Assembly (NCBI GenBank): GCA_934119955.1
Contig: CAKOSZ010000001.1
Coordinates: 46,592-110,591, forward strand
Reading direction: 5' to 3'
DNA from: an uncultured Bacilli bacterium
GTDB taxonomy: Bacteria > Bacillota_I > Bacilli_A > RF39 > UBA660
DNA: 64,000 bases
In this document: in pieces, positions 1 through 64,000 of the stretch
How the letters are laid out: every line of letters starts with the position of its first letter
How positions within the stretch are numbered: position 1 is the first letter of the stretch
Notes under the pieces: model-generated
What the model saw: the letters and a program-made list of their open reading frames with translations, nothing else
What the model was told of the DNA's origin: nothing
Database searches by the model: none
Translations under genes and position numbers: made by a program

Positions 1-195
1 TTCTAGAATAATTGATATTTTAGATGATATTGTAAATAATCGTAAAGACAAAAATATAATTTTAGATTTTTTAAAGAAATAATCAAGTAATAATTGATTG
101 TTTTTTTATTCGACATTTTTCACGACAATTATTAGTATTTAAAAAAGTTTTACAAGAAAAGAAAAAGCAAGAATAAATCTCACTTTTAAAACATT

Positions 196-735
196 TTAAT
201 AATTTTCAGCCTTAATTTCAAAATAACTTTGAGGGTGAGAACAAACAGGACAAACCATTGGTGCTTTTGTTCCTACAACTATATGACCACAGTTACGGCA
301 TTTCCAAATTTTAACTTCCCCGGCTTCAAATACTTTATTTTCTTCAATGTTACTTAATAATTTACGATATCTTTCTTCATGTTCTTTTTCTATTTTAGCA
401 ACACTTTCAAATAAAAAAGCAATGTTATTAAATCCTTCTTCCTTAGCAGTTTTTGCAAATTCTTCGTACATATCAGTCCATTCGTAGTTTTCACCTTCGG
501 CTGCACTTAATAAGTTTTCTTTGGTTGAAGGAATATCTCCATCATTTAATAATTTAAACCACATCTTAGCATGTTCTTTTTCATTGTTAGCAGTTTCTTC
601 AAAGATTGCTGCAATTTGTTCATAACCATCTTTTCTAGCCTTAGAAGCATAATAAGTATATTTATTTCTTGCTTGTGATTCACCGGCAAAGGCTGTTTGT
701 AAATTTTCATAAGTTTTACTATTTTTAAGTTCCAT
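196..735 (-). CDS. rbr: Rubrerythrin (ferritin-like diiron domain plus C-terminal rubredoxin-like CxxC...CxxC)
   Basis: 179 aa. Paired E..EH diiron motifs ([16 protein letters not shown]) and C-terminal CRNCGH...CPVCS zinc/iron-ribbon typical of rubrerythrin. Confidence 0.9.
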
Positions 736-841
736 AATTACCTCCTTAACTTATATTCTTATTATATTAAGAATAAGGTGAAATTGCAAGGAAAAGTTAC
801 CAATTTAAACAATTATCATATAATACCTTGATTGGAGGATT

Positions 842-1819
842 ATGAGAAAAAAAATTGTTACAATACTTGCCTTTTTAATTATTTTTATGCTTGCATGTAG
901 TGTTCTTTTTAATGACAAAGATAAAAATAAAAACTTAGTTAAAGTTAAGGTTGCTGAAGTTGCTCATAGTATTTTTTATGCTCCTCAATATGTTGCAATT
1001 CACAATAATTATTTTAAAGAAGAAGGACTTGATGTTGAGTTAATACTTGCAGCAGGTGCTGATAAAGTTACAGCAGCCGTTTTATCAGGTGATGTTGATA
1101 TTGGTTTTTCAGGATCTGAGGCAACCATTTATGTTTATAATGGCGGAGAAAAAGATTACTTAAAAACATTCGCCCAGTTAACACAAAAAGATGGAAGTTT
1201 CATTGTTGCAAGAAAGAAAATTGATAATTTTTCTTTAAATGATTTAAAAGGAAAATACATAATTGGCGGAAGAATTGGTGGTATGCCAGAAATGACACTT
1301 GAATATATTTTAACTAAAAACAATATAGATCCTAGTAAAGATTTAACTATTGACACAAGTATTGCTTTTTCTGCTATGCAAGGAGCCTTTATTGGAGGAA
1401 CTGGGGACTTTGTTAGTTTATTTGAACCAAATGCAACCTTAACCGAAAAAGAAGGATATGGTTATATTGTTGCAAGTTTAGGTAGTCTTGGTGGTAATAT
1501 TCCTTATACTGCCTATAATGCTAGAATATCTTATCTAGAAAAAAATCCTAAAATAATTAAAAGTTTTACGAAAGCTATTCAAAGAGGACTTGATTATGTA
1601 AACAGTCATAAAAGTGAAGAAATTGCTAAAATAATTAAAGATGAATTTCCAGATATCAAATTAGAAGACTTAACAACTGTAATTAATCGTTATAAAGAAA
1701 ATGACACTTGGCCAAAAACAACTGAATTTACCGAAGAAAGTTTTAATCACTTACAAGATATTATGATAAATGCTAAACAATTAGATAAAAAAGTTAATTT
1801 TAAAGATTTAGTATATTAA
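842..1819 (+). CDS. ABC transporter substrate-binding lipoprotein (NMT1/SsuA/TauA-like, nitrate/sulfonate/bicarbonate family)
   Basis: Lipoprotein signal peptide with lipobox (FMLAC). Overall periplasmic-binding-protein-like composition resembling SsuA/NMT1 family. GGAGG RBS 6 nt upstream. Confidence 0.55.
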   Translation: MRKKIVTILAFLIIFMLACSVLFNDKDKNKNLVKVKVAEVAHSIFYAPQYVAIHNNYFKEEGLDVELILAAGADKVTAAVLSGDVDIGFSGSEATIYVYNGGEKDYLKTFAQLTQKDGSFIVARKKIDNFSLNDLKGKYIIGGRIGGMPEMTLEYILTKNNIDPSKDLTIDTSIAFSAMQGAFIGGTGDFVSLFEPNATLTEKEGYGYIVASLGSLGGNIPYTAYNARISYLEKNPKIIKSFTKAIQRGLDYVNSHKSEEIAKIIKDEFPDIKLEDLTTVINRYKENDTWPKTTEFTEESFNHLQDIMINAKQLDKKVNFKDLVY

Positions 1820-1883
1820 ATGTTAATAAAAAAGAAGTAGTTTGTTTTATTTACAAATCTACTTTTTTTAGTCTTATAATTTA

Positions 1884-2249
1884 TTAATAATACGAACAAT
1901 TTGATAAAATATTATCATTTATACCATTAGTTTTATAAACTTCTTTACTTGTATTTTTACAAGTTATATATGATTTCATATTGGAAATATCAACATAACC
2001 ATTACAACTTATATTATCATTTATTTTCTTCATATCTAAATCTCGAAGACAAATATAACTTTTTTCTTTATACTTAGGAATTACTTTAACATATTTTATC
2101 ATCATATCTTCATACGTTTCATATTGCTTGTTTTGATTTGATGAATAGATACTTCTAACACTTGGAAATATCAACAACATTGTTAAAGATAATAAAACAA
2201 TAACTGCTAATAATTCTACTAAGGTAAATCCTTTATTATTCATAGCCAC
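1884..2249 (-). CDS. Prepilin-type N-terminal cleavage/methylation domain protein (ComGC-like pseudopilin), orphan
   Basis: N-terminus MAMNNKGFTLVELLAVIVLLSL is the class III signal / N-methylation motif (G-F-T-L-x-E) of type IV pilins and competence pseudopilins. No other pilus genes nearby. Confidence 0.6.
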   Translation of the reverse strand: MAMNNKGFTLVELLAVIVLLSLTMLLIFPSVRSIYSSNQNKQYETYEDMMIKYVKVIPKYKEKSYICLRDLDMKKINDNISCNGYVDISNMKSYITCKNTSKEVYKTNGINDNILSNCSYY

Positions 2250-2313
2250 CTCTATTTACTATTTTAGTATATCAAAAAATGAAAAAAAAAAATAGATATT
2301 TTCTTTAATTAAT

Positions 2314-2910
2314 CTATTTTTTTCTCTTTGAAAATTTACAACCACAATAATCTTGTCTATATAAATTATATTCGTGGGATAAAACTATACTTCTTTTATA
2401 TCCTTCTTTTTTCTTAAAATCAGAATATAAATAATTAACATGATAAATATTTTCTAACTCTGCTCCTATTTCATTTATAACTTTGCTATTTTTTAAAGGA
2501 CTAATAGTAAGAGTTGTTGTTATAAAGTCAAAGTTATTTTTTTTAGCATAGATAAAAGTTTTTTCTAGTCTTAATCTATAACATTTAAAACAACGACTCC
2601 CTCCTTCTTTTTCATTTTCAAGTCCTTTAACTACATTTAAATAATCTAAGTTATTATAACCAAGTGAAACTACTTTAACTTGATTTTTAGTCTTGAAGCA
2701 TTTAACAAATTTTAATAATTCTTGAAGTCTTTTATTATATTCTTCAAGGGTATCAATATTTGGATTATAGAAAAGAATTGTTATATCAAAGTAATCACTT
2801 AAATATTCAATAACATAACTAGAACAAGGAGCACAACAGGCATGTAAAAGTAAAGTTTTTTTACTGCTTAAATTCTTTAAAGTATTTTCTAAAACAATTT
2901 GATAATTCAT
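2314..2910 (-). CDS. queH: Epoxyqueuosine reductase QueH (DUF208)
   Basis: LLLHACCAPCSSY motif and conserved downstream Cys cluster (CFKCY, CGC) characteristic of QueH. Stop overlaps the start of yebC. Confidence 0.75.
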   Translation of the reverse strand: MNYQIVLENTLKNLSSKKTLLLHACCAPCSSYVIEYLSDYFDITILFYNPNIDTLEEYNKRLQELLKFVKCFKTKNQVKVVSLGYNNLDYLNVVKGLENEKEGGSRCFKCYRLRLEKTFIYAKKNNFDFITTTLTISPLKNSKVINEIGAELENIYHVNYLYSDFKKKEGYKRSIVLSHEYNLYRQDYCGCKFSKRKK

Positions 2911-3629
2911 TAGATATCTAGATTATGATAAACATTTGATACATCATCAATATCTTCTAAGGCTTCAATTAAATTCATTACTTTTTCAGTATCTTCTTCA
3001 TTTAAAGCAATTTTATTTGAAGCAACATAAGTTACTTCACTTCTTAAAAAGTCTTTTATACCACTTTCTTCAAAAACGGCTTTAACATTTAAAAAATTTT
3101 CTGGTTCTGTATAAATAGTATAGGTATCATCACAATCAATTACATCTAAACTATCGGCTGTAATTGCAATATTCATAATTTCATCAAAGTTATCATTTGC
3201 TTCTATTTCAATTACACCAAGGCGTTTAAACATATAACTAACTGAACCATCTGTTCCTAAGTTACCACCTCGTTTAGTAAGAGTTGATCTAACAAGCATG
3301 GCTGTTCTATTTTTATTATCAGTTAAACAATCAATCATAATTGCTATTCCATGAGGTGCATACCCTTCATATCTAATACTTTCAAAATTAACATCACTAT
3401 TAGCACCAACTGCTTTATCAATAGCCTTTTGAATGTTATCTTTTGGCATATTGTTACTTCTTGCTTTTTCAATAACCATTCTAAGACCAGGATTTGTATC
3501 AGGATCTCCATTAGTACCCTTTGCTGCTACTTGAATTTCTTTGGATATTTTTTGAAATATTTTTCCTCTTTCTGCATCTATTAAACCTTTTTTACGATGA
3601 ATTGTTGCCCATTTAGAATGTCCACTCAT
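2910..3629 (-). CDS. YebC/PmpR family DNA-binding transcriptional regulator
   Basis: MSGHSKWATIHRKKG... is a canonical YebC/TACO1 N-terminus. The six-frame ORF extends 5 codons upstream, but AGGAGG sits 4 nt before the MSGHSKW ATG. Confidence 0.9.
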   Translation of the reverse strand: MSGHSKWATIHRKKGLIDAERGKIFQKISKEIQVAAKGTNGDPDTNPGLRMVIEKARSNNMPKDNIQKAIDKAVGANSDVNFESIRYEGYAPHGIAIMIDCLTDNKNRTAMLVRSTLTKRGGNLGTDGSVSYMFKRLGVIEIEANDNFDEIMNIAITADSLDVIDCDDTYTIYTEPENFLNVKAVFEESGIKDFLRSEVTYVASNKIALNEEDTEKVMNLIEALEDIDDVSNVYHNLDI

Positions 3630-3678
3630 AAATCCTCCTTTCAAACTTCTTTATTTTAACAAATTTTTTCTTATTAGT

Positions 3679-4908
3679 CTAGTTATTTTTTAACTCTTCT
3701 TCTATGCGCATTAATTGATTATATTTACAAATTCTATCTGTTCTTGACATAGAACCAGTTTTAATTTGACCAAGATTCAAGCCAACTGCTAAATCAGCAA
3801 TAGTAGTATCTTCGGTTTCTCCACTTCTATGAGAAATTACAGTATTATAATTATTCTTTTTAGCAAGGGCAATTGTTCTTAAAGTTTCCGTGATTGTTCC
3901 TATTTGATTAACTTTTAATAAAATTGCATTTCCTGCATGGTTATCAATTCCTTTTTGTAAATATTCTATATTAGTTACAAATAAATCATCACCTACTAAT
4001 TGAATTTTATCTCCTAGTCTTTCGGTTACTAATCTAAATCCTTCCCAGTCATTTTCATCTACTGGATCTTCAATTGAAATAATTGGATAAGTATTAATTA
4101 ATTCTTCATAATAGTCTATTAATTCTTGGGTTGTTAATTTCTTGTTTTCTCCTTTTAGATAATAGATACCATCTTCATAGAATTCACTGGCAGCAACATC
4201 AATTGCCATATTAACGTCAACTCCTGGGGTGTATCCTGCAAGTTTAATTGCTTCCATAATAAGTTCAAAACCCTCTTTATTAGTTTTTAAATTAGGAGCA
4301 AATCCTCCTTCATCTCCAACACTTGTAACATAACCTTTATCTTTTAAAACTTTCTTTAAATTATGAAATACTTCTGATCCTATTCTTACTCTTTCTTTTA
4401 TAGTATCAGCAGTTGGAATAATCATATATTCTTGGAAATCCAAGTTATTATCAGCATGAGCTCCTCCATTTATAATATTCATCATAGGACGTGGCATTGT
4501 AGTACCAGATCCAACATATTTATAAAGTGGCATTTTTTTCTCATTAGCTGCCGCTTTTAAACAGGCCATAGAAACACCTAAAATAGCATTTGCCCCGAAA
4601 TTAGATTTTGTTTTAGTTCCATCAAGTTCAATCATCATATCATCTATTTTTTCTTGATCAAAAACATCCATTCCAACAACTAAATTTCTAAGTTCATTAT
4701 TTACATGACTAACGGCTTTTAAAACTCCTTTTCCAAGGTAACGACTACCACCATCACGAAGTTCTAAGGCTTCTCTTTCCCCAGTTGATGCTCCACTTGG
4801 AACACATGCTCTTCCCATTACTCCACTTTCAAGAATTACATCAACTTCAACAGTTGGATTTCCTCTTGAATCCAAAATTTCTCTTCCTATTACATTTTTA
4901 ATTTTCAT
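3679..4908 (-). CDS. eno: Enolase (phosphopyruvate hydratase)
   Basis: N-terminal [30 protein letters not shown], and C-terminal [17 protein letters not shown] motifs. Confidence 0.95.
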
Positions 4909-4960
4909 AAATTCTCCTTTAATTATTAATATATTTAAATTTATTATTTAACTTTAAATT

Positions 4961-5206
4961 TTATTTTTTATTTTTACTTTCTACTTCTTGTAATTCAAAA
5001 CGATACTTTTGCTTAACATCTGGATATTTTTCTTTATCTACTAAACTTAAAAACATTTTAAGTGGTCTTACATATAAGAAACCATCTCCATATAAACATC
5101 TATATAAAACCATCTCTTCCTGAGTTTCACTATTAATACAAGTATCAACTACTAAATAATAATCACCTTTAAAATGTTTATAAATTCTATTTTTTAATAA
5201 CTTCAT
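4961..5206 (-). CDS. DUF1653 domain protein
   Basis: YKHFKGDYY...YRCLYGDG...VRPLKMF pattern of DUF1653. Stop overlaps murD. Confidence 0.55.
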   Translation of the reverse strand: MKLLKNRIYKHFKGDYYLVVDTCINSETQEEMVLYRCLYGDGFLYVRPLKMFLSLVDKEKYPDVKQKYRFELQEVESKNKK

Positions 5207-6534
5207 TTTAAACCCTCAACTAATTTTTTAAATTCTGCTCCTCTTTCTTCACATTCTTTGTATTGATCCCAAGAAGCAGAGGCTGGACTTAGTAAAATAA
5301 CATCTCCACTTGCTGAACTTTTATAAGCATCATAAAAAGCCTCGTTTAAATGTTCATGAATAATTGTTTTAATTCCTAAACTATTCCCAAATTCTAATAC
5401 CCTCTTACGACACTGTCCTATTCCAAGAATTAATTTAACATTTTTCATAAATGGTTTTAATTCATTAAAATCTTGCCCACGTTCAAGACCTCCTAAAAAG
5501 ATAATAGTAGGTTCTGTAAAAGCATTTAAAGCAATTTGAGTACATTTAATATTAGTTGCTTCGGTATCATTATAAAACTTACGATTATTAATAACATCAA
5601 CAAGTTCTAAACGATGTTCTACACCTCTAAAATTTTCTAAAACTTTACAAATAGTTTCATTTTTAACACCAAGTTCTTTACAAATTATAATTGATGCTAA
5701 GGCATTACTAACATTATGATCTCCTTTTAAAAACATTTTATTTCTTGGCATAATAACTTCATCTTGATACATTAAATTAGAGTTTAAATAACTTGCATCT
5801 GCTTTTTCTTTTACAGAAAAATACATTCTTTTAGCCTTTAAATTACTAGTTTTTTTCATACTATCATAATTATCTAAATTAAGAATTGCTAAATCTTTAT
5901 TAGTTTGATTTTTAAATAATTTTAATTTAACATCTTGATAAGTTTCATAATCACCAAAGAAATCAATATGAGCCGGGCTTAAATTAGTAAGAAGTGCAAT
6001 ATCAGGCTTGAAGGTATCTAAATTAGCAAGTTGTTGACAAGATATTTCCATAACTAAAATATCGTCATCTTTTAAAGTATCAACAATACTTGTTAAAGGA
6101 TAACCAATATTACCAGCAAGTTTTACTCTTAAACCATATTCTTCTTTTAAAATATTATAAGTAAGAGTTGTTGTTGTTGTTTTACCATTTGTTCCAGTAA
6201 TAGCAATTAATTTTACTTTGGGTAATAAGTGATAGGCAAACTCAACTTCATTTATAACTGGTATATTTAATTTTTTAGCAAGTATTACATATTTATGATC
6301 ATTTCTAATACCAGGATTTTTAATAACATAATCAAAAGAACTATCTAGTAAATCATCAGGATGACTTCCTAATATACATTTTACTCCCTTTTCTTTTAAC
6401 TTAGTTATTTCTAAATTATCAGTTTCTTTTAAGTCATTTAATACTACTTCATTATTTAATTTAATTAATTTTGAAGCACAGGAAATACCACTTCTAGCAG
6501 CACCTAATACTAATATTTTTTTATTTTGAAACAT
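5203..6534 (-). CDS. murD: UDP-N-acetylmuramoylalanine--D-glutamate ligase MurD
   Basis: KKILVLGAARSG Rossmann N-terminus and GTNGKTTTTTL P-loop, Mur ligase architecture. Start placed at the ATG preceded by GGAGGT (MFQNKK...); the first in-frame ATG at 6546 lacks an RBS. Confidence 0.85.
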   Translation of the reverse strand: MFQNKKILVLGAARSGISCASKLIKLNNEVVLNDLKETDNLEITKLKEKGVKCILGSHPDDLLDSSFDYVIKNPGIRNDHKYVILAKKLNIPVINEVEFAYHLLPKVKLIAITGTNGKTTTTTLTYNILKEEYGLRVKLAGNIGYPLTSIVDTLKDDDILVMEISCQQLANLDTFKPDIALLTNLSPAHIDFFGDYETYQDVKLKLFKNQTNKDLAILNLDNYDSMKKTSNLKAKRMYFSVKEKADASYLNSNLMYQDEVIMPRNKMFLKGDHNVSNALASIIICKELGVKNETICKVLENFRGVEHRLELVDVINNRKFYNDTEATNIKCTQIALNAFTEPTIIFLGGLERGQDFNELKPFMKNVKLILGIGQCRKRVLEFGNSLGIKTIIHEHLNEAFYDAYKSSASGDVILLSPASASWDQYKECEERGAEFKKLVEGLK

Positions 6535-6854
6535 ACTAACCTCCATATTAATTATATTATTTCTTTTTTTAAAAGTAAACGAATTTTACTAATTTTAAAT
6601 AGTAAGAACACATTTTTTATATAAATTAATTTAGTATTTTATTATTTTTTTATCCTTGTTTATTGATTTAACACTTACTACCTTCAAGATATTTTAATAT
6701 TACAATTATTTTTAAATTAAATCGTCTTAATATTATATTAACATACTTTATATATCATGTTTTTTACTAATAAGAAATTAAATTTTATTATACATTAATC
6801 AAAAATAAATTTGACTAGTTATTTATTTTTATTTATAATTAGTTTGGTGAGGTT

Positions 6855-7427
6855 ATGTTATTTGCAAGTAATAATTTAAATAAAGTATTAGAAGTTGAAA
6901 ATATTTTAAATAAAAAAATTTTATCTTTAAAAGATATAAAGGCTAAAATTGATATTCAGGAAACTGGAAAAACTTTTGAAGAAAATGCTATTATTAAGGC
7001 CAAAAAAATATATGAATTAACAAAAATTCCAACTATTGCTGAGGATAGTGGCTTAGAAATAACTGCCTTAAATGGATTTCCAGGAGTTAAAACTAATAGA
7101 TTTTTAGGTGATAATAAAACTGATAGTGAAAGAAATCAAAAGATTTTAGAAATGATGCAAGATAAAAATGATAGAACTTGTTATTTTATTTCTTGTTTTG
7201 CTTATTATGATGGGAAAGTTTTGCAAACATTTAAAAGTTCTCTTCCTGGAATAATTTCAAAAGAAGAACATATAAATATGGGATTTGGCTTTGATAGTAT
7301 TTTTCTATACAACAATGAATATTTATCTAATATGGATATTACTAGTAAAAATAAAATAAGTCCCAGAACTAAATCTTTAAAAAAATTACAAGATTTTTTA
7401 CAAAAAAATATTGATTTAATAGATTAA
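6855..7427 (+). CDS. RdgB/HAM1 family non-canonical purine NTP pyrophosphatase
   Basis: ASNN.NK..E N-terminus and IAEDSGLEITALNGFPGVKTNRF motif typical of dITP/XTP pyrophosphatase. GGTGAGG RBS. Confidence 0.85.
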   Translation: MLFASNNLNKVLEVENILNKKILSLKDIKAKIDIQETGKTFEENAIIKAKKIYELTKIPTIAEDSGLEITALNGFPGVKTNRFLGDNKTDSERNQKILEMMQDKNDRTCYFISCFAYYDGKVLQTFKSSLPGIISKEEHINMGFGFDSIFLYNNEYLSNMDITSKNKISPRTKSLKKLQDFLQKNIDLID

Positions 7428-7460
7428 GTATGATATTATAAATTAGCAAATGCAAGAAAT

Positions 7461-7537
7461 GGACCCTTAGCTCAGTTGGTTAGAGCATCCGGCTCATAAC
7501 CGGGCGGTCATAGGTTCGAGTCCTATAGGGTCCACCA
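7461..7537 (+). tRNA. tRNA with CAU anticodon, most similar to tRNA-Ile2 (lysidine, k2C) of Firmicutes; elongator Met not excluded
   Basis: Cloverleaf GGACCCTTAGCTCAGTTGGTTAGAGC...CTCATAA anticodon loop...GGTTCGAGTCC...CCA. Near-identical in outline to B. subtilis tRNA-Ile(CAU). Confidence 0.85.
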
Positions 7538-7545
7538 TTTTTTAT

Positions 7546-7628
7546 GCGGGTATGGCGGAACTGGCAGACGCGCTAGTCTTAGGAACTAGTTCTTCGGAGT
7601 GCAGGTTCAATTCCTGTTACCCGCACCA
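7546..7628 (+). tRNA. tRNA-Leu (anticodon UAG), class II with long variable arm
   Basis: GCGGGTATGGCGGAA..., anticodon stem-loop CTAGT-CTTAGGA-ACTAG, variable arm TCTTCGGAGT, GGTTCAATTCC T-loop, CCA end. Confidence 0.85.
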
Positions 7629-7639
7629 TTGATGAATCT

Positions 7640-7669
7640 GTTCGAACTATTATTTTAGTTCGTTTTTTT
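7640..7669 (+). terminator. Rho-independent terminator after the tRNA pair
   Basis: CGAACTA...TAGTTCG hairpin followed by a T7 run. Confidence 0.6.
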
Positions 7670-7893
7670 ATACATCAAATGAAAATTTAACACACTATAC
7701 TATACAAGGTCAAATATTTGCCATTATCAACAATTCATAAATACAAGCAATATTTATCTTATTGTTATCATTGACAAAAAAATAACAATCAACGTAAAAG
7801 TTAATAATAAATGAACCATAAATAATTTTTTACTTAACTTGTGTTAATAAATAAACTCATGTTATAATAAAACTATTGAAAGAAGTGATAATA

Positions 7894-8562
7894 ATGATAT
7901 ATGAAAATGATAAATTTATTGTTTATTATAATAAATGTGATATTAGATATTTAAAAAAATTACTAAACATTTTAAATCAACGTATACCTAGTATTTTAAA
8001 TTTTTTCAAAATTAATTTTAATAGAAAAATAATAATTAAATTATATGATAACATAGATGAATACAAAAATAATATTACAAATTCTTTTAAAAATGCCTTT
8101 ATAAATGGAGAATATAATCAAGAAAAAAAATTTCAATATTGGATGATTGCAAATACAGAAGATGGAAATATTAATATGCAATCACTTGACTTAATAAGGC
8201 AACTTAATGATTATACTAATTACACAGAAGAAGAATTTTGTTATAATGCAGCACATGAATTTACTCATATTTGCCAACAAGAAATAAATTCAAATAGTCC
8301 AGGATGGTTTTGGGAAGTTCTTGCAACAAATTTAGGTAATCCAGAATGTCAGCATGAAGCAACAGAACCATTTACACTAGAAGATTTAAATAATAATTTT
8401 GATAAAATTGATGGATATGGAATTGCTTATAAAATTGGAAAATATTTATTTAAAAATTACGACAATGATTTTATTTTACAATTAGCACATGATAATTCTA
8501 AATTAGAAACAGTCATAAATGATATTATTAATAAACTAAATAATTCTATAACAAAGAAATGA
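7894..8562 (+). CDS. Hypothetical protein with HExxH motif (possible zinc metallopeptidase-like)
   Basis: AAHEFTHICQQE motif and no other recognisable domain. Extended -10 (TGtTATAAT, 7860-7868) upstream. The ORF could start at TTG 7876, but GAAGTGA RBS favours ATG 7894. Confidence 0.35.
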   Translation: MIYENDKFIVYYNKCDIRYLKKLLNILNQRIPSILNFFKINFNRKIIIKLYDNIDEYKNNITNSFKNAFINGEYNQEKKFQYWMIANTEDGNINMQSLDLIRQLNDYTNYTEEEFCYNAAHEFTHICQQEINSNSPGWFWEVLATNLGNPECQHEATEPFTLEDLNNNFDKIDGYGIAYKIGKYLFKNYDNDFILQLAHDNSKLETVINDIINKLNNSITKK

Positions 8563-8709
8563 TTTTCAATTTTTAGGTAATACTAAATCAAGTAATTATT
8601 TATTTTACATAGATTCAGTTTCATTTGAAACTGATTTTTTTTTAGATCAAAAAAGATAGCAGTAAATCACTACTATCTAAAAAACTAACATTTAAAACAT
8701 TTTTTAATT

Positions 8710-9831
8710 TTAATCTTCTTTATATTCAGTTAATTTAACCTTGGTTGTTCTTTCCTTACCATCTCTCAAATAAGTTAAAGTAATTTCATCACCAGCATTA
8801 TATTTATATAACTCATATCTTAAATAAGCCATGTTATCAACTTTTTCATTATTAATTTTAGTAACAACATCACCTTTTTGTAAATCTGATTTACTTGCTC
8901 CACTATTTTTAGAGATTTCAACAACTACAACCCCAGTTGTAACATTATCTTTTAGCATTATTCCATTTCTGTATAGAGAATAAGTATCACTTGCATTTAT
9001 CATAGAAATACCAAGCATTGGTCTTGTAATTGCCTTACCACTTTCTAAGGACTCAATATGACTCATTGCATATTCAATAGGAATAGCAAATCCCATATTT
9101 TCAACTTCGGTTTGAACTAATTTTAAAGAAATAATTCCTATTACTTCTCCACTTGCATTTACAAGTGGTCCCCCACTATTACCTGGGTTTACAGCAGCAT
9201 TTGTTTGTAATACTTTCATAACCCAATCATTTGTTCCTGATAAACTAACAGTTACTAATCTATCTTTTCCCGATAAAATACCATCAGTTACAGTTCCTCT
9301 ATATTCATATCCAAGCGGAGAACCAATTGTAAAGACAGTATCTCCTAATTTAGATTTTTCACTTGTTCCAATAACTGCTGTATCAATTACATCACTTTTA
9401 TTAATTCTAATAACAGCAAGGTCTAAATACTCATCACTTCCAAGCACTACACCTTCAATTTCCTTATCATCACTTCTTATTAAAACAACCTTTTCAGCAC
9501 CTGATATTACATGATGATTAGTCATTACATATCCATATTTATCATCTGTTTTATACACAAAACCAGAACCTGTTGATGATATAGTATTCTTTTGATAGTT
9601 TTGAATCATCATAACTGCATCATAAACTTTTTCAACACTTGCTGATAATGATCCTTCATTAACAACAACTGTTTTACTACATGCTCTACATGTACTTGTA
9701 CCACTACTATTAGTACCTGATACACTACTACTAAATGTTGTATTAATAGCAATAAAATACATTACTAAGCCTCCTAGTACAAAAGCAACAAATAAATAAA
9801 TTACCAAATTAATTCTATTTTTATCTTTCAT
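8710..9831 (-). CDS. HtrA/DegP family trypsin-like serine protease with PDZ domain, membrane-anchored
   Basis: N-terminal TM helix. Catalytic triad context TNHHVISGA, DLAVIRI, GNSGGPLVN, and a C-terminal PDZ-like segment. Confidence 0.85.
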   Translation of the reverse strand: MKDKNRINLVIYLFVAFVLGGLVMYFIAINTTFSSSVSGTNSSGTSTCRACSKTVVVNEGSLSASVEKVYDAVMMIQNYQKNTISSTGSGFVYKTDDKYGYVMTNHHVISGAEKVVLIRSDDKEIEGVVLGSDEYLDLAVIRINKSDVIDTAVIGTSEKSKLGDTVFTIGSPLGYEYRGTVTDGILSGKDRLVTVSLSGTNDWVMKVLQTNAAVNPGNSGGPLVNASGEVIGIISLKLVQTEVENMGFAIPIEYAMSHIESLESGKAITRPMLGISMINASDTYSLYRNGIMLKDNVTTGVVVVEISKNSGASKSDLQKGDVVTKINNEKVDNMAYLRYELYKYNAGDEITLTYLRDGKERTTKVKLTEYKED

Positions 9832-9841
9832 ATTTTCACCT

Positions 9842-10768
9842 CTACATATCTTTTATTTCATTATAATTAGTGGGAAATCCCATTCTATCTAATACTTTAT
9901 CAATATTAATATGGCTTATATTTAATTCTAAATTCTTTAAATTGTGATTTATTTCTTCAATCAAATTACTAAACTCATTATGAGATAACATCTGTTTCAT
10001 AATAATAATTAAAGCAAACAAATCATTTTTACCATAGATATAATCATCATCCATGATAGGTATTTTTAATTCTTTATGATATTTTGTATCATTTACTTTT
10101 CTTTGCGTTTTATTTTCAAACACAATATCTTCATGAGCACACAAATTTCTATAATTAGATAAAATTGTTAAATAATTACCTAAAACATCTATATCTAAAT
10201 TATAAATTTCAGCAATTGCAAGTTGATCTTCTTTCTTTAAAATTGAATATAACTCTCCAACTATTCCAAAAGATAAGACCTTAACCAGTACCCACAAAGG
10301 AATATAACCATAATTAGTTACATAGTGCATAGTTGCTGAATGCTGAGTTGCATTTATATTAATTTGCCTTTTCATTTTCTTTAAGATGTCATTAACTTGT
10401 TTAGATTTTTCACGGTTAGTTGTAAAGTTTTTAGGTGTTAAATAATCTTTCTCTCTATAACCATATTTTAAAGATAACTGATAACTAATAATAGATTTAA
10501 TATTGTTTTCAATTACTAAAATATTTTTAAATATTATATTTCTAAATGTTCTATCAAATAGAAACAAACTATAAAGTTCTAGAAAATTTGTTCCTTCTAT
10601 ATAAGTTCTATCAGCACTACTTTTCATAAATAAATGTCTATATCCATTTAAAAAGAAATAATTCTCACGAAATAAAACTTCCTTTGCATATTCTATATCA
10701 TCAATCACTAACCCTTTATTTTTTAAAATCTCAATTTGTTCATTTAAGGTTTTAAATTCCTTTTTCAT
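9842..10768 (-). CDS. Abi family protein (Abi_2 domain, AbiD/AbiF-like abortive infection protein, HEPN-type)
   Basis: N-terminus KTLNEQIEILKNKGLVIDDIEYAKEVLFRENYFFLNGYRHLF matches the conserved Abi_2 start. YRNLCAHED supplies an Rx4H HEPN-like motif. Confidence 0.8.
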   Translation of the reverse strand: MKKEFKTLNEQIEILKNKGLVIDDIEYAKEVLFRENYFFLNGYRHLFMKSSADRTYIEGTNFLELYSLFLFDRTFRNIIFKNILVIENNIKSIISYQLSLKYGYREKDYLTPKNFTTNREKSKQVNDILKKMKRQININATQHSATMHYVTNYGYIPLWVLVKVLSFGIVGELYSILKKEDQLAIAEIYNLDIDVLGNYLTILSNYRNLCAHEDIVFENKTQRKVNDTKYHKELKIPIMDDDYIYGKNDLFALIIIMKQMLSHNEFSNLIEEINHNLKNLELNISHINIDKVLDRMGFPTNYNEIKDM

Positions 10769-10923
10769 TCTCTCTCTCCTACTTAATTAAGTATATCATA
10801 AAATTGGTAAAAAAATATGTTTTTTTTGTGAAAATTTCTAGGATTTTTCTTGAAAAAATTTTTTCCTTGATTTTTTTATAATCCATAAGAAAGAAAAATA
10901 ATTAAAAAACTAATATTTTTTTA

Positions 10924-11502
10924 CTAAATATCAGTTTTCTTCTCTTCTTTCTTCTCTTCTATTAAAATTTTATCTTCTTTATCCCGACTATCATTATTAA
11001 AGATAAAACCAATAATTTCAATAACAGAATATGCCATAATAACAATACCAATAGTTTGAAATGCCAAATTTGCTTCTAAAATAGTATACAAACCACCTGC
11101 AATTAACAAAATTGATAAACCAAGAGATACAAAAAATCTAGTATCTTTTTTCATATACAAACTACTAACAAATCTTGTTATTCCAATAAATAAGATATAA
11201 CCACCTATTACAAGTCTAACAAGAGCCTCAATTACATTTGCTAAAAAGATAAAAACTAAACCAATAACAATTAAAGTAATTCCCAAAATCATATCCTTAG
11301 ATGACTTTGAATTATCATGTTTAATTTCTACATAGTTCTTAATACAATAATAAACTCCAAACAAAATAATAAGTCCACCCATAACATAAGAAAAAACAAG
11401 AACAATAAATTCTGGTTTAGTATACATAACTGCCCCAAGAATAAAAAATAAAATAGATATTACTAACATCATAACAGAATAATTTTTAAAATACTTTTTC
11501 AT
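10924..11502 (-). CDS. HdeD/DUF308-like integral membrane protein
   Basis: Six predicted TM helices with repeated G-rich helix motifs (GGLIILFG, IGGYILFIG, AGGLYTIL). Confidence 0.45.
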   Translation of the reverse strand: MKKYFKNYSVMMLVISILFFILGAVMYTKPEFIVLVFSYVMGGLIILFGVYYCIKNYVEIKHDNSKSSKDMILGITLIVIGLVFIFLANVIEALVRLVIGGYILFIGITRFVSSLYMKKDTRFFVSLGLSILLIAGGLYTILEANLAFQTIGIVIMAYSVIEIIGFIFNNDSRDKEDKILIEEKKEEKKTDI

Positions 11503-11641
11503 AAAACTTCACCATTTTCAGTATACAATACTTTTTAATTTTTTAAAAGTAATTATAAAAGAAAAATTTATTTATTTTTTTTACTAAAATAGCCAAAATA
11601 ACATTTTTTTATGGTATAATTATTAATAATAGGAGATTATT

Positions 11642-12175
11642 ATGAATGAATTTAATGAACAAAACTTTTTAAACTATATAAAAACAACTAATATTTCATC
11701 AAATGAAATTAATTATTTAAAAAAATTATACAAAGTTTATAAATCACTTAATAAAATAACTGATAACGATATCAATAATAATATAATTAAAATAGCAGAT
11801 TTAGAAAATGAAATTTACACGGTAAATAATAATATTTTATCTCAATTTGATCGTATTAAAATAGAAATTATTAAAATTAAAAATGTTTATAATAAGGCTG
11901 ATCCCCTAACTCAAAGAAATGCTTTTCCTTATATTCGTAAATTGTATAATATTTTAAATAATGATAATTTCTCTTCGAATGAATACTTAGTTTTATATGC
12001 TAAAAAACTAGTTGTTACTATTCAATTAATTTTAAATATAAAAATAAACTTTTATTATGCTAGTTACCAAGTTTTTCTTGAAAAATATCGTAATTTAGAA
12101 TTATCTAATTTAAATAAAATAGAATATAAACCTATTAATAATAAAAGATTAATTAAAAAGGAGTTAAAGAAATGA
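11642..12175 (+). CDS. Hypothetical protein (operon gene 1 of 4)
   Basis: 177 aa, N/K/I-rich, no recognisable motif. AGGAG RBS. Stop overlaps next start (ATGA). Confidence 0.5.
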   Translation: MNEFNEQNFLNYIKTTNISSNEINYLKKLYKVYKSLNKITDNDINNNIIKIADLENEIYTVNNNILSQFDRIKIEIIKIKNVYNKADPLTQRNAFPYIRKLYNILNNDNFSSNEYLVLYAKKLVVTIQLILNIKINFYYASYQVFLEKYRNLELSNLNKIEYKPINNKRLIKKELKK

Positions 12176-13809
12176 ATATAGATAATTTTATAAGACAAAT
12201 AAAAACTAAACTTGATAAAGCTAAAATAGATTTGTTAAAAGAAAAAAATGAATTAGGTAAATTATCTTCTAAATTAATAGAATTTGATAATAATCTAGCA
12301 AATTTAAACTTAGACAATATTCAAGAAATCTTAATTTTATTAGAAAGTAAAGAAGAAGTAATTAAAGATATTCAATTTTTAAATTCTTATAAAGTACTTA
12401 TATCTTTTTTAAAAAATCCTCAAATAGAAAATGAAGGTGTTAAAAAAAATTTATTAGATGAATATAGTAGTTTAAAAGAAAAATTTAAAGTTAAGAAAAC
12501 TGAATTAATTGCTAAACAAAAATTATCTATTGAAAAACTTCAAGATTCAATTCTTGATTATACTAAATTAAAAAATTACTTAGAAAATTTAGATGGTGAT
12601 TATAGTTTAGAAGAAATAGATGAATTCATTGATTTATGTGAATTAATTGATATGAATCTTACTGATAGATTAAAATTAATTACTTATATTGGAAAAATTA
12701 GTCTTAAAGCATTTAAAAAGCGTAAAATAGAAGATAGTATTATTACCAAAGAAAATATTGAAGATATAATAGAACAAACTACTAAAAATGAGAAAAAAGT
12801 TGAAAAAAAATTAGAAATTGAAGATGACAAGGTTCTTGAAACTTTAACTGAGGAAGAAATAAAGACTAAAAAAGAAGAAGAAAGAAAATTTAAAGAAAAA
12901 GAGTTAATTTTAAAAGAATTAAGAAAAACTATTCAAGAAATATTAAAAGAACATAATGATATGTTAACTTACTATTATGATTTAAATGCTGGTAAAGATA
13001 TGTCTAAATCACCAATAAGTGCAAAAGACTATGGTATGTCATCTGGTATTATTCCCTATCTACTTGACTTAAAAAAAATTTTTGAGGATTCTTATGACAG
13101 TGATACTATTGATGATTGTATAGGACTTTCAAATATATCCTTAAAAGAATATAGAGAATATTTAGAAGTTGCTCCAAAGAAAGAAGAAGAAAAATCTAAT
13201 GATAGTGATACCTCACTAGATGATTTTACTAAAAAATCAGCCAATATTATTTTATTTTCTAAAAGTAATGATGAATATCAAATAGATCTTAATTTAAGAA
13301 GAGATGATGAAGATAAAAAAGCATTAAAAGAAAACGAATTAATAAAAGCTGTTAGATGCTTTGCTAATTCTACTTATATAGATGTTATAAGAGTTGGTTC
13401 TAACATTGATTTATTACATAAAGATGTTAAAAATAAATATAGAAAAAATTATGATAATGCCACAAGAGCATTCCGTCTAAGAGCAAGTGATAATTGTAGA
13501 ACTTGTTATGTAGTTGTTGATACTTGTGAAGAAAACATGAAAAAAATCAAGGAATTATATGGTAATAGTAATGTTACAGGTTCTGGAAGAGTTATTCTAA
13601 TATTCTCAGTTATTTGGGTTGATGCTAAACATAATGATGGTTATGATGAGGCTAATGATGATTTAAAAGATAACTTAGATTATATTCTTAAAATAAATAA
13701 ATTATTTAAAGATCCAAATACTAAAAAAGAAACTTTAAAAGAAATAATTGATGAAAGCATGACTAAATCTTTATCTATATTAAATAAAGAAAATAGTCTA
13801 CAAAGATAA
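12172..13809 (+). CDS. Hypothetical protein, 545 aa (operon gene 2); coiled-coil-rich N-half, Cys/Asp-rich C-terminal globular region
   Basis: Long charged K/E repeats. C-terminal CRTCYVVVDTCEE...RVILIFSVIWVDAKHNDG has loose D...D/E-x-K resemblance to PD-(D/E)XK nucleases (speculative). Confidence 0.5.
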   Translation: MNIDNFIRQIKTKLDKAKIDLLKEKNELGKLSSKLIEFDNNLANLNLDNIQEILILLESKEEVIKDIQFLNSYKVLISFLKNPQIENEGVKKNLLDEYSSLKEKFKVKKTELIAKQKLSIEKLQDSILDYTKLKNYLENLDGDYSLEEIDEFIDLCELIDMNLTDRLKLITYIGKISLKAFKKRKIEDSIITKENIEDIIEQTTKNEKKVEKKLEIEDDKVLETLTEEEIKTKKEEERKFKEKELILKELRKTIQEILKEHNDMLTYYYDLNAGKDMSKSPISAKDYGMSSGIIPYLLDLKKIFEDSYDSDTIDDCIGLSNISLKEYREYLEVAPKKEEEKSNDSDTSLDDFTKKSANIILFSKSNDEYQIDLNLRRDDEDKKALKENELIKAVRCFANSTYIDVIRVGSNIDLLHKDVKNKYRKNYDNATRAFRLRASDNCRTCYVVVDTCEENMKKIKELYGNSNVTGSGRVILIFSVIWVDAKHNDGYDEANDDLKDNLDYILKINKLFKDPNTKKETLKEIIDESMTKSLSILNKENSLQR

Positions 13810-13820
13810 GGAGTCTAACT

Positions 13821-15584
13821 ATGTATGATGAAAAAATAAAACAATTAATTAATTCTAGAATAAGTATGTTAGAAAATAAACTTCATAGTATAATTGATAC
13901 TTATCAAGAAAATAAAATAAGACTTGAAAAAATTATCAAAGATTTAAAAGAAATAAAAGAAGATTATACCAAAATTAAAACTTTTGATATAAAGCGTTTA
14001 AATAAAAATGAGCCTATTAATGAACCTATTTTAGACTCTTCACCAAGCATAGCAAATTTATCATTTTTTAGCCTTGCTTTAAATCAAGGTTGGATTTTAG
14101 AAAAAAGTGATATTAAAAAACTTAATTTCTTTGTTTTAGAATTTATTCAAGTATTTGAAAAAGAACTAGTTGAACTTGAAACAAATTATAAAAATAATCA
14201 AAATAGTAATGAAATTAATGATTTAAAAAATCTTCTTATTAAACTAAATAATTATAACTTAGAAGAAACTGATTTTGATTTACTAAAAGAAATATTAAGT
14301 GACAATACTAATTTAAGAGAATCAGTTGAAATTATGAAATATGTAGTACATAAAACTTTAAAAAATGCTTTAATTAATGATGATAGTATTTTACAAGAAA
14401 CTGGACTTGATATTGATAGTTTAAAAGAATTATTAAGTAAATATGATATTGATTTTGAAGAATTAAGACCTATTAGTAAAGAAGAATTACTTAAATATGG
14501 CTCTTTAACTAATATTTCTAATATTCTCTCTCTTTTAAAAGAAAATAACTTATTTAATAAAAATATTTATAATAGATATCAATTACCTATTACAAGAATT
14601 TTAATTTATTCAAATAAAGAATTAGTTGAAAGTATAATTAAATCTTATCAAAAAGCAAATATAAATATTAATTCTTTCTTAGATGAATTTTATAAAAGAC
14701 CTGCTAAGTTCATAAAAAGAAAAAGAAGATGGTATGGAAAAAATAATAAAACTGGTAATAAAAAGGAAAAAACAAGTAATGAAGATGAAATAGGTTCTTA
14801 TGAAGATTTTACCAGCAATATGGATTTATTCACTAGAATTGGAATAGATATAAATGAGGCTTATAAAAAAAGTTCTACTTTATTTGAAAAGGCACATAAT
14901 CATATTTTAATTGGTTACAATAATCTTAATTTATATGGTATAACACCTAATTACTATGCTAATACTTTAACAGTATTTAATACACATAAACAATTAGAAA
15001 CAATAGATATGTTTATAGAACTTGATGCTTATAATTATGTTTTAAATAATATGTCAAGAGTTAATTATACCCCTACTTCACTTATATTTCATAAATTATA
15101 TAGATTGAAAAAACAAGGAATTCCAGTTGCAACTCTTTATAGAAATAAAAAAGGTTCTATTGTTTTACCAATTCAAATTACAGATGAAAAATTAAGTTAT
15201 GATGGATTAAATAAAGATAATATGTTAACTGAAAATGGTATTTTTAAACCAGATAGTATTACTTTTAAAGTATATGATGAAATAATTAACCAAAATGATA
15301 ATAATTTTATTCAAGAAGGTATTTCAGATATTATTCAAAAGTTAGATGATGCTTACTTAGTAGAAAGTGAAGGTATTTTAGAAAATAAATTATATAACAT
15401 TGAAGGTACTATTATATCAAGACTTAAAGTACTTAGATATTTAACTACTTTAATATTTAATGGAATTAGTGAAAACAGTGATATGCTTTTATATGCAATT
15501 ACTAAAAATAGTTTATTAACAAAGGAAGAATTTGATAAAATTAAAACAAGTGTTGATAAATTATTAAATGAAAAAGTGAGGTAA
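13821..15584 (+). CDS. Hypothetical protein, 587 aa (operon gene 3)
   Basis: GGAG RBS 8 nt upstream. No recognisable domain. Confidence 0.5.
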   Translation: MYDEKIKQLINSRISMLENKLHSIIDTYQENKIRLEKIIKDLKEIKEDYTKIKTFDIKRLNKNEPINEPILDSSPSIANLSFFSLALNQGWILEKSDIKKLNFFVLEFIQVFEKELVELETNYKNNQNSNEINDLKNLLIKLNNYNLEETDFDLLKEILSDNTNLRESVEIMKYVVHKTLKNALINDDSILQETGLDIDSLKELLSKYDIDFEELRPISKEELLKYGSLTNISNILSLLKENNLFNKNIYNRYQLPITRILIYSNKELVESIIKSYQKANININSFLDEFYKRPAKFIKRKRRWYGKNNKTGNKKEKTSNEDEIGSYEDFTSNMDLFTRIGIDINEAYKKSSTLFEKAHNHILIGYNNLNLYGITPNYYANTLTVFNTHKQLETIDMFIELDAYNYVLNNMSRVNYTPTSLIFHKLYRLKKQGIPVATLYRNKKGSIVLPIQITDEKLSYDGLNKDNMLTENGIFKPDSITFKVYDEIINQNDNNFIQEGISDIIQKLDDAYLVESEGILENKLYNIEGTIISRLKVLRYLTTLIFNGISENSDMLLYAITKNSLLTKEEFDKIKTSVDKLLNEKVR

Positions 15585-15586
15585 AT

Positions 15587-15820
15587 ATGTTAGATTTTTT
15601 AGATGATTATTTTAATGAAGATGAATTAAAAGAAATAAAAAATAATATTAGAGGTCCTCTTGCATTTGATCTTAATTCAAATCAAGATAGTGTAATAGAA
15701 ATTGTTAAGTATTTAAAATCTTTAAAACTAAATGTATGTACTTTATTAATTACAGATACTGATATTTTCTTTAAAGAAATAGATGAAATAAAAGAATTGT
15801 TTATAGAAGAACTAAATTAA
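15587..15820 (+). CDS. Hypothetical small acidic protein, 77 aa (operon gene 4)
   Basis: GAGG RBS. Begins 2 nt after the gene 3 stop. Confidence 0.45.
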   Translation: MLDFLDDYFNEDELKEIKNNIRGPLAFDLNSNQDSVIEIVKYLKSLKLNVCTLLITDTDIFFKEIDEIKELFIEELN

Positions 15821-15840
15821 CAAGCATTGCTTGTTTTTTT
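15821..15840 (+). terminator. Rho-independent terminator of the 4-gene operon
   Basis: CAAGC-ATT-GCTTG hairpin followed by T7. Confidence 0.55.
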
Positions 15841-15923
15841 ATAACTATAATGATAGAATAAGGTTACTTAAAAAGAGATTATAATAATTTAATTCTAGTT
15901 AATAATAAAAAAGGAGGAAAATT

Positions 15924-15977
15924 ATGTTTGATTTAGTTAGTAAATATACTAAAATAAAACTAAAAAAAATGAAATAG
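15924..15977 (+). pseudogene. Duplicated uvrB 5' fragment (RBS plus first 9 codons MFDLVSKYT, then stop after 17 codons)
   Basis: About 44 nt (AAAGGAGGAAAATTATGTTTGATTTAGTTAGTAAATATAC) are identical to the real uvrB start at 17215-17258. Confidence 0.7.
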
Positions 15978-16046
15978 ATAGATGATTTGTAATTTTTATT
16001 GGTTTTAATTAGTTGGAAACAGGAAATATATATGAAAGGAAGATAA

Positions 16047-17072
16047 ATGAATAGTATAGAAGTTGGAAATGAAAAAAATATTTTATTTTATAGTGATGAA
16101 AATGGTCAAACTAAAATAGAAGTAGTTTTACAAGATGATGATGTTTGGTTAAATGTAAATGCCATAGCAAATCTTTTTAACGTACAAAGACCTGCTATTG
16201 TAAAACATATAAATAATATATATAGTGATGATGAATTAAAGAAAACAGCAACCTGTTCCATTTTGGAACAAGTTCAAGTAGAAGGAACACGAAATGTAAA
16301 AAGACAGAAAGAATATTATAATTTAGATATGATTATTTCTATTGGTTTTAGAGTTAATTCTAAGAAAGCGATTAAATTTAGAAGTTGGGCAAATGAAATA
16401 ATTAAAGATTATATGATTCAAGGTTTCGCACTTGATGATGATAGATTTATGAAAGCAAGAAAATCTGATCAAGAATATTTTAAAAGATTACTAGAAAGAA
16501 TAAAATTAATTCGTACTAGTGAGAGAATGTTTTACCAAAAAATTACAGATATATTTGCAGAATGTTCCATTGACTACGATAAAAATAGCAATATAGCAAA
16601 AGATTTTTATGCAACTGTTCAAAATAAATTTCATTATGCTATTACTGGAAATACCGCAGCAGAAATTATTTACAACAGAGTTGATAGTCAAAAGATGAAT
16701 ATGGGGCTAACTAATTGGAACAAATCTCCTGATGGAAAAATTTTAAAACCAGACGTTTTTGTTGCCAAAAATTATTTGGACGAAAAAGAAATAAAAAAAT
16801 TAAATAATTTGGTAAACTTATTTCTAGATATTGCAGAGAATAACGCCGAAAGAAATTTATCAATGAGTATGAGTGATTGGAAAAATGAAGTTGAAACATC
16901 CTTAAAATTATTTCATTATGATATATTAGAGGGTAAAGGAAAAATTTCTAATGAAACAGCAAAGCAAAAAGCAGAAAAGGAATATGAAAAATACAAAGTT
17001 ATACAAGATAAAAAATTTATTTCTGATTTTGATAAATTATTAATTGAAACAGAAAAAATAGAAAATCATTAA
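16047..17072 (+). CDS. RhuM family virulence protein (DinD-like)
   Basis: N-terminal ENGQTKIEVVLQDDDVWLNVNAIANLF...YYNLDMIISIGFRVNSKKAIKFRSWANEIIKDYMIQGFALDDDRF matches the RhuM family conserved core. Confidence 0.75.
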   Translation: MNSIEVGNEKNILFYSDENGQTKIEVVLQDDDVWLNVNAIANLFNVQRPAIVKHINNIYSDDELKKTATCSILEQVQVEGTRNVKRQKEYYNLDMIISIGFRVNSKKAIKFRSWANEIIKDYMIQGFALDDDRFMKARKSDQEYFKRLLERIKLIRTSERMFYQKITDIFAECSIDYDKNSNIAKDFYATVQNKFHYAITGNTAAEIIYNRVDSQKMNMGLTNWNKSPDGKILKPDVFVAKNYLDEKEIKKLNNLVNLFLDIAENNAERNLSMSMSDWKNEVETSLKLFHYDILEGKGKISNETAKQKAEKEYEKYKVIQDKKFISDFDKLLIETEKIENH

Positions 17073-17229
17073 AAATAATTACATCATTAAATTAATTATG
17101 TATATTAAAAAAAATATTAATTTAAACATAAAAATATAAAAAACATAAACAAATTTATAAATTAATAAATGATAATAATTATTATTCAAAAAGAGAAAAA
17201 GTTACAAAAAATTATAAAGGAGGAAAATT

Positions 17230-19182
17230 ATGTTTGATTTAGTTAGTAAATATACACCTAGTGGAGATCAACCAGAAGCAATTAAAGAATTAGTTGAAGG
17301 AATAAAAGATAATAAAAAACATCAAGTATTACTAGGAGCAACAGGAACTGGTAAAACTTTTACTATTGCTAATGTAATAAAGGAAGTAAATAAACCTACT
17401 TTGGTTCTAGCCCATAATAAAACTTTGGCAGGTCAACTTTATAGTGAATTAAAAGAATTATTTCCAAATAATCGAGTTTGTTATTTTGTTTCATACTATG
17501 ATTATTATCAACCAGAAGCCTACGTTCCATCAAGTGATACTTATATTGAAAAAGATGCTAAAATAAACGATGAAATAGATGAATTAAGACATTATGCAAC
17601 CAGTTCTCTTTTATCAAGAAGAGATGTAATTGTAGTTGCCAGTGTTTCTTGTATATATGGTATTGGAGAAGTTGAGGAATATAAAAATAAAACTTTAACT
17701 TTAAATGTTGGAGATAAAGTCGAAAGAAACGATATCATGGTAAAACTTATTGAAATGTTATACGAAAGATCAGAATTTGATTTTAAAAGAGGTACATTTA
17801 GAGTAAGAGGAGATACACTAGAAATAATTCCTGCTAATGAACATACTCATGGACTTAGAATTGAGTTTTTTGGAGATGAAATAGATAGAATAAGTGAAAT
17901 AGATACTTTAACTGGAAGTATTGTTACTAATAAAAAAAGTATTACTATCTTCCCTGCTAGTCACTTTGTAACAAATGACGAAAAGTTATTAAAAGCAATT
18001 AGTAATATTAAAGAAGAATTAAAAGAAAGACAAAAATATTTTTTAGATAATAATAAGCCTCTTGAAGAAGAAAGAATTAGAGAAAGAACTAATTATGATA
18101 TGGAACTACTTGCTGAAACTGGTTTTTGTCATGGAATAGAAAATTATTCAAGACATCTTGCTTTAAAAAAAGAAGGAGAAACACCTACTTGTTTGCTTGA
18201 TTTCTTTCCCAAAGATTATTTAATGGTAATAGACGAAAGTCATGTTACTATTCCTCAAATAAGAGGTATGTATAATGGAGATAGAGCAAGAAAAATGAAT
18301 TTAGTTGACTTTGGGTTTAGATTACCATCTGCACTTGATAATAGACCTTTAAAGTTTGAAGAATTTGAAGCAAAAGTAAATCAAGTAATATATGTATCAG
18401 CAACCCCAGGAGAATATGAACTTAATTTAACTAATAATAAATATGTTGAACAAATAATAAGACCAACTGGATTATTAGATCCAACCATTGAAATAAGGAA
18501 AACAAATGGGCAAATAGATGATTTAGTTGGAGAAGTAAATGATAGAATTAATAAAAATGAAAGAGTTTTAATTACTACTTTAACTATTAGAATGGCTGAG
18601 GAATTAACTAATTATTTAAAACAATTAGATATAAAAGTTGCTTATTTACATGCAGAGGTTAAAACTCTTGAAAGAATGAAAATTATAAGAGATTTAAGAC
18701 TTGGTAATTATGATGTTTTAGTTGGAATTAATCTTTTAAGAGAAGGACTTGATATACCAGAAGTATCTTTAATTGCTATTTTAGATGCTGATAAGGAAGG
18801 CTTTTTAAGAAGTAGCCGTAGTTTAATTCAAACGATTGGTAGATGTGCAAGAAATGAACATGGTCATGTAATTTTATATGCTGATAAGATGACTGATAGT
18901 ATGGAATATGCTATTAAAGAAACTAAACGAAGAAGAGATATTCAAGAAAAATATAATAAAGAACATGGTATTGTTCCAAAAACTATCGTAAAAGAAATAA
19001 GGGATTTAATATCTAATTTAGATGAAAATAATGATAAAAAGCCTACTAAATTAACTAAGAAAGAAAAACTTCAAACCATTGATAAAATAGAAGCCGAGAT
19101 GAAAGAGGCTGCTAAGGAACTTGATTTTGAAAGAGCAATGGAATTAAGAGATATTTTATTTGAAATGAAAGGTGAACTATGA
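17230..19182 (+). CDS. uvrB: Excinuclease ABC subunit B
   Basis: [10 protein letters not shown] Walker A, helicase motifs, and C-terminal UVR domain ([12 protein letters not shown]). 650 aa. Confidence 0.95.
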
Positions 19183-20018
19183 AATTTAGTAAAATCTATG
19201 TAGAAATTACTAATATTTGTAATTTAAATTGTTCCTTTTGTTCCAAAGATAATTTAAAGAAGAAAGAAATGTCTTTACAAGAATTCGACAAAGTATTATC
19301 AAAAATTAGACAATACACAGATACTATTTATTTACACATTAAAGGAGAACCTCTACTTCACACAAAATTAAAAGAAATCCTTGATTTAACAAGAAAATAT
19401 AAGATTAATGTTAGAATTACAACTAATGGAACTTTACTTAAAGAAAGGCTTAATACTTTACAAAAATACGACAATATTAGACAAATTAATATTTCGCTTC
19501 ATAGTGAAAATAATAAAGTAAACTATTTTGAAGATGTATTTCAAGCAGCCAATATTTTGTCTAAAAATATTCCTATCATTTATCGTATATGGTTACTTGA
19601 TAATTATAACTTAGATATTTTATCCACAATCATTGTGGATAAAATAATTGCTAACTACAATTTAGATAACAGTTTTAAAGAAAAAGTATTAAATAATAAA
19701 AACATTAAAATAACTGACAATATTTATCTTGATAAAGATAATAAATTTAGTTGGCCAGATAATATAGAAAACATTAATAAAGAAATAGGAACTTGTCTTG
19801 GTACAAGAAGTCACATAGGAATACTTGTAGATGGAACAATTATTCCCTGTTGTTTAGATAGTAAAGGATTATTAAAACTTGGTAATATTTTTACTGATAA
19901 TTTAGAAGATATCTTTGAAACAAAAAAGTTTTTAGATATTCATAATGGTTTTTTAAATAATAAATTAACCAATAATCTTTGTAAAAATTGTAGTTTTAGA
20001 GATCTTAAATTTAAATAA
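19179..20018 (+). CDS. Radical SAM domain protein with SPASM-like C-terminal Cys cluster
   Basis: CNLNCSFC (CxxxCxxC) near the N-terminus and C-terminal CCLDS...CKNCSF cysteines. Start overlaps the uvrB stop (ATGA). Confidence 0.65.
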
Positions 20019-20022
20019 ATTA

Positions 20023-20046
20023 AAAAGTGCCACCGCACTTTTTTAA
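20023..20046. terminator. Bidirectional rho-independent terminator
   Basis: AAGTGC-CACC-GCACTT hairpin flanked by A-run and T-run. Sits between convergent genes. Confidence 0.65.
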
Positions 20047-20055
20047 ACTATTTTT

Positions 20056-21027
20056 TTAATTATTTAATTCTTTCTTGATGTTTTCTAATTCTTTTTGATT
20101 AAGATTAGTAATTTCCATTATTTCTAAATCACTCATATTTTTATTTAATAAATTTTTAACTATAAGGGTTTGATTTTCTTTTTTTCCTTCTATTTTCCCT
20201 TCAATTATTCCTTCTATTTTTCCTTCAATTATTCCTTCCATTTTTCCTTCAATTATTCCTTCGTTTTTTCCTTCAAGTTTCCCATCAGTTAATCCAGCTA
20301 AATAGTTTTCCTCGGCTCTTAAATTTCTTTCCATATCCTCAGTCATGATTTCCTCCAAATATTTATTATCATTAGATAAATTATATAACTTTTTACTATA
20401 ATAATTTAACTCTTCATATTTAGAAAACTTTTTTAATTTATCTTCTGTATCAACAGTTAGTAATTTATATAATTTATCATAATTATCAAGATTATCATAA
20501 CCTAATTTTTCATAATAATCAAGATTAATGTTAATTATTTTAATAAGATAATCAACATTATATAGTTCTTTTAAGATATCATCCATTGGATAATCATATG
20601 TAATTATTTTTTTAGAAGGAACTTTTTTACTAAGATTTTTAGTTTTATACCAATTAAGATTAACTAGTATTACTTTATAAAAATTTCCTTTATCATAGTA
20701 ATTATCTTTATCAAAATTATAATAATTAGATAAAGTATTCAAGGCATATAAAACATTTCTTAGATAAAAACCTTGATAATTATTATTAAGTTCTATTATT
20801 ATTTTTTGATTTTTATAAACAACTACTAAATCAACATATTTTACTCTTTCATTTTCATTAATTCTTGGTAGTCTAATATTTAAAACACTGACTTTTCCTT
20901 TAATCTCTTTTACATCACATTCAAGTATTTGAGATGAGGCCCATTCTAGTAAACTCATATCATTTTCATTAAATAAATCGTGAAATAACTTATCATATCT
21001 TACTTGTAAAATTTTCTTATTCTTCAT
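20056..21027 (-). CDS. Rpn family recombination-promoting nuclease / PD-(D/E)XK nuclease-family putative transposase (copy 1, with internal GIIEGKxE repeat expansion)
   Basis: N-terminal LFHDLF...ERVKYVDLVV...NQKIIIELNNNY pattern and C-terminal LEGKxEG repeats typical of Rpn/YhgA-like proteins. The first 251 aa are identical to the ORF at 56896. Confidence 0.6.
   Translation of the reverse strand: MKNKKILQVRYDKLFHDLFNENDMSLLEWASSQILECDVKEIKGKVSVLNIRLPRINENERVKYVDLVVVYKNQKIIIELNNNYQGFYLRNVLYALNTLSNYYNFDKDNYYDKGNFYKVILVNLNWYKTKNLSKKVPSKKIITYDYPMDDILKELYNVDYLIKIININLDYYEKLGYDNLDNYDKLYKLLTVDTEDKLKKFSKYEELNYYSKKLYNLSNDNKYLEEIMTEDMERNLRAEENYLAGLTDGKLEGKNEGIIEGKMEGIIEGKIEGIIEGKIEGKKENQTLIVKNLLNKNMSDLEIMEITNLNQKELENIKKELNN
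20197..20292. repeat. Four tandem copies of a 24-bp coding repeat (GIIEGK[MI]E) inside Rpn copy 1
   Basis: TTTTCCTTCAATTATTCCTTC[CT]AT repeated head-to-tail. Absent from copy 2. Confidence 0.7.
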
Positions 21028-21312
21028 TTTTTGCTCCTTTCTAATAAGTAATTTTAATAATAAAAATATTTAAGTTTTATAATTTTTTCTCATATTTACC
21101 TCCCAAATATAATATAAAAGATTAGTAAATGTTAGAAAAAAATTTTTTTATTTTTTAAAAGCCTTATTATATAAGGGTTTGAGAAAACTAAAATGTGAAA
21201 CTTGTTCACATTTAAAAAAATAAAGTTAATTTAATACTTTCTTTATTCAAAAATATACAATTTGTCAATTTTAAAATGCTATGTTATAATTACATATATT
21301 GGAGATGATTTT

Positions 21313-21645
21313 ATGGCTAAATATTGTACTAATTGCGGAAATGAGTTAAAAAAAAATGCTGATGTTTGTTTAAATTGTGGTAAATTAGTAGATAAAAATG
21401 ATAAAGTCTTACCTACTACTAAAAGTAAAATTGCTGCTGGGTTATTTGGTATTTTTCTTGGTTGTTTTGGAGTTCATAATTTTTATTTAGGATATGTAGC
21501 AAAAGCCTTAACTCAATTATTATTAACAATTTTTTCTTGTTTTTTATTATCACCCATAATAGCAATTTGGGGATTTATCGAAGGTATTTTAATTCTTTGT
21601 GGAGTAATAGATAAAGATAGTCAAGGACATAAATTAAGTGATTAA
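21313..21645 (+). CDS. Zinc-ribbon / TM2 domain membrane protein
   Basis: CTNCGNEL...CLNCGK zinc ribbon followed by TM2 motif GVHNFYLG. GGAGATGA RBS; the ORF extends upstream without an RBS. Confidence 0.6.
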   Translation: MAKYCTNCGNELKKNADVCLNCGKLVDKNDKVLPTTKSKIAAGLFGIFLGCFGVHNFYLGYVAKALTQLLLTIFSCFLLSPIIAIWGFIEGILILCGVIDKDSQGHKLSD

Positions 21646-21677
21646 AAAATTCATATCGTCATAAGATATGAATTTTT

Positions 21678-22463
21678 TTAACCTAACAAAACATCTAAAA
21701 GCATCATTATAATAAAACCTAAAATAGTAAACATCGTTGTCATTTCCTTATTTTCATTAGTTTGACTTTCAGGAATTAATTCTTGTATTACTACATATAT
21801 CATTGCCCCAGCTGCAAATGATAATAAAAATGGTAAAATTGTTCTTATTTTTAAAACTAAAATTGCTCCTATAATTGCTGATATTGGTTCAACTATTCCA
21901 CTTAACATTCCATATACAAAAGATTTTCCTCTTGAATATCCTTCTCTTCTAAGCGGAACAGATATAGACATTCCTTCTGGTAAATTTTGAATACCTATTC
22001 CCATTGCAAGCGACCAAGCCGAGATAATAGTTGCTCCTGGTAGGCCATATAAAGTTGAACCAAAAGATGTTCCTATTGCTAAACCTTCTGGAATATTATG
22101 AAGTGTAATTGATATAATCAACATCAAAGTTCTTTTAAAACCTTTTTTGCCATCAATTACTTTATTCATAATTTTATCACCTACAAAAAGTAACAAACCA
22201 CCAAGTATTATTCCCCCAGCAACTGGTAATAAAATACTTTTATTCATACTTTTTAAACTCTCTATTGCTGGATTTAAAAGTGACCAAAAAGATGCTGCTA
22301 TCATAATGCCTGCTGAGGCCCCCAACATTGCATCTAAAATATTCTTATGAATTTTTTTAAAACAGAAAACAATGGCTGAACCAATCGAAGTAATTAACCA
22401 AGTAACTAAACTGGCAAGTAAAGCCTGTACTATTGGATTTAAACTAAAAATAAAATTAAACAT
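21678..22463 (-). CDS. ZIP family zinc/iron transporter (ZupT-like)
   Basis: HNIPEGLAIG and QNLPEGMSIS signature metal-binding helices. Eight TM architecture. Confidence 0.85.
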   Translation of the reverse strand: MFNFIFSLNPIVQALLASLVTWLITSIGSAIVFCFKKIHKNILDAMLGASAGIMIAASFWSLLNPAIESLKSMNKSILLPVAGGIILGGLLLFVGDKIMNKVIDGKKGFKRTLMLIISITLHNIPEGLAIGTSFGSTLYGLPGATIISAWSLAMGIGIQNLPEGMSISVPLRREGYSRGKSFVYGMLSGIVEPISAIIGAILVLKIRTILPFLLSFAAGAMIYVVIQELIPESQTNENKEMTTMFTILGFIIMMLLDVLLG

Positions 22464-22509
22464 ACTTCCTCCTTTAATTAGTCTATGAAATATGTTTAAT
22501 CTTGTATAG

Positions 22510-23442
22510 TTATTTATTTAATGGTAAACCAGTTCCATATGATAAATTTTCAAATAATAAATCTAAATCTACTTCTTTATTATTAAAAATATAATCATAT
22601 AATAAATTTATTTTAATAACAGTCTTATTAACTACCTCATCATATAAATCAATTATACTTTTATTACTAGTAATATTCTTATTATCTAAATAATGCCAAG
22701 GAACATGATTTAAATTTAAATAATCAATTGTTTTATCTAGGGGAAAATTATATGATAAATAACGAATATCACGAAAACATCTTTTAGTAATTACATTTAA
22801 AATATTATAAATATATCTTTTTATTTTGTAAGGATCATATCTAAATACTTTAAAAAATAATTTCATTTCCTGTAAAGATTTATAATAATATGTTCCTATA
22901 TTTTTAATATCAAAGACATTCTCTATTGATTTATTTAACAAATTAATAACATCTAAATTTTTTTTAGCATTAAAACAAAAATTATAACCTTTAAATTTCT
23001 TGTAATCTAAATTATGTTTAGAAATATAATAATTATCAAAATAGGTTTCAAGGAAAAAATGATTATCTTTTCTTTCTAAAAATTTCTTATTTAAAAGTTC
23101 TGCTTTATATTCTACATAAGGATGAATTGTACTATCTGCCATATAATGAGTAAATAAACCTACTAAATAATTAAATTGATTAATGTTTTTAGTTGATTTA
23201 ACTTGTTTAGTTAAACTTAAAAAGAAATCATTTGTTTTTTCATGATGAATAGTTCTACCTAAATCTTGAATAGTTCTAGCCTTTTTAGTAAATGGGAACA
23301 CAATGTGATAAAAGTAAAAGATATCTGGACCTTGACTATATGTTTTATAATCTTCTAAATTAACGATATTTTTAACTTTTTTATCTAAATTATTAAATAT
23401 ATCTATGGCAAGATAGGCATGTGTAATACTTGATGGCATCAT
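22510..23442 (-). CDS. Zinc-dependent phospholipase C-like family protein (putative)
   Basis: N-terminus MPSSITHAYLAIDIF resembles the conserved start of clostridial 'zinc dependent phospholipase C family' proteins. Start overlaps the ctpA stop. Confidence 0.4.
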   Translation of the reverse strand: MMPSSITHAYLAIDIFNNLDKKVKNIVNLEDYKTYSQGPDIFYFYHIVFPFTKKARTIQDLGRTIHHEKTNDFFLSLTKQVKSTKNINQFNYLVGLFTHYMADSTIHPYVEYKAELLNKKFLERKDNHFFLETYFDNYYISKHNLDYKKFKGYNFCFNAKKNLDVINLLNKSIENVFDIKNIGTYYYKSLQEMKLFFKVFRYDPYKIKRYIYNILNVITKRCFRDIRYLSYNFPLDKTIDYLNLNHVPWHYLDNKNITSNKSIIDLYDEVVNKTVIKINLLYDYIFNNKEVDLDLLFENLSYGTGLPLNK

Positions 23443-24677
23443 TCACCTGTTAATAAAGCAAGAGCAGTTTTTAGTTGACTATCATATTCATTTTCGGTAT
23501 CACTTGCTACAAAAGAAGCAACATGATCTGGTTCCATTCCCTTACCACCTAAGGACTTACCACTTGGAGTTAACCATTCTTGGAAAGTAAATTTAATAGA
23601 TGTTCCATTACTTAAATCTTGGGTCTTTTGAACTTTACTTTTTCCATAAGTAGTAGTTCCTACAATATATGCTTTATAAGTTTCTTTCATACAAGATGCT
23701 AAAACTTCACTTGCTGAGGCAGATCCTCCATTTACTAAAACAGCAACTTTATAATCTCTTTTTTCATCAGTTTTATCATATATTTTTTCTATTTCATCTT
23801 TGGTTTTTAATTGATAAATTACTTCTCCTTTTTTAACAAATAATGATAAAATATCTGTTACAGTTGTTAAATATCCCCCGCTATTACCTCTTACATCAAT
23901 AACTAAACTATCAATACCATCATGTTCTATTTTTTCTAATTCAGTTTTAAATTGATTAGCCGAATTCGCAGCAAATAAACTAATTGTTATTACCCCTACT
24001 TTTTTATTATTATATTCTATAATATTGGATGTAACTGATTGGATATCAATACTCTTTCTTTTTGTCTCAAATGTTTTTTCTTCTTCATTTCTTAAAACGG
24101 TTATTTTAACCTTAGTTCCTTCTTTTCCTTTTACAAGTTTTGATATTTCAGTTAATTTCATATTTTCTATCTTAGTACCATCTACTTTTACTAAAATATC
24201 CCCATTACGAATACCAGCATCATAAGCAGGACCATCTTCATAAACATCTTTAAACTCCACTTTCCCATCTGTATACATTATTATTTCCGTTCCAATTCCA
24301 ACATACTCACCACTTACTTTTTCATTAAAAGCAGTAGTTGTATCTTTATCCATATAAACAGAATAAGGATCTCCTAAATAACTAATCATTCCTTTAACAC
24401 CTGCTTCAAGTAACTCTTGGGCTGGAATTTCTTCATAATATTCATTTAATACTTCGGTGTAAGTATTTAAAAATTCATTTAATTCTTTCTTAATACCAGT
24501 ATTTAAAGAACCTTTTTTATACATTAAAACGCCACCTAAAAGCATACCAAAAATACTTGCTATAATCATTAAAGCAACTACTTCCATAAAATTATATTTA
24601 TTATTTTTAGAAACAAACTTAAAAGTCTTCTTTAATTTTTGTTTTGTATTACTTAATATATTTTTTATTCTTTCCAT
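23439..24677 (-). CDS. S41 family C-terminal processing peptidase (CtpA-like) with PDZ domain
   Basis: N-terminal TM anchor, PDZ segment (GDILVKVDG) and S41 catalytic region (LVIDVRGNSGGYL, GSASASEVLA). Confidence 0.85.
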   Translation of the reverse strand: MERIKNILSNTKQKLKKTFKFVSKNNKYNFMEVVALMIIASIFGMLLGGVLMYKKGSLNTGIKKELNEFLNTYTEVLNEYYEEIPAQELLEAGVKGMISYLGDPYSVYMDKDTTTAFNEKVSGEYVGIGTEIIMYTDGKVEFKDVYEDGPAYDAGIRNGDILVKVDGTKIENMKLTEISKLVKGKEGTKVKITVLRNEEEKTFETKRKSIDIQSVTSNIIEYNNKKVGVITISLFAANSANQFKTELEKIEHDGIDSLVIDVRGNSGGYLTTVTDILSLFVKKGEVIYQLKTKDEIEKIYDKTDEKRDYKVAVLVNGGSASASEVLASCMKETYKAYIVGTTTYGKSKVQKTQDLSNGTSIKFTFQEWLTPSGKSLGGKGMEPDHVASFVASDTENEYDSQLKTALALLTGE

Positions 24678-24807
24678 AATCTCTCCCTATAAATTATATT
24701 ATTATCATACCACATTTTGCTAATTAATTAAATGAAATTTAGGTGAAATATTTTACAAATATTAAATTATATGATATAATAAGCAAGAATTTTTTTGGAG
24801 GAATTGT

Positions 24808-25209
24808 ATGAATAATAATGATAGTATTAATATTAAAGAAGAAAAATTAACTAAATTATTTTCTTATATTTTAAACACTGGTTTTTCTACTATTAAACCA
24901 GAACTTAAAAGTAAATGGTATGATACTCTTATTAATGACTTAAATAATGAAGAAATAGATATTAATTACCAACTTGCTAACTTTTTAGCCGCTTCTCTTA
25001 TTATGCTTAAATTAAGTAATAATGAAAGTATTGAAGATACCTATGATTTAATTGATATTCAAAGTCATCAATGTGTATTTAATGATTTAATTTTAACTGG
25101 TTGGCAAAACTACTATATAACTAAGTTAATAACAAGATTTCATGAACGTGGTATTGAATTTTCAAATTATCGCAGTCAAAAAATAAAAACAAAACAAAAG
25201 GCTATTTAA
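24808..25209 (+). CDS. Hypothetical protein
   Basis: 133 aa, GGAGG RBS, no motif. Confidence 0.4.
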   Translation: MNNNDSINIKEEKLTKLFSYILNTGFSTIKPELKSKWYDTLINDLNNEEIDINYQLANFLAASLIMLKLSNNESIEDTYDLIDIQSHQCVFNDLILTGWQNYYITKLITRFHERGIEFSNYRSQKIKTKQKAI

Positions 25210-25235
25210 GAATTTTAGTTCTTAAATAACCTTTT

Positions 25236-26675
25236 TTATTTTTCTGTTACTAAATCTAAATCACTACTATATCTTAATACTTTACTATAATAGTCTTTAT
25301 TATTACTATTAAATAAACCATGACGACTATTAGAATAACCTACTACTATATAATCAGTTGTATTATTAATTGTACTAGCCGTATCCGGAATTGCTACAAT
25401 TATATCATTTAAAATATCGTTTTTCTTACCACCATATACTTTATGATTTAACATTTTACCATCATAATCATATTCAATTATAAAAGACTCAGTCATATTT
25501 TCTTTATATTTTAAACCATCTAATTTAATATCACTTGATTTAGTATAACCAACTGTAACTATTTTATTATCAAGTAAAATCAAGGAATTAAATCTATCAT
25601 CATTATTACCACCAAGAGTAATTTTATCTAATAATTCTCCATTTAAATCATAAATAAAGATACAAGCATCATATTTAAATAAAGTTTTCCCTTCTTCATT
25701 TTTCTCATTTGAAACATTATAACTTGAAGCAATATATAATTTATCATCTTTTAATTTAATATCAGTAAAACCAACTGCATCTGTATTAGCATAATTTTTA
25801 ACCCAAAGACGATTACCTTCTTTATCAAATTTAACAAGCATACCATAGTTACTAGCATCTTTACCACAAACAATATAACCATCAGTAACCATTACTATAC
25901 TTCCAAAAATACCTGATTTGTTACCACCAAAATTATTAGACCAAAGAATATTACCATCAAAATCATATTTAACAATAATACCTCCTCCATTTTGATGATT
26001 ACCTATTTCCATATTTTCATAAATACTTTGACCAATAGCAATAAAACCATCATCAACTACTAAAACTTTTTTAAATTCAGTATCACCTAAAACTTGATAA
26101 TTTTTACTCCATAAGAAATTACCATCTAAATCATACTTAGCAATTAAACCATCTCTTGTATTTAAACTAAGTTGTTTTTCTTCATAAACATAACTTCCAA
26201 CAGCAATAAAACCATCACTAACTTTACTAGCATCATAAAAACATGAATCATAATCACTTACAAAAGTCTTTTCAAAAATAACATTTAATTCTTTATCAAG
26301 TTTTACTAATTTAGCCTTTTCAGCATAAATAGTTTGAGTTTCTTTATCATTTTTATATTCATAAGTTTTCATTTCATTATAACGACTATGTTTAAAATTA
26401 CTAGAGCCTGCTACAATATAATAAGAATCATCAACATTTGAAATATTATAATAAGCATCTATATAAGTTAACTTATTTTCTCTTGTAATATGCATAACTA
26501 ACATAACAATAAGTTCAATACTTACAATAGTTAAACATAATAACCCAATTAATTTGGCTTTTCTTTTAAAAGATATACTATCTATATTTTTATCTTTTTT
26601 ATCTTTTTTAATCTTTTCTACTTTTTCTTTTTTATTTTTAATTTTCTTATTATCTTTTTTATTCACTTTACTCAC
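25236..26675 (-). CDS. Membrane-anchored beta-propeller repeat (SBBP-like) protein
   Basis: K-rich cytoplasmic tail and one TM helix. About 6 repeats of D.DGN.LWSKN..G....G.....DG(F/Y)I.(V/C)G. Confidence 0.5.
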   Translation of the reverse strand: MSKVNKKDNKKIKNKKEKVEKIKKDKKDKNIDSISFKRKAKLIGLLCLTIVSIELIVMLVMHITRENKLTYIDAYYNISNVDDSYYIVAGSSNFKHSRYNEMKTYEYKNDKETQTIYAEKAKLVKLDKELNVIFEKTFVSDYDSCFYDASKVSDGFIAVGSYVYEEKQLSLNTRDGLIAKYDLDGNFLWSKNYQVLGDTEFKKVLVVDDGFIAIGQSIYENMEIGNHQNGGGIIVKYDFDGNILWSNNFGGNKSGIFGSIVMVTDGYIVCGKDASNYGMLVKFDKEGNRLWVKNYANTDAVGFTDIKLKDDKLYIASSYNVSNEKNEEGKTLFKYDACIFIYDLNGELLDKITLGGNNDDRFNSLILLDNKIVTVGYTKSSDIKLDGLKYKENMTESFIIEYDYDGKMLNHKVYGGKKNDILNDIIVAIPDTASTINNTTDYIVVGYSNSRHGLFNSNNKDYYSKVLRYSSDLDLVTEK

Positions 26676-26711
26676 CTTAATAAGAATAACACATTTTTAA
26701 TAATTTAACAA

Positions 26712-27938
26712 TTACTTATGTATAATAACATAATATTTCTTTTTACCTTTTCTAATAATAGTAAATTTATTATCAATAGCATTTTCACGTTTTACAACAA
26801 ATTCTAAATCATTTACTTTATCCCCATTAATAGAAATTGAATTATTTGTTATAAATTCTCTGGCTTCTCTTTTACTAGATGTTATGTTAGCATCTACTAA
26901 TAAATCTACTAAGTTAGTATCATTATCTATTTCATAACTATCCATTGATTTAGAAGCATCTAAAAGTTCATCATGAGATAATTCTTTAATGTTTCCTTTA
27001 AATAAAGCATCACTTATATGAACTGCTTTTAAGTATTCATCATGCCCATGTAAAAAGGTAATAATTTCTTCGGCTAGTTTTTTATGAGCAAGTCTTAAAT
27101 GAGGTTCATTTTTATTAACTTCTTCGTATTTTTCAATTTCTTCTTTGGTTAAGAAAGTATAAATTTTTAAATAATCAATTACCATACTATCTTCAACATT
27201 TACTAAGAATTGATATAATTCATATGATGAAGTTTTATTTTTATCAAGCCATAAAGCATTTCCTTCACTTTTACCAAATTTAACTCCTCTACTATCAGTT
27301 ACAAGTGGCATAGTAAAAGCATAGACAGTATCACCAGTTGCTTTTTTAATTAAATCAACTCCGGCTGTAATATTTCCCCATTGATCAGATCCTGCTACTT
27401 GTAAATCAACTCCATAATTTTCATGTAAATATTTAAAATCAAGTGCTTGTAAAATCATATAAGAAAATTCTGTAAAAGAAATTCCACTTTCAAGTCTTCT
27501 TCTAATAGTATCTTTATCTAGCATGTAGTTAATTGTAAAATATTTACCATAATCTCTTAAAAAATCAATCATATTAATATCTTTATACCAATCAAGATTA
27601 TTAACTACTTTAAAGCCAAAAATATCTTCAACTTGTTTTCTTAATCCCAAATAATTTTTTTCAATTACTTCTCTTGGAGTTCTATCTCTTTCACAAGTTG
27701 CCTTTGGATCACCGATTAAACCAGTTCCTCCTCCTACTAATAAAATAGGATTATGACCAGCATCTTTAAGTCGTTTAGTAATTAAAAAACTAGATAAATG
27801 ACCAATATGCATACTATCAGCAGTTGGATCAGTTCCAATATAAAATGTTAAACCTCCCTTATTAAGTTTTTCTTCAAGTTCAGGACTAGTAATATCTTTA
27901 ATAAGTCCTCTCCATTTTAATTCTTCAAATAAAGTCAT
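26712..27938 (-). CDS. tyrS: Tyrosine--tRNA ligase
   Basis: HIGH motif (SMHIGHL), KMSKS-type KFGKS, and C-terminal S4-like domain. Confidence 0.95.
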   Translation of the reverse strand: MTLFEELKWRGLIKDITSPELEEKLNKGGLTFYIGTDPTADSMHIGHLSSFLITKRLKDAGHNPILLVGGGTGLIGDPKATCERDRTPREVIEKNYLGLRKQVEDIFGFKVVNNLDWYKDINMIDFLRDYGKYFTINYMLDKDTIRRRLESGISFTEFSYMILQALDFKYLHENYGVDLQVAGSDQWGNITAGVDLIKKATGDTVYAFTMPLVTDSRGVKFGKSEGNALWLDKNKTSSYELYQFLVNVEDSMVIDYLKIYTFLTKEEIEKYEEVNKNEPHLRLAHKKLAEEIITFLHGHDEYLKAVHISDALFKGNIKELSHDELLDASKSMDSYEIDNDTNLVDLLVDANITSSKREAREFITNNSISINGDKVNDLEFVVKRENAIDNKFTIIRKGKKKYYVIIHK

Positions 27939-28195
27939 TTTTTCCTCCTATAAAAAAACATTACAAACTAAGGACGAAATAACCGTGGTACCACCTTATT
28001 TTGTAATGAATTACACTTATTACGATAACGCGTTTAGCGATTTAACTCCATTTAGGTAATTTCCATATTAAACCGATTAGTTTCCACCACCCACTAACTC
28101 TCTAAACCAAATTTAATACTTAAAACTAAATTTCTTTGTTAAATATGACTATATAATAACATATTTATTTAAAATTGCAAATAGTTTTTTTAATA
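27939..28195 (-). promoter_or_regulatory. T-box riboswitch leader of tyrS
   Basis: Minus-strand RNA contains AGAGAGUUAGUGGGUGGUGGAAAC stem I start, T-box sequence AAGGUGGUACCACGG (plus-strand aaccgtggtaccacctt at 27981-27997), and a U-run before the AGGAGG RBS. Confidence 0.75.
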
Positions 28196-28233
28196 AAAAT
28201 GGAATTTTAATTTATCTATTTAAACTAAAAGTA

Positions 28234-29937
28234 TTATTCTGCACTTATAATATAAGGATCATTTATACTTCCTGTTCCAGATATAATATTCGTTTGGGAT
28301 CCAAGACTTAAGACTGGACGAAGAGCGTCATAGCTATCAGGATCCGGCCAGCCTAAGTCAATGCCGTAGCGCCAGTCAGCCGCCCCCACGGAAAGCCCAG
28401 CAATAGGAGAAAGAAGCCAGAAAGCTGCTTGATCATTTAGCATCCAATTATTATAATTTTTATTTGCATAAACTGCTAAAACTTGATCCCCCCAACCACT
28501 TGGAATTCTTGCATATCCTAAATCACTTGGATATAATAAAGCAATTTTTCCATTCCATGTTGCTTGATTATTTTCTATTATATTACTCTCATCTCTTTCC
28601 ATTGCATATATTTCTTTTAATGTTCCATCATCTAATCCACCTAAATAATATTTCATATTCTCAATTAAATTACTATTTTCTAAACTATTTAAATAATTTT
28701 CATTTAAGTAATACATACTTACTGCTTTTGTCCAATCGTTATAATTCGTTTCTACACTTGATGGGTTATTCCAATAAAAATATTTATATTTTGTTCCTGT
28801 AACTTCTGTATTAAATACTTGATAAGTAATATTATCTTTTGTAATAGTCGCTGGCACTTCTGTACTTAAACTAATTGGTTCATCTTTTACTAGTTTTATT
28901 CTTTCAGCCTTTTCCCCATTTGCATTTTCTTCATTAAATATCCCCACTATTCTCCAAGTCTCATTATTAAATGTTACATAATTTCTTATTCCACTATCTG
29001 TTGGTATTGTTTGATTATTCTTTATACTTATAGTTGTTCCTCCAATATCAGTGCATGTCTTACCCATTATGTCAAACAAATCATTGTCTTCTGTTACAAC
29101 AAATTCTACATCACCTGATACATAACATGCTGTTTGAGGACAAGTATTACCTGAAACAGATATATTATAATCATTTGTTCCATCTGTATATGTACAATAA
29201 TTTCCTATTCCAGAATAACGATATTCTCTTATTGTTCCACCTGTTGTTGCTAGATCACCATCTGTGTTAACAGCCACAAGTCCATCTTGATTAGCACCAT
29301 TATATCTATTTTTTACTGTTTCAACAAAATTTGTTGGTGCTTCATATTTTCCATTTACATTTACTTTTATACTTGCAAATAAGTTTGACCAATCAGTTAA
29401 ATTATAGTCACAATTATCTGTTATATCTCCACTACATATATTAACACTTTCATCTATCCACATATATAATCTATATATTTTTGTTATTTTACTTGTTGTG
29501 TTTGCAGGTATTGTACTACTATATATTGTTGTATTATTAATATTTTCTATTGTTAATTTATCTTGTAAAATATTTTCTTGATTATTGTTAACTTCAACTA
29601 AACTAAATTTCAAGAATTTGTCTTCTATTCTTGTTTTATTTGCTTCTGTATCTCCATGAACTAATTCGATATTATAATTTACTCCATATTTTGTATGAGT
29701 ATTTTTTCCATCTATAGTAAATTCAAAATATTTAGTAGGATCATAAGTGCTACTTGGCATAGCACCTTCTATTTTAAATTCATTTGTTTCATTATAATGC
29801 ATATAGATGTCCCCTACTACAAGACTTGAATTATTAATACTTACCTTATTATAAGTAAAAAATGCAAATGATACTCCTATTGTTAATACTAAGATTGCTA
29901 TTACACTTAATACTATTATTAATTTTTTATTTTTCAT
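28234..29937 (-). CDS. Large secreted/surface-anchored protein (paralog A), N-terminal signal-anchor, Cys-containing extracellular region
   Basis: MKNKKLIIVLSVIAILVLTIGVSFAFF signal/TM. C-terminus ...RPVLSLGSQTNIISGTGSINDPYIIS shares a module with the 47683 gene. Confidence 0.5.
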   Translation of the reverse strand: MKNKKLIIVLSVIAILVLTIGVSFAFFTYNKVSINNSSLVVGDIYMHYNETNEFKIEGAMPSSTYDPTKYFEFTIDGKNTHTKYGVNYNIELVHGDTEANKTRIEDKFLKFSLVEVNNNQENILQDKLTIENINNTTIYSSTIPANTTSKITKIYRLYMWIDESVNICSGDITDNCDYNLTDWSNLFASIKVNVNGKYEAPTNFVETVKNRYNGANQDGLVAVNTDGDLATTGGTIREYRYSGIGNYCTYTDGTNDYNISVSGNTCPQTACYVSGDVEFVVTEDNDLFDIMGKTCTDIGGTTISIKNNQTIPTDSGIRNYVTFNNETWRIVGIFNEENANGEKAERIKLVKDEPISLSTEVPATITKDNITYQVFNTEVTGTKYKYFYWNNPSSVETNYNDWTKAVSMYYLNENYLNSLENSNLIENMKYYLGGLDDGTLKEIYAMERDESNIIENNQATWNGKIALLYPSDLGYARIPSGWGDQVLAVYANKNYNNWMLNDQAAFWLLSPIAGLSVGAADWRYGIDLGWPDPDSYDALRPVLSLGSQTNIISGTGSINDPYIISAE

Positions 29938-30162
29938 ACTTAACTCCTTTTCTTGAATAATTGCCCCTCTATTCTAATATAATTTTATTTTAACGTAGTT
30001 TTTATTTATTATAAAGTATTTTTATGTCTAAAAAAATCGTATTATGTGGACTATAAAAAAACATGATTAAGTTTACAGTTTATCTGTAATTTTTAGTAAT
30101 GTTTTTAAGTATCAATTATATATAATAATTCTTTACAAACTCTTTTACTTAGTTGGTTTTTC

Positions 30163-30246
30163 TTAGATATTTCTACCCCCCCCCCATGTAAAGTTTTGTA
30201 AAGTTAGAGTTTGATTAGTTGTAAAGCAATTATTTGGTTTATTCAT
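30163..30246 (-). CDS. Mini-ORF (27 codons, MNKPNNCFTTNQTLTLQNFTWGGGRNI) containing a G10 homopolymer; upstream ORF/leader peptide of surface locus A
   Basis: AAGGAG RBS 8 nt before the ATG. Conserved with the mini-ORF at 49740-49817. The G-run encodes the GGG tail. Confidence 0.4.
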   Translation of the reverse strand: MNKPNNCFTTNQTLTLQNFTWGGGRNI

Positions 30247-30272
30247 GAAAATCAACTCCTTATCATGTAAAA

Positions 30273-30301
30273 ATCATATCATGTTTTTATATATTTTTCA
30301 A
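30273..30301 (-). promoter_or_regulatory. Sigma-A-type promoter TTGAAA-17-TATGAT driving the mini-ORF/surface locus A
   Basis: Read on the minus strand: TTGAAA (30301-30296), 17-nt spacer, TATGAT (30278-30273). Confidence 0.55.
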
Positions 30302-30362
30302 GGGGTATTAGTTGCATTTTTATTAATTTTATGATATAATATGCGTACTTTGGGGGAATAAT

Positions 30363-31370
30363 ATGTTTACATGTAATAATATTAACTTATTAACTTTTAC
30401 TTATTATTTAAAGATTGTAATAGCCTCTTGTATGACTATTGTTCCTTTTATCTATTTAGAAATGATTTTTATTAGAATGATTAAATATAAGAAAAAGTTT
30501 GGTTTTATTAATAAATATTATAATAAATATTATATAAAAAAACAATTAAAAATATTTAGTCATTCTTTAATAATTTTTGTACTTGCATTTATATTACATA
30601 ATACTTTAAATAAAGAAACTAATGTTTGTTATAACTATGCTACTCCTAAGGTTTATAATAAATATAAAAGTGTTTATAAATCTTTAAAAAATAAAAATAT
30701 AAATGAAAATATTAAAAATAATTATTTAGAAAATACTATTATAATTGCTTTAAATGATAATAGTTCTAATAATAAAACTAATAATTTTAGTAACTTAGTT
30801 AATGTGGTTAAAGAAGAAGTTCAGGAAGAAGAAAAGAAAGATACTTTTAATTTAAATGAAACTGATTTAAATATGCAAAATAAAGTTTATGTTTCAAATG
30901 GAGTATTTTATTATCCAAAATATCAATATGGTAATTATAAAACTTATACAGGTATATCTTGTCCTAGTAATCCTTTAAATGAAGGTTTTAATAATCCTTA
31001 TGGATATAATAATTATTTTTATACAAGACTAACAAAGTTTGTTGAAGAAGCAAGTAAACTTGGTTATAAAATAACAATTAGTAGTCAAGGTTGTAGAAGT
31101 TATCAAACTCAGGTTCATTATTATAATACAATGACAAGAGGAAGAGCAGCACCTCCTGGTTATTCTTATCATGGTCTTGGTATTGCATCTGATTTAGAAT
31201 TTTATCATAGTGATGGTAGTGTTTGTGGTTATGGTAGAAATGATTATAATTGTCCTAGTATGGGTTGGGCTCATAATAATGCTAGTAATTTTGGTTTAAC
31301 ATTTCCTCTTTTAAATGCAAGTTACAGGGAAGATTGGCATATTGAACCTATAAATAAAAGTGGCTATTAA
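30363..31370 (+). CDS. M15 family metallopeptidase (VanY-like D-Ala-D-Ala carboxypeptidase), membrane-anchored
   Basis: SYHGLGIASDL (SxHxxGxAxD) and EDWHIE motifs of the LAS/M15 fold. N-terminal TM. Confidence 0.7.
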   Translation: MFTCNNINLLTFTYYLKIVIASCMTIVPFIYLEMIFIRMIKYKKKFGFINKYYNKYYIKKQLKIFSHSLIIFVLAFILHNTLNKETNVCYNYATPKVYNKYKSVYKSLKNKNINENIKNNYLENTIIIALNDNSSNNKTNNFSNLVNVVKEEVQEEEKKDTFNLNETDLNMQNKVYVSNGVFYYPKYQYGNYKTYTGISCPSNPLNEGFNNPYGYNNYFYTRLTKFVEEASKLGYKITISSQGCRSYQTQVHYYNTMTRGRAAPPGYSYHGLGIASDLEFYHSDGSVCGYGRNDYNCPSMGWAHNNASNFGLTFPLLNASYREDWHIEPINKSGY

Positions 31371-31377
31371 ACCACTT

Positions 31378-32208
31378 TTATTTATATATAATTTTTTTTA
31401 CTTTGTTTGGTATTTCATTTGTTATCGTAATTCCCTCATCTATTACTTTAAAATTAAAATAATCATCCTTAAATACTTCCCCATCTACTTCACATAAAAT
31501 TGGAACTAAACTTTTAATTTCTAAATTTGAAGTTCTGAAAGTATTAACTTTTTTATCTAGAAAATGGGTTCCTTTAAATATTTTTAAAAAGCAAATTATC
31601 TCTTCTAGTCTTGTCATATTATTTGCAATTATAACATTAAAAATTTCTTTATCTAAACAATAATTTGGATTAATTGGAACTCCATTTCCATAATACTTTC
31701 CAAGACAAATTGCAAGTATATTTATTAAATATCTATTGTTATCTAATAATACTTCTTCTTTTTCATATGTTAGTAAACTTTTTAATATATTTCTTTGATA
31801 TTTTAAAAATTGTATTTTATCTTTATTAACATCATCTACTATTTTAGCATCTACTCCAAGAGATGCTATATTTATAAACTTTTTCCCATTTACATCTCCA
31901 ATTGATACTTTTTTAGTTGAAACATCTTTTATTATTTTATAATAATCATTACCAGAACCCAATGGTACTACATGGAGTTTTGAATTTGATCCATATATTC
32001 CATTTACAACTTCATTTAAGGTGCCATCTCCTCCTACACTATAAACAATAGAATTAGGATATTTTTTAGTTATTTCTTGTAAAAAAGTAATTGCTTCTCC
32101 CTTATTTTTAGTAACATGAATTAAAGTATCATCTAAATTCATTAAACTTGGTATTAGTTCTACACCTTTTTTATTACCTGCTTTTGGATTAATTATAAAT
32201 ATATTCAT
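31378..32208 (-). CDS. Diacylglycerol kinase family lipid kinase (YegS/DagK-like)
   Basis: NPKAGNKKG and SVGGDGTLNEVVNG DAGK catalytic-domain motifs. Confidence 0.8.
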   Translation of the reverse strand: MNIFIINPKAGNKKGVELIPSLMNLDDTLIHVTKNKGEAITFLQEITKKYPNSIVYSVGGDGTLNEVVNGIYGSNSKLHVVPLGSGNDYYKIIKDVSTKKVSIGDVNGKKFINIASLGVDAKIVDDVNKDKIQFLKYQRNILKSLLTYEKEEVLLDNNRYLINILAICLGKYYGNGVPINPNYCLDKEIFNVIIANNMTRLEEIICFLKIFKGTHFLDKKVNTFRTSNLEIKSLVPILCEVDGEVFKDDYFNFKVIDEGITITNEIPNKVKKIIYK

Positions 32209-32245
32209 TTTGCACCTCTTTCATTTATTATATATAAAATTTAAT

Positions 32246-32290
32246 AAAATAAAAAGCCTCATAAACATAAGTTTACAAGGTTTATTATTT
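32246..32290. terminator. Bidirectional rho-independent terminator
   Basis: CCTCATAAAC-ATAA-GTTTACAAGG hairpin with flanking A-run and T-run. Confidence 0.5.
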
Positions 32291-32396
32291 TAAGATTAAC
32301 GTTCGTTCTTCATGAGAATTGGTTACAGTATTTAAGTGCCATATCCATAGTTTGCTTAAAATGACTACCATTAACTTTTAGATATTTTAGGATTTT

Positions 32397-33332
32397 TTAA
32401 TAAAATTTTGATATTTTTTTCAAAATACTTCTAGTAACTTTAATTGCTTCATAAGCTTGTGTATCAGTTACCTCATTACCCTTGTGAATAGCTTTATTTC
32501 TAATTTCTGTTACAACTTTTATATCAGCAAAAGATATATCAAAATTTAACAAACCTAATAACTTATATTTTGCATATAAAGTCTTATAATCTTCTGATAA
32601 ATTCTTAACATTCAATTTCTTTTGTATTTCTTCTATTTTGGAAGTTATTGCAATTTCACAGGCAGTTGATAAATCTAAAATGCATTTTCTATTATCATAT
32701 CTTTCATACGATTCAATTCCACTAACCAAAAAATCATACTCTATTGGAATTAGAATTTGTTTGCTAATTATATTTAGCATTTTTTCTAATTGTTTTTTTG
32801 TTATAGACTTATTATCATCATGTATATGCATAAATATTTCTTCTTCTTCGATATTAGGTATTCTTTTACCACTCAAATCATCATATAAATTTATTTCACA
32901 ACTTCTTTGCTCAGCAAAAGCATTTGGACATATATCTTCATTTATTATATAGCATAACTTATAAAGTGATTGTATTGTTTTATTAATACCGTCGTATATT
33001 AAATTAATTTTTTTCTCTTGCACAGGTTCTTCTAACTCTACCGACACAACTACTTTTTCAATCTCACTACTAACCTCAGGATAACTACGAGGCATACCAT
33101 AAAAAATTTCTTTATTTCCAACTTTATATTTTCTAGAAATTGGTGGTGATGATAGAGGGCAATGTAATTTATCTTTAATATCATCGTCTTGCCATTGTGA
33201 AGGAATATCAGGAAAATGCAGTTTCATATCCAATCCATTAATACTAAAATCAAATATTTTGCCTAAAACATTTTTTGCAAAATATCTATTAAAATTCACA
33301 TCTACGAATGAAATTATAATTTTATTTTTCAT
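32397..33332 (-). CDS. Hypothetical protein with C-terminal Rx4H (HEPN-like) motif
   Basis: 311 aa. C-terminal EIRNKAIHKGNEV supplies an Rx4H motif embedded in predicted helices. No other recognisable domain. Confidence 0.35.
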   Translation of the reverse strand: MKNKIIISFVDVNFNRYFAKNVLGKIFDFSINGLDMKLHFPDIPSQWQDDDIKDKLHCPLSSPPISRKYKVGNKEIFYGMPRSYPEVSSEIEKVVVSVELEEPVQEKKINLIYDGINKTIQSLYKLCYIINEDICPNAFAEQRSCEINLYDDLSGKRIPNIEEEEIFMHIHDDNKSITKKQLEKMLNIISKQILIPIEYDFLVSGIESYERYDNRKCILDLSTACEIAITSKIEEIQKKLNVKNLSEDYKTLYAKYKLLGLLNFDISFADIKVVTEIRNKAIHKGNEVTDTQAYEAIKVTRSILKKISKFY

Positions 33333-33503
33333 ATTTTATCTCCTAATCATTACTACAAAATCTCTTTTTTCTATTGGTACAATTGTTAACAATACAATTT
33401 TTTATTTTAAGTATATGTTTCGATATTACCAATTTCACCAAAGTTATATTTAATAAATATTTCAAATTCAGCAAGTTAATCAATTTTTTGTCAAAAACAC
33501 ATG

Positions 33504-33538
33504 AAAGAAAAACCCCATAAACATTGAGTTTATGAGGT
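33504..33538 (-). terminator. Terminator of the rplM-rpsI operon
   Basis: Minus strand: CCUCAUAAAC-UCAAUG-GUUUAUGGGG followed by a U-run. Confidence 0.6.
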
Positions 33539-33556
33539 AAATTTTTAAGTAAATTC

Positions 33557-33970
33557 CTAACGTTTACTAAATTGTGGAGCACGACGAGCCTTTTTAAGAC
33601 CGTATTTTTTACGTTCTTTAACTCTTGGATCACGAGTAATAAATCCAGCGGCTTTTAAAGATTTTCTTAAACTGTTTTCACTATCTTTACTAGTAGTTGC
33701 ATCATATTCAAGTAATGCTCTTGTAATTCCTAAGCGAATTGCACCTGATTGTCCTCTAAATCCTCCACCAAATGTAGTTACTTCAACATCAAATATTTCT
33801 TTTGTGTTAGTTAATACAAGTGGTTGTTCTAAATCCATTACTAAGGTTTCAAATGGAAAATATTCACGAACATCACGTCCATTTACTGTAATCTTACCAG
33901 TACCATTAACTAATTTAACTTTTGCTATACTACCTTTTCTTTTTCCAGTAGCTTCGTATTGTTTTGCCAT
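33557..33970 (-). CDS. rpsI: 30S ribosomal protein S9
   Basis: C-terminal ...[12 protein letters not shown] and GGG..GQ..A...G..RAL motifs. Confidence 0.95.
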
Positions 33971-33982
33971 CTTATTATCCTC

Positions 33983-34413
33983 CTATTTAATTTCTATTTG
34001 AGTAGGTTTTTGTGCCATATGAGGATGAGTTTCACCTTCATAAACAAATAACTTCTTACCCATAGCTCTTCCTAAACGATTGTGAGGTAGCATTCCTTTT
34101 ACTGCCCTTTCAATCATTTCAATTGGATAATTTTCACGCATTTCTTTTGCATTTCTTTCTCTTAATCCTCCTGGATACATAGAATGATTATAATACATCT
34201 TATCATTCAACTTATTTCCAGTTAAATTAACTTTCTTAGCATTGATAATAATAACGTAATCACCACAATCAACGTTTGGTGTATAAGTTACTTTATGCTT
34301 TCCTCTTAAAATATGAGCTGCTTTGGTAGCAACACGACCTAATGATTCATCCTTAGCATCAATTATATACCAAGAACGAACAACATCTTCTTTTCTTTGT
34401 ATAAAACTTTTCA
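33983..34413 (-). CDS. rplM: 50S ribosomal protein L13
   Basis: MKSFIQRKEDVVRSWYIIDAKDESLGR is the canonical L13 start. AGGAGA RBS before this ATG; the six-frame ORF extends 27 codons further without an RBS. Confidence 0.9.
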
Positions 34414-34529
34414 TATATTCTCCTATTCTTTTAGTTTTGTGTTCCCACCACAAAACTACCCGGGAATCAATGTACCGACATAGATTATACCACAAATACT
34501 ATCTAAATGTCAACTATTTTTCCCATTTT

Positions 34530-35168
34530 TTAACGTGTTTTTCTATATATTTTTGGATTTTGAGAGACAGATACTCCAACGTAGGTTTCTTTAACCCTAG
34601 CAACTTCCAATTTTCCATTAATATAATCATTAACTTCCCCCAACTTTTTTATCTTTTTACTATAATCTTTATCATGAATACTTCCATACATTCCAAGGCA
34701 AACTTTATTATATAAACTTAAATAATTAAAATTTGTAACCTCTCTTTGATCATATGGATTTGTCATATGGATATAATCATAAAACGGTATTGTTAATTTC
34801 GAAGACCTACCTTGCTTTATAGTTATTCCATTTAAATCAACATCAAAAGGATTAACATTTCCTTTATAAATAAATCTATTACCAACCACATCAAATGTTT
34901 TGGCATAAGGTGTAATTAAAATAGTTTTTTTATTATCAAAAGGTGTTGTAACTGTATCATATACACCTTTATTAAGTTCTATACCAATATTATCATCTTT
35001 AATACTAGTATGTTCTAATAAATTTTTATAAATTTCTATTCTGTTTCTTAATTCAATAAGATAGTGATAAAACTCTTCTTTATTTAAATTACTATCTAAG
35101 GAAAAATTTTGGTTATTAATTGCTGCTTGATATTGTTTTAATAATTTATTAATATATCTTTCTATCAT
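34530..35168 (-). CDS. Hypothetical protein (operon with the three upstream genes)
   Basis: 212 aa, no motif. Start 2 nt after the previous stop. Confidence 0.45.
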   Translation of the reverse strand: MIERYINKLLKQYQAAINNQNFSLDSNLNKEEFYHYLIELRNRIEIYKNLLEHTSIKDDNIGIELNKGVYDTVTTPFDNKKTILITPYAKTFDVVGNRFIYKGNVNPFDVDLNGITIKQGRSSKLTIPFYDYIHMTNPYDQREVTNFNYLSLYNKVCLGMYGSIHDKDYSKKIKKLGEVNDYINGKLEVARVKETYVGVSVSQNPKIYRKTR

Positions 35169-35169
35169 A

Positions 35170-36033
35170 CTATTTTTTCCTCAAAACTTTACATTCATTT
35201 TCCATTTCATATTCAGGATATTTTCTTTTAAACTCAATATATGAAATAACAAATGATAAATAATATGGATCTAAATTAGCAATTCTTGTAAAACGATCAC
35301 CTAAGGTATGTGTATCATCATATCCAAATTCTAAAAATCTAATATCCATTCCCCCAGATTCTCTTATATCAGTACAATTCTTTTTAAGATCATCTATATG
35401 AATAACATTTCTTACAACGTCTCTTCCTAATCTTTCTCTTAACTTATCTGCTTTATTATTACATTCATTAGAACCTATTGTTTTATGATATGGCATAGCA
35501 ATAATACCATCAATATTTGGAAATAAACGATAAAGTTCTTTAATTTTTTCAAATGATTCATGTTCCATATTATAATGAGTATTAAATATTACAAAAACAT
35601 TATCTGGTTTATTTTCCATTATATGTCTTATATAATCAACTGTTGTAATTCCAGTTTCAGCATTCTTAACAAAATTTTCATCTTTATAAACTCTTTTATA
35701 ATCAATTTTTGGATAAACTATTCTTTGTGGAACTCCATAACGCATATTTTCATCATCTTGAAAAGGAGTTTCTTCTAAAATTGCATTTAAAATAGCATAT
35801 GATTTTTTAGAATCTATTTTAAAATCTTCTGTTTCTTCATTAGCAATTAAAGAACGATATTTCTTAGTAGAACGAAAATCAATCTCCTCTAATATTTCTT
35901 GCATAATAGAAGTATTATAAACAACACCATCAACATCAATAGATAATATTGTATAGTCATCTCCTAAATCTCTTATTTTATCTCTTAATTCTCCAATTTT
36001 TTTTGAATTATAAGCCATTATTTCATCTTTCAT
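35170..36033 (-). CDS. Hypothetical protein with HAD-like DxDGV motif (possible nucleotidase/phosphatase)
   Basis: ILSIDVDGVVYNT resembles HAD motif I (DxDx[TV]). The remainder is unassignable. Confidence 0.35.
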   Translation of the reverse strand: MKDEIMAYNSKKIGELRDKIRDLGDDYTILSIDVDGVVYNTSIMQEILEEIDFRSTKKYRSLIANEETEDFKIDSKKSYAILNAILEETPFQDDENMRYGVPQRIVYPKIDYKRVYKDENFVKNAETGITTVDYIRHIMENKPDNVFVIFNTHYNMEHESFEKIKELYRLFPNIDGIIAMPYHKTIGSNECNNKADKLRERLGRDVVRNVIHIDDLKKNCTDIRESGGMDIRFLEFGYDDTHTLGDRFTRIANLDPYYLSFVISYIEFKRKYPEYEMENECKVLRKK

Positions 36034-36041
36034 AAATCCTC

Positions 36042-36776
36042 CTATTTAACTAATTTATAAGTTTTATCTAATAATCCATATGACTTAGCATAGTTATTTA
36101 TTTTATCAAATTCCAAAGTACTTAAAAATTCTTTTAACTCTGGATATTTTTCTTTTAATTTATTAAGTAAAAATTTATAAACATTTACATATTCAAGATA
36201 CATTCCTTCTTTGTTAAAATTACTACCATAAGTAATAAATCTACCACTTAAATCACATAATTTAATATCTGTACCTTTATATAATATATTTAATGTAGGT
36301 TCACACCCTCTTTGTGCTTTACTAAGATCTAAATGACTAATTTCATTATCTTCTAATTCTTTAACTGCCAATAATATATTTTCTAATATTTTTAAACTTG
36401 TTTCTAAATCTGTATCTATATAAGTTAAATCTTTATAATCTGTATGATTAAATAAATTAATACCACATACTCTATCATTTACTAAAACTACCCCTAAATC
36501 AAAATTTGTTAATTTAATACTAGGTTGCTTACTTTGTAAATATTCAATTTGTTCTCTTTCAACAAATGGTTTATTATTCCACATATAAACATTTTTAAAT
36601 ACTCTATCTGCTAAACCTAAACTATTAACTTTTAATAAACTATATAAATTCTTATCTAATTTAATTAAATCATTACCATGTAAAAAAACTGTACTTGAAA
36701 AACCATTATCACTAATTAATTTACTATTATCAATAACTGTTTTCATTTCACTACTAGTATAATTTAAATCTTTCAT
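36042..36776 (-). CDS. Protein-kinase-like fold protein (atypical kinase/phosphotransferase)
   Basis: ISHLDLSKAQRG (HxDLxxxN-like catalytic loop) followed by KLCDLSGRF (DFG-like) in a ~240 aa protein. Confidence 0.4.
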   Translation of the reverse strand: MKDLNYTSSEMKTVIDNSKLISDNGFSSTVFLHGNDLIKLDKNLYSLLKVNSLGLADRVFKNVYMWNNKPFVEREQIEYLQSKQPSIKLTNFDLGVVLVNDRVCGINLFNHTDYKDLTYIDTDLETSLKILENILLAVKELEDNEISHLDLSKAQRGCEPTLNILYKGTDIKLCDLSGRFITYGSNFNKEGMYLEYVNVYKFLLNKLKEKYPELKEFLSTLEFDKINNYAKSYGLLDKTYKLVK

Positions 36777-36871
36777 AAAACCCCCTTATTATCCCATTAA
36801 GTGTGTTTATTATATCATAAATTAAGGTTTTTGTCAAAAAAGCAAAAAAAAATTAGAAAATTCTAATTTTA

Positions 36872-37492
36872 TTAAATATTTAAATAATCATGAATTATCT
36901 TAATAACATTTTCTATTTTTTTATCAATTACATCAGTTGCTTCTACTCTTTTTAAATTCTTATGTTTACTCCAAGCATCATTGGTTCTTTTATCTAAATC
37001 AATTACTTCTTCAATATCATCTTCAAATCTTGCTGAATTAGTACTATTATTATATTTATTTTCATTATTAGTTGCAACTGTTACTAAATGAATAACCATA
37101 TCATATTCATCAATAATATCACTTTCTAATAAATTATTTTCTGCAAGTAATTTATCAAATAATTCTTGTCCAAGATAAGCCTTATTATCAATTACTCCTC
37201 TATCTGCTAAAATAATACAATTAGCATCATCTGGTAATTTTTTTATAATATCACGAAATCTTTTTTCCTTAAACATTTGTAAATTTAATATTTCATTTTG
37301 AAAATCAAATACACTCACTTTATTATCCCCAAAAGGTCTAATCCCCCAGTTAATAACTTCGGTTGCACATTCATTTAAAAGTAGAACATGATATCCTCTA
37401 CTTTCTAAATCTTCTTTTATCTTGGCAATTGTTGTTGTTTTACCAGCACAAGGTCCTCCTGTTAAAACAATTTTAGCTTTCAATACTCCCAT
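36872..37492 (-). CDS. AAA_28-type P-loop NTPase/kinase (NadR C-terminal domain-like ATPase)
   Basis: IVLTGGPCAGKTT Walker A immediately at the N-terminus, ADRG Walker-B-like. ~200 aa, typical of AAA_28 small kinases. Confidence 0.55.
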   Translation of the reverse strand: MGVLKAKIVLTGGPCAGKTTTIAKIKEDLESRGYHVLLLNECATEVINWGIRPFGDNKVSVFDFQNEILNLQMFKEKRFRDIIKKLPDDANCIILADRGVIDNKAYLGQELFDKLLAENNLLESDIIDEYDMVIHLVTVATNNENKYNNSTNSARFEDDIEEVIDLDKRTNDAWSKHKNLKRVEATDVIDKKIENVIKIIHDYLNI

Positions 37493-37587
37493 AAAATACT
37501 CCCATTTCTTTATTCATTATTATTATAATATGAATAAATAGTTTGTCAAGAAAAATTTAATTTTAATGATTTTTAAACTTAATTTTA

Positions 37588-38580
37588 TTATTTAATTTTA
37601 TTTATAGTATTAATAGCACTTGATATTAAATTACCTAGTTTTTCTATAACAAAATCTATTTCTTTGGTCGTAACTATTAAATTATAGCCAATAGGATTTA
37701 ATGTTTCAAAAATCAAATCTTTTAAAGTTGTTTCATCAAGTGTTCCTATTAAACCTAATAATTCTTTTTTTTCAAATTCATTTAAGTCTTTTTCTTCATT
37801 TAAATAATTTATATTACTACTAGGTATAAATTTATCTTTTTGATAATTATTTTTATGATAACTTATTTTTTTCATTAAAAACTTTAAAGTATCATTTACT
37901 ATTACAATACTAGATACAACTGTGGGAACTCCTATTGCAATTACTGGAATATTTATAGTATTTTTAGATATTTCCATTCTTTTATTATCTATTCCTGATC
38001 CTGGACTAATACCTGTATTAGTTATTTGAATAGTTTTTTGAATTCTTTCAACTCCAAGAGATGCAAGAGAATCTACTACAATTAAAAAATCAGGATTTGT
38101 TTCTTTTATAACTCCTAAAATAATATCTTTTGATTCAATACCCGTATTACCAAAAACATTAGGTTCTAAAATAGATACATTTCTATATTCCAACACTTCA
38201 TCTAATAAATATAAATGTCTTGTAACTACTATATTTTTTAAAACCTCATAACCAAGAGAATCTGGGGTTGATTTATTATTACCAAGTCCTATTATTAAAA
38301 CTTTATCACTTTTTTTAATTTTAGTTAGTTTTAAAATTCTTTTTAATTCTTTTATTAAAACTTTTAAAACGTTTTCATAATTAGTTTTATCTGTAATATC
38401 ATTAAAACTAATAGTTATATAATCACCTTTTTCTTTATTTAAAAAATTTTTTTCTTTAAGAGAAACATAACTTACTTCTATCCCATTTTCTTTATAATTA
38501 TCTTTTAAAAAATCATCACATTTATTTTCTATTATCAAATCAGATCTAATATTATATTTACTTAAATCTATTTCATGCAT
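37588..38580 (-). CDS. gpr: Germination protease (GPR endopeptidase, spore protease)
   Basis: MHEIDLSKYNIRSDLIIE start and IIGLGNNKSTPDSLGYEV motif match GPR. Divergent from rpsT as in Bacillus/Clostridium. The ORF extends 36 codons upstream of the conserved start. Confidence 0.8.
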   Translation of the reverse strand: MHEIDLSKYNIRSDLIIENKCDDFLKDNYKENGIEVSYVSLKEKNFLNKEKGDYITISFNDITDKTNYENVLKVLIKELKRILKLTKIKKSDKVLIIGLGNNKSTPDSLGYEVLKNIVVTRHLYLLDEVLEYRNVSILEPNVFGNTGIESKDIILGVIKETNPDFLIVVDSLASLGVERIQKTIQITNTGISPGSGIDNKRMEISKNTINIPVIAIGVPTVVSSIVIVNDTLKFLMKKISYHKNNYQKDKFIPSSNINYLNEEKDLNEFEKKELLGLIGTLDETTLKDLIFETLNPIGYNLIVTTKEIDFVIEKLGNLISSAINTINKIK

Positions 38581-38677
38581 ATTATCACCATTATTAGTAT
38601 GTATTATTTTAAAAAAAATATTGCTTTTTAAATAAATATTTGTTATTATAATAATGATTTTGAAAAGAGGTGAAAAA

Positions 38678-38941
38678 ATGCCAAACATTAAAAGTGCTAA
38701 AAAAAGAGTATTAACTAGTGAAAGAAAATGTCAAGAAAATGTTTTAGTAGATTCAAGAATGAAAAATTCTATTAAAAAATTAGAAAAAACTGTTAAAGAA
38801 GGAAATAAAGAAGAAAGTAAAGAATTATTAAAAACTACTTTCAAAAATATTGATAAAGCACAAGATATTAATATTGTTTCTAAAAATAAGGCTGCAAGAT
38901 TAAAATCTAGATTAAGTAAATCTATTAATAATATGGAATAA
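38678..38941 (+). CDS. rpsT: 30S ribosomal protein S20
   Basis: MPNIKSAKKRVLTSERK... canonical S20. GAGGTGA RBS. Confidence 0.95.
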   Translation: MPNIKSAKKRVLTSERKCQENVLVDSRMKNSIKKLEKTVKEGNKEESKELLKTTFKNIDKAQDINIVSKNKAARLKSRLSKSINNME

Positions 38942-38943
38942 AA

Positions 38944-38968
38944 TATACGTGTAAACGTATTTTTTTTG
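38944..38968 (+). terminator. rpsT terminator
   Basis: ATACG-TGTAAA-CGTAT hairpin followed by T8. Confidence 0.6.
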
Positions 38969-39044
38969 TAAACTTGAAAAAAATTTTAACAATTAAGATA
39001 TTTTTTGTATTTTTTTATTATTTTTATGATAAAATATAAATTGG

Positions 39045-39956
39045 GTGAGGCTTGTGAAGAAAGTATTATATTGGTTTGTATTTTTATTATTATTTTCTTT
39101 AACATTTTACTATCGAGAAGATATTTTAGTTTATTATAATAAATATTTATCTCCTGCTAAACAAGTACCCACTACTTTAATTAAAAATGAATATTATAGA
39201 AATTATAATTTTAAATTTGTTTCTAATACAGATAATTTTTTTCCTAGTAATAAACAGGATATTTTAAATATATATTATACTATTATTAATAGTGGCATGG
39301 ATGATTTTACTTTTTATTGTAAAGATGAATATGAAACTTGTCTTGAAGATGTAAAGAATATTGCTCATAATAAAACGATTTTATCAAGTATTAATGATTA
39401 TGTACATCCTTTCAATAGTTTTAGTCATATTGAAACATCATATGATAAACTTGGTAAAATAATGGTTAAAATTAGTCATAATTATGATGATGAGATGAAA
39501 GTGCTTTTGAATTATAAAGTTAATGAAGTAATAAAAGATAATATTACAAGTAGTATGGATGATACAGTTAAAATAAAAAAAATTCATGATTATATAATTA
39601 ATAATAGTGAGTATGATAGAAATAGAAGTGATAAGAATATTTTTGATTATAAATCTAATACTGCTTATGGAGTTTTACTTGAAGGATATGGTATTTGTAG
39701 TGGTTATACGGATAGTATGATGTTATTTTTAGAAAAAATGGATATAAAAAGTTTTAAAGTTTCAAGTGATAATCATGTTTGGAATAAAGTTTTATTAAAT
39801 AACAAATGGTATAATCTTGATTTAACTTGGGATGATCCAGTTAATAGTGATGGAAGTGATTTACTTTTACATGATTTCTTTTTAGTAAGTGATGAAGAAA
39901 TGTTAAAGATAGATAAAACTGAACATACATATGATAAAAGTGTCTATGAAGGTTAG
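39045..39956 (+). CDS. Transglutaminase-like cysteine peptidase domain protein, membrane-anchored
   Basis: GYGICSGYTDS (Cys), DNHVWNKV (His), DLTWDD (Asp) catalytic triad context. N-terminal TM. GTG start at 39045 or 39054 after GGGTGAGG. Confidence 0.7.
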   Translation: MRLVKKVLYWFVFLLLFSLTFYYREDILVYYNKYLSPAKQVPTTLIKNEYYRNYNFKFVSNTDNFFPSNKQDILNIYYTIINSGMDDFTFYCKDEYETCLEDVKNIAHNKTILSSINDYVHPFNSFSHIETSYDKLGKIMVKISHNYDDEMKVLLNYKVNEVIKDNITSSMDDTVKIKKIHDYIINNSEYDRNRSDKNIFDYKSNTAYGVLLEGYGICSGYTDSMMLFLEKMDIKSFKVSSDNHVWNKVLLNNKWYNLDLTWDDPVNSDGSDLLLHDFFLVSDEEMLKIDKTEHTYDKSVYEG

Positions 39957-39963
39957 ACACTTT

Positions 39964-40170
39964 TTATTTTAATGGATCGTACCCGCCTTTACTAAATGGA
40001 TTACATTTAAATATTCTCTTAACCCCAAGATATAAACCTTTCAAAGAACCATACTTAGTAATTGCTTCTATCATATAGTTAGAACATGTTGGATAAAATT
40101 TACAATTATAATGAAATTTACCAGGAATACGTTGATATAATTTAATTAATTTTATTAAAAATCTGCTCAT
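39964..40170 (-). CDS. yidD: Membrane protein insertion efficiency factor YidD
   Basis: YQRIPGKFHYNCKFYPTCSNYMIEAI...CNPFSKGGYDPL matches YidD. Confidence 0.85.
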   Translation of the reverse strand: MSRFLIKLIKLYQRIPGKFHYNCKFYPTCSNYMIEAITKYGSLKGLYLGVKRIFKCNPFSKGGYDPLK

Positions 40171-40246
40171 GATTTATATTTTAACTTATATTTTCAAAAA
40201 TAACAATTGCTAATTTAAATAATTTTTAGTATACTTATTAAGTAAT

Positions 40247-40320
40247 TGCCCTATGGCCAAGCGGTAAGGCAGTGGACTCTGACTCCATCATCGTTAGTTC
40301 GAATCTAACTAGGGCAACCA
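40247..40320 (+). tRNA. tRNA-Gln (anticodon CUG)
   Basis: TGCCCTA acceptor, D-arm GCC-AAGCGGTAA-GGC typical of tRNA-Gln, anticodon loop CT-CTG-AC, T-arm GTTAG-TTCGAAT-CTAAC, discriminator A plus CCA. Confidence 0.8.
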
Positions 40321-40948
40321 AATAGTAAATTACCTCTTATAAAATAAGAGTTTTTTTAATAAAATAAATAAAAACACAACATAGATAAAACATATATAAT
40401 CTTTGATAAAAAATATCTAAAAAAAATAAAAAACAATTGTATTTTCAATGCAAAAAATATATACTTATATGGAAGAGATAATTCCTATGTTAGGTGCTAC
40501 CCTCCATACTTATATAGTAAAGGAGGTGATGTGGATGAAACTATATATTTTAAAAAACAAACAAATTCCATTTCAAAGGTGGAATACTTAATTTTTGTTT
40601 TTTTAATATTAGTTATGATATTGTTATTAATAATTGCAGTATCAAAAATTCTAAAATAAAAGCACCTAACTTCATTGTAAGAAATTGGTGCTAACCAAAT
40701 ATAATTGAGGTAACACCTAACGTGCAAAAATTAGGATTATCTCTTTTTTATTTTATGCATTAATCACAACATAATACATAAAATGTCCTCTTTGTAAGAA
40801 TTGATGTTATTATACACTATTTTTATTGCAAAGTCAATCACGATAAAATGATATAACAATTACCACATTGCTAAATTAATTTTAACATATTCTTGATATA
40901 TTGTTAATACATTTTTAAACATTAATATTTTTTATAGAAAAAGAATGA

Positions 40949-42628
40949 CTAATATGTCATTCCTCCCCATTCAACAGCAGTAAATCCTACTCTTTTAAAA
41001 CTTTCTAATTTTTGTTCTTTAATGTTAACTTTTTTATCAACTTTTTTAATATGAATATTAACTCTTAATAAAGAATCAGGTGTTGGTTCGATTATTAATT
41101 TATTATTTAATTCTCTTTCCTCAGTTAATTCAAAGTAAACTAAACTTTGTTTATTATTTTCTAAAATTGGTAACCAATACATAATAAATTCATTTTTTTC
41201 TTTATCATTTAAACCAATTAAAGACATTTTTTCTTCTAAGAAATTAATTGCATTTTCCTTAGTTACATAGAATCCTTCGTTAAATGATACTTCATGATAT
41301 CTAACTTCGTCCCAGTACAAGGCATAATAATATTTGTTATTATTATCTAATAAATCTCCATTAGGTTTTGCTGTTACAACCCATTCTTTATCATATTTAG
41401 GATAAGTTGTAGTTAAATACTCAGGATGAGCAAATCTTACTTTAACCGTAGTAGTTGTTGTTGGATATAAATATAAAACCGGTTTAGCACGTCCACCCAT
41501 AGCTTCTTTAATAGGATATGTAACTATTTCACTTCCAGTATAACAATATTCCATACCATAATTATCTCCAACCTTGTTTTGATAATAAATAACTAAATAT
41601 AATCCTTCCTTTTTATCAGGTTCATTTAATTTATCTAAATCATCTCTTGAATAATAACGAGATGAATATATATCATAATTATAATTATCACTCCAAGAAA
41701 CTATTTCTTTTAAAGAACCATCACTTAAAGACTCAACAACTAATTTGTCATCTTTAACATAGATTATTTTATCTTCAATTAATTGTTTAAAGTTTTCATA
41801 CTTTTTAGATGTACTAATTAATTTACCATCAGCATTATATTTTTTAACAACATTGTTATTATATACATATAGATTATCTTTAAAGAAAGAATATTTTTCG
41901 TCCCCAATAATTTCATCAGTTGTATTTTCAAATAATAATTTTTTATCATTATTATAAATTTTTTCTATTGTTGAAGTTTCAATTTGAGAACCTAAAATAT
42001 AAAAAGAATTATTATTTAATTTATGGCTATAATATACAATTCCTCCATATTTTACTTTATCTTTTAATTCAATATTTCCATTTTCTACATTTACTAAATA
42101 AACACATCCTGTTTTATTATCAAAATCATAATAAGAAGTGCTAAGATAATTATCATCTACCTTAAATAATTCATAACTATCATAATTAGTATCAAGATTA
42201 GTTTTAACTATTTTTTGAGTTTTAACATTATAAAGTTTTAAACCATTATCATTATACAATATATAAGCAAAATCATATCCTTCAATACCTACTATCTTTG
42301 CATTTTCAGTTTCAGTTTTTAAAGTATAAGCAATAATATTACAAGATTCATTTGCTTCACTACATAAGCGATCATATTGATTCTTATAAACATTCATTGT
42401 ATATTTATAATCCGTTGTATCAACATCTTTGTTATCAACTTGTTCTTTATCATCTCCTTGGTTATTATTATTGTTGTTATTATTAGTACTACTATTTAAC
42501 TCATTATAAACAATAAATCCAACCAAACCTAGTATTATAATTATTAAAATAATGACTAATACTACTAACCCATTTTTCTTTTTTGTACTTTCCATACTCC
42601 TCCTTCTATTTATAACTAAATTATACAA
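40949..42628 (-). CDS. Membrane-anchored hypothetical protein with poly-Asn tract
   Basis: N-terminal TM (LVVLVIILIIIILGLVGFIV), N8-10 run, large extracytoplasmic Y/N/K-rich domain. Confidence 0.5.
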   Translation of the reverse strand: MYNLVINRRRSMESTKKKNGLVVLVIILIIIILGLVGFIVYNELNSSTNNNNNNNNQGDDKEQVDNKDVDTTDYKYTMNVYKNQYDRLCSEANESCNIIAYTLKTETENAKIVGIEGYDFAYILYNDNGLKLYNVKTQKIVKTNLDTNYDSYELFKVDDNYLSTSYYDFDNKTGCVYLVNVENGNIELKDKVKYGGIVYYSHKLNNNSFYILGSQIETSTIEKIYNNDKKLLFENTTDEIIGDEKYSFFKDNLYVYNNNVVKKYNADGKLISTSKKYENFKQLIEDKIIYVKDDKLVVESLSDGSLKEIVSWSDNYNYDIYSSRYYSRDDLDKLNEPDKKEGLYLVIYYQNKVGDNYGMEYCYTGSEIVTYPIKEAMGGRAKPVLYLYPTTTTTVKVRFAHPEYLTTTYPKYDKEWVVTAKPNGDLLDNNNKYYYALYWDEVRYHEVSFNEGFYVTKENAINFLEEKMSLIGLNDKEKNEFIMYWLPILENNKQSLVYFELTEERELNNKLIIEPTPDSLLRVNIHIKKVDKKVNIKEQKLESFKRVGFTAVEWGGMTY

Positions 42629-42708
42629 TTATGCACTTTAAATTGCAAGAATTTTGCTAAAAAAATATGTATTTTTTTAAACACATATTTAATATATTAT
42701 TTTATTAA

Positions 42709-42963
42709 TTATTTATCAAATCTCTCGTTTAAAACCTCAGCCTCTGGTACTCTTTCTTTTCTTTCTTTAACTTTCTTTTTTATTTTAAACTTACCTTGTT
42801 TATATAATATGTATAAATAATAACCTATAATTAATATAGCAATTACTGGTAATATATATATAAATAATTTAATTACAATAAAAACTATAAAACCTGTTAT
42901 TAATAAACCTAATATCATCCTTAATGTATATTTTATATCATTATTCATAAATTCTCCTTTCAT
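42709..42963 (-). CDS. Small two-TM membrane protein
   Basis: 84 aa, two hydrophobic helices, basic C-tail. Confidence 0.45.
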   Translation of the reverse strand: MKGEFMNNDIKYTLRMILGLLITGFIVFIVIKLFIYILPVIAILIIGYYLYILYKQGKFKIKKKVKERKERVPEAEVLNERFDK

Positions 42964-43049
42964 TGTTACATAATTATATCATGATATAAAAAAATAATAA
43001 AGAAATTCTAGACAAATTTCAAATTTCTTTATATTATAAAGACAAGAGG

Positions 43050-43751
43050 GTGTTTATGAAAAGATATAAAAATATTAAAATACCATATTTCTATTATAAT
43101 AAAATTAAAGGATGTTGTTACTTTGTTTATAATAATAAATACTATAATAGTATCTATGAGGCTACAAAAGATTATCTTGGTTATGAATTAACTTATCATT
43201 TTCTTTATAATAATGAATTAATAGAAGTTCATGATTTAGAACAGATATGTGAATATATTCTTTTAAAAGGAAGTTTTTTTATTCCGGATAAATATAAACA
43301 GGAATATAGTTTAATAGAATATCAAGAATTAAATCGATTATATAAAAATATAAATAACTTTAAATTTAAAGAATATTATTATCAAAGACCTGATTTAAAA
43401 TATTTATTAGAAGAACCAATTCCTTGTTATTTAAAACATAAATATCATAAATTATATAAAGATTATAATTATCCAAGAAAAGTATATTCTAAATTTTTAA
43501 AAAAAGAAATATTTGTTTATAAAGGTTATATTTATTATACTATAAATAATATATTAGAATTAAATTATTATTATGAATTTAATAAACCTTTAATATCAGG
43601 TTATCAAGCACATGAACATGAATTTAATTTAGTTATAAAAGCAGTACTTAATTCTTTTAAAGAATTTAAAATTTATAAAAATCAAGAAAAATTTTATAGT
43701 AAACAAGAATTAATTTTTCTTAACAAACTGATTAATAAATTAAAGAAATAA
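43050..43751 (+). CDS. Hypothetical Tyr/Lys-rich protein
   Basis: 233 aa, GAGGG RBS. Confidence 0.45.
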   Translation: MFMKRYKNIKIPYFYYNKIKGCCYFVYNNKYYNSIYEATKDYLGYELTYHFLYNNELIEVHDLEQICEYILLKGSFFIPDKYKQEYSLIEYQELNRLYKNINNFKFKEYYYQRPDLKYLLEEPIPCYLKHKYHKLYKDYNYPRKVYSKFLKKEIFVYKGYIYYTINNILELNYYYEFNKPLISGYQAHEHEFNLVIKAVLNSFKEFKIYKNQEKFYSKQELIFLNKLINKLKK

Positions 43752-43764
43752 TGTGATGATTGCA

Positions 43765-45018
43765 TTATTTCTTTTTAGTATTTTCCTTTATTTTATCATA
43801 TATTCTTTGATTAATAACTAAATCAAATTCTCCAATATATTCTATTATCGTAGAATTAAAACTTAATCTTGGAGCATTTAAAGTTTGATATTTACCTAAG
43901 TCTTCTCGTCCAAAGTCACCTACTACTCCATTTAAATTTATATACATAAATCCTTCATTTTTATATTTTTTAATAAGTTCCCAAATAAAAACATATCTTG
44001 GATTAAATTTTAAATATTCATCTAAGTAACTATCTATTATTAAATCAACACCATTATTGTGCTTAATTGTAAAACCTGCTCCAATTGTAACATAATCTGG
44101 ATTAGTTCTTGATAACTTAGTAGCATAAATTAATTCATTTTTATAAAAATTTAATCTTTCATCTGATTTCATTTTATCATTTATAATTCTTTGTTTTTCA
44201 GATCCAGTTATACTAAGATCTTGAACAAATGAGGCTAATTCATCATTTTTCATGGCTTCTATATCATATTTTTGCTTCATATTAGTTAAATATTTATCTG
44301 TATTTACATTAATAAAGAATATATCCATAGCATTATTTCTAGAAAAATTATTATACATACCTTGATAATATCTTTTTCTTCTTTTTCTATTTTTAAAACC
44401 TATAAATTTATATAATTCATCTATATTACCAGTTTTATCAATTGAAACTTCTAAACCTGATAAAACACTTTCTTCTATTTTAGTTTTAGCATCTTTACTA
44501 ATATTATTATATAATGTTTTAATATCATAATTTAAATTAACAAAAGCATTTAATCTTGGTTTATAGTTTTCAAAATATTTATTGAAGCCCATATGAATAT
44601 AGTTATTACTTTTTAAAGTATCTAATATTTGATTAATTGTATTACTAAAATAAATAACATTTCCTTTATTATCACGTTCACTACAAATAATAGGTGGGTC
44701 TATTTTAATAAAAGCATAACGTTGTTTTCTTAATAAATTGATAAGTCCCATTGTTACATTTTTAACAAGTTTACTATCTGTATAATCTATTAAAAAGCCA
44801 CGAGGTGCATAGGCATATTTATAATGCAAATAAATAGTTTTATGTAAAAATAAAGTAGCACCTACAAGTTCATTATCTTGAACAAAGCCTATATAAAATG
44901 TATTTAACCCTTCATATCTTGATGTTTCAGCATAAGCAGATGTTTGATAATATGTACTGTATTTATGTTTATAAGCAAAATTGTCAAATTCTTCTTTGGA
45001 TAAAGCAACTATTTTCAT
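43765..45018 (-). CDS. FemAB family peptidoglycan interpeptide-bridge aminoacyltransferase
   Basis: ~417 aa. N-terminal LSKEEFDNFAYKHKYSTYYQTSAYAE...FYIGF...ELVGATLFL parallels FemA/FemX. Confidence 0.65.
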   Translation of the reverse strand: MKIVALSKEEFDNFAYKHKYSTYYQTSAYAETSRYEGLNTFYIGFVQDNELVGATLFLHKTIYLHYKYAYAPRGFLIDYTDSKLVKNVTMGLINLLRKQRYAFIKIDPPIICSERDNKGNVIYFSNTINQILDTLKSNNYIHMGFNKYFENYKPRLNAFVNLNYDIKTLYNNISKDAKTKIEESVLSGLEVSIDKTGNIDELYKFIGFKNRKRRKRYYQGMYNNFSRNNAMDIFFINVNTDKYLTNMKQKYDIEAMKNDELASFVQDLSITGSEKQRIINDKMKSDERLNFYKNELIYATKLSRTNPDYVTIGAGFTIKHNNGVDLIIDSYLDEYLKFNPRYVFIWELIKKYKNEGFMYINLNGVVGDFGREDLGKYQTLNAPRLSFNSTIIEYIGEFDLVINQRIYDKIKENTKKK

Positions 45019-45139
45019 CTTTCCAACACCTTTCTAGATTATTGTACCAATTTTTTACAATAATATCAATAATTAATTAAATTTATATTCTATATTATTA
45101 AATAGTTGTGTTATAATAATAGCATAAAGGTGGTGGCTT

Positions 45140-46468
45140 ATGGAAACATTGGATAGTATCAAAAATGAAGATTTAGAATTAATTGATGATGATAATGTTT
45201 TAGATAATCAAAATGATTTTTTAGAAGAAGAAGAAAATAAAGAAAATAATATGTTTGATACAGTTATTGATGTAATTGATAACGATGATAATCTTGATAA
45301 TGATGACGTTGATTTAATAGAAACCATTAATGATGAAGATAAAAATGAAAATATAGAAAAAGCAAATCAAGATGAAGAAATTGAAACTGATAAACATGTA
45401 GAAGAGGTTAAAGAAATCAAAGAAGAAACAAATCAAAATGAAAATACTGAACCAGAAGAAATCAAAGAAGAAATAAATCAAGATGAAAATATTAAACAAG
45501 AAAGTATTAAAGAAACTAATTCTAACTTAGAAGAAAAAAATTCTATTAAAGATAATCCAAGTTATAAAGTATTACTTGAATACGGTGAAAATATAACTGA
45601 TAAAGAATATATTACTAATCCTGCAATTGGAAGAGATAAAGAAATTCAAGAATTAATTGTTATTCTTTTAACACCTGAAAAATCTGGTATTTTAGTAGGT
45701 AAACCTGGTATTGGTAAAACTGCTATTGTTGAAGGATTAAGTTATAGAATTCAAAATGGTAATGTTCCTGATGCTTTAAAAGATTATACTATTTTAAAAT
45801 TAAGTAGTGCATCTTTAACTGGTATTATTCCTGAAACCCAAGAATTAAGAATTCAACATGTAGTAGATAATTTAAAAAATCTTGATCGAGTTATGGTTTT
45901 TATTGATGAAATTCATACTTTAATAGGAACTGGGGAAAATACCTTAGACTTTGCTAATATCTTTAAACCTGTAATTGATAGAGGTACTATTAAAATAATA
46001 GGTGCTACAACAAGCGATGAATATGATAGGTATATTTTAAGAGATAAAGCCTTTGTTAGACGTTTTCAAAAAGTTGAAGTTGCAGAGCCTACCAGGGAGA
46101 TGAATATTCAAATAATGATGGGAACTTATCCTAAATTTGAAAAGAAAATGGGTTTAAAACTTAAATATACTGATTTTATTAAGAAAAATATCATGAGTTT
46201 TATAACTGATATAACCAGTGAATTTAAAAGAACTTATGAAACTTCTGTAAGATACCCAGATATTTCTTTAACAATTTTACAACAAGCATTTTCATATGCC
46301 TCATTTGATAATAGAAAAGAAGTTGATATAAGAGATGTTAGAAAAGCCATTTTAAATACTAAATTAATCTATCCTGATGTAATCAAAAAAGAACTTATAA
46401 GATTTAATGAAGTATTTAAAGATATTTATCTAATGGAAACTAAACAAATATTAAAGGATGAAGTATGA
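45140..46468 (+). CDS. Diverged Clp/Hsp100 D1-type AAA+ ATPase domain protein with acidic repeat-containing N-terminal extension
   Basis: IGRDKEIQELIVILL...GKPGIGKTAIVEGLSYRIQNGNVP...VFIDEIHTLIG...IGATTSDEYDRYILRDKAFVRRFQKVEVAEPT aligns motif-for-motif with the ClpC D1 domain. It lacks Clp_N repeats and D2, and the sensor region is degenerate. Confidence 0.6.
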   Translation: METLDSIKNEDLELIDDDNVLDNQNDFLEEEENKENNMFDTVIDVIDNDDNLDNDDVDLIETINDEDKNENIEKANQDEEIETDKHVEEVKEIKEETNQNENTEPEEIKEEINQDENIKQESIKETNSNLEEKNSIKDNPSYKVLLEYGENITDKEYITNPAIGRDKEIQELIVILLTPEKSGILVGKPGIGKTAIVEGLSYRIQNGNVPDALKDYTILKLSSASLTGIIPETQELRIQHVVDNLKNLDRVMVFIDEIHTLIGTGENTLDFANIFKPVIDRGTIKIIGATTSDEYDRYILRDKAFVRRFQKVEVAEPTREMNIQIMMGTYPKFEKKMGLKLKYTDFIKKNIMSFITDITSEFKRTYETSVRYPDISLTILQQAFSYASFDNRKEVDIRDVRKAILNTKLIYPDVIKKELIRFNEVFKDIYLMETKQILKDEV

Positions 46469-46839
46469 AAAAAATAATTTATTATTTAAGAATAATTTTA
46501 TTTGTTCTTTATTTAATAACCATGTTTTTATTAATAGATAAATTATATAAAACTAGTTTCTTATCAATTATTTATTATATATTTAATATAATTTATTCTA
46601 TTTTTATAATAATAAGTATTATTTCAAAGAAAAAAATATTTAAAGAAATAATTTCTTATAATTTATTAAATATTGGTATTTATCTTTATACTTTTATGCT
46701 TTATAAAATAATTAAAGATAATAGTTTCTTAGATATTATAAACAACAAAGTTTATTTTAATAATAACTATATAATGATGTCTATTCTATTATTTGGTTTA
46801 ACAATTTATACTTTAATTTTAAACAATGAAAAAAACTGA
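46465..46839 (+). CDS. Small polytopic membrane protein, translationally coupled to the Clp-D1-like gene
   Basis: ATGA overlap. About 4 TM helices. Confidence 0.45.
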   Translation: MKKIIYYLRIILFVLYLITMFLLIDKLYKTSFLSIIYYIFNIIYSIFIIISIISKKKIFKEIISYNLLNIGIYLYTFMLYKIIKDNSFLDIINNKVYFNNNYIMMSILLFGLTIYTLILNNEKN

Positions 46840-46841
46840 TA

Positions 46842-47630
46842 TTATTTACCAGTTTTTTTTCTTTCTTCTAATAATTTACTTTGATAAGATTCATAAACAG
46901 TTAATTTATTTTTAATACTTTGAGAATTAAAGTTTTCTAATATATTATAACTATTTAAACCATTTAAACGAATTTCAATTTCTAAGGCTTTGGAATTTTT
47001 TAATAAATTTTGTTGAAAATTTAATTTATGAAAACATAATTCTATTCTTTTATTAACATCTCTTATTAAATTTTCTTTTTCTAAACTTGTTAATTCATTT
47101 ATTTTATTTTCCAATGTATCCATGATAATTACTTGAATTTTATCTAAATAATTAAATGAACTAATAGATAAATCATGAAATTCTTGAAAACCTTCTAATT
47201 CTTTTTTATAATTTTCTAAAAAAGAAGGATTTATATTTTTAGAACTTTTATTTCTAAGAAAAAATTCATCTGTTAAATTATAACTTCTAACTTTAATTAT
47301 ATTTTTATAACTTTGAATATTATCTTCAAGAGATAACATACTATCAAATAAAGAAGCATAGATATCCATTATTTCAATAGATTGAGTATGTGGTAATTTA
47401 ACCTTAATATTTTGAATTATTAAATTCAATAAACTATTCATATAATTATTCTTTAAATAATTAACAGCAGAATAATTTAAATATAAATCAACTAATTCCT
47501 TCAAATTCAAAACAGATAACTGATTCTCAATTTCTTCTAAAAGAATATCAAACTTTCTTTTATAAATATTTTCATATTCATCTTGTTTATTATAATACTT
47601 TATATACGTTTCTACTAAATAAATATTCAT
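46842..47630 (-). CDS. Hypothetical protein downstream of surface locus B
   Basis: 262 aa, helical/charged, no motif. Confidence 0.45.
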   Translation of the reverse strand: MNIYLVETYIKYYNKQDEYENIYKRKFDILLEEIENQLSVLNLKELVDLYLNYSAVNYLKNNYMNSLLNLIIQNIKVKLPHTQSIEIMDIYASLFDSMLSLEDNIQSYKNIIKVRSYNLTDEFFLRNKSSKNINPSFLENYKKELEGFQEFHDLSISSFNYLDKIQVIIMDTLENKINELTSLEKENLIRDVNKRIELCFHKLNFQQNLLKNSKALEIEIRLNGLNSYNILENFNSQSIKNKLTVYESYQSKLLEERKKTGK

Positions 47631-47682
47631 ATATCCCCCTCAAATACCCGTTATTATACCACTTTATTAATAAAATGTAAAG

Positions 47683-49539
47683 TTATTTAAGAGCAATAGT
47701 AAATGGATTACTTTTAGTTCCATCTCCACCTGTTATAACGATATTTGATTTTAGATATATTGATGGACGAGCAGCAATAGTAGTGGAAAGTTTGATGAAG
47801 CTAACATCACCGGTTTTTTCAGTGTAATAAACACGAGAAGAGCTAGAAGGTGTTATTAACCACATACTACTTGAACCAGAATAACCACCTCCTTGTTGAC
47901 TGGCAAACATTTCTCCGTATCTTGGTAGCCCTACATAACCAGTATTCCAAATACTTGTTGTTTTAACACAATCTTTTGTTATTTCAGTGGTATTATTTGT
48001 ATTACATAAAGAATTTTTATAACTTGTACCTCTAGATATTTCTTTTATATAATATGTTCCTTTGTCTAACATATTTTTTTGTGCTAAACTATTATACCAA
48101 GTATTATTTAAATAATAATCCCAGTAATCATCACTATCTCCATTTCCATATGGTGTACTTGTACTAAACTTTTTAGTTAAAGTAGTTGTACCATTTTTTA
48201 TATAATCATTTTTATTTAATTTAACTTTCTCGTCTTCAATACTTACTATTCTATACAATTCTTTGGTTGTATTATTACCATCTTCGTCAAATATTACATA
48301 CTCACCTATTGTTCTTGTATTTAATAAAGTTGTATTTGCTGTTGCCGGTTCCTTATCTCCTAAAATTGTATATGGATCATCTTTGGTTCCCGAACCACCT
48401 AAAAGTTGGATATTTGATTTTAGATTTATTGACGGGCGAACACCATAGGTACTGGAAGGACTGCCGACGCCGTTGCTATCATTACCGCTGTTAGTAACAG
48501 CCCAAACATAAGAAGAGCTACAAGGATTTAATAACCACCAATCATAGCCTATATTTAAATAACCACCTGGGTATCCTATGTTTCCTATGTTTTTATAACT
48601 TAAATAATATTCATGCCTATTTAATAGCCCTACTGATGTATTCTTACCAATTGTAGAATTGTTTATTAAAGGTGTTATATTCCATGTACTATCTTCAACT
48701 ATTATATTTTGATAATTATATAAAGTATCTAAAAAGTCTTCATTTAACCATTGATACATGTATGATCCAGTATATGTTGTATCATCTTTTTTAGATATAT
48801 CATAAAAATTTACATCACTTCCGTAAGAAATAGTTGTAATTACATCATCTGTTATCATTTTCATAGTTCCATCAGAATTAATGGCTGTTATTCGCCAAAG
48901 TTTGCCACTATACCAAACATAATTAAAGTTTATACAAGTACTTGTTCCTGATATATAAGTTATACCATCTTCTTCTACTTTGGTTTTACATGAACCTGTT
49001 GGATTATTAACACTTGTTGCAATTGCATCTTTAACTGGTACTCCTAAGGTTTCATTTAGTTTTAATTCTATTCCTTGTTCAAGGGGAATTGGATAACCTG
49101 TTAAGCCTCCTTGGGTACCTAGTTTAATTGTTATGTCATTTTCTCCTATGTTTGTAAATGTAAAACTAAATGATTTAGATGAAGTCATATCACCTTCAAC
49201 TATATTATTTGTAAATGTTTCTGTTGATGTTACATTGAATAAAGATATACCTGACACTACTTCATAGTACATTTTATATGCTATTTGATTTGTTAATTCT
49301 GTTGTTAAATTAACAGTTAAAGTAATACTGCTTCCTTTTGGAATTGTAAAAGTATTATTCTCTTGATTTACTACTGTTGTTGTTATATTAATGGATGCTG
49401 TTTTTAAAACTATAACACTATTTTTTATAACTGATACTTCATAATATGCATACGATGAATACATTCCTATTGATAATACACACATTAATACTAAAAATAC
49501 TATAATTTTTTTATTTAAATTAATTTCTTTATCTAACAT
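47683..49539 (-). CDS. Large secreted/surface-anchored protein (paralog B) with two C-terminal repeat modules
   Basis: Signal-anchor. Modules ...RPSINLKSNIQLLGGSGTKDDPYTI and ...RPSIYLKSNIVITGGDGTKSNPFTI, related to the C-terminus of the 28234 gene. Confidence 0.5.
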   Translation of the reverse strand: MLDKEINLNKKIIVFLVLMCVLSIGMYSSYAYYEVSVIKNSVIVLKTASINITTTVVNQENNTFTIPKGSSITLTVNLTTELTNQIAYKMYYEVVSGISLFNVTSTETFTNNIVEGDMTSSKSFSFTFTNIGENDITIKLGTQGGLTGYPIPLEQGIELKLNETLGVPVKDAIATSVNNPTGSCKTKVEEDGITYISGTSTCINFNYVWYSGKLWRITAINSDGTMKMITDDVITTISYGSDVNFYDISKKDDTTYTGSYMYQWLNEDFLDTLYNYQNIIVEDSTWNITPLINNSTIGKNTSVGLLNRHEYYLSYKNIGNIGYPGGYLNIGYDWWLLNPCSSSYVWAVTNSGNDSNGVGSPSSTYGVRPSINLKSNIQLLGGSGTKDDPYTILGDKEPATANTTLLNTRTIGEYVIFDEDGNNTTKELYRIVSIEDEKVKLNKNDYIKNGTTTLTKKFSTSTPYGNGDSDDYWDYYLNNTWYNSLAQKNMLDKGTYYIKEISRGTSYKNSLCNTNNTTEITKDCVKTTSIWNTGYVGLPRYGEMFASQQGGGYSGSSSMWLITPSSSSRVYYTEKTGDVSFIKLSTTIAARPSIYLKSNIVITGGDGTKSNPFTIALK

Positions 49540-49739
49540 ATAAACTCCTTTTTGCCTCAGTATTCCAATACAATTTTATTTTAACATATATTTTATTTTT
49601 ATTAAACAAGTTAATTAGATTTTAAAATCATATTATATGGACATGTAAAAAACATGATTAAAAATCACAGATTGACTGTAAACTTAATCATGTTTTAATT
49701 TTAATTATTTTATTACAAAGCTTCTTGTTTAATAAGGGA

Positions 49740-49817
49740 TTATATCCCCCCCCCCCATGTAAAGTTTTGTAAAGTTAGAGTTTGATTAGTTGTAAAGTAA
49801 TTATTTAGTTTATTCAT
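49740..49817 (-). CDS. Mini-ORF (25 codons, MNKLNNYFTTNQTLTLQNFTWGGGI) containing a G11 homopolymer; upstream ORF of surface locus B
   Basis: AAGGAG RBS. Paralog of the 30163-30246 mini-ORF. Confidence 0.4.
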   Translation of the reverse strand: MNKLNNYFTTNQTLTLQNFTWGGGI

Positions 49818-49843
49818 TAAAACCAACTCCTTATCATATGAAA

Positions 49844-49872
49844 ATGATATCATGTTTTTACTTGTTTTTCAA
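49844..49872 (-). promoter_or_regulatory. Sigma-A-type promoter TTGAAA-17-TATCAT for the mini-ORF/surface locus B
   Basis: Minus strand: TTGAAA (49872-49867), 17-nt spacer, TATCAT (49849-49844). Confidence 0.5.
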
Positions 49873-49889
49873 TATGTTTTTAGTTAATT

Positions 49890-52181
49890 TTAAGTTATTT
49901 TTATTTTCTTTTTGTTATTTAAAATACTATCTATTACTAAGTTATCTATTTTATTCTCTAATATAGTATTAATATTTCTAGCACCATATAAATTATAATT
50001 AGATAGTTCTATTATTTTATTTACAAAGTTTTTATCTATATTAATAGTTATATCTTGTTGTTTTAATCTTTTTCTTATTTCTAATATATTTTTATTTATA
50101 ATATCTTTTATATTATCTCTTGTTAATTCATTAAATTGAATTATATGAGTTATTCTATTAATAAATTCTATTTTTAAAACATTTTTTAGTTTATCAAGTA
50201 TTACTTTATCTTGACTTTGATTAAATCCAATTGTATTTATATTAGAAGTAATATTACTTGTAAAAATAATAATTGCATGTTTAAAATATATTTTATCATT
50301 TTTACTATCTGTAATAAAACCTTCATCTAAAATTTGTAAAAATAAATCAATAAAAGCATTGCTAGATTTTTCTATTTCATCTATTAGTATTACTGAAAAA
50401 GGATTATTTTTAACACTTTCTAAAATACTATTATGAGAATCATATCCAACATATCCAGGTGGTGAACCTATTAATTTACTAATAGCATGACTTTCTTTAT
50501 ATTCACTTGCATCTATCCTAATTAATTCCATTTTCATATACTTGGCATATTGTTTTACAAGTTCAGTCTTTCCTATTCCAGATTTACCCGTAAATAAAAA
50601 TGATATTGGTTTTTGATTATTCTTTAAACCTAGTTTTATTTTCTTAGTTTCATTTACTAATATACTAATAGCATTATCTTGACCAATTATTTCTTTTTTT
50701 AAATTATTTTCTAAATTCTTTAATTCTTTTAAATTACTTAAATTATTTTCATAAACTGGTATATTAACTTTATTTTTAATTACTTCATTTATATCATTTA
50801 TACTTACTTCTTTTTTAGAATAATTAGTTTTATCAAGTTCTAAATTATTTAATTTATTCTCTAAAACTAATTCTTGTTTTTTATAATAAGAAGCATTTAA
50901 AAAATCTTGTCTTAATAAATATTTATTTTTTTCTTGTTTAATAAATTCTAATTCTTGTTCCATGTTTTCTTGTTTTTTCGTATTTTTATCTTTTTTAAGT
51001 TTTCTTAATATACAAACTTCATCTAAAATATCAATTGATTTATCTGGATTTTTTCTATTTAAAATATATTTATCACATAAATTAATAATTGTATCAATTG
51101 CCTGATCTTTAATAATTACTTGATGAAATCTTTCATAGATTGGTTTTAATTTTAATAATATTTCTTTGGTTTCTTCCTTTGAAGGTTCTTTTATTAAAAT
51201 TGTTTGAAAACGCCTTGCTAAGGCTTTATCTTTTTCAATTGAGTTTTTATATTCTATAATAGTAGTTGCTCCAATTAATTTTAATTTACCACGTGCAAGA
51301 GCTGGTTTAAATATATTAGATGCATCTATTGCTCCTTCGGCTCCCCCTGCTCCTACTAAGGAATGAACTTCATCTATAAAAAGAATAATATCAGGATTAT
51401 TTTCTAATTCTTTAATTATTTTATTAACTTTTTCTTCGAATTCACCTCTGTATTTAGTACCAGCAACTAAACTAGCCAGTGATAAAGACATGATTTTTTT
51501 ATTTAATAATTGGCTTGGAACACTTTTGTTACTTATTTTTAAAGCCAGTCCTTCTACAACTGCTGTTTTTCCTACCCCTGCTTCACCTATTAATAAAGGA
51601 TTATTCTTTGTTCTTCTTAAAAGTATTTCTATCATTCTATTAATTTCTTTATCTCTTCCTATTACAGGATCTATTTTATTCTCACTTGCAAGTTTTACTA
51701 AATCTGTTGCAAATTCATTTATTAATAACTTTTTATTACTTTTGTATTTAGAATTATCATCTTTATTTAAAAACTCTAAATACATATCATCTATATCAAT
51801 TTCTAAATTATTTAAAATTCTAATTGCAACCCCTTCTCCTTCATCTAAAAGAGATAAAAATAAATCATTTATATTAACACTTTCCCTACCTTCTTCTCTT
51901 GTATCAAGAATTGCATTTTCAATTATTCTTTTAAATAAAGGAGTATAAATAAAATAAGAATTTAAACTATTACCATAACCAATTATATTTAATAATTCTT
52001 CTTTAAAATTATCATAGAAAATATTATAATCATTTAATTTCTTAGTTAATTCTAAATCTTTATTGCTTAAAATACTTAACATTAAATGTTCTGTTCCAAC
52101 AAATGGGTGTTTTAACTTCTGCATTTCAATTTTAGCATTTTTTAAGACTTTGGTACAAACTTCATCAAATTTTTGAAACAT
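49890..52181 (-). CDS. ATP-dependent Clp protease ATP-binding subunit (ClpC/ClpE-like, two AAA+ domains)
   Basis: Clp_N repeats, D1 (VIGRDKEINRMIEILLRRTKNNPLLIGEAGVGKTAVVEGLA...LFIDEVHSLVGAGGAEGAIDASNIFKPALARG), D2 (FLFTGKSGIGKTELVK...ILIDEIEK). 763 aa. Confidence 0.85.
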   Translation of the reverse strand: MFQKFDEVCTKVLKNAKIEMQKLKHPFVGTEHLMLSILSNKDLELTKKLNDYNIFYDNFKEELLNIIGYGNSLNSYFIYTPLFKRIIENAILDTREEGRESVNINDLFLSLLDEGEGVAIRILNNLEIDIDDMYLEFLNKDDNSKYKSNKKLLINEFATDLVKLASENKIDPVIGRDKEINRMIEILLRRTKNNPLLIGEAGVGKTAVVEGLALKISNKSVPSQLLNKKIMSLSLASLVAGTKYRGEFEEKVNKIIKELENNPDIILFIDEVHSLVGAGGAEGAIDASNIFKPALARGKLKLIGATTIIEYKNSIEKDKALARRFQTILIKEPSKEETKEILLKLKPIYERFHQVIIKDQAIDTIINLCDKYILNRKNPDKSIDILDEVCILRKLKKDKNTKKQENMEQELEFIKQEKNKYLLRQDFLNASYYKKQELVLENKLNNLELDKTNYSKKEVSINDINEVIKNKVNIPVYENNLSNLKELKNLENNLKKEIIGQDNAISILVNETKKIKLGLKNNQKPISFLFTGKSGIGKTELVKQYAKYMKMELIRIDASEYKESHAISKLIGSPPGYVGYDSHNSILESVKNNPFSVILIDEIEKSSNAFIDLFLQILDEGFITDSKNDKIYFKHAIIIFTSNITSNINTIGFNQSQDKVILDKLKNVLKIEFINRITHIIQFNELTRDNIKDIINKNILEIRKRLKQQDITINIDKNFVNKIIELSNYNLYGARNINTILENKIDNLVIDSILNNKKKIKIT

Positions 52182-52244
52182 AGTATTCCTCCATATAATA
52201 ATATATGTTTTTTTTAAACTTTTACTATTTTTTTAAACGACATT

Positions 52245-52775
52245 TTATTTAATATTTTTTATTCCATATATTTCATTTATAGGATCAAAAAAGAAAGGAG
52301 TTTTAACTGGGTTATAAGTTAAATAACCAAGTATTCCTGTAATAACTATTATTATTACTAAACTTATACTATTTATTAAATAATTATGTTTTCTTTTGCT
52401 AATTAAGTAAAAAATAATATTACCTACTATTAAAGTAATTAAATAAATAGTCATGGTTAAAATTAAGTTTTCTCCATATCTATTATAAATAGGTAAATAA
52501 ATAAGAAAGAATAAAGATATTGTTACTATTACTCCTGTTAATAAACCTAAAATATAATTACTAAATTTAATATTTTTAAGTTTCAAGACTAATAAAGTTA
52601 TTAAACTAATAATAATTTCACTTGTAAACATTAGTTTTAAATGTTCAAATAAACTTTCATTTACAGGAAATAAAAAGGAAGTTAAAAAATTAGGAAATAA
52701 ATTATATATATTGTGAAATAAAAATAAAGATAAAAAAATAATAATCGTGTTTATAAATAAAATTTTTTTATTCAT
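52245..52775 (-). CDS. Polytopic membrane protein of unknown function
   Basis: About 5 TM helices. Conserved-looking NESLFEHLKL segment in the first loop. Confidence 0.4.
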   Translation of the reverse strand: MNKKILFINTIIIFLSLFLFHNIYNLFPNFLTSFLFPVNESLFEHLKLMFTSEIIISLITLLVLKLKNIKFSNYILGLLTGVIVTISLFFLIYLPIYNRYGENLILTMTIYLITLIVGNIIFYLISKRKHNYLINSISLVIIIVITGILGYLTYNPVKTPFFFDPINEIYGIKNIK

Positions 52776-52817
52776 TGTATCACCATTATTATTTTAGTAA
52801 ATTATTTTAAATTTATA

Positions 52818-54086
52818 CTATAATTCTTTTAAGCAAAAACTTGCATAAACAGGAATATATCTAATGTTTTTCTTTTTAGCAAAGTTATCTTCGGTTAATC
52901 TAATTGGATTTGCTACACTAAACTTTGAAGTAAATAGAGATAAGGCTTTGGCTTTGGTTAAATTCATATTAAGTATTTCTATTGGTATTATTTCACCCAT
53001 TCTATTTTGAATTATAAAGTTTATTTCTGATTTACCATCTGATTGATAATAATATAAACTATAACCCATATTTATTAAAGTATTACTAACATTATTTTCT
53101 ATTAAAGTTCTTCTAATATCATTATCTGTTAAGAACTTCATTTTATTTAAATGTAACATAGTATAAAGTATTCCAACATCATTTGGATATAGTTTAAAAC
53201 TTTCTATATCTTTATAACTACTTAAAGGACTTTTAATATCATTTAATTTAAAACTTCTATGAATTAAACTATTTACACCTAGAAATTGAATACTTGCTTC
53301 ATAGTCTTTACTACGACTTCCTTTTTTAATATTTCCGTATTGGAATTTTTTATTCTCTTTTAATAATTGAAAAGGAATACTATTTAATACTTCATTAGTT
53401 CTTGGTATATCTATTAAATTTCTAGCATATATCGTTTCTGATTTAATTAAATCAATTATTTTTTGTTTTATACTTTCTATTATTAAATAATCTTTTTTAT
53501 TAATATAAGAATCTACTACCTCAGGATATCCCCCAGTTATTAAAAAATCATTATATAGGTCAAGTGCCATTTGATGAAAAGGCATTGGTATATTTTTAGT
53601 ATATGATTCTTTGATAAAATCAACCAATTGCTTTTTACCAGTATTTACCAAAAATTCTTCAAAATCCATTGGATACATTGCTTTAAAATGTAATTCTTCT
53701 CCTTTAAATTTAGTTAAATATTCTTTTTTAGATGTTATCATGATTATATGATATTGATTATTTTCATTACCAAATAATTTAATTGCTTTAACTATATAAT
53801 TATTTTCAACATTATCTAAAATAATTAAAGTATCTTGTTTAAAAATAGTTTCTCCTGATAATACTGATAATTTTAAAATAATTTTATCTGGTATTTTTTC
53901 TCTTTTTAAAATATCTAATAAATCTAAATTATTAGTTGTATTGAAGTAAACAATATTTTTATAACATTTTTTTCCAAAGTCTATGACAGAATAAGTTTTA
54001 CCTACTTGTTTAGAACCATATACAAGTAATGGTTTATAAGCATCTTTTTTCCATCTTAATAAGTCATTATAAATCTTTCGTTCCAT
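52818..54086 (-). CDS. AAA family ATPase (AAA_14 plus DUF4143 type)
   Basis: N-terminus RKIYNDLLRWKKDAYKPLLVYGSKQVGKTYSV is the stereotyped start of this widespread ATPase family. Confidence 0.75.
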   Translation of the reverse strand: MERKIYNDLLRWKKDAYKPLLVYGSKQVGKTYSVIDFGKKCYKNIVYFNTTNNLDLLDILKREKIPDKIILKLSVLSGETIFKQDTLIILDNVENNYIVKAIKLFGNENNQYHIIMITSKKEYLTKFKGEELHFKAMYPMDFEEFLVNTGKKQLVDFIKESYTKNIPMPFHQMALDLYNDFLITGGYPEVVDSYINKKDYLIIESIKQKIIDLIKSETIYARNLIDIPRTNEVLNSIPFQLLKENKKFQYGNIKKGSRSKDYEASIQFLGVNSLIHRSFKLNDIKSPLSSYKDIESFKLYPNDVGILYTMLHLNKMKFLTDNDIRRTLIENNVSNTLINMGYSLYYYQSDGKSEINFIIQNRMGEIIPIEILNMNLTKAKALSLFTSKFSVANPIRLTEDNFAKKKNIRYIPVYASFCLKEL

Positions 54087-54192
54087 AAATCGTTACCTCC
54101 CTACATTTATTATAATTAAAGTATATATCTTTTTTTAATTAAAGTCAATTGTTATTTACTGATGAATGTGTTATTATAATAAAGAGGTAGCT

Positions 54193-54969
54193 ATGAATTT
54201 ATTAATAATATTTTTATCAATTTTGCCAATTTATTTAATTGGACTTTATTATTATAAGAAAGATACAATAAAAGAACCTAAGAGTTTATTGAAAAAATTA
54301 TTTTTTAGTGGTATTTTAGCCGGGATTGTTGTTGTTGTTATCTCTTTGATAAGTTTTATTTTTTTTCCAAGATTAATGAATAGTGATGAATTAAATAGTT
54401 TTGAACTACTTGTTTATTGTTTTATCTTTGTAGCCTTTGTTGAAGAAGTAACTAAATGGTTTATGATATATAAGATATCATATGATCAAGAGTATTTTGA
54501 TCAATACTTTGATATAATTTTGTATAGTGTTTTTGTAGGACTTGGATTTGCTTGTTTTGAAAATATAATTTATGTTTCAACAAGTAGTCAAGCCTTACAA
54601 ACTGCTCTTTTAAGAAGTATAACAGCTATTCCAGGACATGCTTGTTTTCAAACTATAATGGGTTATTTTTTAGGTAATTGTAAATTTAATTTAAATGGTT
54701 CTTTTAAGAAAAATTTAACTCTTAGTATAATAGTTCCTACTATTTTACATGGAATATATGATTATTTGTTGTTATCTAATAATTTATTATTTTTACTTAT
54801 TTATTTTATATTTATAATCATTTTATTTGTTGTAACAGTTAAAAAAATAAAACAATCTATTAAATATGATAAAGAAAGAATTAATTATAATATTTGTCCT
54901 CGTTGTAATACTTATATTAAATTTAATTATTGTCCAACTTGTGGGTATAAAAAAACTAGTAGTGAGTAA
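54193..54969 (+). CDS. PrsW family intramembrane metalloprotease with C-terminal zinc ribbon
   Basis: VEEVTKW (EExxK), GFACFENIIY, PGHACF and HGIYDY motifs. C-terminal CPRCN...CPTCG. GAGGT RBS before this ATG. Confidence 0.7.
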   Translation: MNLLIIFLSILPIYLIGLYYYKKDTIKEPKSLLKKLFFSGILAGIVVVVISLISFIFFPRLMNSDELNSFELLVYCFIFVAFVEEVTKWFMIYKISYDQEYFDQYFDIILYSVFVGLGFACFENIIYVSTSSQALQTALLRSITAIPGHACFQTIMGYFLGNCKFNLNGSFKKNLTLSIIVPTILHGIYDYLLLSNNLLFLLIYFIFIIILFVVTVKKIKQSIKYDKERINYNICPRCNTYIKFNYCPTCGYKKTSSE

Positions 54970-54984
54970 ATCACTATTAGTTTT

Positions 54985-56364
54985 TTAGTATTCACAGTTA
55001 CCAGGAGTTCTTGGATAAGGAATTACATCACGAATATTTTCAACACCAGTTAGATATATTAATAATCTTTCAAATCCCATTCCAAAACCTGAATGAGGAC
55101 AACCTCCAAATTTTCTTAAATTTAAATACCATTCCATTGATGAAGCATCCATTTTTAATTCTTCCATACGTCTAACTAATTTATCATAGTCTTCTTCTCT
55201 TTGAGAACCACCCATTAATTCTCCTGCACCTGGTACTTCTAAATCAACCGCTGCAACAGTTTCTTGATCAGGATTTAATTTCATATAAAAGGCTTTAATA
55301 TCTTTTGGCCAATCAGTTATAAATACAGGTCCATTAAAGTATTCTGTTATATATTTTTCATGTTCCTTGGCAATATCCTCACCATATTCTGGTTTAAATT
55401 CCCAATCTACCTTGGCCTCTTTTAAAATAGAAATTACATCATGATGAGTTATTCTTGTAAAGTGACTAGTTAATAGTTTATTTAATTTTTCAAGTAAACC
55501 TTTTTCAACAAAACTATCAAAGAAATTCATTTCGTCTTTACAATTATCAAGGACATATTTAACAACATATTTAAGCATATCTTCCATGATATCCATATCA
55601 CCTGCAAGATCACAAAAAGCAATTTCAGGTTCAATCATCCAAAATTCACTTGCATGAGTTTTGGTATTAGAATTCTCTGCTCTAAATGTTGGACCAAAAG
55701 TATAAACTTTTTTGTAAGCAAGAGCAAATGTTTCAGCTTCAAGTTGACCTGATACGGTAAGAGCTGTTGTTTTACCAAAGAAATCTTTTGAATAATCAAC
55801 AGTTCCTGATTTAGCAACTCTATTTAAATCAAGAGTTGTAACTTGAAACATTTGACCTGCACCTTCACAATCACTTGCTGTAATTAATGGAGCATGAAAA
55901 TATACATATCCTTTTTCTTGAAAATATTTATGAATTGCATAAGCAGCCACACTTCTAACACGAAAAACTGCATTAAACAAATTAGTTCTAGGTCTTAAAT
56001 AGGCTTGCTCTCTTAAAAATTCTCTTGTATGTCTTTTAGGTTGAATTGGATATTCATCAGGACACTCACCAATTACTTTAATATTATTAACTTTAATTTC
56101 AAAGTCTTGTCCACTTCCTTGGGATTTAATAACCACTCCTTCAACTTCTAAACTAGATCCAACTTTTATCTTAGTAATATCTTCAAAATCACTTAAATTA
56201 TTATCATAAACAAGTTGAATAGTTTTAAAACAAGTTCCATCACTAAAATCAATAAAACCAAATTCTTTTTGTTTACGATGATTTCTAACCCAACCATCTA
56301 TTACTACTTTCTCTCCCATATACTTTTCTAAATCCATTACGATATCTTTTACATCTATTTTCAT
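54985..56364 (-). CDS. asnS: Asparagine--tRNA ligase
   Basis: N-terminal OB-fold (VVIDGWVRNHRKQK), class II motifs (FRAE, GGSQRE, GFGMGFERL). Confidence 0.95.
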   Translation of the reverse strand: MKIDVKDIVMDLEKYMGEKVVIDGWVRNHRKQKEFGFIDFSDGTCFKTIQLVYDNNLSDFEDITKIKVGSSLEVEGVVIKSQGSGQDFEIKVNNIKVIGECPDEYPIQPKRHTREFLREQAYLRPRTNLFNAVFRVRSVAAYAIHKYFQEKGYVYFHAPLITASDCEGAGQMFQVTTLDLNRVAKSGTVDYSKDFFGKTTALTVSGQLEAETFALAYKKVYTFGPTFRAENSNTKTHASEFWMIEPEIAFCDLAGDMDIMEDMLKYVVKYVLDNCKDEMNFFDSFVEKGLLEKLNKLLTSHFTRITHHDVISILKEAKVDWEFKPEYGEDIAKEHEKYITEYFNGPVFITDWPKDIKAFYMKLNPDQETVAAVDLEVPGAGELMGGSQREEDYDKLVRRMEELKMDASSMEWYLNLRKFGGCPHSGFGMGFERLLIYLTGVENIRDVIPYPRTPGNCEY

Positions 56365-56615
56365 ATATCCTCCTTTAAAATAAAAGCACTGATTAAAAGA
56401 GGCGACTAATCACGGTACCACTCTTCTTATCAGTGCTTGATATCTCTTCTTGATAACGGTTATAAACCGATATTTTCTACTAAATTCAAAAATATACTCC
56501 ACAGTGTTATTCTTATATTCTTCCTGTTAATTTTCACCAACCATTAACTCTCTAAATGTAACTAAATATAATACTTCTCTGTATCATCGCTTTGATTAGT
56601 TATATTATATAACCT
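56365..56615 (-). promoter_or_regulatory. T-box riboswitch leader of asnS
   Basis: Minus-strand RNA has AGAGAGUUAAUGGUUGGUGAAAA stem I start, T-box AGAGUGGUACCGUGAUUAG, and terminator inverted repeat AAGCACUGAU...AUCAGUGCUUUU followed by a U-run. Confidence 0.7.
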
Positions 56616-56692
56616 TGTTTTCATAAATGTCAATAACTTTATAATAAAAATATACAAATTTATTATACCCATTTATTAATTTTTTATAAATA

Positions 56693-57783
56693 TAATTAAC
56701 TTTTTTTAAAAATGTGAACAAGTTTCACATTTTAGTTTTCTCAAACCCTTATAGAATAAGACTTTTAAAAAATAAAAAAATTTTTTTCTAACATTTACTA
56801 ATCTTTTATATTATATTTGGGAGGTAAATATGAGAAAAAATTATAAAACTTAAATATTTTTATTATTAAAATTACTTATTAGAAAGGAGCAAAAAATGAA
56901 GAATAAGAAAATTTTACAAGTAAGATATGATAAGTTATTTCACGATTTATTTAATGAAAATGATATGAGTTTACTAGAATGGGCCTCATCTCAAATACTT
57001 GAATGTGATGTAAAAGAGATTAAAGGAAAAGTCAGTGTTTTAAATATTAGACTACCAAGAATTAATGAAAATGAAAGAGTAAAATATGTTGATTTAGTAG
57101 TTGTTTATAAAAATCAAAAAATAATAATAGAACTTAATAATAATTATCAAGGTTTTTATCTAAGAAATGTTTTATATGCCTTGAATACTTTATCTAATTA
57201 TTATAATTTTGATAAAGATAATTACTATGATAAAGGAAATTTTTATAAAGTAATACTAGTTAATCTTAATTGGTATAAAACTAAAAATCTTAGTAAAAAA
57301 GTTCCTTCTAAAAAAATAATTACATATGATTATCCAATGGATGATATCTTAAAAGAACTATATAATGTTGATTATCTTATTAAAATAATTAACATTAATC
57401 TTGATTATTATGAAAAATTAGGTTATGATAATCTTGATAATTATGATAAATTATATAAATTACTAACTGTTGATACAGAAGATAAATTAAAAAAGTTTTC
57501 TAAATATGAAGAGTTAAATTATTATAGTAAAAAGTTATATAATTTATCTAATGATAATAAATATTTGGAGGAAATCATGACTGAGGATATGGAAAGAAAT
57601 TTAAGAGCCGAGGAAAACTATTTGGCCGGATTAACTGATGGGAAACTTGAAGGAAAAAATGAAACTCAAACTCTTATTGTTAAAAATTTATTAAAAAATT
57701 CTATTCCTGATGATATTATTATAAACTCAACTAATATATCTTATGAAAAATTAGAAAATATCAAGAAAGAATTAAATAATTAG
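56693..57783. repeat. Right arm of ~1.15 kb inverted repeat (partner at 20056..21232)
   Basis: Reverse complement of the left arm, including the leader with palindrome AATGTGAACAAGTTTCACATT and the 7-codon mini uORF. Confidence 0.8.
56896..57783 (+). CDS. Rpn family recombination-promoting nuclease / PD-(D/E)XK nuclease-family putative transposase (copy 2, no repeat expansion)
   Basis: Residues 1-251 are identical to the 20056-21027 product. C-terminus ...ETQTLIVKNLLKNSIPDDIIINSTNISYEKLENIKKELNN. Confidence 0.6.
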   Translation: MKNKKILQVRYDKLFHDLFNENDMSLLEWASSQILECDVKEIKGKVSVLNIRLPRINENERVKYVDLVVVYKNQKIIIELNNNYQGFYLRNVLYALNTLSNYYNFDKDNYYDKGNFYKVILVNLNWYKTKNLSKKVPSKKIITYDYPMDDILKELYNVDYLIKIININLDYYEKLGYDNLDNYDKLYKLLTVDTEDKLKKFSKYEELNYYSKKLYNLSNDNKYLEEIMTEDMERNLRAEENYLAGLTDGKLEGKNETQTLIVKNLLKNSIPDDIIINSTNISYEKLENIKKELNN

Positions 57784-57799
57784 TAAAAAAATACTAAAA

Positions 57800-57829
57800 A
57801 TATAAAAATGCAGTTTTTAAATTGCATTT
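57800..57829. terminator. Bidirectional terminator between Rpn copy 2 and truA
   Basis: AAAATGCA-N10-TGCATTTT palindrome flanked by A-runs and T-runs. Confidence 0.55.
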
Positions 57830-57846
57830 TTTAATAGTTAAACTTT

Positions 57847-58581
57847 TTAATATTTATAAATTACATCTTTTAAATACAGTCCTTCGGGGTGACTTGTTCT
57901 AAATCCGTTACTTCTATTTTTACTATCAAGTATTTTTTTTACATCATCGATTTCTTTTTTATTAAGTCCTACTTGAATTAATAAGCCAACCATATTTCTT
58001 ATTTGATATTTAATAAAACCATTTCCTCTAAATGTAAACGTTAAAATATCATTTTTTTCATTAATATCAATACTTCTAATTTCTCTTATATAATTATTTC
58101 TAATATCTTTATTTGGAGTAAATGCTTTAAAATCATGAGTTCCAATTAAATATTTTGAACCTTCTATCATTTTATTAAGATCTAGTTTTTTATTAAATTG
58201 ATAAACATAGTTTCTTTCAATAGGATTATACTCCCCCATATTTAATTTATATTCATATACTTTTTCATAAACCATATATCTTGCATGAAAATTATCATCA
58301 ACTACCTTAGTACTAATTACATGAATATCACTTGGAAGTAAACTATTCATTGCACATTTTAATTTATACTCAGTTATATTAACTGAAATATCAGCATGAC
58401 ACACCTGCTTTATTGCATGTACTCCTTTATCAGTTCTTCCACTTGCAACTATTTTAGTTTCTTTATTATTAATAAATTTTAAAACATTTTCCATTTCACC
58501 TTGAACTGTCCTTAAATTATCTTGCTTAGAGAATCCATTAAAATTAGAACCATCATATGAAAAAGTAATTAAAAAACGCAT
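57847..58581 (-). CDS. truA: tRNA pseudouridine(38-40) synthase
   Basis: FSYDGSNFNGFSKQ and ASGRTDKGVHA catalytic-Asp motif. Confidence 0.9.
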   Translation of the reverse strand: MRFLITFSYDGSNFNGFSKQDNLRTVQGEMENVLKFINNKETKIVASGRTDKGVHAIKQVCHADISVNITEYKLKCAMNSLLPSDIHVISTKVVDDNFHARYMVYEKVYEYKLNMGEYNPIERNYVYQFNKKLDLNKMIEGSKYLIGTHDFKAFTPNKDIRNNYIREIRSIDINEKNDILTFTFRGNGFIKYQIRNMVGLLIQVGLNKKEIDDVKKILDSKNRSNGFRTSHPEGLYLKDVIYKY

Positions 58582-58584
58582 ATA

Positions 58585-59253
58585 CTACCTCACTAATAAA
58601 CTTAATATCAGTATTATAACATGAATAACTAGATATAACAAATTAATATAATCTAGTTTAAATTTAAAATTTACTTGATTTTTATAAAATCTTAAATAAT
58701 TCATATAAACATATTCTTCTAATTTATCACTTGCTAAATTATCTAAATTATCTTTAACTAAACCCTGTAAATCTGATCCATCTTCTATCTTATTTTCACT
58801 TAAATAATTATTTATTTCACTTAAATAAATTTCTTTAAATTTACTTATTTTCTTTTTTCTTAATTCTTTAAAAGTATATTTACCATGTTTTAATTTAAAA
58901 TATTTAATTTTTTTATTTTTAATTTCTTTTATAACTATTAATAAATAACTTAAAAAGAAAGATGTTTTAACTAAAATTAATAATATATTTTTTATATCAA
59001 TTATATTTAAATTTAAACTTATAAATATAAAACCAAGTAATAATATACCTGAAATATCTGTCATGAATTGAATACTTTTATTTCTTGAATGATAGAAAAG
59101 TTCATATATTAAAATATAAATTAAAATTAATAAATAAATATTTTTAACAACAATAAGCGTTATTGATAAAAGAATAAGTGTTATTAAAAGAGTAATACTA
59201 TTTAAATTAGTTAAAGTAATATTATCATGTAGTTTTTTTATTTTCCCAAACAT
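58585..59253 (-). CDS. Putative ECF transporter T component (divergent, short)
   Basis: Polytopic membrane protein in the conserved ecfA-ecfA'-ecfT-truA position. Sequence is highly diverged. Confidence 0.35.
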   Translation of the reverse strand: MFGKIKKLHDNITLTNLNSITLLITLILLSITLIVVKNIYLLILIYILIYELFYHSRNKSIQFMTDISGILLLGFIFISLNLNIIDIKNILLILVKTSFFLSYLLIVIKEIKNKKIKYFKLKHGKYTFKELRKKKISKFKEIYLSEINNYLSENKIEDGSDLQGLVKDNLDNLASDKLEEYVYMNYLRFYKNQVNFKFKLDYINLLYLVIHVIILILSLLVR

Positions 59254-60010
59254 TTTTATACACTTCCTTTATTAAGTCTTTTATATCTTTATAATTTTTT
59301 AATTTTATATTATAATTCCTTGCTTTATTTGAAAATGAAACTAAATCTGGTAATTCTATGTTATTATTATTTAAAAATTCTTTATCATTAAAAACAATAT
59401 TTGTTTTATCATTTATTACCATTTTATTATCTTTAAATATTATTAAATAATCTGTTAATTCATATAAAATATTTATATCATTTGAAATAATTATAATAGT
59501 TTTTTTATATTTTCTTTTTAAATCTAATAAAATATTTTTAATTAATAATTTATTATTTTTATCTAAATCATTACTAAGTTCTAAAATAATTATATCAGGA
59601 TCTATTATTAAATTAAGAGATAAATTAAGTAAATAAGTTTCACTTGTTGATAAATTCTTTATTTCTTTGTTTAAATATGTATTATCAAGTCCTACTAAGG
59701 ATAAAATAGATTCTATTTTAGATAGATATGAATTACTACCTATTTTAAGTTTGCTAAGTTGTAAGTAGAATTCATCTTTTACATATTTAGTTAAATATAA
59801 TTTATCAAGTTTAACATAACTAATTAAATTTAAATTATATTGATTTATATCTAAATCATTTATTAAAATAGTTCCTGTATAATTTTTATTTTTTAAAATT
59901 ATATCTGGTAATAAATTATTGTTTAAAATACCAGTTATTTTACTTGCTTTAATTAAAATATTTAAATTATTAAATTCTTCTGTATTTATATTTAAAAGTT
60001 TTATTTCCAT
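59225..60010 (-). CDS. Degenerate ABC ATPase-like protein (EcfA2 position), probably non-catalytic
   Basis: ABC fold length and LSTSETYLL (LSGGQ-like) / IIILELSNDLD (Walker B-like) remnants. No intact Walker A. Confidence 0.4.
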   Translation of the reverse strand: MEIKLLNINTEEFNNLNILIKASKITGILNNNLLPDIILKNKNYTGTILINDLDINQYNLNLISYVKLDKLYLTKYVKDEFYLQLSKLKIGSNSYLSKIESILSLVGLDNTYLNKEIKNLSTSETYLLNLSLNLIIDPDIIILELSNDLDKNNKLLIKNILLDLKRKYKKTIIIISNDINILYELTDYLIIFKDNKMVINDKTNIVFNDKEFLNNNNIELPDLVSFSNKARNYNIKLKNYKDIKDLIKEVYKNVWENKKTT

Positions 60011-60804
60011 AAATTATCCTCCAAAGAATCTAAATCATAATATATTTTATCAATTAAATCATAAAATTTTAATTTAATTGATAAATCTATTATAAAAGGT
60101 AATTCTAAACCTATTTTTCTTAAATAATTATCCATATTAAATGTTTCTTCTAAATTACCTATTAAAGATATTTTATAATCATTTAAAAGATAAATTAAAT
60201 TACTATTATAAATTGTATTTAAATTACTAGTAATATTTATAATAGTTAAACCTTCTTCATTTAATTTTTTTAATTTTTTTAACATAAATGGTAAAGTTTC
60301 TTTATCTAAGTTATTAAAAGCATCATCTAATATTAAGATTTTAGGTTCATGCATTAAAGATATAATTATTTTTAGTTTATTTATTTCGTTTCTTGATAAA
60401 TTTTTTATATTTTTATTTAATAAGTTTTCTATTTCAAAAAAACTTGCTATTTTAGTTAATCTTTTATTTATCTTATACTCATTATAACCTAGATTTTTTA
60501 AAGGTAAAATTAATTCATCTTTAACTTTTTTAGTTAAAAAGACATTTAGAAAGTTAGAAACTACTCCTATTTTTTCTATATATTTTAAAACATTTTTTTT
60601 ATTTAAAATAATATTTTCAATTTGAATTACATCAGTAGTTGGAATAATTGCACATAAAAGTTTTGTTAAAGTTGTTTTACCACTTCTATTTGGAGCAATA
60701 ATACTTACATAATCTCCCATATTTATATCTAAATTAAGATTAGTAAATTTTTTAGTTTCATCTATTTGATAGTTTAATTTATTAATTTGTAAAATAGTCG
60801 TCAT
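60001..60804 (-). CDS. ABC transporter ATP-binding protein (EcfA1 position) with partly degenerate motifs
   Basis: Walker A APNRSGKTT, signature degenerated to LSRNEINKL, Walker B ILILDDAFNNLD, and C-terminal ELPFIIDL helix typical of EcfA. Confidence 0.55.
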   Translation of the reverse strand: MTTILQINKLNYQIDETKKFTNLNLDINMGDYVSIIAPNRSGKTTLTKLLCAIIPTTDVIQIENIILNKKNVLKYIEKIGVVSNFLNVFLTKKVKDELILPLKNLGYNEYKINKRLTKIASFFEIENLLNKNIKNLSRNEINKLKIIISLMHEPKILILDDAFNNLDKETLPFMLKKLKKLNEEGLTIINITSNLNTIYNSNLIYLLNDYKISLIGNLEETFNMDNYLRKIGLELPFIIDLSIKLKFYDLIDKIYYDLDSLEDNLWK

Positions 60805-60862
60805 ATTGTCCTCCTATAATAAGTATAATAAATAATGTCAAAAAAAAGTAGACTAATTTACA

Positions 60863-61429
60863 TTAATCTACATAAGTATATAACTCATTTTTAATAGAAT
60901 CATAATTTGTTAGGCTAGAAACTACTTTATTGTTTTTTATTTTCAATAAAGTTGGTACAACTAATTTTAGGGTTGTAACATCATTTGTTACTACTAAATC
61001 ATCTGCTAAACACATATTATTACGACTATTACTTAAATCAAGTTGATATAATGGTATTTTTTTACTAGAATTATTATATTTTTCTATTATACTTTGATAT
61101 AAACTAGCACTATCTTCATCCATTTCATAAGCAACTACTAAGTATTCTTCATCACTTCTGTTTAAAATAGAACCACATGTGATTTTTTCAGTTTGCACCT
61201 CGGCAGTATAATTAATATTATTTTCTTTGGTAAATAAATTCCATTCTCCTGTTTTTATTTTAGTAAATACAAACATTAAACCAATAAATGCTATAACAGA
61301 ACAAGCAATTATTACTCCATTTTTTACATTTTTATTAGTTGAATTCATTTCGTATTCACGCATACTAACTTTTTCTTTTTTTAATTTTTTTTGCATTTCT
61401 TTTTTCTTCATAGTAACCTCTCTTGTCAA
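60863..61429 (-). CDS. Membrane-anchored hypothetical protein downstream of sigH
   Basis: Basic N-tail, single TM (VIIACSVIAFIGLMFVF), extracytoplasmic domain. Confidence 0.4.
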   Translation of the reverse strand: MTREVTMKKKEMQKKLKKEKVSMREYEMNSTNKNVKNGVIIACSVIAFIGLMFVFTKIKTGEWNLFTKENNINYTAEVQTEKITCGSILNRSDEEYLVVAYEMDEDSASLYQSIIEKYNNSSKKIPLYQLDLSNSRNNMCLADDLVVTNDVTTLKLVVPTLLKIKNNKVVSSLTNYDSIKNELYTYVD

Positions 61430-61467
61430 TTAAATTTTATCATATTTATCTAAAAAAATAAACATTT

Positions 61468-62064
61468 TTATTGATTAACAGATAATTTCCTTTTTATAAG
61501 ACTTAAACATTTAGTAAAAGTATTTGTACTTATATTCATTATTGTTTCTATTTCTTTTTGATTTAAACCACTTATTTTTAGTTCTAAAACAACTGAGGCT
61601 TCCAAAGGAAGAGAATTTAATATTTTAATATATTTATTTTTTAATTCTTGAATATCTAAGTACATATATGGATCAATTGCATTTTTATCTTCTAATACAT
61701 CTAAAAGAATAGTATTGTTATATGATGTATAATAAGAAATTGAGGTGTTTAAAGCCTTTTTTTTATTAGTATCATTATCTCTTATTTCAGTATTTAATTT
61801 ATTATGAATGCAATGACTAAGATAAGTATAAAATTTTGTATTTTGATTATCTTTATCATTATAGTTTTTAATAGCGTCTATTAAGGCTATGTTTGCAACT
61901 TGAACTAAATCTTCTAGTTCATATCCCATATCTTTTACTTTTCTTAGTTTTTGATTACAAATTGTTATTATTAAGGGTTTATATTTTTCAAGCATTACTT
62001 CATAGCAATCTTCATTTTCATTAATCATATATAGTATTTCATAATCATCTGTTTCTTTATACAT
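61468..62064 (-). CDS. sigH: RNA polymerase sigma factor SigH (sigma-70 family, sporulation/stationary-phase)
   Basis: Region 2 EDLVQVANIALIDAIKNY, TLLDVL, region 4 VLELKISGLNQKEIETIMNISTNTFTKCLSLIKRKL. Synteny cysS-mrnC-rlmB-sigH as in Bacillus. Confidence 0.75.
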   Translation of the reverse strand: MYKETDDYEILYMINENEDCYEVMLEKYKPLIITICNQKLRKVKDMGYELEDLVQVANIALIDAIKNYNDKDNQNTKFYTYLSHCIHNKLNTEIRDNDTNKKKALNTSISYYTSYNNTILLDVLEDKNAIDPYMYLDIQELKNKYIKILNSLPLEASVVLELKISGLNQKEIETIMNISTNTFTKCLSLIKRKLSVNQ

Positions 62065-62065
62065 A

Positions 62066-62764
62066 TTACCTCTTTCTTATTAATTCATATATCATAATAC
62101 CAGCTGCAACTGAGGCATTTAAACTATTAATTTTTCCATACATTGGGATGGAAACAACATAATCACATGATTCTTTAACAAGTCTTGACATACCAAAACC
62201 TTCACTTCCAATTATTAAAACTGATTTTTCTGGGTAATTAATTTCTTGATAATTAGATGCATTCATATCAGTTCCTATTATCCAAAATCCTAATTCTTTT
62301 AATTTTGAAATTGTTTGATTTAAATTAATTACTTGGCATACATTAACATTATATAAGGCACCAACACTTGTTTTCATAACTGTTTCATTAACAGAAACAG
62401 ATCTATTTTTTGGTAAAATTATTCCATCTATTCCTGATGCTTCAACAGTTCTAATAATTGCTCCTAAATTATGAGGATCTTCTAAATGATCAAGAATTAC
62501 TAATTTATTAGAATCTTTAACTAAATCATCAAATTTAGTATATTCAAAATTCTTAACATCCATAATTATTCCTTGATGATTATTATTAATCATTTTATCA
62601 AGTTCATATTTTTCTTTATATACAATAGGCAAATTCAATTTTTCTATTAAAGATAAAATATTTTTTTCATTAAATTTATTAGTACAATATACTTTTTTAA
62701 TTATTTTTTTATCTTGAAAATTTCTAAGTATTTCTAAACAATTATTTCTACCACTTACTAACAT
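62066..62764 (-). CDS. rlmB: 23S rRNA (guanosine-2'-O-)-methyltransferase RlmB (TrmH/SpoU family)
   Basis: SpoU methylase motifs (LDHLEDPHNLGAIIRT, IGSEGFGMS, SLNASVAAGI). Confidence 0.85.
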   Translation of the reverse strand: MLVSGRNNCLEILRNFQDKKIIKKVYCTNKFNEKNILSLIEKLNLPIVYKEKYELDKMINNNHQGIIMDVKNFEYTKFDDLVKDSNKLVILDHLEDPHNLGAIIRTVEASGIDGIILPKNRSVSVNETVMKTSVGALYNVNVCQVINLNQTISKLKELGFWIIGTDMNASNYQEINYPEKSVLIIGSEGFGMSRLVKESCDYVVSIPMYGKINSLNASVAAGIMIYELIRKR

Positions 62765-63138
62765 ACTTCACCTAGAATTATCTTAATTATTTCTTCTATC
62801 CTTTCTATATTATTTTCTAATTTTAAATAACCAAATAAAGCCTCTAATCCAGTTGCATTTCTATATGTTTGAATACTACAACTTTTAGGATGAGTTTTAC
62901 TTTTTTGATTTCTTCCTCTTTTAATTACATCAAGTTCAAGGCTTGTAAAAACATTTTTATTCATTAATTCTTCTAATATTCTTGCTTGACTATTAGCACT
63001 TACAAAGTTAAGAGATTTTTCTTGTAATTCTTTTACATGATTTATACCAAGATTAATTAAATATTCTCGTATATAACTCTCATAAATACTATCTCCAAGA
63101 TAAGCAAGTGCTAATGAAGAAACTTCTACTACTTTCAT
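62758..63138 (-). CDS. mrnC: Mini-ribonuclease 3 (Mini-III, YazC)
   Basis: LALAYLGDSIYE RNase III signature in a 126 aa protein. Confidence 0.85.
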   Translation of the reverse strand: MKVVEVSSLALAYLGDSIYESYIREYLINLGINHVKELQEKSLNFVSANSQARILEELMNKNVFTSLELDVIKRGRNQKSKTHPKSCSIQTYRNATGLEALFGYLKLENNIERIEEIIKIILGEVC

Positions 63139-63141
63139 AAA

Positions 63142-63411
63142 TCACCTACTAATTAATTTATATACTTTATATAAACTTATTTCATTTCTTGATAACGATA
63201 TAATATCATTTATTAAAGTACTATACCATTTATGATAAACGTTATAATACATAAAAATTATTTTAGCAATATCTTGTTCATAAAAATCAAATTCTATTTT
63301 ATCTTTAACTAAACCTTTAAAAGTTTCTATTACTTTTTTTTCATATTCAACCTTACTTAATGCTTTACTTTTACTTAAAGATAAATTATTTATTATATCA
63401 TTTAAAGTCAT
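63142..63411 (-). CDS. Hypothetical small protein between cysS and mrnC
   Basis: 89 aa, no motif. Confidence 0.35.
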   Translation of the reverse strand: MTLNDIINNLSLSKSKALSKVEYEKKVIETFKGLVKDKIEFDFYEQDIAKIIFMYYNVYHKWYSTLINDIISLSRNEISLYKVYKLISR

Positions 63412-63428
63412 TTTTACCCCCTTTTATC

Positions 63429-64000
63429 TTATAATTTAATAATTTTAAAACCTTCTCTTGTATCTAAAACTTTATAACCTAAGTCAGCAATTTTTAAACG
63501 AACTTTATCGGCTTCTTCGTAATTTTTTTCAGATTTTAATTTGTTTCTTAAATTAACTAATTCTAATACTTCTTCTGGAATACTATTAGAATCTACTAAA
63601 TTAAGAGATAAAACTTTATCAAATGATTTAATTAATTCTAATTTGGTATAATCGTTCATATCACTTTTTAAAACATCATAAACAGTTGTAATAGCAAGAG
63701 AAGTATTTAAGTTATTAGATAAGGCATCTTTAAACTGATTATTATAAGTATCATATAATTCTTGATTTAAAACATCTTTTTCTTTATTTAAAGTATTAAT
63801 TCTTTCTTTTAGTTTTTTGTATTCAAATAAAGATTTATCTAGGGCTTCATAAGAAAATTCAAGATTTTTTTGATAATGACTTAGTAATACCATATATCTA
63901 TATGATAAAGGATCATATCCTTTTTCTTCAAGAAGAGATACCGTTAAAAATTCTCCTTTACTCTTACTCATTTTACCATTTTTATCATTTAAATGTTCAA
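63429..64000 (-). CDS. cysS: Cysteine--tRNA ligase, C-terminal part (5' end lies beyond the window)
   Basis: Begins within the KMSKS motif (MSKSKGEF) and continues through the anticodon-binding helical domain. The ORF is open to the window edge. Confidence 0.85.
   Translation of the reverse strand, partial: EHLNDKNGKMSKSKGEFLTVSLLEEKGYDPLSYRYMVLLSHYQKNLEFSYEALDKSLFEYKKLKERINTLNKEKDVLNQELYDTYNNQFKDALSNNLNTSLAITTVYDVLKSDMNDYTKLELIKSFDKVLSLNLVDSNSIPEEVLELVNLRNKLKSEKNYEEADKVRLKIADLGYKVLDTREGFKIIKL

Follow-up and report, generated by a model that had tools for sequence, protein, structure and literature searches.

Motors of the Clp/Hsp100 family are textbook threading machines of the double-ring (or ClpX) type, and their D1 domain is normally studied within the tandem. 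A tyrosine in the pore loop of these motors grips substrate proteins and pulls them, and some AAA+ rings still translocate with non-aromatic pore loops. The D1 domain of p97/Cdc48 forms a ring of the classical AAA clade with non-aromatic pore loops, serves mainly in assembly and regulation, and never occurs without a fused D2 ring that translocates. The torsins of eukaryotes are single-ring Clp-related AAA+ proteins that depend on the membrane partners LAP1 and LULL1 for activation; they are D2-like and lack an arginine finger of their own, which is supplied by the partner. Finally, ClpI of Actinomycetota has recently been defined bioinformatically as an extra class of Clp ATPases. ClpI is described as double-ringed, with an M-domain; its unfolding motifs are intact, its N-terminus varies, and the ClpP-binding motif is lacking in some sub-classes (Jiang and Schmitz 2023, PMC10149685).

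Here we describe two adjacent genes on a 64,000-nucleotide stretch of DNA from an uncultured Bacilli bacterium (the whole stretch is called the window hereafter). They encode a 442-aa Clp-like ATPase and a four-helix membrane protein, and they constitute a real and strongly conserved gene pair of uncultured gut Bacilli. The literature on stand-alone or D1-only Clp proteins that we surveyed contains no description of this ATPase family. Its nearest entry is ClpI, from which, as far as that class is described there, the ATPase differs by a predicted single-ring architecture and a changed pore loop.

Architecture of the ATPase

The ATPase gene (45140..46468, + strand, TGA stop included) is an open reading frame with a PF00004 match, structural matches by Foldseek, and more than 100 homologous clusters. 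A Shine–Dalgarno-like sequence, AAAGGTGGTGG (45126..45136, + strand), can be read 3 nt 5′ of the ATG. Further upstream, TGTTATAAT (45109..45117, + strand) is a candidate extended −10 promoter element; it was not listed by a promoter scan, since a fitting −35 hexamer is absent.

Residues 141–442 constitute a complete Clp D1 module. PF00004 (AAA) is the sole Pfam match above cut-off (residues 184–309, 42.1 bits vs 21.2), and the same search returned no match for Clp_N (PF02861), AAA_2, AAA_lid_9 or ClpB_D2-small. The ClpP-docking tripeptide [ILV]G[FL] is absent across all 442 residues. With these searches we could confirm that Clp_N, D2 and the ClpP-docking loop are missing, as a sequence-only reading of this DNA had claimed. 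The chain stops after the D1 lid and contains one module where class-I Clp/Hsp100 proteins contain two (D1 and D2). The lid, or small subdomain (residues 316–442; 46085..46465, + strand), was delimited by the confident helices of an AF2 model and by Foldseek, and includes RYPDISL as well as YLMETKQILKDEV, the conserved C-terminus. Its helices are continuous in the model (residues 319–440) with no M-domain insertion, as in ClpA. A search with the lid retrieved only family members at identities of at least 43%.

The best Foldseek matches of the ATPase model are the D1 domains of ClpC, ClpB and ClpA (S. aureus and B. subtilis ClpC, M. tuberculosis ClpC1, E. coli ClpA and ClpB; E ~1e-18), with alignments that span about 270–297 columns of ClpC and ClpA D1. 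The fold, composed of a large and a small subdomain, is common to the D1 of class-I Clp proteins (ClpC, ClpA, ClpB, ClpE). Compared to these proteins, the ATPase is devoid of D2, N-domain, M-domain and ClpP-docking tripeptide, and its pore-loop-1 tyrosine is replaced. The reported D1 match to the ClpC encoded nearby was reproduced by BLASTP (43% identity over 180 D1 residues, E = 7e-43). Among NCBIfam equivalogs, the ATPase scores far below every cut-off (ClpB 176.9 vs 1232, ClpA 167.5 vs 993, TssH/ClpV 166.7 vs 885 bits; also ClpG and ClpK). Pfam, NCBIfam, PADLOC and PHROGs contain nothing specific to this protein, and none of the curated families compared covers it. These findings support its earlier description as a stand-alone D1-type AAA+ protein with a non-standard Clp arrangement. 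Named family members appear in source databases as "AAA family ATPase" or, misleadingly, as "ATP-dependent Clp protease ATP-binding subunit". A cluster look-up added no informative name.

The ATP site is complete. All the motifs pointed out previously could be located in intact form by alignment: Walker A (GKPGIGKT, residues 187–194; 45698..45721), which is invariant among homologues, Walker B (VMVFIDEIH, residues 251–259; 45890..45916), and the segment from IGATT (sensor-1 region, residues 287–291) through RRFQ (residues 307–310, with the arginine-finger pair R307/R308; 45998..46069), all on the + strand. An alignment of 19 homologues shows that the catalytic residues K193, D256/E257, T290/T291 and R307/R308 are invariant. 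According to the ClpC alignment, a shortened loop 3′ of Walker B, GTGENTLDFAN (residues 263–273; 45926..45958, + strand), takes the place of GAGGAEGAIDASN. The replacement of GAGGAEGAxDA by this sequence had been recognized correctly, but the designation "sensor" does not hold: the element is the loop after Walker B, and the sensor-1 position lies inside IGATT, which is intact.

Pore loop 1 (SLTGIIPETQEL, residues 225–236; 45812..45847, + strand) was located by alignments to ClpC and ClpB. The corresponding ClpC loop, KYRGEFE, is longer by 2 residues; in its place the ATPase has IIPETQEL, with no aromatic residue. T227, G228, P231, T233, E235 and L236 are invariant among the 19 homologues. No representative with at least 54% identity has the tyrosine, whereas it is retained in most of the D1-only representatives that are about 40% identical. 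All members of the tyrosine-less sub-clade carry the conserved loop TGxxPxTxEL, and in most of them the proline comes after an aliphatic residue (I, M or L). With this residue replaced across a whole sub-clade, the label "unfoldase-like" given by the sequence-only reading appears doubtful. Since some AAA+ rings translocate with non-aromatic loops, the ATPase could nevertheless unfold proteins.

The N-terminal residues 1–140 (45140..45559, + strand) form an acidic tail, as judged from charge and pLDDT. Aspartate and glutamate account for 38% and asparagine for 16% of this segment, the net charge is −41, and residues 1–133 are modelled as disordered (pLDDT <50); composition and disorder thus bear out the claim of a D/E/N-rich N-terminus. 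A tandem repeat had also been noted and is indeed present (45411..45514, + strand; Tandem Repeats Finder: 2.0–2.2 copies, 83–89% matches), with a true period of 45 bp (15 aa) instead of 33 bp. The repeat units are EIKEETNQNENTEPE and EIKEEINQDENIKQE, and the 11 residues quoted originally are the conserved part of each unit. The tail also contains the short acidic/hydrophobic motifs DLELIDDD (residues 11–18) and NNMFDTVIDV (residues 36–45), the latter type being found in 80 of 120 homologue tails.

Tail length is hypervariable in the homologue alignment. P0122- and P0125-type proteins carry the tail, of up to about 700 aa, at either the C-terminus or the N-terminus, with a distal FxDDF[YF][DE] motif on whichever terminus is free. 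At loci L012 and L013 the ATPase is tail-less, and an acidic region with a net charge of −30 occurs on a downstream Zn-ribbon membrane protein. The window tail aligns to the L012 region with 40.4 bits vs 30.5 ± 3.2 for shuffled sequences (maximum 40.0), and by this comparison homology beyond composition is not demonstrable. An acidic tail that moves between N-terminus, C-terminus and a neighbouring membrane protein provides a handle for partner search.

The membrane partner and the genomic neighbourhood

The second gene (46465..46839, + strand) encodes a membrane protein of 124 aa, and its start overlaps the ATPase stop by ATGA (read directly as GAA GTA TGA / ATG AAA). Both the translational overlap and the four helices had been predicted from the letters; the first is seen in the sequence, and the second is borne out by the structure model (helices 2–26, 32–53, 63–85 and 95–121, mean pLDDT 84.7). 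A basic SKKK loop follows helix 2. None of 114 homologues contains a Pfam domain, the protein itself has no match in PADLOC, NCBIfam, Pfam or PHROGs, and a Foldseek search of the 4-TM model against the PDB returned nothing with E <3.

A search for orthologous two-gene pairs, as had been suggested, showed that the link is kept far beyond the window. A 4-TM partner of 124–134 aa occurs in the window and in L001–L008, L011, L122–L126 and L129, with a 4-nt overlap or a gap of 2–3 nt at the junction. The ATPase lies upstream of the membrane protein at every locus examined, and the partner accompanies it down to about 58% core identity, mostly with the 4-nt overlap. The partner is not essential to the family, because it is missing in distant sub-clades (L009, L010, L015–L023). 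Tail and partner are not strictly coupled either, because L008, L011, L126 and L129 contain the partner and an ATPase without a tail. Membrane tethering of the ATPase, as proposed earlier, would be an inference from this gene order and is likewise doubtful.

Divergent from the pair lies a gene for a FemAB-family peptidyltransferase (43765..45018, − strand; PF02388, E = 3e-48), which is a frequent but not universal neighbour (L001–L007, L015, L122, L123). On the other side, an orphan protein of 262 aa is encoded in convergent orientation (46842..47630, − strand), and 2 nt separate its gene from that of the membrane protein. It lies downstream of clpC and is kept in L001–L007 and L124. Pfam, NCBIfam, PDB sequence, PADLOC and PHROG searches returned no match for it. 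The clpC gene (49890..52181, − strand) is full length, with Clp_N, D1, lid, D2 and D2-small, and lies 3.4 kb from the ATPase gene. It is one gene away, with an orphan of 238–267 aa in between, in L001–L005, L007 and L124. This adjacency is confined to some lineages and is absent in L008–L023, L122 and L123, where the ATPase is kept. Recurrent neighbours include genes related to envelope or division (FemAB, VanY, GlmS, LysM, PBP2B/DivIC/EzrA and a diacylglycerol-kinase-domain protein), and this hints at envelope biogenesis as the process served by the pair. Other neighbours lie outside this theme (SpoU methylase, nSTAND3 NTPase, ABC transporter).

We also searched mobile elements for family members. 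A scan of IMG/VR with the lid profile returned only Clp lids at 33% identity or below, and the ATPase family is absent. A phage search with a tyrosine-containing D1-only relative identified only generic Clp-like jumbo-phage genes that match about half of the query. Candidate plasmid-borne members were rejected, as the best full-length C. difficile "plasmid" records turned out to be the ordinary ctsR-mcsA-mcsB-clpC operon.

Lineage and selective constraint

The ATPase core shows 95% identity in L001, 82% in L004 and 80% in L007, compared to 69, 61 and 65% for ClpC and 86, 70 and 76% for FemAB from the same loci. About 170 alignment columns are invariant among the 19 homologues. The ATPase core is hence more constrained than ClpC and is under purifying selection. 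More than 100 sequence clusters contain the gene in intact form. Its orthologues belong to the same D1-only length class, share the C-terminus ...KQILKDE[VT], and coexist with a separate intact clpC in the same loci. The idea that the protein is a frameshifted or truncated pseudogene of a full-length Clp ATPase is contradicted by this distribution and by a constraint stronger than that on ClpC.

We then placed the protein in a D1 tree, which is a neighbour-joining tree (201 columns, 200 bootstraps) and awaits maximum-likelihood support. The window ATPase falls into a D1-only clade of 31 sequences with 98.5% bootstrap support, from which the local ClpC is excluded, and within it into a tyrosine-less sub-clade (99.5%) that occurs solely in gut Bacilli, Erysipelotrichaceae and Mollicutes-like MAGs. 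ClpC proteins encoded in these genomes group separately in a clade of their own (100%), and the D1-only protein and the local ClpC appear as sisters in only 19% of replicates. A derivation from clpC by duplication, as proposed by the sequence-only reading, is therefore at odds with the tree if the event is taken to be local or recent. These sequence comparisons assign the ATPase to an old, uncurated Clp/Hsp100-type lineage of D1-module-only proteins, and indicate that ClpC is its neighbour and not its parent.

The same clade contains D1-only proteins of spore-forming Firmicutes (about 430–590 aa; P0152, P0160, P0188), which have the architecture and the lid in common with the ATPase, are 40–46% identical to it over nearly the whole core, and are likewise chromosomal. 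Unlike the ATPase, these proteins carry about 210 N-terminal residues that look folded, judging from their sequence, instead of an acidic tail, and most of them keep the pore-loop tyrosine in the motif SGCxY[VR]GxFEE. The 4-TM partner was not seen adjacent to them at the loci examined.

Possible modes of action

Given its complete ATP site, the D1-only ATPase is most likely a ring-forming enzyme that hydrolyses ATP. A complete ATP site without D2, docking loop and pore tyrosine makes a ClpP-coupled or canonical threading unfoldase unlikely. Most likely it would use ATP to drive remodelling or assembly. Through the four-helix partner, to which it is translationally coupled, it would be held at the cytoplasmic membrane face or act on it. 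The hypervariable acidic tail with its short motifs may be a flexible arm, either for the recruitment of a client or partner or for regulation of the ring. On balance we consider it probable that the pair provides an active ring ATPase at the membrane for remodelling or assembly. Torsins offer no more than an analogy: in both cases the substrate interface is non-canonical, and a single Clp-related AAA+ module appears to operate together with a membrane protein dedicated to it. The window ATPase differs from torsins in being D1-type with an intact and invariant RR pair. Its 124-aa partner is a bare four-helix bundle with almost no cytoplasmic mass, and therefore cannot supply an AAA-like domain. 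The non-aromatic pore loops are also found in p97/Cdc48 D1, but the ATPase ring would stand alone instead of being fused to D2.

The most serious alternative is a genuine if non-canonical unfoldase or disaggregase, which would operate as a single ring without ClpP, use aliphatic proline-containing pore loops, and act on membrane proteins via the partner or on clients captured by the tail. The complete ATPase site within the D1 fold of threading motors, the aliphatic residue ahead of the pore-loop proline in most members, and the invariance of the replacement loop, which suggests a functional contact surface over decay, are consistent with this idea. We nevertheless regard it as unlikely, given that the whole sub-clade has a shortened loop and has lost its aromatic residue, that the second loop is also shortened, and that the N-domain and M-domain for substrate and Hsp70 input are absent. 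Still less probable is a regulator of the neighbouring ClpC that would act by co-assembly, by docking, or through its tail as adaptor or anti-adaptor. The proximity of clpC and the 43% identity of the D1 domains point in this direction, but the two genes are convergent and not co-transcribed, and the ATPase is retained at loci where clpC is not adjacent.

The same proximity, together with the clear D1 homology, could also be explained by a recent and possibly decaying duplicate of the D1 half of clpC. This explanation is very improbable in view of the separate clades in the D1 tree and of an intact ATPase that is better conserved than ClpC. Moreover, the NCBIfam scores for ClpB, ClpA and ClpV are near equal (177, 168 and 167 bits), and the protein therefore has no specific affinity to ClpC. 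We ascribe the lowest probability of all to an anti-phage defence or mobile-element module in which an AAA+ sensor would control a small membrane effector. An ATPase paired with a small TM protein is indeed reminiscent of some defence systems, PADLOC reports a weak match to IetA (24.8 bits), and at a distance of 6 kb there is a candidate defence gene, PDC-S01. However, the PADLOC and PHROG matches are to generic AAA or Clp proteins (IetA 24.8 bits, TRIP13 20.3 bits), family members are absent from IMG/VR, the synteny with housekeeping genes is stable, and the core is very highly conserved across species.

Going beyond the preferred reading of a membrane-associated remodelling ring, we can tentatively envisage that the tyrosine-less D1-only proteins are a new class of non-threading single rings that remodel an envelope or division complex. 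Such a ring would be recruited by a dedicated 4-TM anchor and addressed by an acidic tail that can be swapped and has docking motifs at its end, and the system, under tighter constraint than ClpC, might even be essential in this lineage of uncultured gut Bacilli. A natural lone D1 ring would in any case be a test case for what D1 is capable of once D2 and the aromatic pore loop are gone, and the locus draws attention to a gene pair that is unannotated and appears to be important in the abundant uncultured Bacilli of gut and rumen.

A single Clp D1 module with an altered pore loop

The 442-residue ATPase is encoded by an ORF at 45140-46468 (+) of the window, which has a G+C content of ~23%. The start codon is preceded by a strong Shine–Dalgarno-like sequence (AAAGGTGGTGG, read in the sequence), and TGTTATAAT farther 5' could be an extended -10 element. 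An AlphaFold2 model of the protein is disordered over residues 1-133 (pLDDT <50); residues 141-442, hereafter the core, adopt a confident fold (mostly pLDDT 85-92) consisting of an AAA+ large subdomain and a helical lid. Foldseek matched this model to the D1 modules of ClpC from S. aureus and B. subtilis, ClpC1 and ClpB from M. tuberculosis, and ClpA from E. coli (E ~1e-18). Since these alignments span 270-297 columns, the ATPase contains an entire D1, lid included. By BLASTP, it shares 43% identity (E = 7e-43) with the D1 large subdomain of the full-length ClpC whose gene lies 3.4 kb away at 49890-52181 (-). Walker A (GKPGIGKT, residues 187-194), Walker B (VMVFIDEIH, 251-259), IGATT (287-291), and RRFQ (307-310) are intact, and the ATP site is complete, including the trans-acting Arg pair.

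The protein has a D1-only build. A domain search found no Clp_N, M-domain (AAA_lid_9), D2 (AAA_2), or D2-small in the ATPase, whereas all of these were found in the local ClpC. The ClpP-docking tripeptide [ILV]G[FL] does not occur anywhere in the ATPase sequence. NCBIfam scores are near-equal for ClpB (177 bits), ClpA (168), and TssH (167), all far under their cut-offs. The sequence-only reading was right that GTGENTLDFAN stands where Clp D1 has GAGGAEGAIDASN, but it mistook this loop for a sensor; the loop follows Walker B. That reading also missed a bigger departure from Clp D1, namely that pore-loop 1 is SLTGIIPETQEL in the ATPase versus SLVAGTKYRGEFEE in ClpC, two residues shorter and without tyrosine.

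Conservation of the core, its acidic tail, and the membrane partner

A search of 5.8 billion proteins returned many clusters of 350-450 aa with 63-94% identity to the ATPase, drawn from NCBI, ENA, and Logan assemblies with contigs up to 490 kb. Few are named, either "AAA family ATPase [Erysipelotrichaceae bacterium]" or [quoted passage not shown]. Alignment of 19 homologues shows a tail that is hypervariable in both sequence and length, and ~170 invariant columns from about residue 149 to the final residue. The invariant positions include T227, G228, P231, T233, E235, and L236 in the altered pore loop, which is both conserved and non-aromatic. Identity between the window and three related loci is 95, 82, and 80% for the core, against 69, 61, and 65% for ClpC, 75, 54, and 50% for the membrane partner described below, and 86, 70, and 76% for the FemAB peptidyltransferase encoded at 43765-45018 (-). 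The core is thus better conserved than any other protein in the neighbourhood. The ATPase is under strong purifying selection. We also considered that it might be a pseudogene of a full-length Clp ATPase and rejected this reading, as the core is intact and strongly conserved in homologues.

Residues 1-140 form an acidic tail (38% Asp+Glu, 16% Asn, net charge -41). It contains a tandem repeat (45411-45514, +; EIKEETNQNENTEPE and EIKEEINQDENIKQE) whose period is 45 bp (15 aa) and not 33 bp as earlier proposed. Relatives with low-complexity extensions of 100-730 aa at either terminus include P0122-P0143 (representatives from the core search) and the homologous loci L010 (7473-10370), L127, and L147. 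Such long extensions carry an acidic/aromatic motif at the distal end, whichever side is extended, for example FFDDFYDE at the C-end and NRFIFSDDFYE at the N-end. The C-terminal version, ...[FY]xDDF[YF][DE]x, occurs in 11 of the 13 representatives that are extended C-terminally, and the N-terminal version reads NRF[IF]FSD[DS][FY]Y[ED]; L147 begins with ...QYFDDFFD and L127 finishes with ...NDDFFEE. The window's own group has instead DLELIDDD-like motifs together with NNMFDTVIDV / DNYLNxN[IV]-like motifs, the latter type being present in 80 of 120 tails, and short forms frequently end in EENVDLN[DE]. At the sequence level, such a pattern fits a flexible arm bearing candidate docking peptides.

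In the sequence ATGA, the TGA stop of the ATPase ORF overlaps the ATG start of a second ORF (124 aa, 46465-46839, +). The model of this second protein shows four long helices (mean pLDDT 84.7). Hydropathy and a basic SKKK loop after helix 2 suggest that it crosses the membrane four times and has both termini in the cytoplasm. The overlap with a small membrane protein gene, as the sequence-only reading had proposed, is a conserved arrangement: throughout the window's own group (L001-L007, L122-L125), the two genes share 4 nt. In L008, L011, L126, and L129 the ATPase is likewise followed, at a spacing of -14 to +3 nt, by a four-helix protein of 124-134 aa, and the pairing persists to ~58% core identity. 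All 114 detectable partner homologues are 83-157 aa long, none contains a Pfam domain, and both of the two looked up directly have the ATPase upstream.

Family, origin, and distribution

An exhaustive HMMER search with the core against 1.84 billion cluster representatives returned three tiers. Tier 1 (~30 representatives, 54-74% identity to the core) lacks the pore-loop tyrosine throughout; its consensus is LLG[TS][ML]P-x-GE[ST][KR][VL]Q, replaced within the window's own group by TGxxPxTxEL. These proteins comprise the core alone, the core C-terminal to 100-730 aa of low complexity, or the core N-terminal to 150-680 aa of it. Tier 2 (~100 representatives, 36-46% identity, 430-590 aa) has an N-terminal region of ~210 aa followed by the core, and most members retain the tyrosine (SGCxY[VR]GxFEE). 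The four tier-2 genes examined are chromosomal, and at least two adjoin spore genes (P0188 near GerA and a coat protein, P0406 near SpoVA). Tier 3 consists of ordinary double-ring Clp proteins. The search also returned two unusual Clp architectures with two consecutive D1-like modules, P0154 (769 aa), which has KYRGEFE in both, and P0153 (880 aa), in which an apparent D2 follows.

A neighbour-joining tree of D1 (51 sequences, 200 bootstraps) was built on a short alignment of 201 columns. It groups the proteins without the tyrosine (99.5%), all D1-only proteins (98.5%), and, as their own clade, the ClpC proteins of the window, L004, and L007 (100%). The latter two clades are sisters in just 19% of bootstraps. 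The ATPase is therefore a member of an older D1-only lineage and not a recent duplicate of the local clpC, as the proposed origin by duplication could be read. On this tree of a short alignment, the tyrosine appears to have been lost once, inside that lineage.

A lid-only profile run against one genome per GTDB species detected the family in only 17 genomes (43-85% lid identity), and a metagenome scan added 24 loci. The remaining profile matches are ClpA/ClpB lids (24-34% identity over the full lid) and a few short partial matches. All 17 are MAGs labelled Bacilli, Erysipelotrichaceae, Mollicutes, "Mycoplasma sp.", Firmicutes CAG:884, or "Muribaculaceae", the last of which looks like mis-binning or a mislabel; several names point to samples from rabbit, rumen, or human gut. 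In L001-L003 the FemAB-ATPase block is preceded, two genes upstream, by a Spo0A gene (Response_reg + Spo0A_C, 3592-4371); hence the lineage descends from, or still is, walled spore-formers despite its very low G+C.

Gene neighbourhood and proposed role

FemAB adjoins the pair in the window, L001-L007, L122, and L123, and also, in the other orientation, in L015; clpC is close by in the window and one gene off in L001-L005, L007, and L124. The far side of the pair in L122 and L123 holds EzrA or PBP2B-DivIC-RsmH. In L008 and L126 the gene before the pair encodes a diacylglycerol-kinase-domain protein. The ATPase of L012 and L013 has no tail, and directly downstream of it come a ~400-aa membrane protein (8435-9688 and 8438-9607, respectively) and then GlmS. 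The membrane protein contains a Zn-ribbon, an acidic disordered region (net -30), and a Lys-rich stretch ahead of its TM helices. The acidic arm seems to have shifted from the ATPase to this neighbour, with similarity between the window tail and the L012 region just marginally over shuffles. A distant sub-clade (L019, L021-L023, L143, L145, L148) shows tightly spaced genes for a LysM protein without signal peptide, a thioredoxin-like lipoprotein with lipobox and CxxC, the ATPase, and often a SpoU methylase. Among the tyrosine-containing relatives, one lies beside GlmS and another beside a Mur ligase and Ddl. Together, FemAB, EzrA, PBP2B-DivIC, GlmS, LysM, and Mur ligase/Ddl suggest that envelope and division genes recur; part of the neighbour set falls outside this theme.

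Several other genes deserve mention. A 262-aa orphan (46842-47630, -) ends 2 nt from the partner gene; in related loci it immediately follows clpC on the minus strand. The orphan is conserved yet fast-evolving (58% down to 23% identity), has no match in Pfam, PDB, PADLOC, or PHROG, and could be a ClpC-associated factor. Between it and clpC, a 618-aa protein (47683-49539, -) with an N-terminal hydrophobic segment and DUF6273 has no match in L001-L007, where the position holds no gene, and looks like a lineage-specific insertion. A 422-aa AAA_14/DUF4143 protein (52818-54086, -), 90% conserved in L001-L003, matches the candidate defence family PADLOC PDC-S01 very strongly (E = 1.6e-111), and in one MAG a 1085-aa nSTAND3 NTPase (L009 8484-11741, E = 1e-37) is encoded directly downstream of the ATPase homologue. 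The window also contains a T-box leader (56395-56596, -; 118 bits, gathering score 93) upstream of a 459-aa ORF (54985-56364, -), and a 559-aa membrane-anchored protein with a run of nine Asn (40949-42628, -), a homologue of which lies near the ATPase in L012 (11703-12767). The clpC gene called in two pieces (693 and 60 aa) in the NCBI MAG locus L005 (8398-10695) is intact in the near-identical ENA contig L004 and is probably an assembly or calling artefact.

On balance, we lean toward a D1-only ring ATPase acting at the membrane with its partner without threading substrates. The ATPase would assemble into rings and hydrolyse ATP; it would not deliver substrates to ClpP and probably does not thread them as ClpC does. 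It would work at the membrane jointly with the four-helix protein, and its tail would recruit or regulate. That it is a non-canonical unfoldase seems unlikely, and a role as regulator of ClpC is distinctly improbable. We give very little credence to a recent clpC duplicate, given the 19% bootstrap value, and still less to a defence module, since the lid-profile scan of the viral collection (IMG/VR) returned no family member.

Torsin, a single Clp-related ring that has a membrane activator, and the non-aromatic ring of p97 D1 are functional analogies and not relatives. No model in Pfam, NCBIfam, PADLOC, or PHROG covers the D1-only family lacking the tyrosine, and the full-text literature searched does not describe it. 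ClpI (PMC10149685) is a recent precedent for an extra, bioinformatically defined Clp class, but is double-ringed, unlike the D1-only ATPase.

The ATPase descends from, and would work most like, the D1 ring of class-I Clp ATPases. Most defining features of that class are absent, and filing or annotating it under ClpC, ClpA, or ClpB should therefore be avoided. The structural and evolutionary parts of the membrane-ring reading are much more secure than the functional parts, according to which the process served may be envelope or division.

What the first reader, a model, noticed from the sequence alone, without database searches (positions are those of the whole stretch)
49540..49872. Second copy of the promoter/mini-ORF/poly-G element (G11) upstream of surface-protein paralog B
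The same ~140-bp element sits ~200 nt upstream of the 618-aa paralog. It has the promoter TTGAAA-17-TATCAT, an AAGGAG RBS and the mini-ORF MNKLNNYFTTNQTLTLQNFTWGGGI. The tract is one G longer (11), so the peptide ends differently. The peptide differs from copy A only at P4L and C7Y, while the nucleotide sequence is otherwise nearly identical. This points to a mobile or duplicated regulatory cassette. The two copies are direct repeats 19.5 kb apart, so they could also mediate deletion or duplication of the intervening region. The shared leader also contains an 11-bp inverted repeat, AACATGATTAA...TTAATCATGTT (around 49655-49700, with a single arm in copy A at ~30065), that could be an operator.
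Basis: seen in the sequence. Interest (0 to 1): 0.75.

Follow-up and report, generated by a model that had tools for sequence, protein, structure and literature searches.

The report
Phase-variable poly-G leader-peptide attenuator
A run of 9-11 G's inside a tiny upstream reading frame probably acts as a random on/off switch for a secreted-protein gene in an uncultured gut bacterium: it sets whether the ribosome reaches and melts a transcription terminator, a mechanism so far shown only for Streptococcus gallolyticus pili.

Summary
On the minus strand, 49872..49540 holds a sigma-70-like promoter, an AAGGAG ribosome-binding site, a 25-codon mini-ORF ending in a G11 tract, a strong hairpin followed by U6, and then the 618-aa gene. 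A sister copy with G10 lies 19.6 kb away.

It is not an isolated pair. About 40 copies occur in related uncultured gut and rumen Bacilli, with at least 16 in one MAG. Wherever the downstream sequence is available, the next gene belongs to one family of secreted, all-beta proteins.

In all 22 copies with an uninterrupted tract and complete sequence, exactly one of the three reading frames after the tract stays open to the terminator (stop at -4 to +33 nt from the hairpin start). The other two frames stop at least 33 nt upstream.

At the orthologous locus in 10 other metagenome assemblies the tract is G9 (4 assemblies) or G10 (6), on otherwise identical DNA. G9 gives a 45-aa peptide whose stop codon lies inside the terminator's 5' arm.

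A distant homologue has an unrelated leader sequence with the same logic (G8).

Best explanation: slipped-strand changes in the tract toggle leader-peptide length and therefore ribosome-mediated antitermination, as in S. gallolyticus pil1/pil3. Both window copies are in the predicted OFF frame. Expression was not tested. A promoter-like site downstream of the terminator is a caveat.

Verdict: a new variant of a known kind.

The parts
49844..49872 (-). Copy B promoter P1: TTGAAA-17-TG-n-TATCAT
   Evidence: 10/12 match with a TG extended -10. Equivalent promoters with different sequence lie upstream of most other copies.
49827..49832 (-). Shine-Dalgarno AAGGAG of the leader ORF. It can pair with AAUCAAACUCU inside the ORF (hairpin HP0).
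   Evidence: HP0 is 92% paired across 24 copies but shows no covariation.
49740..49817 (-). Leader ORF (uORF), 25 codons in the present G11 state: MNKLNNYFTTNQTLTLQNFTWGGGI*
   Evidence: The ORF is open and in frame in all copies despite in-frame indels.
49746..49756 (-). Poly-G tract (G11), the hypermutable simple repeat
   Evidence: Orthologous loci have G9 or G10 on otherwise identical DNA.
49713..49772 (-). Hairpin HP1: the invariant block CUUUACAAAACUUUACAU plus the G tract, paired with the downstream CCC...AAGCUUUGUAA
   Evidence: RNAfold predictions. It is predicted in every sequence class (z from -0.2 to -5.4). Its role is unexplained.
49688..49690 (-). TGA stop codon that the leader ORF would use in the long frame (G10 or G13 in this copy). 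It lies inside the 5' arm of the terminator.
   Evidence: the G10 simulation gives 54 codons from the upstream in-frame ATG at -84, i.e. 42 from the RBS-proximal ATG at 49817; this copy's spacer is 9 nt shorter than in the orthologues. (frame 1 stop at +4). The same stop is used by the 45-aa ORF of the G9 orthologues.
49647..49696 (-). Intrinsic-terminator-like hairpin (14 + 6 bp, dG -19 kcal/mol) with a U-run (49652-49647) whose first U's pair in the stem
   Evidence: z = -6.7, 0 of 200 shuffles as stable. (consensus structure). (97.9% paired).
49578..49605 (-). Second promoter-like site (P2: TTAATA-16-TG-n-TAAAAT) inside a conserved block of about 95 nt between the terminator and the main gene
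   Evidence: The block is conserved in 'long-class' leaders and absent in 7 'short-class' copies.
47683..49539 (-). Main gene B, 618 aa, N-terminal hydrophobic anchor/signal, weak DUF6273 match. Its SD AAGGAG is at 49550..49545.
30273..30301 (-). Copy A promoter P1: TTGAAA-17-TG-n-TATGAT
30163..30246 (-). Copy A leader ORF (27 codons, G10 tract at 30176-30185): MNKPNNCFTTNQTLTLQNFTWGGGRNI*
30055..30106 (-). Copy A terminator module. It is in inverted orientation relative to all other copies and weakened (dG -7.9 kcal/mol).
28234..29937 (-). Main gene A, 567 aa: N-terminal helix followed by all-beta domains

Best explanation
The element is the 5' leader of a family of secreted-protein genes, and it works as a phase-variable transcription attenuator.

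Proposed sequence of events:
1. Promoter P1 starts a transcript.
2. The first feature on the transcript is a well-initiated leader ORF that ends in, or just after, a poly-G tract.
3. About 50-75 nt further on lies an intrinsic terminator. The gene follows, either directly or after a conserved block of about 95 nt.
4. Slipped-strand mispairing during replication adds or removes a G. This puts the ribosome into one of three frames.
5. In two frames it stops 0-9 codons after the tract, at least 33 nt before the hairpin. The terminator then forms and the gene is OFF or low.
6. In the third frame it translates up to or into the 5' arm of the terminator. This prevents the outer stem from forming, so RNA polymerase reads through and the gene is ON.

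Both window copies (A with G10, B with G11) are in a short frame, so both are predicted OFF. Copy B would switch ON at G10 or G13.

Shown here: the anatomy, the tract polymorphism, the frame geometry and the family-wide distribution.
Inferred: that the hairpin terminates transcription, that a ribosome relieves termination, and that expression follows tract length.
For: 1. Non-random tract. These are the only long G/C runs in a 23% GC window.

2. Family-wide distribution. There are 24 copies in three genomes: 16 loci in MAG CAKPFH01, 6 in RUG14259 and 2 in the window. More come from other metagenomes. Wherever enough downstream sequence is available, the next gene starts MKNKK..LTIG.TY.IF..SKNS.LVVGDIYMHYNE or is of the B type. 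Two low-coverage, probably chimeric contigs (L030, L032) are the exceptions.

3. Frame geometry. In 22 of 22 copies with an uninterrupted tract and complete sequence, exactly one frame stays open to -4..+33 nt relative to the hairpin start. The other two stop at least 33 nt upstream. This holds although the spacers differ in length (51-75 nt) and sequence, and copy B uses a different frame from the rest.

4. Tract polymorphism at the orthologous locus, downstream of a Clp ATPase gene that is 98% identical. Four assemblies have G9 and six have G10. L036 and L037 are 100% identical over the 4,890 nt upstream. L036 and L038/L044 are identical over the 410-nt leader apart from one G. G9 gives a 45-aa ORF that stops at the TGA inside the terminator's 5' arm.

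5. Terminator. dG -19 kcal/mol, z = -6.7, followed by a U-run. It is the consensus structure of 24 copies at 97.9% paired, and variation is mostly wobble-preserving on the sense strand.

6. Masking test. When the RNA covered by a ribosome at the short-frame stop is masked, the full terminator still folds (-14 to -22 kcal/mol). When it is masked at the long-frame stop, only a 6-bp inner hairpin remains, and that hairpin is not adjacent to the U-run.

7. Seven short-class copies have the main gene's RBS 10-20 nt after the terminator and no other promoter. Expression of those genes must pass through the terminator.

8. Independent analogue. A homologue at 43% identity in another Bacilli MAG has an unrelated leader sequence with a promoter, a 36-aa uORF ending in a G8 run and a -24.3 kcal/mol terminator. 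Adding one G reads through the hairpin; removing one G or adding two stops 2 nt before it.

9. Experimental precedent with matching distance rules. In S. gallolyticus pil1/pil3, a leader stop at least 28 nt upstream of the terminator gives low expression, and a stop adjacent to or inside it gives high expression (PMC3894217).
Against: - No expression data exist. The terminator and both promoters are predictions only.
- Most copies, including both in the window, carry a conserved promoter-like site (TTTATA-17-TGnTAAAAT) downstream of the terminator. That site could drive the gene independently of the attenuator.
- For any single copy, the chance that at least one frame stays open to the hairpin is 0.17-0.49. 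The copies are related by descent, so the 22/22 result is weaker than it looks.
- There are no double compensatory changes in the hairpin. RNA structure is therefore supported by conservation and wobble changes only.
- G9 versus G10 calls come from assembled consensus sequences of homopolymers. Within-sample read-level variation was not seen.
- Copy A's terminator is weak (-7.9 kcal/mol), so copy A may not be switchable.
- The invariant nucleotide block before the tract and hairpin HP1 are not explained by the model.
Confidence: 0.62

Rival explanations
1. The promoter/mini-ORF/terminator is a separate small transcription unit. The main gene is transcribed from its own promoter P2, downstream of the terminator. 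The poly-G then changes only the tail of a small peptide, or nothing of consequence, and does not control the surface-protein gene.
For: A conserved TTTATA-17-TGnTAAAAT site lies after the terminator in long-class leaders, including both window copies. The hairpin plus U-run would end the short transcript cleanly.
Against: - Seven copies lack the P2 block and have the main RBS right after the terminator.
- The peptide shows no amino-acid constraint.
- The unit is always linked in cis to this gene family.
- The one-open-frame-to-terminator geometry would have no purpose.
- The independent analogue keeps the same geometry.
Confidence: 0.15
2. The G tract acts at the RNA or ribosome level rather than as a heritable DNA switch. 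RNA-polymerase slippage or ribosomal frameshifting on G9-11 would send a fixed fraction of ribosomes into the long frame, setting a graded expression level instead of ON/OFF phase variation.
For: Runs of 9 or more identical bases are known substrates for transcriptional slippage (general knowledge). GGG is a rare codon in a 23% GC genome. The tract is kept as pure G rather than as GGA/GGT glycine codons.
Against: DNA-level length differences are directly seen between assemblies of the same strain and between paralogues (G9/G10/G11). Interrupted 'locked' tracts exist (L022, L028, L032). The two processes are not mutually exclusive.
Confidence: 0.1
3. The tract tunes a promoter, as in classical promoter-spacer phase variation. 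TTTACA just upstream of the tract would be the -35 element and the sequence just after the tract the -10 element.
For: TTTACA precedes the tract in all copies. In copy B a perfect TATAAT follows it. In the commonest class TTTACA-17-TACCCT can be drawn at G10.
Against: In copy B and its orthologues the spacer would be 11-13 nt, far from the 16-18 nt required. The -10 candidates are not conserved between classes (TACCCT, TATCTA, TATAAT). A transcript starting there would still meet the terminator. The scan did not report a promoter there.
Confidence: 0.04
4. The leader peptide is a sensor (arrest peptide). The conserved C-terminus LQNFTWGGG would stall the ribosome in response to a metabolite or to tRNA availability, and the stall would control an RNA switch. 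Tract variation would be incidental.
For: The last 9 residues and their codons are nearly invariant. A Trp followed by rare GGG codons could slow translation. HP0 and HP1 show the leader is highly structured.
Against: No alternative antiterminator appears when a ribosome is placed at the tract. The conservation is at the nucleotide level; elsewhere in the ORF the changes are mostly nonsynonymous. The analogue in L052 has a quite different peptide.
Confidence: 0.05

Closest known systems
Streptococcus gallolyticus pil1 / pil3 pilus phase variation (Danne et al. 2014, PLoS Pathog 10:e1003860; PMC3894217)
   Same: - Promoter, then a leader-peptide ORF containing a simple sequence repeat, then a stem-loop terminator, then a surface-structure gene.
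- Repeat slippage changes the leader's reading frame.
- Short peptides stop well upstream of the terminator (at least 28-39 nt there, at least 33 nt here).
- Long peptides stop next to or inside the terminator, which lets the ribosome block terminator formation.
- The host is a gut-associated Gram-positive bacterium.
   Different: - The repeat is a G homopolymer of 9-11 nt, not 13-22 GCAGA units.
- Only one of the three frames is 'long' in this family. Two are long in S. gallolyticus and in the L052 analogue.
- The leader is a conserved cassette present at 16 or more paralogous loci per genome, rather than at two pilus operons.
- The downstream genes encode unannotated secreted beta-rich proteins, not sortase pili.
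- Extra conserved parts have no counterpart: the SD/anti-SD hairpin, HP1 around the tract, and the 95-nt block with a second promoter-like site.
- Nothing has been tested experimentally.
Homopolymeric-tract contingency loci (Campylobacter jejuni and Neisseria poly-G/C in coding regions; Neisseria porA/opc, Mycoplasma hyorhinis vlp and Treponema pallidum tpr tracts in promoters)
   Same: A hypermutable G/C homopolymer associated with variable surface-protein gene families. Tract length differs between otherwise identical strains.
   Different: The tract is neither inside the structural gene nor in a promoter spacer. It lies in a separate upstream ORF, 206 nt before the gene's start codon, and is followed by a terminator.
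Ribosome-mediated transcription attenuation (E. coli trp/his leaders, pyrBI)
   Same: A translated leader ORF upstream of an intrinsic terminator. The position of the ribosome decides whether the terminator hairpin forms.
   Different: There are no regulatory codons for a cognate amino acid and no convincing 2:3 antiterminator. The input is a genotype (tract length), not a metabolite.

Membership tests
SSR-in-leader-peptide attenuation (S. gallolyticus pil1/pil3 type) | Promoter followed by a short leader ORF with its own RBS and start codon upstream of the structural gene | tested here: met
   TTGAAA-17-TGnTATCAT, AAGGAG, ATG. The ORF is open and in frame in all copies. Promoter activity itself was not tested.
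SSR-in-leader-peptide attenuation (S. gallolyticus pil1/pil3 type) | Simple sequence repeat inside the leader ORF whose copy number varies in populations and shifts the frame | tested here: met
   G9 versus G10 at the orthologous locus on otherwise identical DNA in 10 assemblies. G9/G10/G11 among paralogues. Read-level variation within one sample was not available.
SSR-in-leader-peptide attenuation (S. gallolyticus pil1/pil3 type) | Stem-loop transcription terminator between the leader ORF and the structural gene | tested here: met
   Predicted only: dG -19 kcal/mol, z = -6.7, followed by a U-run, and conserved in 24 copies. Termination activity is not testable here.
SSR-in-leader-peptide attenuation (S. 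gallolyticus pil1/pil3 type) | Frame decides whether the leader stop lies far upstream of the terminator (at least about 28 nt) or adjacent to or inside it | tested here: met
   22/22 copies: one frame stops at -4..+33, the other two at least 33 nt upstream. Masking test.
SSR-in-leader-peptide attenuation (S. gallolyticus pil1/pil3 type) | Gene expression depends on translation of the leader and on the terminator (start-codon, stop-codon and terminator-deletion mutants) | not testable with these tools
   Needs reporter or mutant experiments. The organism is uncultured.
SSR-in-leader-peptide attenuation (S. gallolyticus pil1/pil3 type) | GCAGA pentanucleotide repeats; regulated genes are a sortase-dependent pilus operon (homology to the streptococcal locus) | tested here: not met
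   The repeat is a G homopolymer and there are no GCAGA repeats in the leader. The downstream proteins have no pilin or sortase domains. It is therefore analogous in mechanism, not a homologue.
Promoter-spacer homopolymer phase variation | Tract lies between the -35 and -10 hexamers (or at the start site) of the regulated gene's promoter | tested here: not met
   The tract lies 88 nt downstream of P1's -10 hexamer, inside an ORF. The only hexamers flanking it are 13 nt apart in copy B and are not conserved between classes.
Intragenic frameshift contingency gene | Tract lies inside the coding sequence of the variable protein itself | tested here: not met
   The tract ends 206 nt upstream of the main ATG in copy B and 238 nt upstream in copy A. 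The uORF has its own stop in every frame.
Invertible DNA switch (e.g. C. difficile cwpV type) | Inverted repeats flank a segment found in both orientations at one locus, with a site-specific recombinase | tested here: not met
   The inverted-repeat arms are separated by only about 20 nt and form the terminator. All 9 orthologous loci whose leader sequence could be compared have the same orientation. No recombinase is adjacent. Copy A carries the hairpin in inverted orientation, but as a fixed difference between paralogues.
Known structured RNA families (riboswitch, T-box and others) | Match to an Rfam covariance model | tested here: not met
   No hit at E <= 5 over 49480-49920. No hit at gathering threshold either.

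The most novel reading that the evidence does not exclude
A conserved leader of about 330 nt (uORF, poly-G tract, terminator) has been kept on 16 or more paralogous secreted-protein genes per genome in an uncultured gut/rumen Bacilli lineage. Each gene would then have its own stochastic ribosome-dependent attenuator switch, giving combinatorial surface variation. A sequence-unrelated leader with the same logic in a distant relative suggests that repeat-in-leader-peptide attenuation is a general, overlooked phase-variation strategy of low-GC Gram-positive bacteria, not a peculiarity of S. gallolyticus pili.
Probability: 0.5. Interest if true: 0.68.

Novelty: new variant of a known kind. Interest (0 to 1): 0.58.

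Why it matters
Phase variation in Gram-positive gut commensals is poorly charted, and metagenome surveys have concentrated on invertible promoters. This locus would extend the only characterised example of repeat-in-leader-peptide attenuation in three ways: to a homopolymeric tract, to a whole multigene family, and to uncultured members of the human (Hadza) and rumen microbiota.

It also yields a simple sequence signature that could be searched across genomes to find hidden contingency loci. The signature is a short ORF with a good RBS, a homopolymer near its end, a terminator 50-75 nt further on, and one frame open to the hairpin.

Finally, it flags a large unannotated family of secreted beta-rich proteins (more than 795 database hits) as probable variable surface or matrix components.

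Tried and rejected
1. Promoter-spacer model for the tract. The hexamer spacing is wrong and the hexamers are not conserved.
2. Operator or invertible-switch reading of the inverted repeat. The hairpin plus U-run, the sense-strand wobble changes and the constant orientation in the orthologues all favour a terminator.
3. Bioactive or sensor mini-peptide. There is no amino-acid-level constraint: variable sites fall 8/8/5 by codon position, with 9 synonymous versus 58 nonsynonymous differences.
4. trp-like antiterminator (2:3 pairing). Only 6-7 AU-rich base pairs are possible, and none appears in the minimum-free-energy fold when a ribosome is placed at the short-frame stop.
5. Covariation proof of the hairpins. 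This was inconclusive: there are zero double compensatory changes because the sequences are too conserved.
6. A helix enclosing the 95-nt P2 block (GUCC.../...GGGGC). By eye it is ambiguous, and I did not pursue it.
7. Known RNA families. No match.
8. Pfam, NCBIfam and PDB sequence searches for the downstream proteins. Only a weak DUF6273 hit for protein B.
9. Orthologues of copy A through exact TyrRS look-up. The contigs were truncated and no new leader was obtained.
10. Three genome hits in a cyanobacterium and a Sphingobacteriales genome (L003, L012, L017) are unrelated matches to the 20-mer.
11. The shuffle test of the open frame is only modestly significant per copy, with P = 0.17-0.49.
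Full report
OBSERVATION

The element lies on the minus strand. Reading 49900 to 49500, the features in order are:
- a sigma-70-like promoter, TTGAAA-17-TATCAT, with a TG extended -10 (49872..49844);
- AAGGAG (49832..49827);
- an ATG at 49817 opening a 25-codon ORF, MNKLNNYFTTNQTLTLQNFTWGGGI*;
- a G11 tract (C-run 49746-49756 on the + strand).

Copy A (30301..30163) has the same parts with a G10 tract and the peptide MNKPNNCFTTNQTLTLQNFTWGGGRNI*. The window is 23.4% GC and contains no other G or C run of 7 or more. About 7e-6 G10 runs are expected from composition. The two copies are direct repeats 19,571 nt apart.

Two corrections are needed. First, homology between the two leaders does not stop at 140 bp but continues, more loosely, to the start codons of the downstream genes. 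Second, the downstream proteins (567 and 618 aa) are only remotely related: 23-31% identity in their C-terminal parts, E = 5e-6. The leader is thus far better conserved than the genes it precedes.

ORIGIN AND DISTRIBUTION

The window is part of a 316-kb contig from a Hadza gut metagenome (ERZ4560155; loci L026 and L027 are identical to the window).

A scan of one genome per species with a 20-mer from the element found 22 related copies in two MAGs. There are 16 loci in 'uncultured Bacilli bacterium' CAKPFH01 (Hadza) and 6 in Erysipelotrichaceae RUG14259. Many sit at contig ends, as expected for a repeat. Three further hits in unrelated phyla are not the element.

A metagenome scan using only the hairpin sequence, which is unbiased with respect to the tract, gave five more loci (six hairpin matches). 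All copies whose upstream sequence is present carry the uORF and a G tract or a decayed version of it. Protein-guided look-ups added more copies.

Wherever enough downstream sequence is available, the next gene encodes a protein that begins with a Lys-rich segment plus a hydrophobic stretch. It then continues either with ...SKNSxLVVGDIYMHYNE (A type) or with the B-type N-terminus. Two low-coverage, probably chimeric contigs are the exceptions.

The protein family has more than 795 database members. Nearly all come from metagenome assemblies, and the few that carry a name are called hypothetical proteins. An AlphaFold model of protein A (pLDDT 82) shows an N-terminal helix followed by beta-rich domains. 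Weak fold matches are to the Thomasclavelia ramosa IgA peptidase (E = 9e-5), an archaeal bundling pilin and the TasA fibre. 'Secreted or surface protein' is therefore reasonable but not proven.

ANATOMY OF THE LEADER

Alignment of 19-24 copies shows the following parts:
1. A promoter whose sequence varies between copies but keeps the form TTGAAA-17-TGnTAnnAT.
2. AAGGAGTTGATT and a start codon.
3. A uORF whose first codons vary, including in-frame indels, and which ends with two invariant nucleotide blocks: TTACTTTACA and CTTTACAAAACTTTACAT.
4. The G tract. Among the 24 copies found with the 20-mer there are 3 with G9, 16 with G10, 4 with G11 and 1 interrupted. Other interrupted tracts are seen in L028 and L032.
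5. A spacer of 51-75 nt.
6. A nearly invariant hairpin, AACAUGAUUAAGUUUACAG-loop-CUGUAAUUUUUAAUCAUGUU, followed by 6-8 U.
7. After the hairpin, one of two arrangements. In the 'long class', which includes both window copies, there is a conserved block of about 95 nt containing a second promoter-like site (TTTATA-17-TGnTAAAAT), then the main RBS. In seven 'short-class' copies the main RBS follows directly, 10-20 nt after the U-run.

Copy B's hairpin folds at -19 kcal/mol (z = -6.7, no shuffle as stable). It is the RNAalifold consensus structure and is 97.9% paired over 24 copies. Fifteen one-sided changes keep pairing through G-U on the sense strand, and eight cells are broken. There are no double compensatory changes, so covariation is uninformative. 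Rfam has no match for any part of the leader.

THE KEY REGULARITY

For every copy I located the first stop codon in each of the three frames that follow the tract. In 22 of 22 copies with an uninterrupted tract and complete sequence, exactly one frame stays open until -4..+33 nt relative to the first base of the hairpin. The other two close at least 33 nt upstream, mostly 46-72 nt.

This holds across sequence classes whose spacers differ in length and sequence. In copy B a different frame is the open one.

Shuffling the spacer gives at least one such open frame with P = 0.17-0.49 per copy. A single copy therefore proves little, and the copies are not independent. The consistency across roughly six diverged spacer classes is nonetheless suggestive.

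Masking the RNA that a ribosome parked at the short-frame stop would cover still leaves the complete terminator as the minimum-free-energy fold (-14 to -22 kcal/mol; -11 for copy A's weakened hairpin). Masking at the long-frame stop removes the outer stem, leaving only a 6-bp inner hairpin that does not abut the U-run.

THE TRACT IS POLYMORPHIC

I used near-identical (98%) variants of the adjacent Clp ATPase to fetch the orthologous copy-B locus from other metagenome assemblies. Ten of them contain the leader: four have G9 and six have G10.
- L036 (G10) and L037 (G9) are 100% identical over the 4,890 nt upstream.
- L036 versus L038 and L044 are identical over the 410-nt leader except for one G.
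- In the G9 state the uORF is 45 codons and ends at the TGA inside the 5' arm of the terminator. The public gene caller annotated it as a gene (4965-5102 in L037, L038 and L044).
- In the G10 state the uORF is 25 codons.

In that lineage the tract is followed by TATATAAT. In the window a T-to-G change has turned G10+T into G11, which is the same short frame.

So both window copies are in the short frame, predicted OFF. Copy A needs G9 or G12 for the long frame, and copy B needs G10 or G13. Among all copies the long frame is the assembled state in L004, L013, L029b, L031, L037, L038 and L044. It is probably also the state in L021 and L047, which are G9 but truncated. This is the minority, as expected for a variable family that is mostly silent.

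INDEPENDENT ANALOGUE

A homologue with 43% identity in another Bacilli MAG (GCA_017472015.1; loci L052 and L053) has a leader of unrelated sequence but the same design:
- promoter TTGAAA-17-TAGAAT;
- a 36-codon uORF ending ...STMGGV* across a G8 run;
- a hairpin of -24.3 kcal/mol plus U5, 50 nt further on.

One extra G gives a 73-codon ORF that reads through the hairpin. One fewer G, or two more, gives 52 codons with a stop 2 nt before the hairpin. Another homologue (L054) has no such leader.

MECHANISM AND CLOSEST KNOWN SYSTEM

The design matches the mechanism demonstrated for the pil1 and pil3 pilus operons of Streptococcus gallolyticus (PMC3894217). There, GCAGA repeats in a leader-peptide ORF slip. 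Short peptides end 28-39 nt or more before a stem-loop terminator, and expression is low. Out-of-frame variants give longer peptides that end next to or inside the terminator, the ribosome prevents hairpin formation, and expression is high.

The distance rules found here (at least 33 nt upstream versus -4..+33) agree with theirs. Three literature searches found no other example, and none with a homopolymer.

I therefore propose that the element is a poly-G version of this phase-variable attenuator. It is used not at one or two operons but as a conserved leader on a whole gene family. It is analogous to the streptococcal locus, not homologous: there are no GCAGA repeats and no pilus genes.

WHAT THE MODEL DOES NOT EXPLAIN

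1. The promoter-like site P2 after the terminator in long-class leaders. If it is active, it would give tract-independent expression. Only the short-class copies strictly require read-through.
2. The invariant nucleotide block before the tract. The uORF shows no amino-acid constraint: variable sites fall 8/8/5 by codon position, with 9 synonymous versus 58 nonsynonymous differences. Conservation is therefore at the nucleotide level.
3. Two further predicted hairpins. HP0 pairs the uORF's Shine-Dalgarno sequence with AAUCAAACUCY inside the uORF (92% paired). HP1 pairs the invariant block and the G tract with a downstream complement in every class. They may time RNA polymerase and the ribosome, or protect the RNA. 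I could not test this.
4. Copy A's terminator module is inverted relative to all other copies and folds at only -7.9 kcal/mol. Copy A may therefore be leaky.

RIVALS

The rival readings are: a separate small transcription unit with the gene driven by P2; RNA-level slippage or frameshifting instead of heritable switching; a promoter-spacer tract; and a sensor or arrest peptide. They are set out with their evidence in the Rival explanations section. None fits the frame geometry, the short-class copies and the analogue as well as the attenuator model does. The first two cannot be excluded without expression data.

VERDICT

It is a new variant of a known but rare mechanism. Confidence in tract hypermutability is high, and confidence in the attenuation mechanism is moderate (about 0.6).

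Noticed in passing
window 30055-30112: Copy A's terminator hairpin is in inverted orientation relative to every other copy. The + strand carries the canonical sense sequence, the loop and the internal bulges are swapped, and there are two stem mismatches on the sense strand (dG -7.9 versus -19 kcal/mol). This looks like a quasipalindrome/template-switch inversion.
   Followed up: partly
L052/L053 1120-1500 (GCA_017472015.1, Bacilli bacterium): A distant homologue of protein A (43% identity) has a leader of unrelated sequence but the same architecture: a 36-codon uORF ending in a G8 run, then a -24 kcal/mol terminator. Both out-of-frame states reach the hairpin.
   Followed up: yes
window 49578-49605 and 29987-30015 (minus strand); long-class leaders in L002-L035: A conserved block of about 95 nt lies between the terminator and the main RBS. 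It contains a second promoter-like site (TTTATA-17-TGnTAAAAT) and possibly a helix GUCC.../...GGGGC. It is absent from 7 short-class copies. Its function is unknown.
   Followed up: partly
window 49713-49832 (minus strand) and all copies: Two extra predicted hairpins. In the first, the uORF's Shine-Dalgarno GGAGUUGAUU pairs with AAUCAAACUCY inside the uORF. In the second, the invariant block CUUUACAAAACUUUACAU plus the G tract pairs with a downstream complement. No covariation is available to test either.
   Followed up: partly
window 27967-28145 (minus strand): A sub-threshold T-box leader (71 bits, gathering score 93, E = 1.3e-15) lies upstream of the tyrosyl-tRNA synthetase gene, immediately downstream of gene A. 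A full-score T-box is at 56395-56596 (minus strand).
   Followed up: partly
L028 (about 720-775), L022, L032: Decayed or 'locked' tracts: CATAGTGGGGGG (a TAG stop replaces the Trp codon), GGGGGGGTGGGG and TTGGGGGTGGGG. L028 and L032 are low-coverage contigs, so sequencing errors are possible there.
   Followed up: no
L030 and L032, downstream of the leader: In two low-coverage human-gut contigs the leader is followed by higher-GC sequence that is not of the family. These are probably chimeric assemblies.
   Followed up: no
window 20176-20307: Eight or more tandem 12-nt units (TTCYWTTWTTCC-like), presumably a repetitive coding segment on the minus strand.
   Followed up: no
L034 3884-5182: ISL3-family transposase genes lie directly downstream of one family member. 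No transposase adjoins the window copies.
   Followed up: no
L003 and L012 (Microcoleaceae MAG): The 20-mer CAAAACTTTACATGGGGGGG also occurs in a different repeated sequence shared by two cyanobacterial contigs (...TTGATCAGGAATAGGGGGTATGGTA...). It is unrelated to the element.
   Followed up: no
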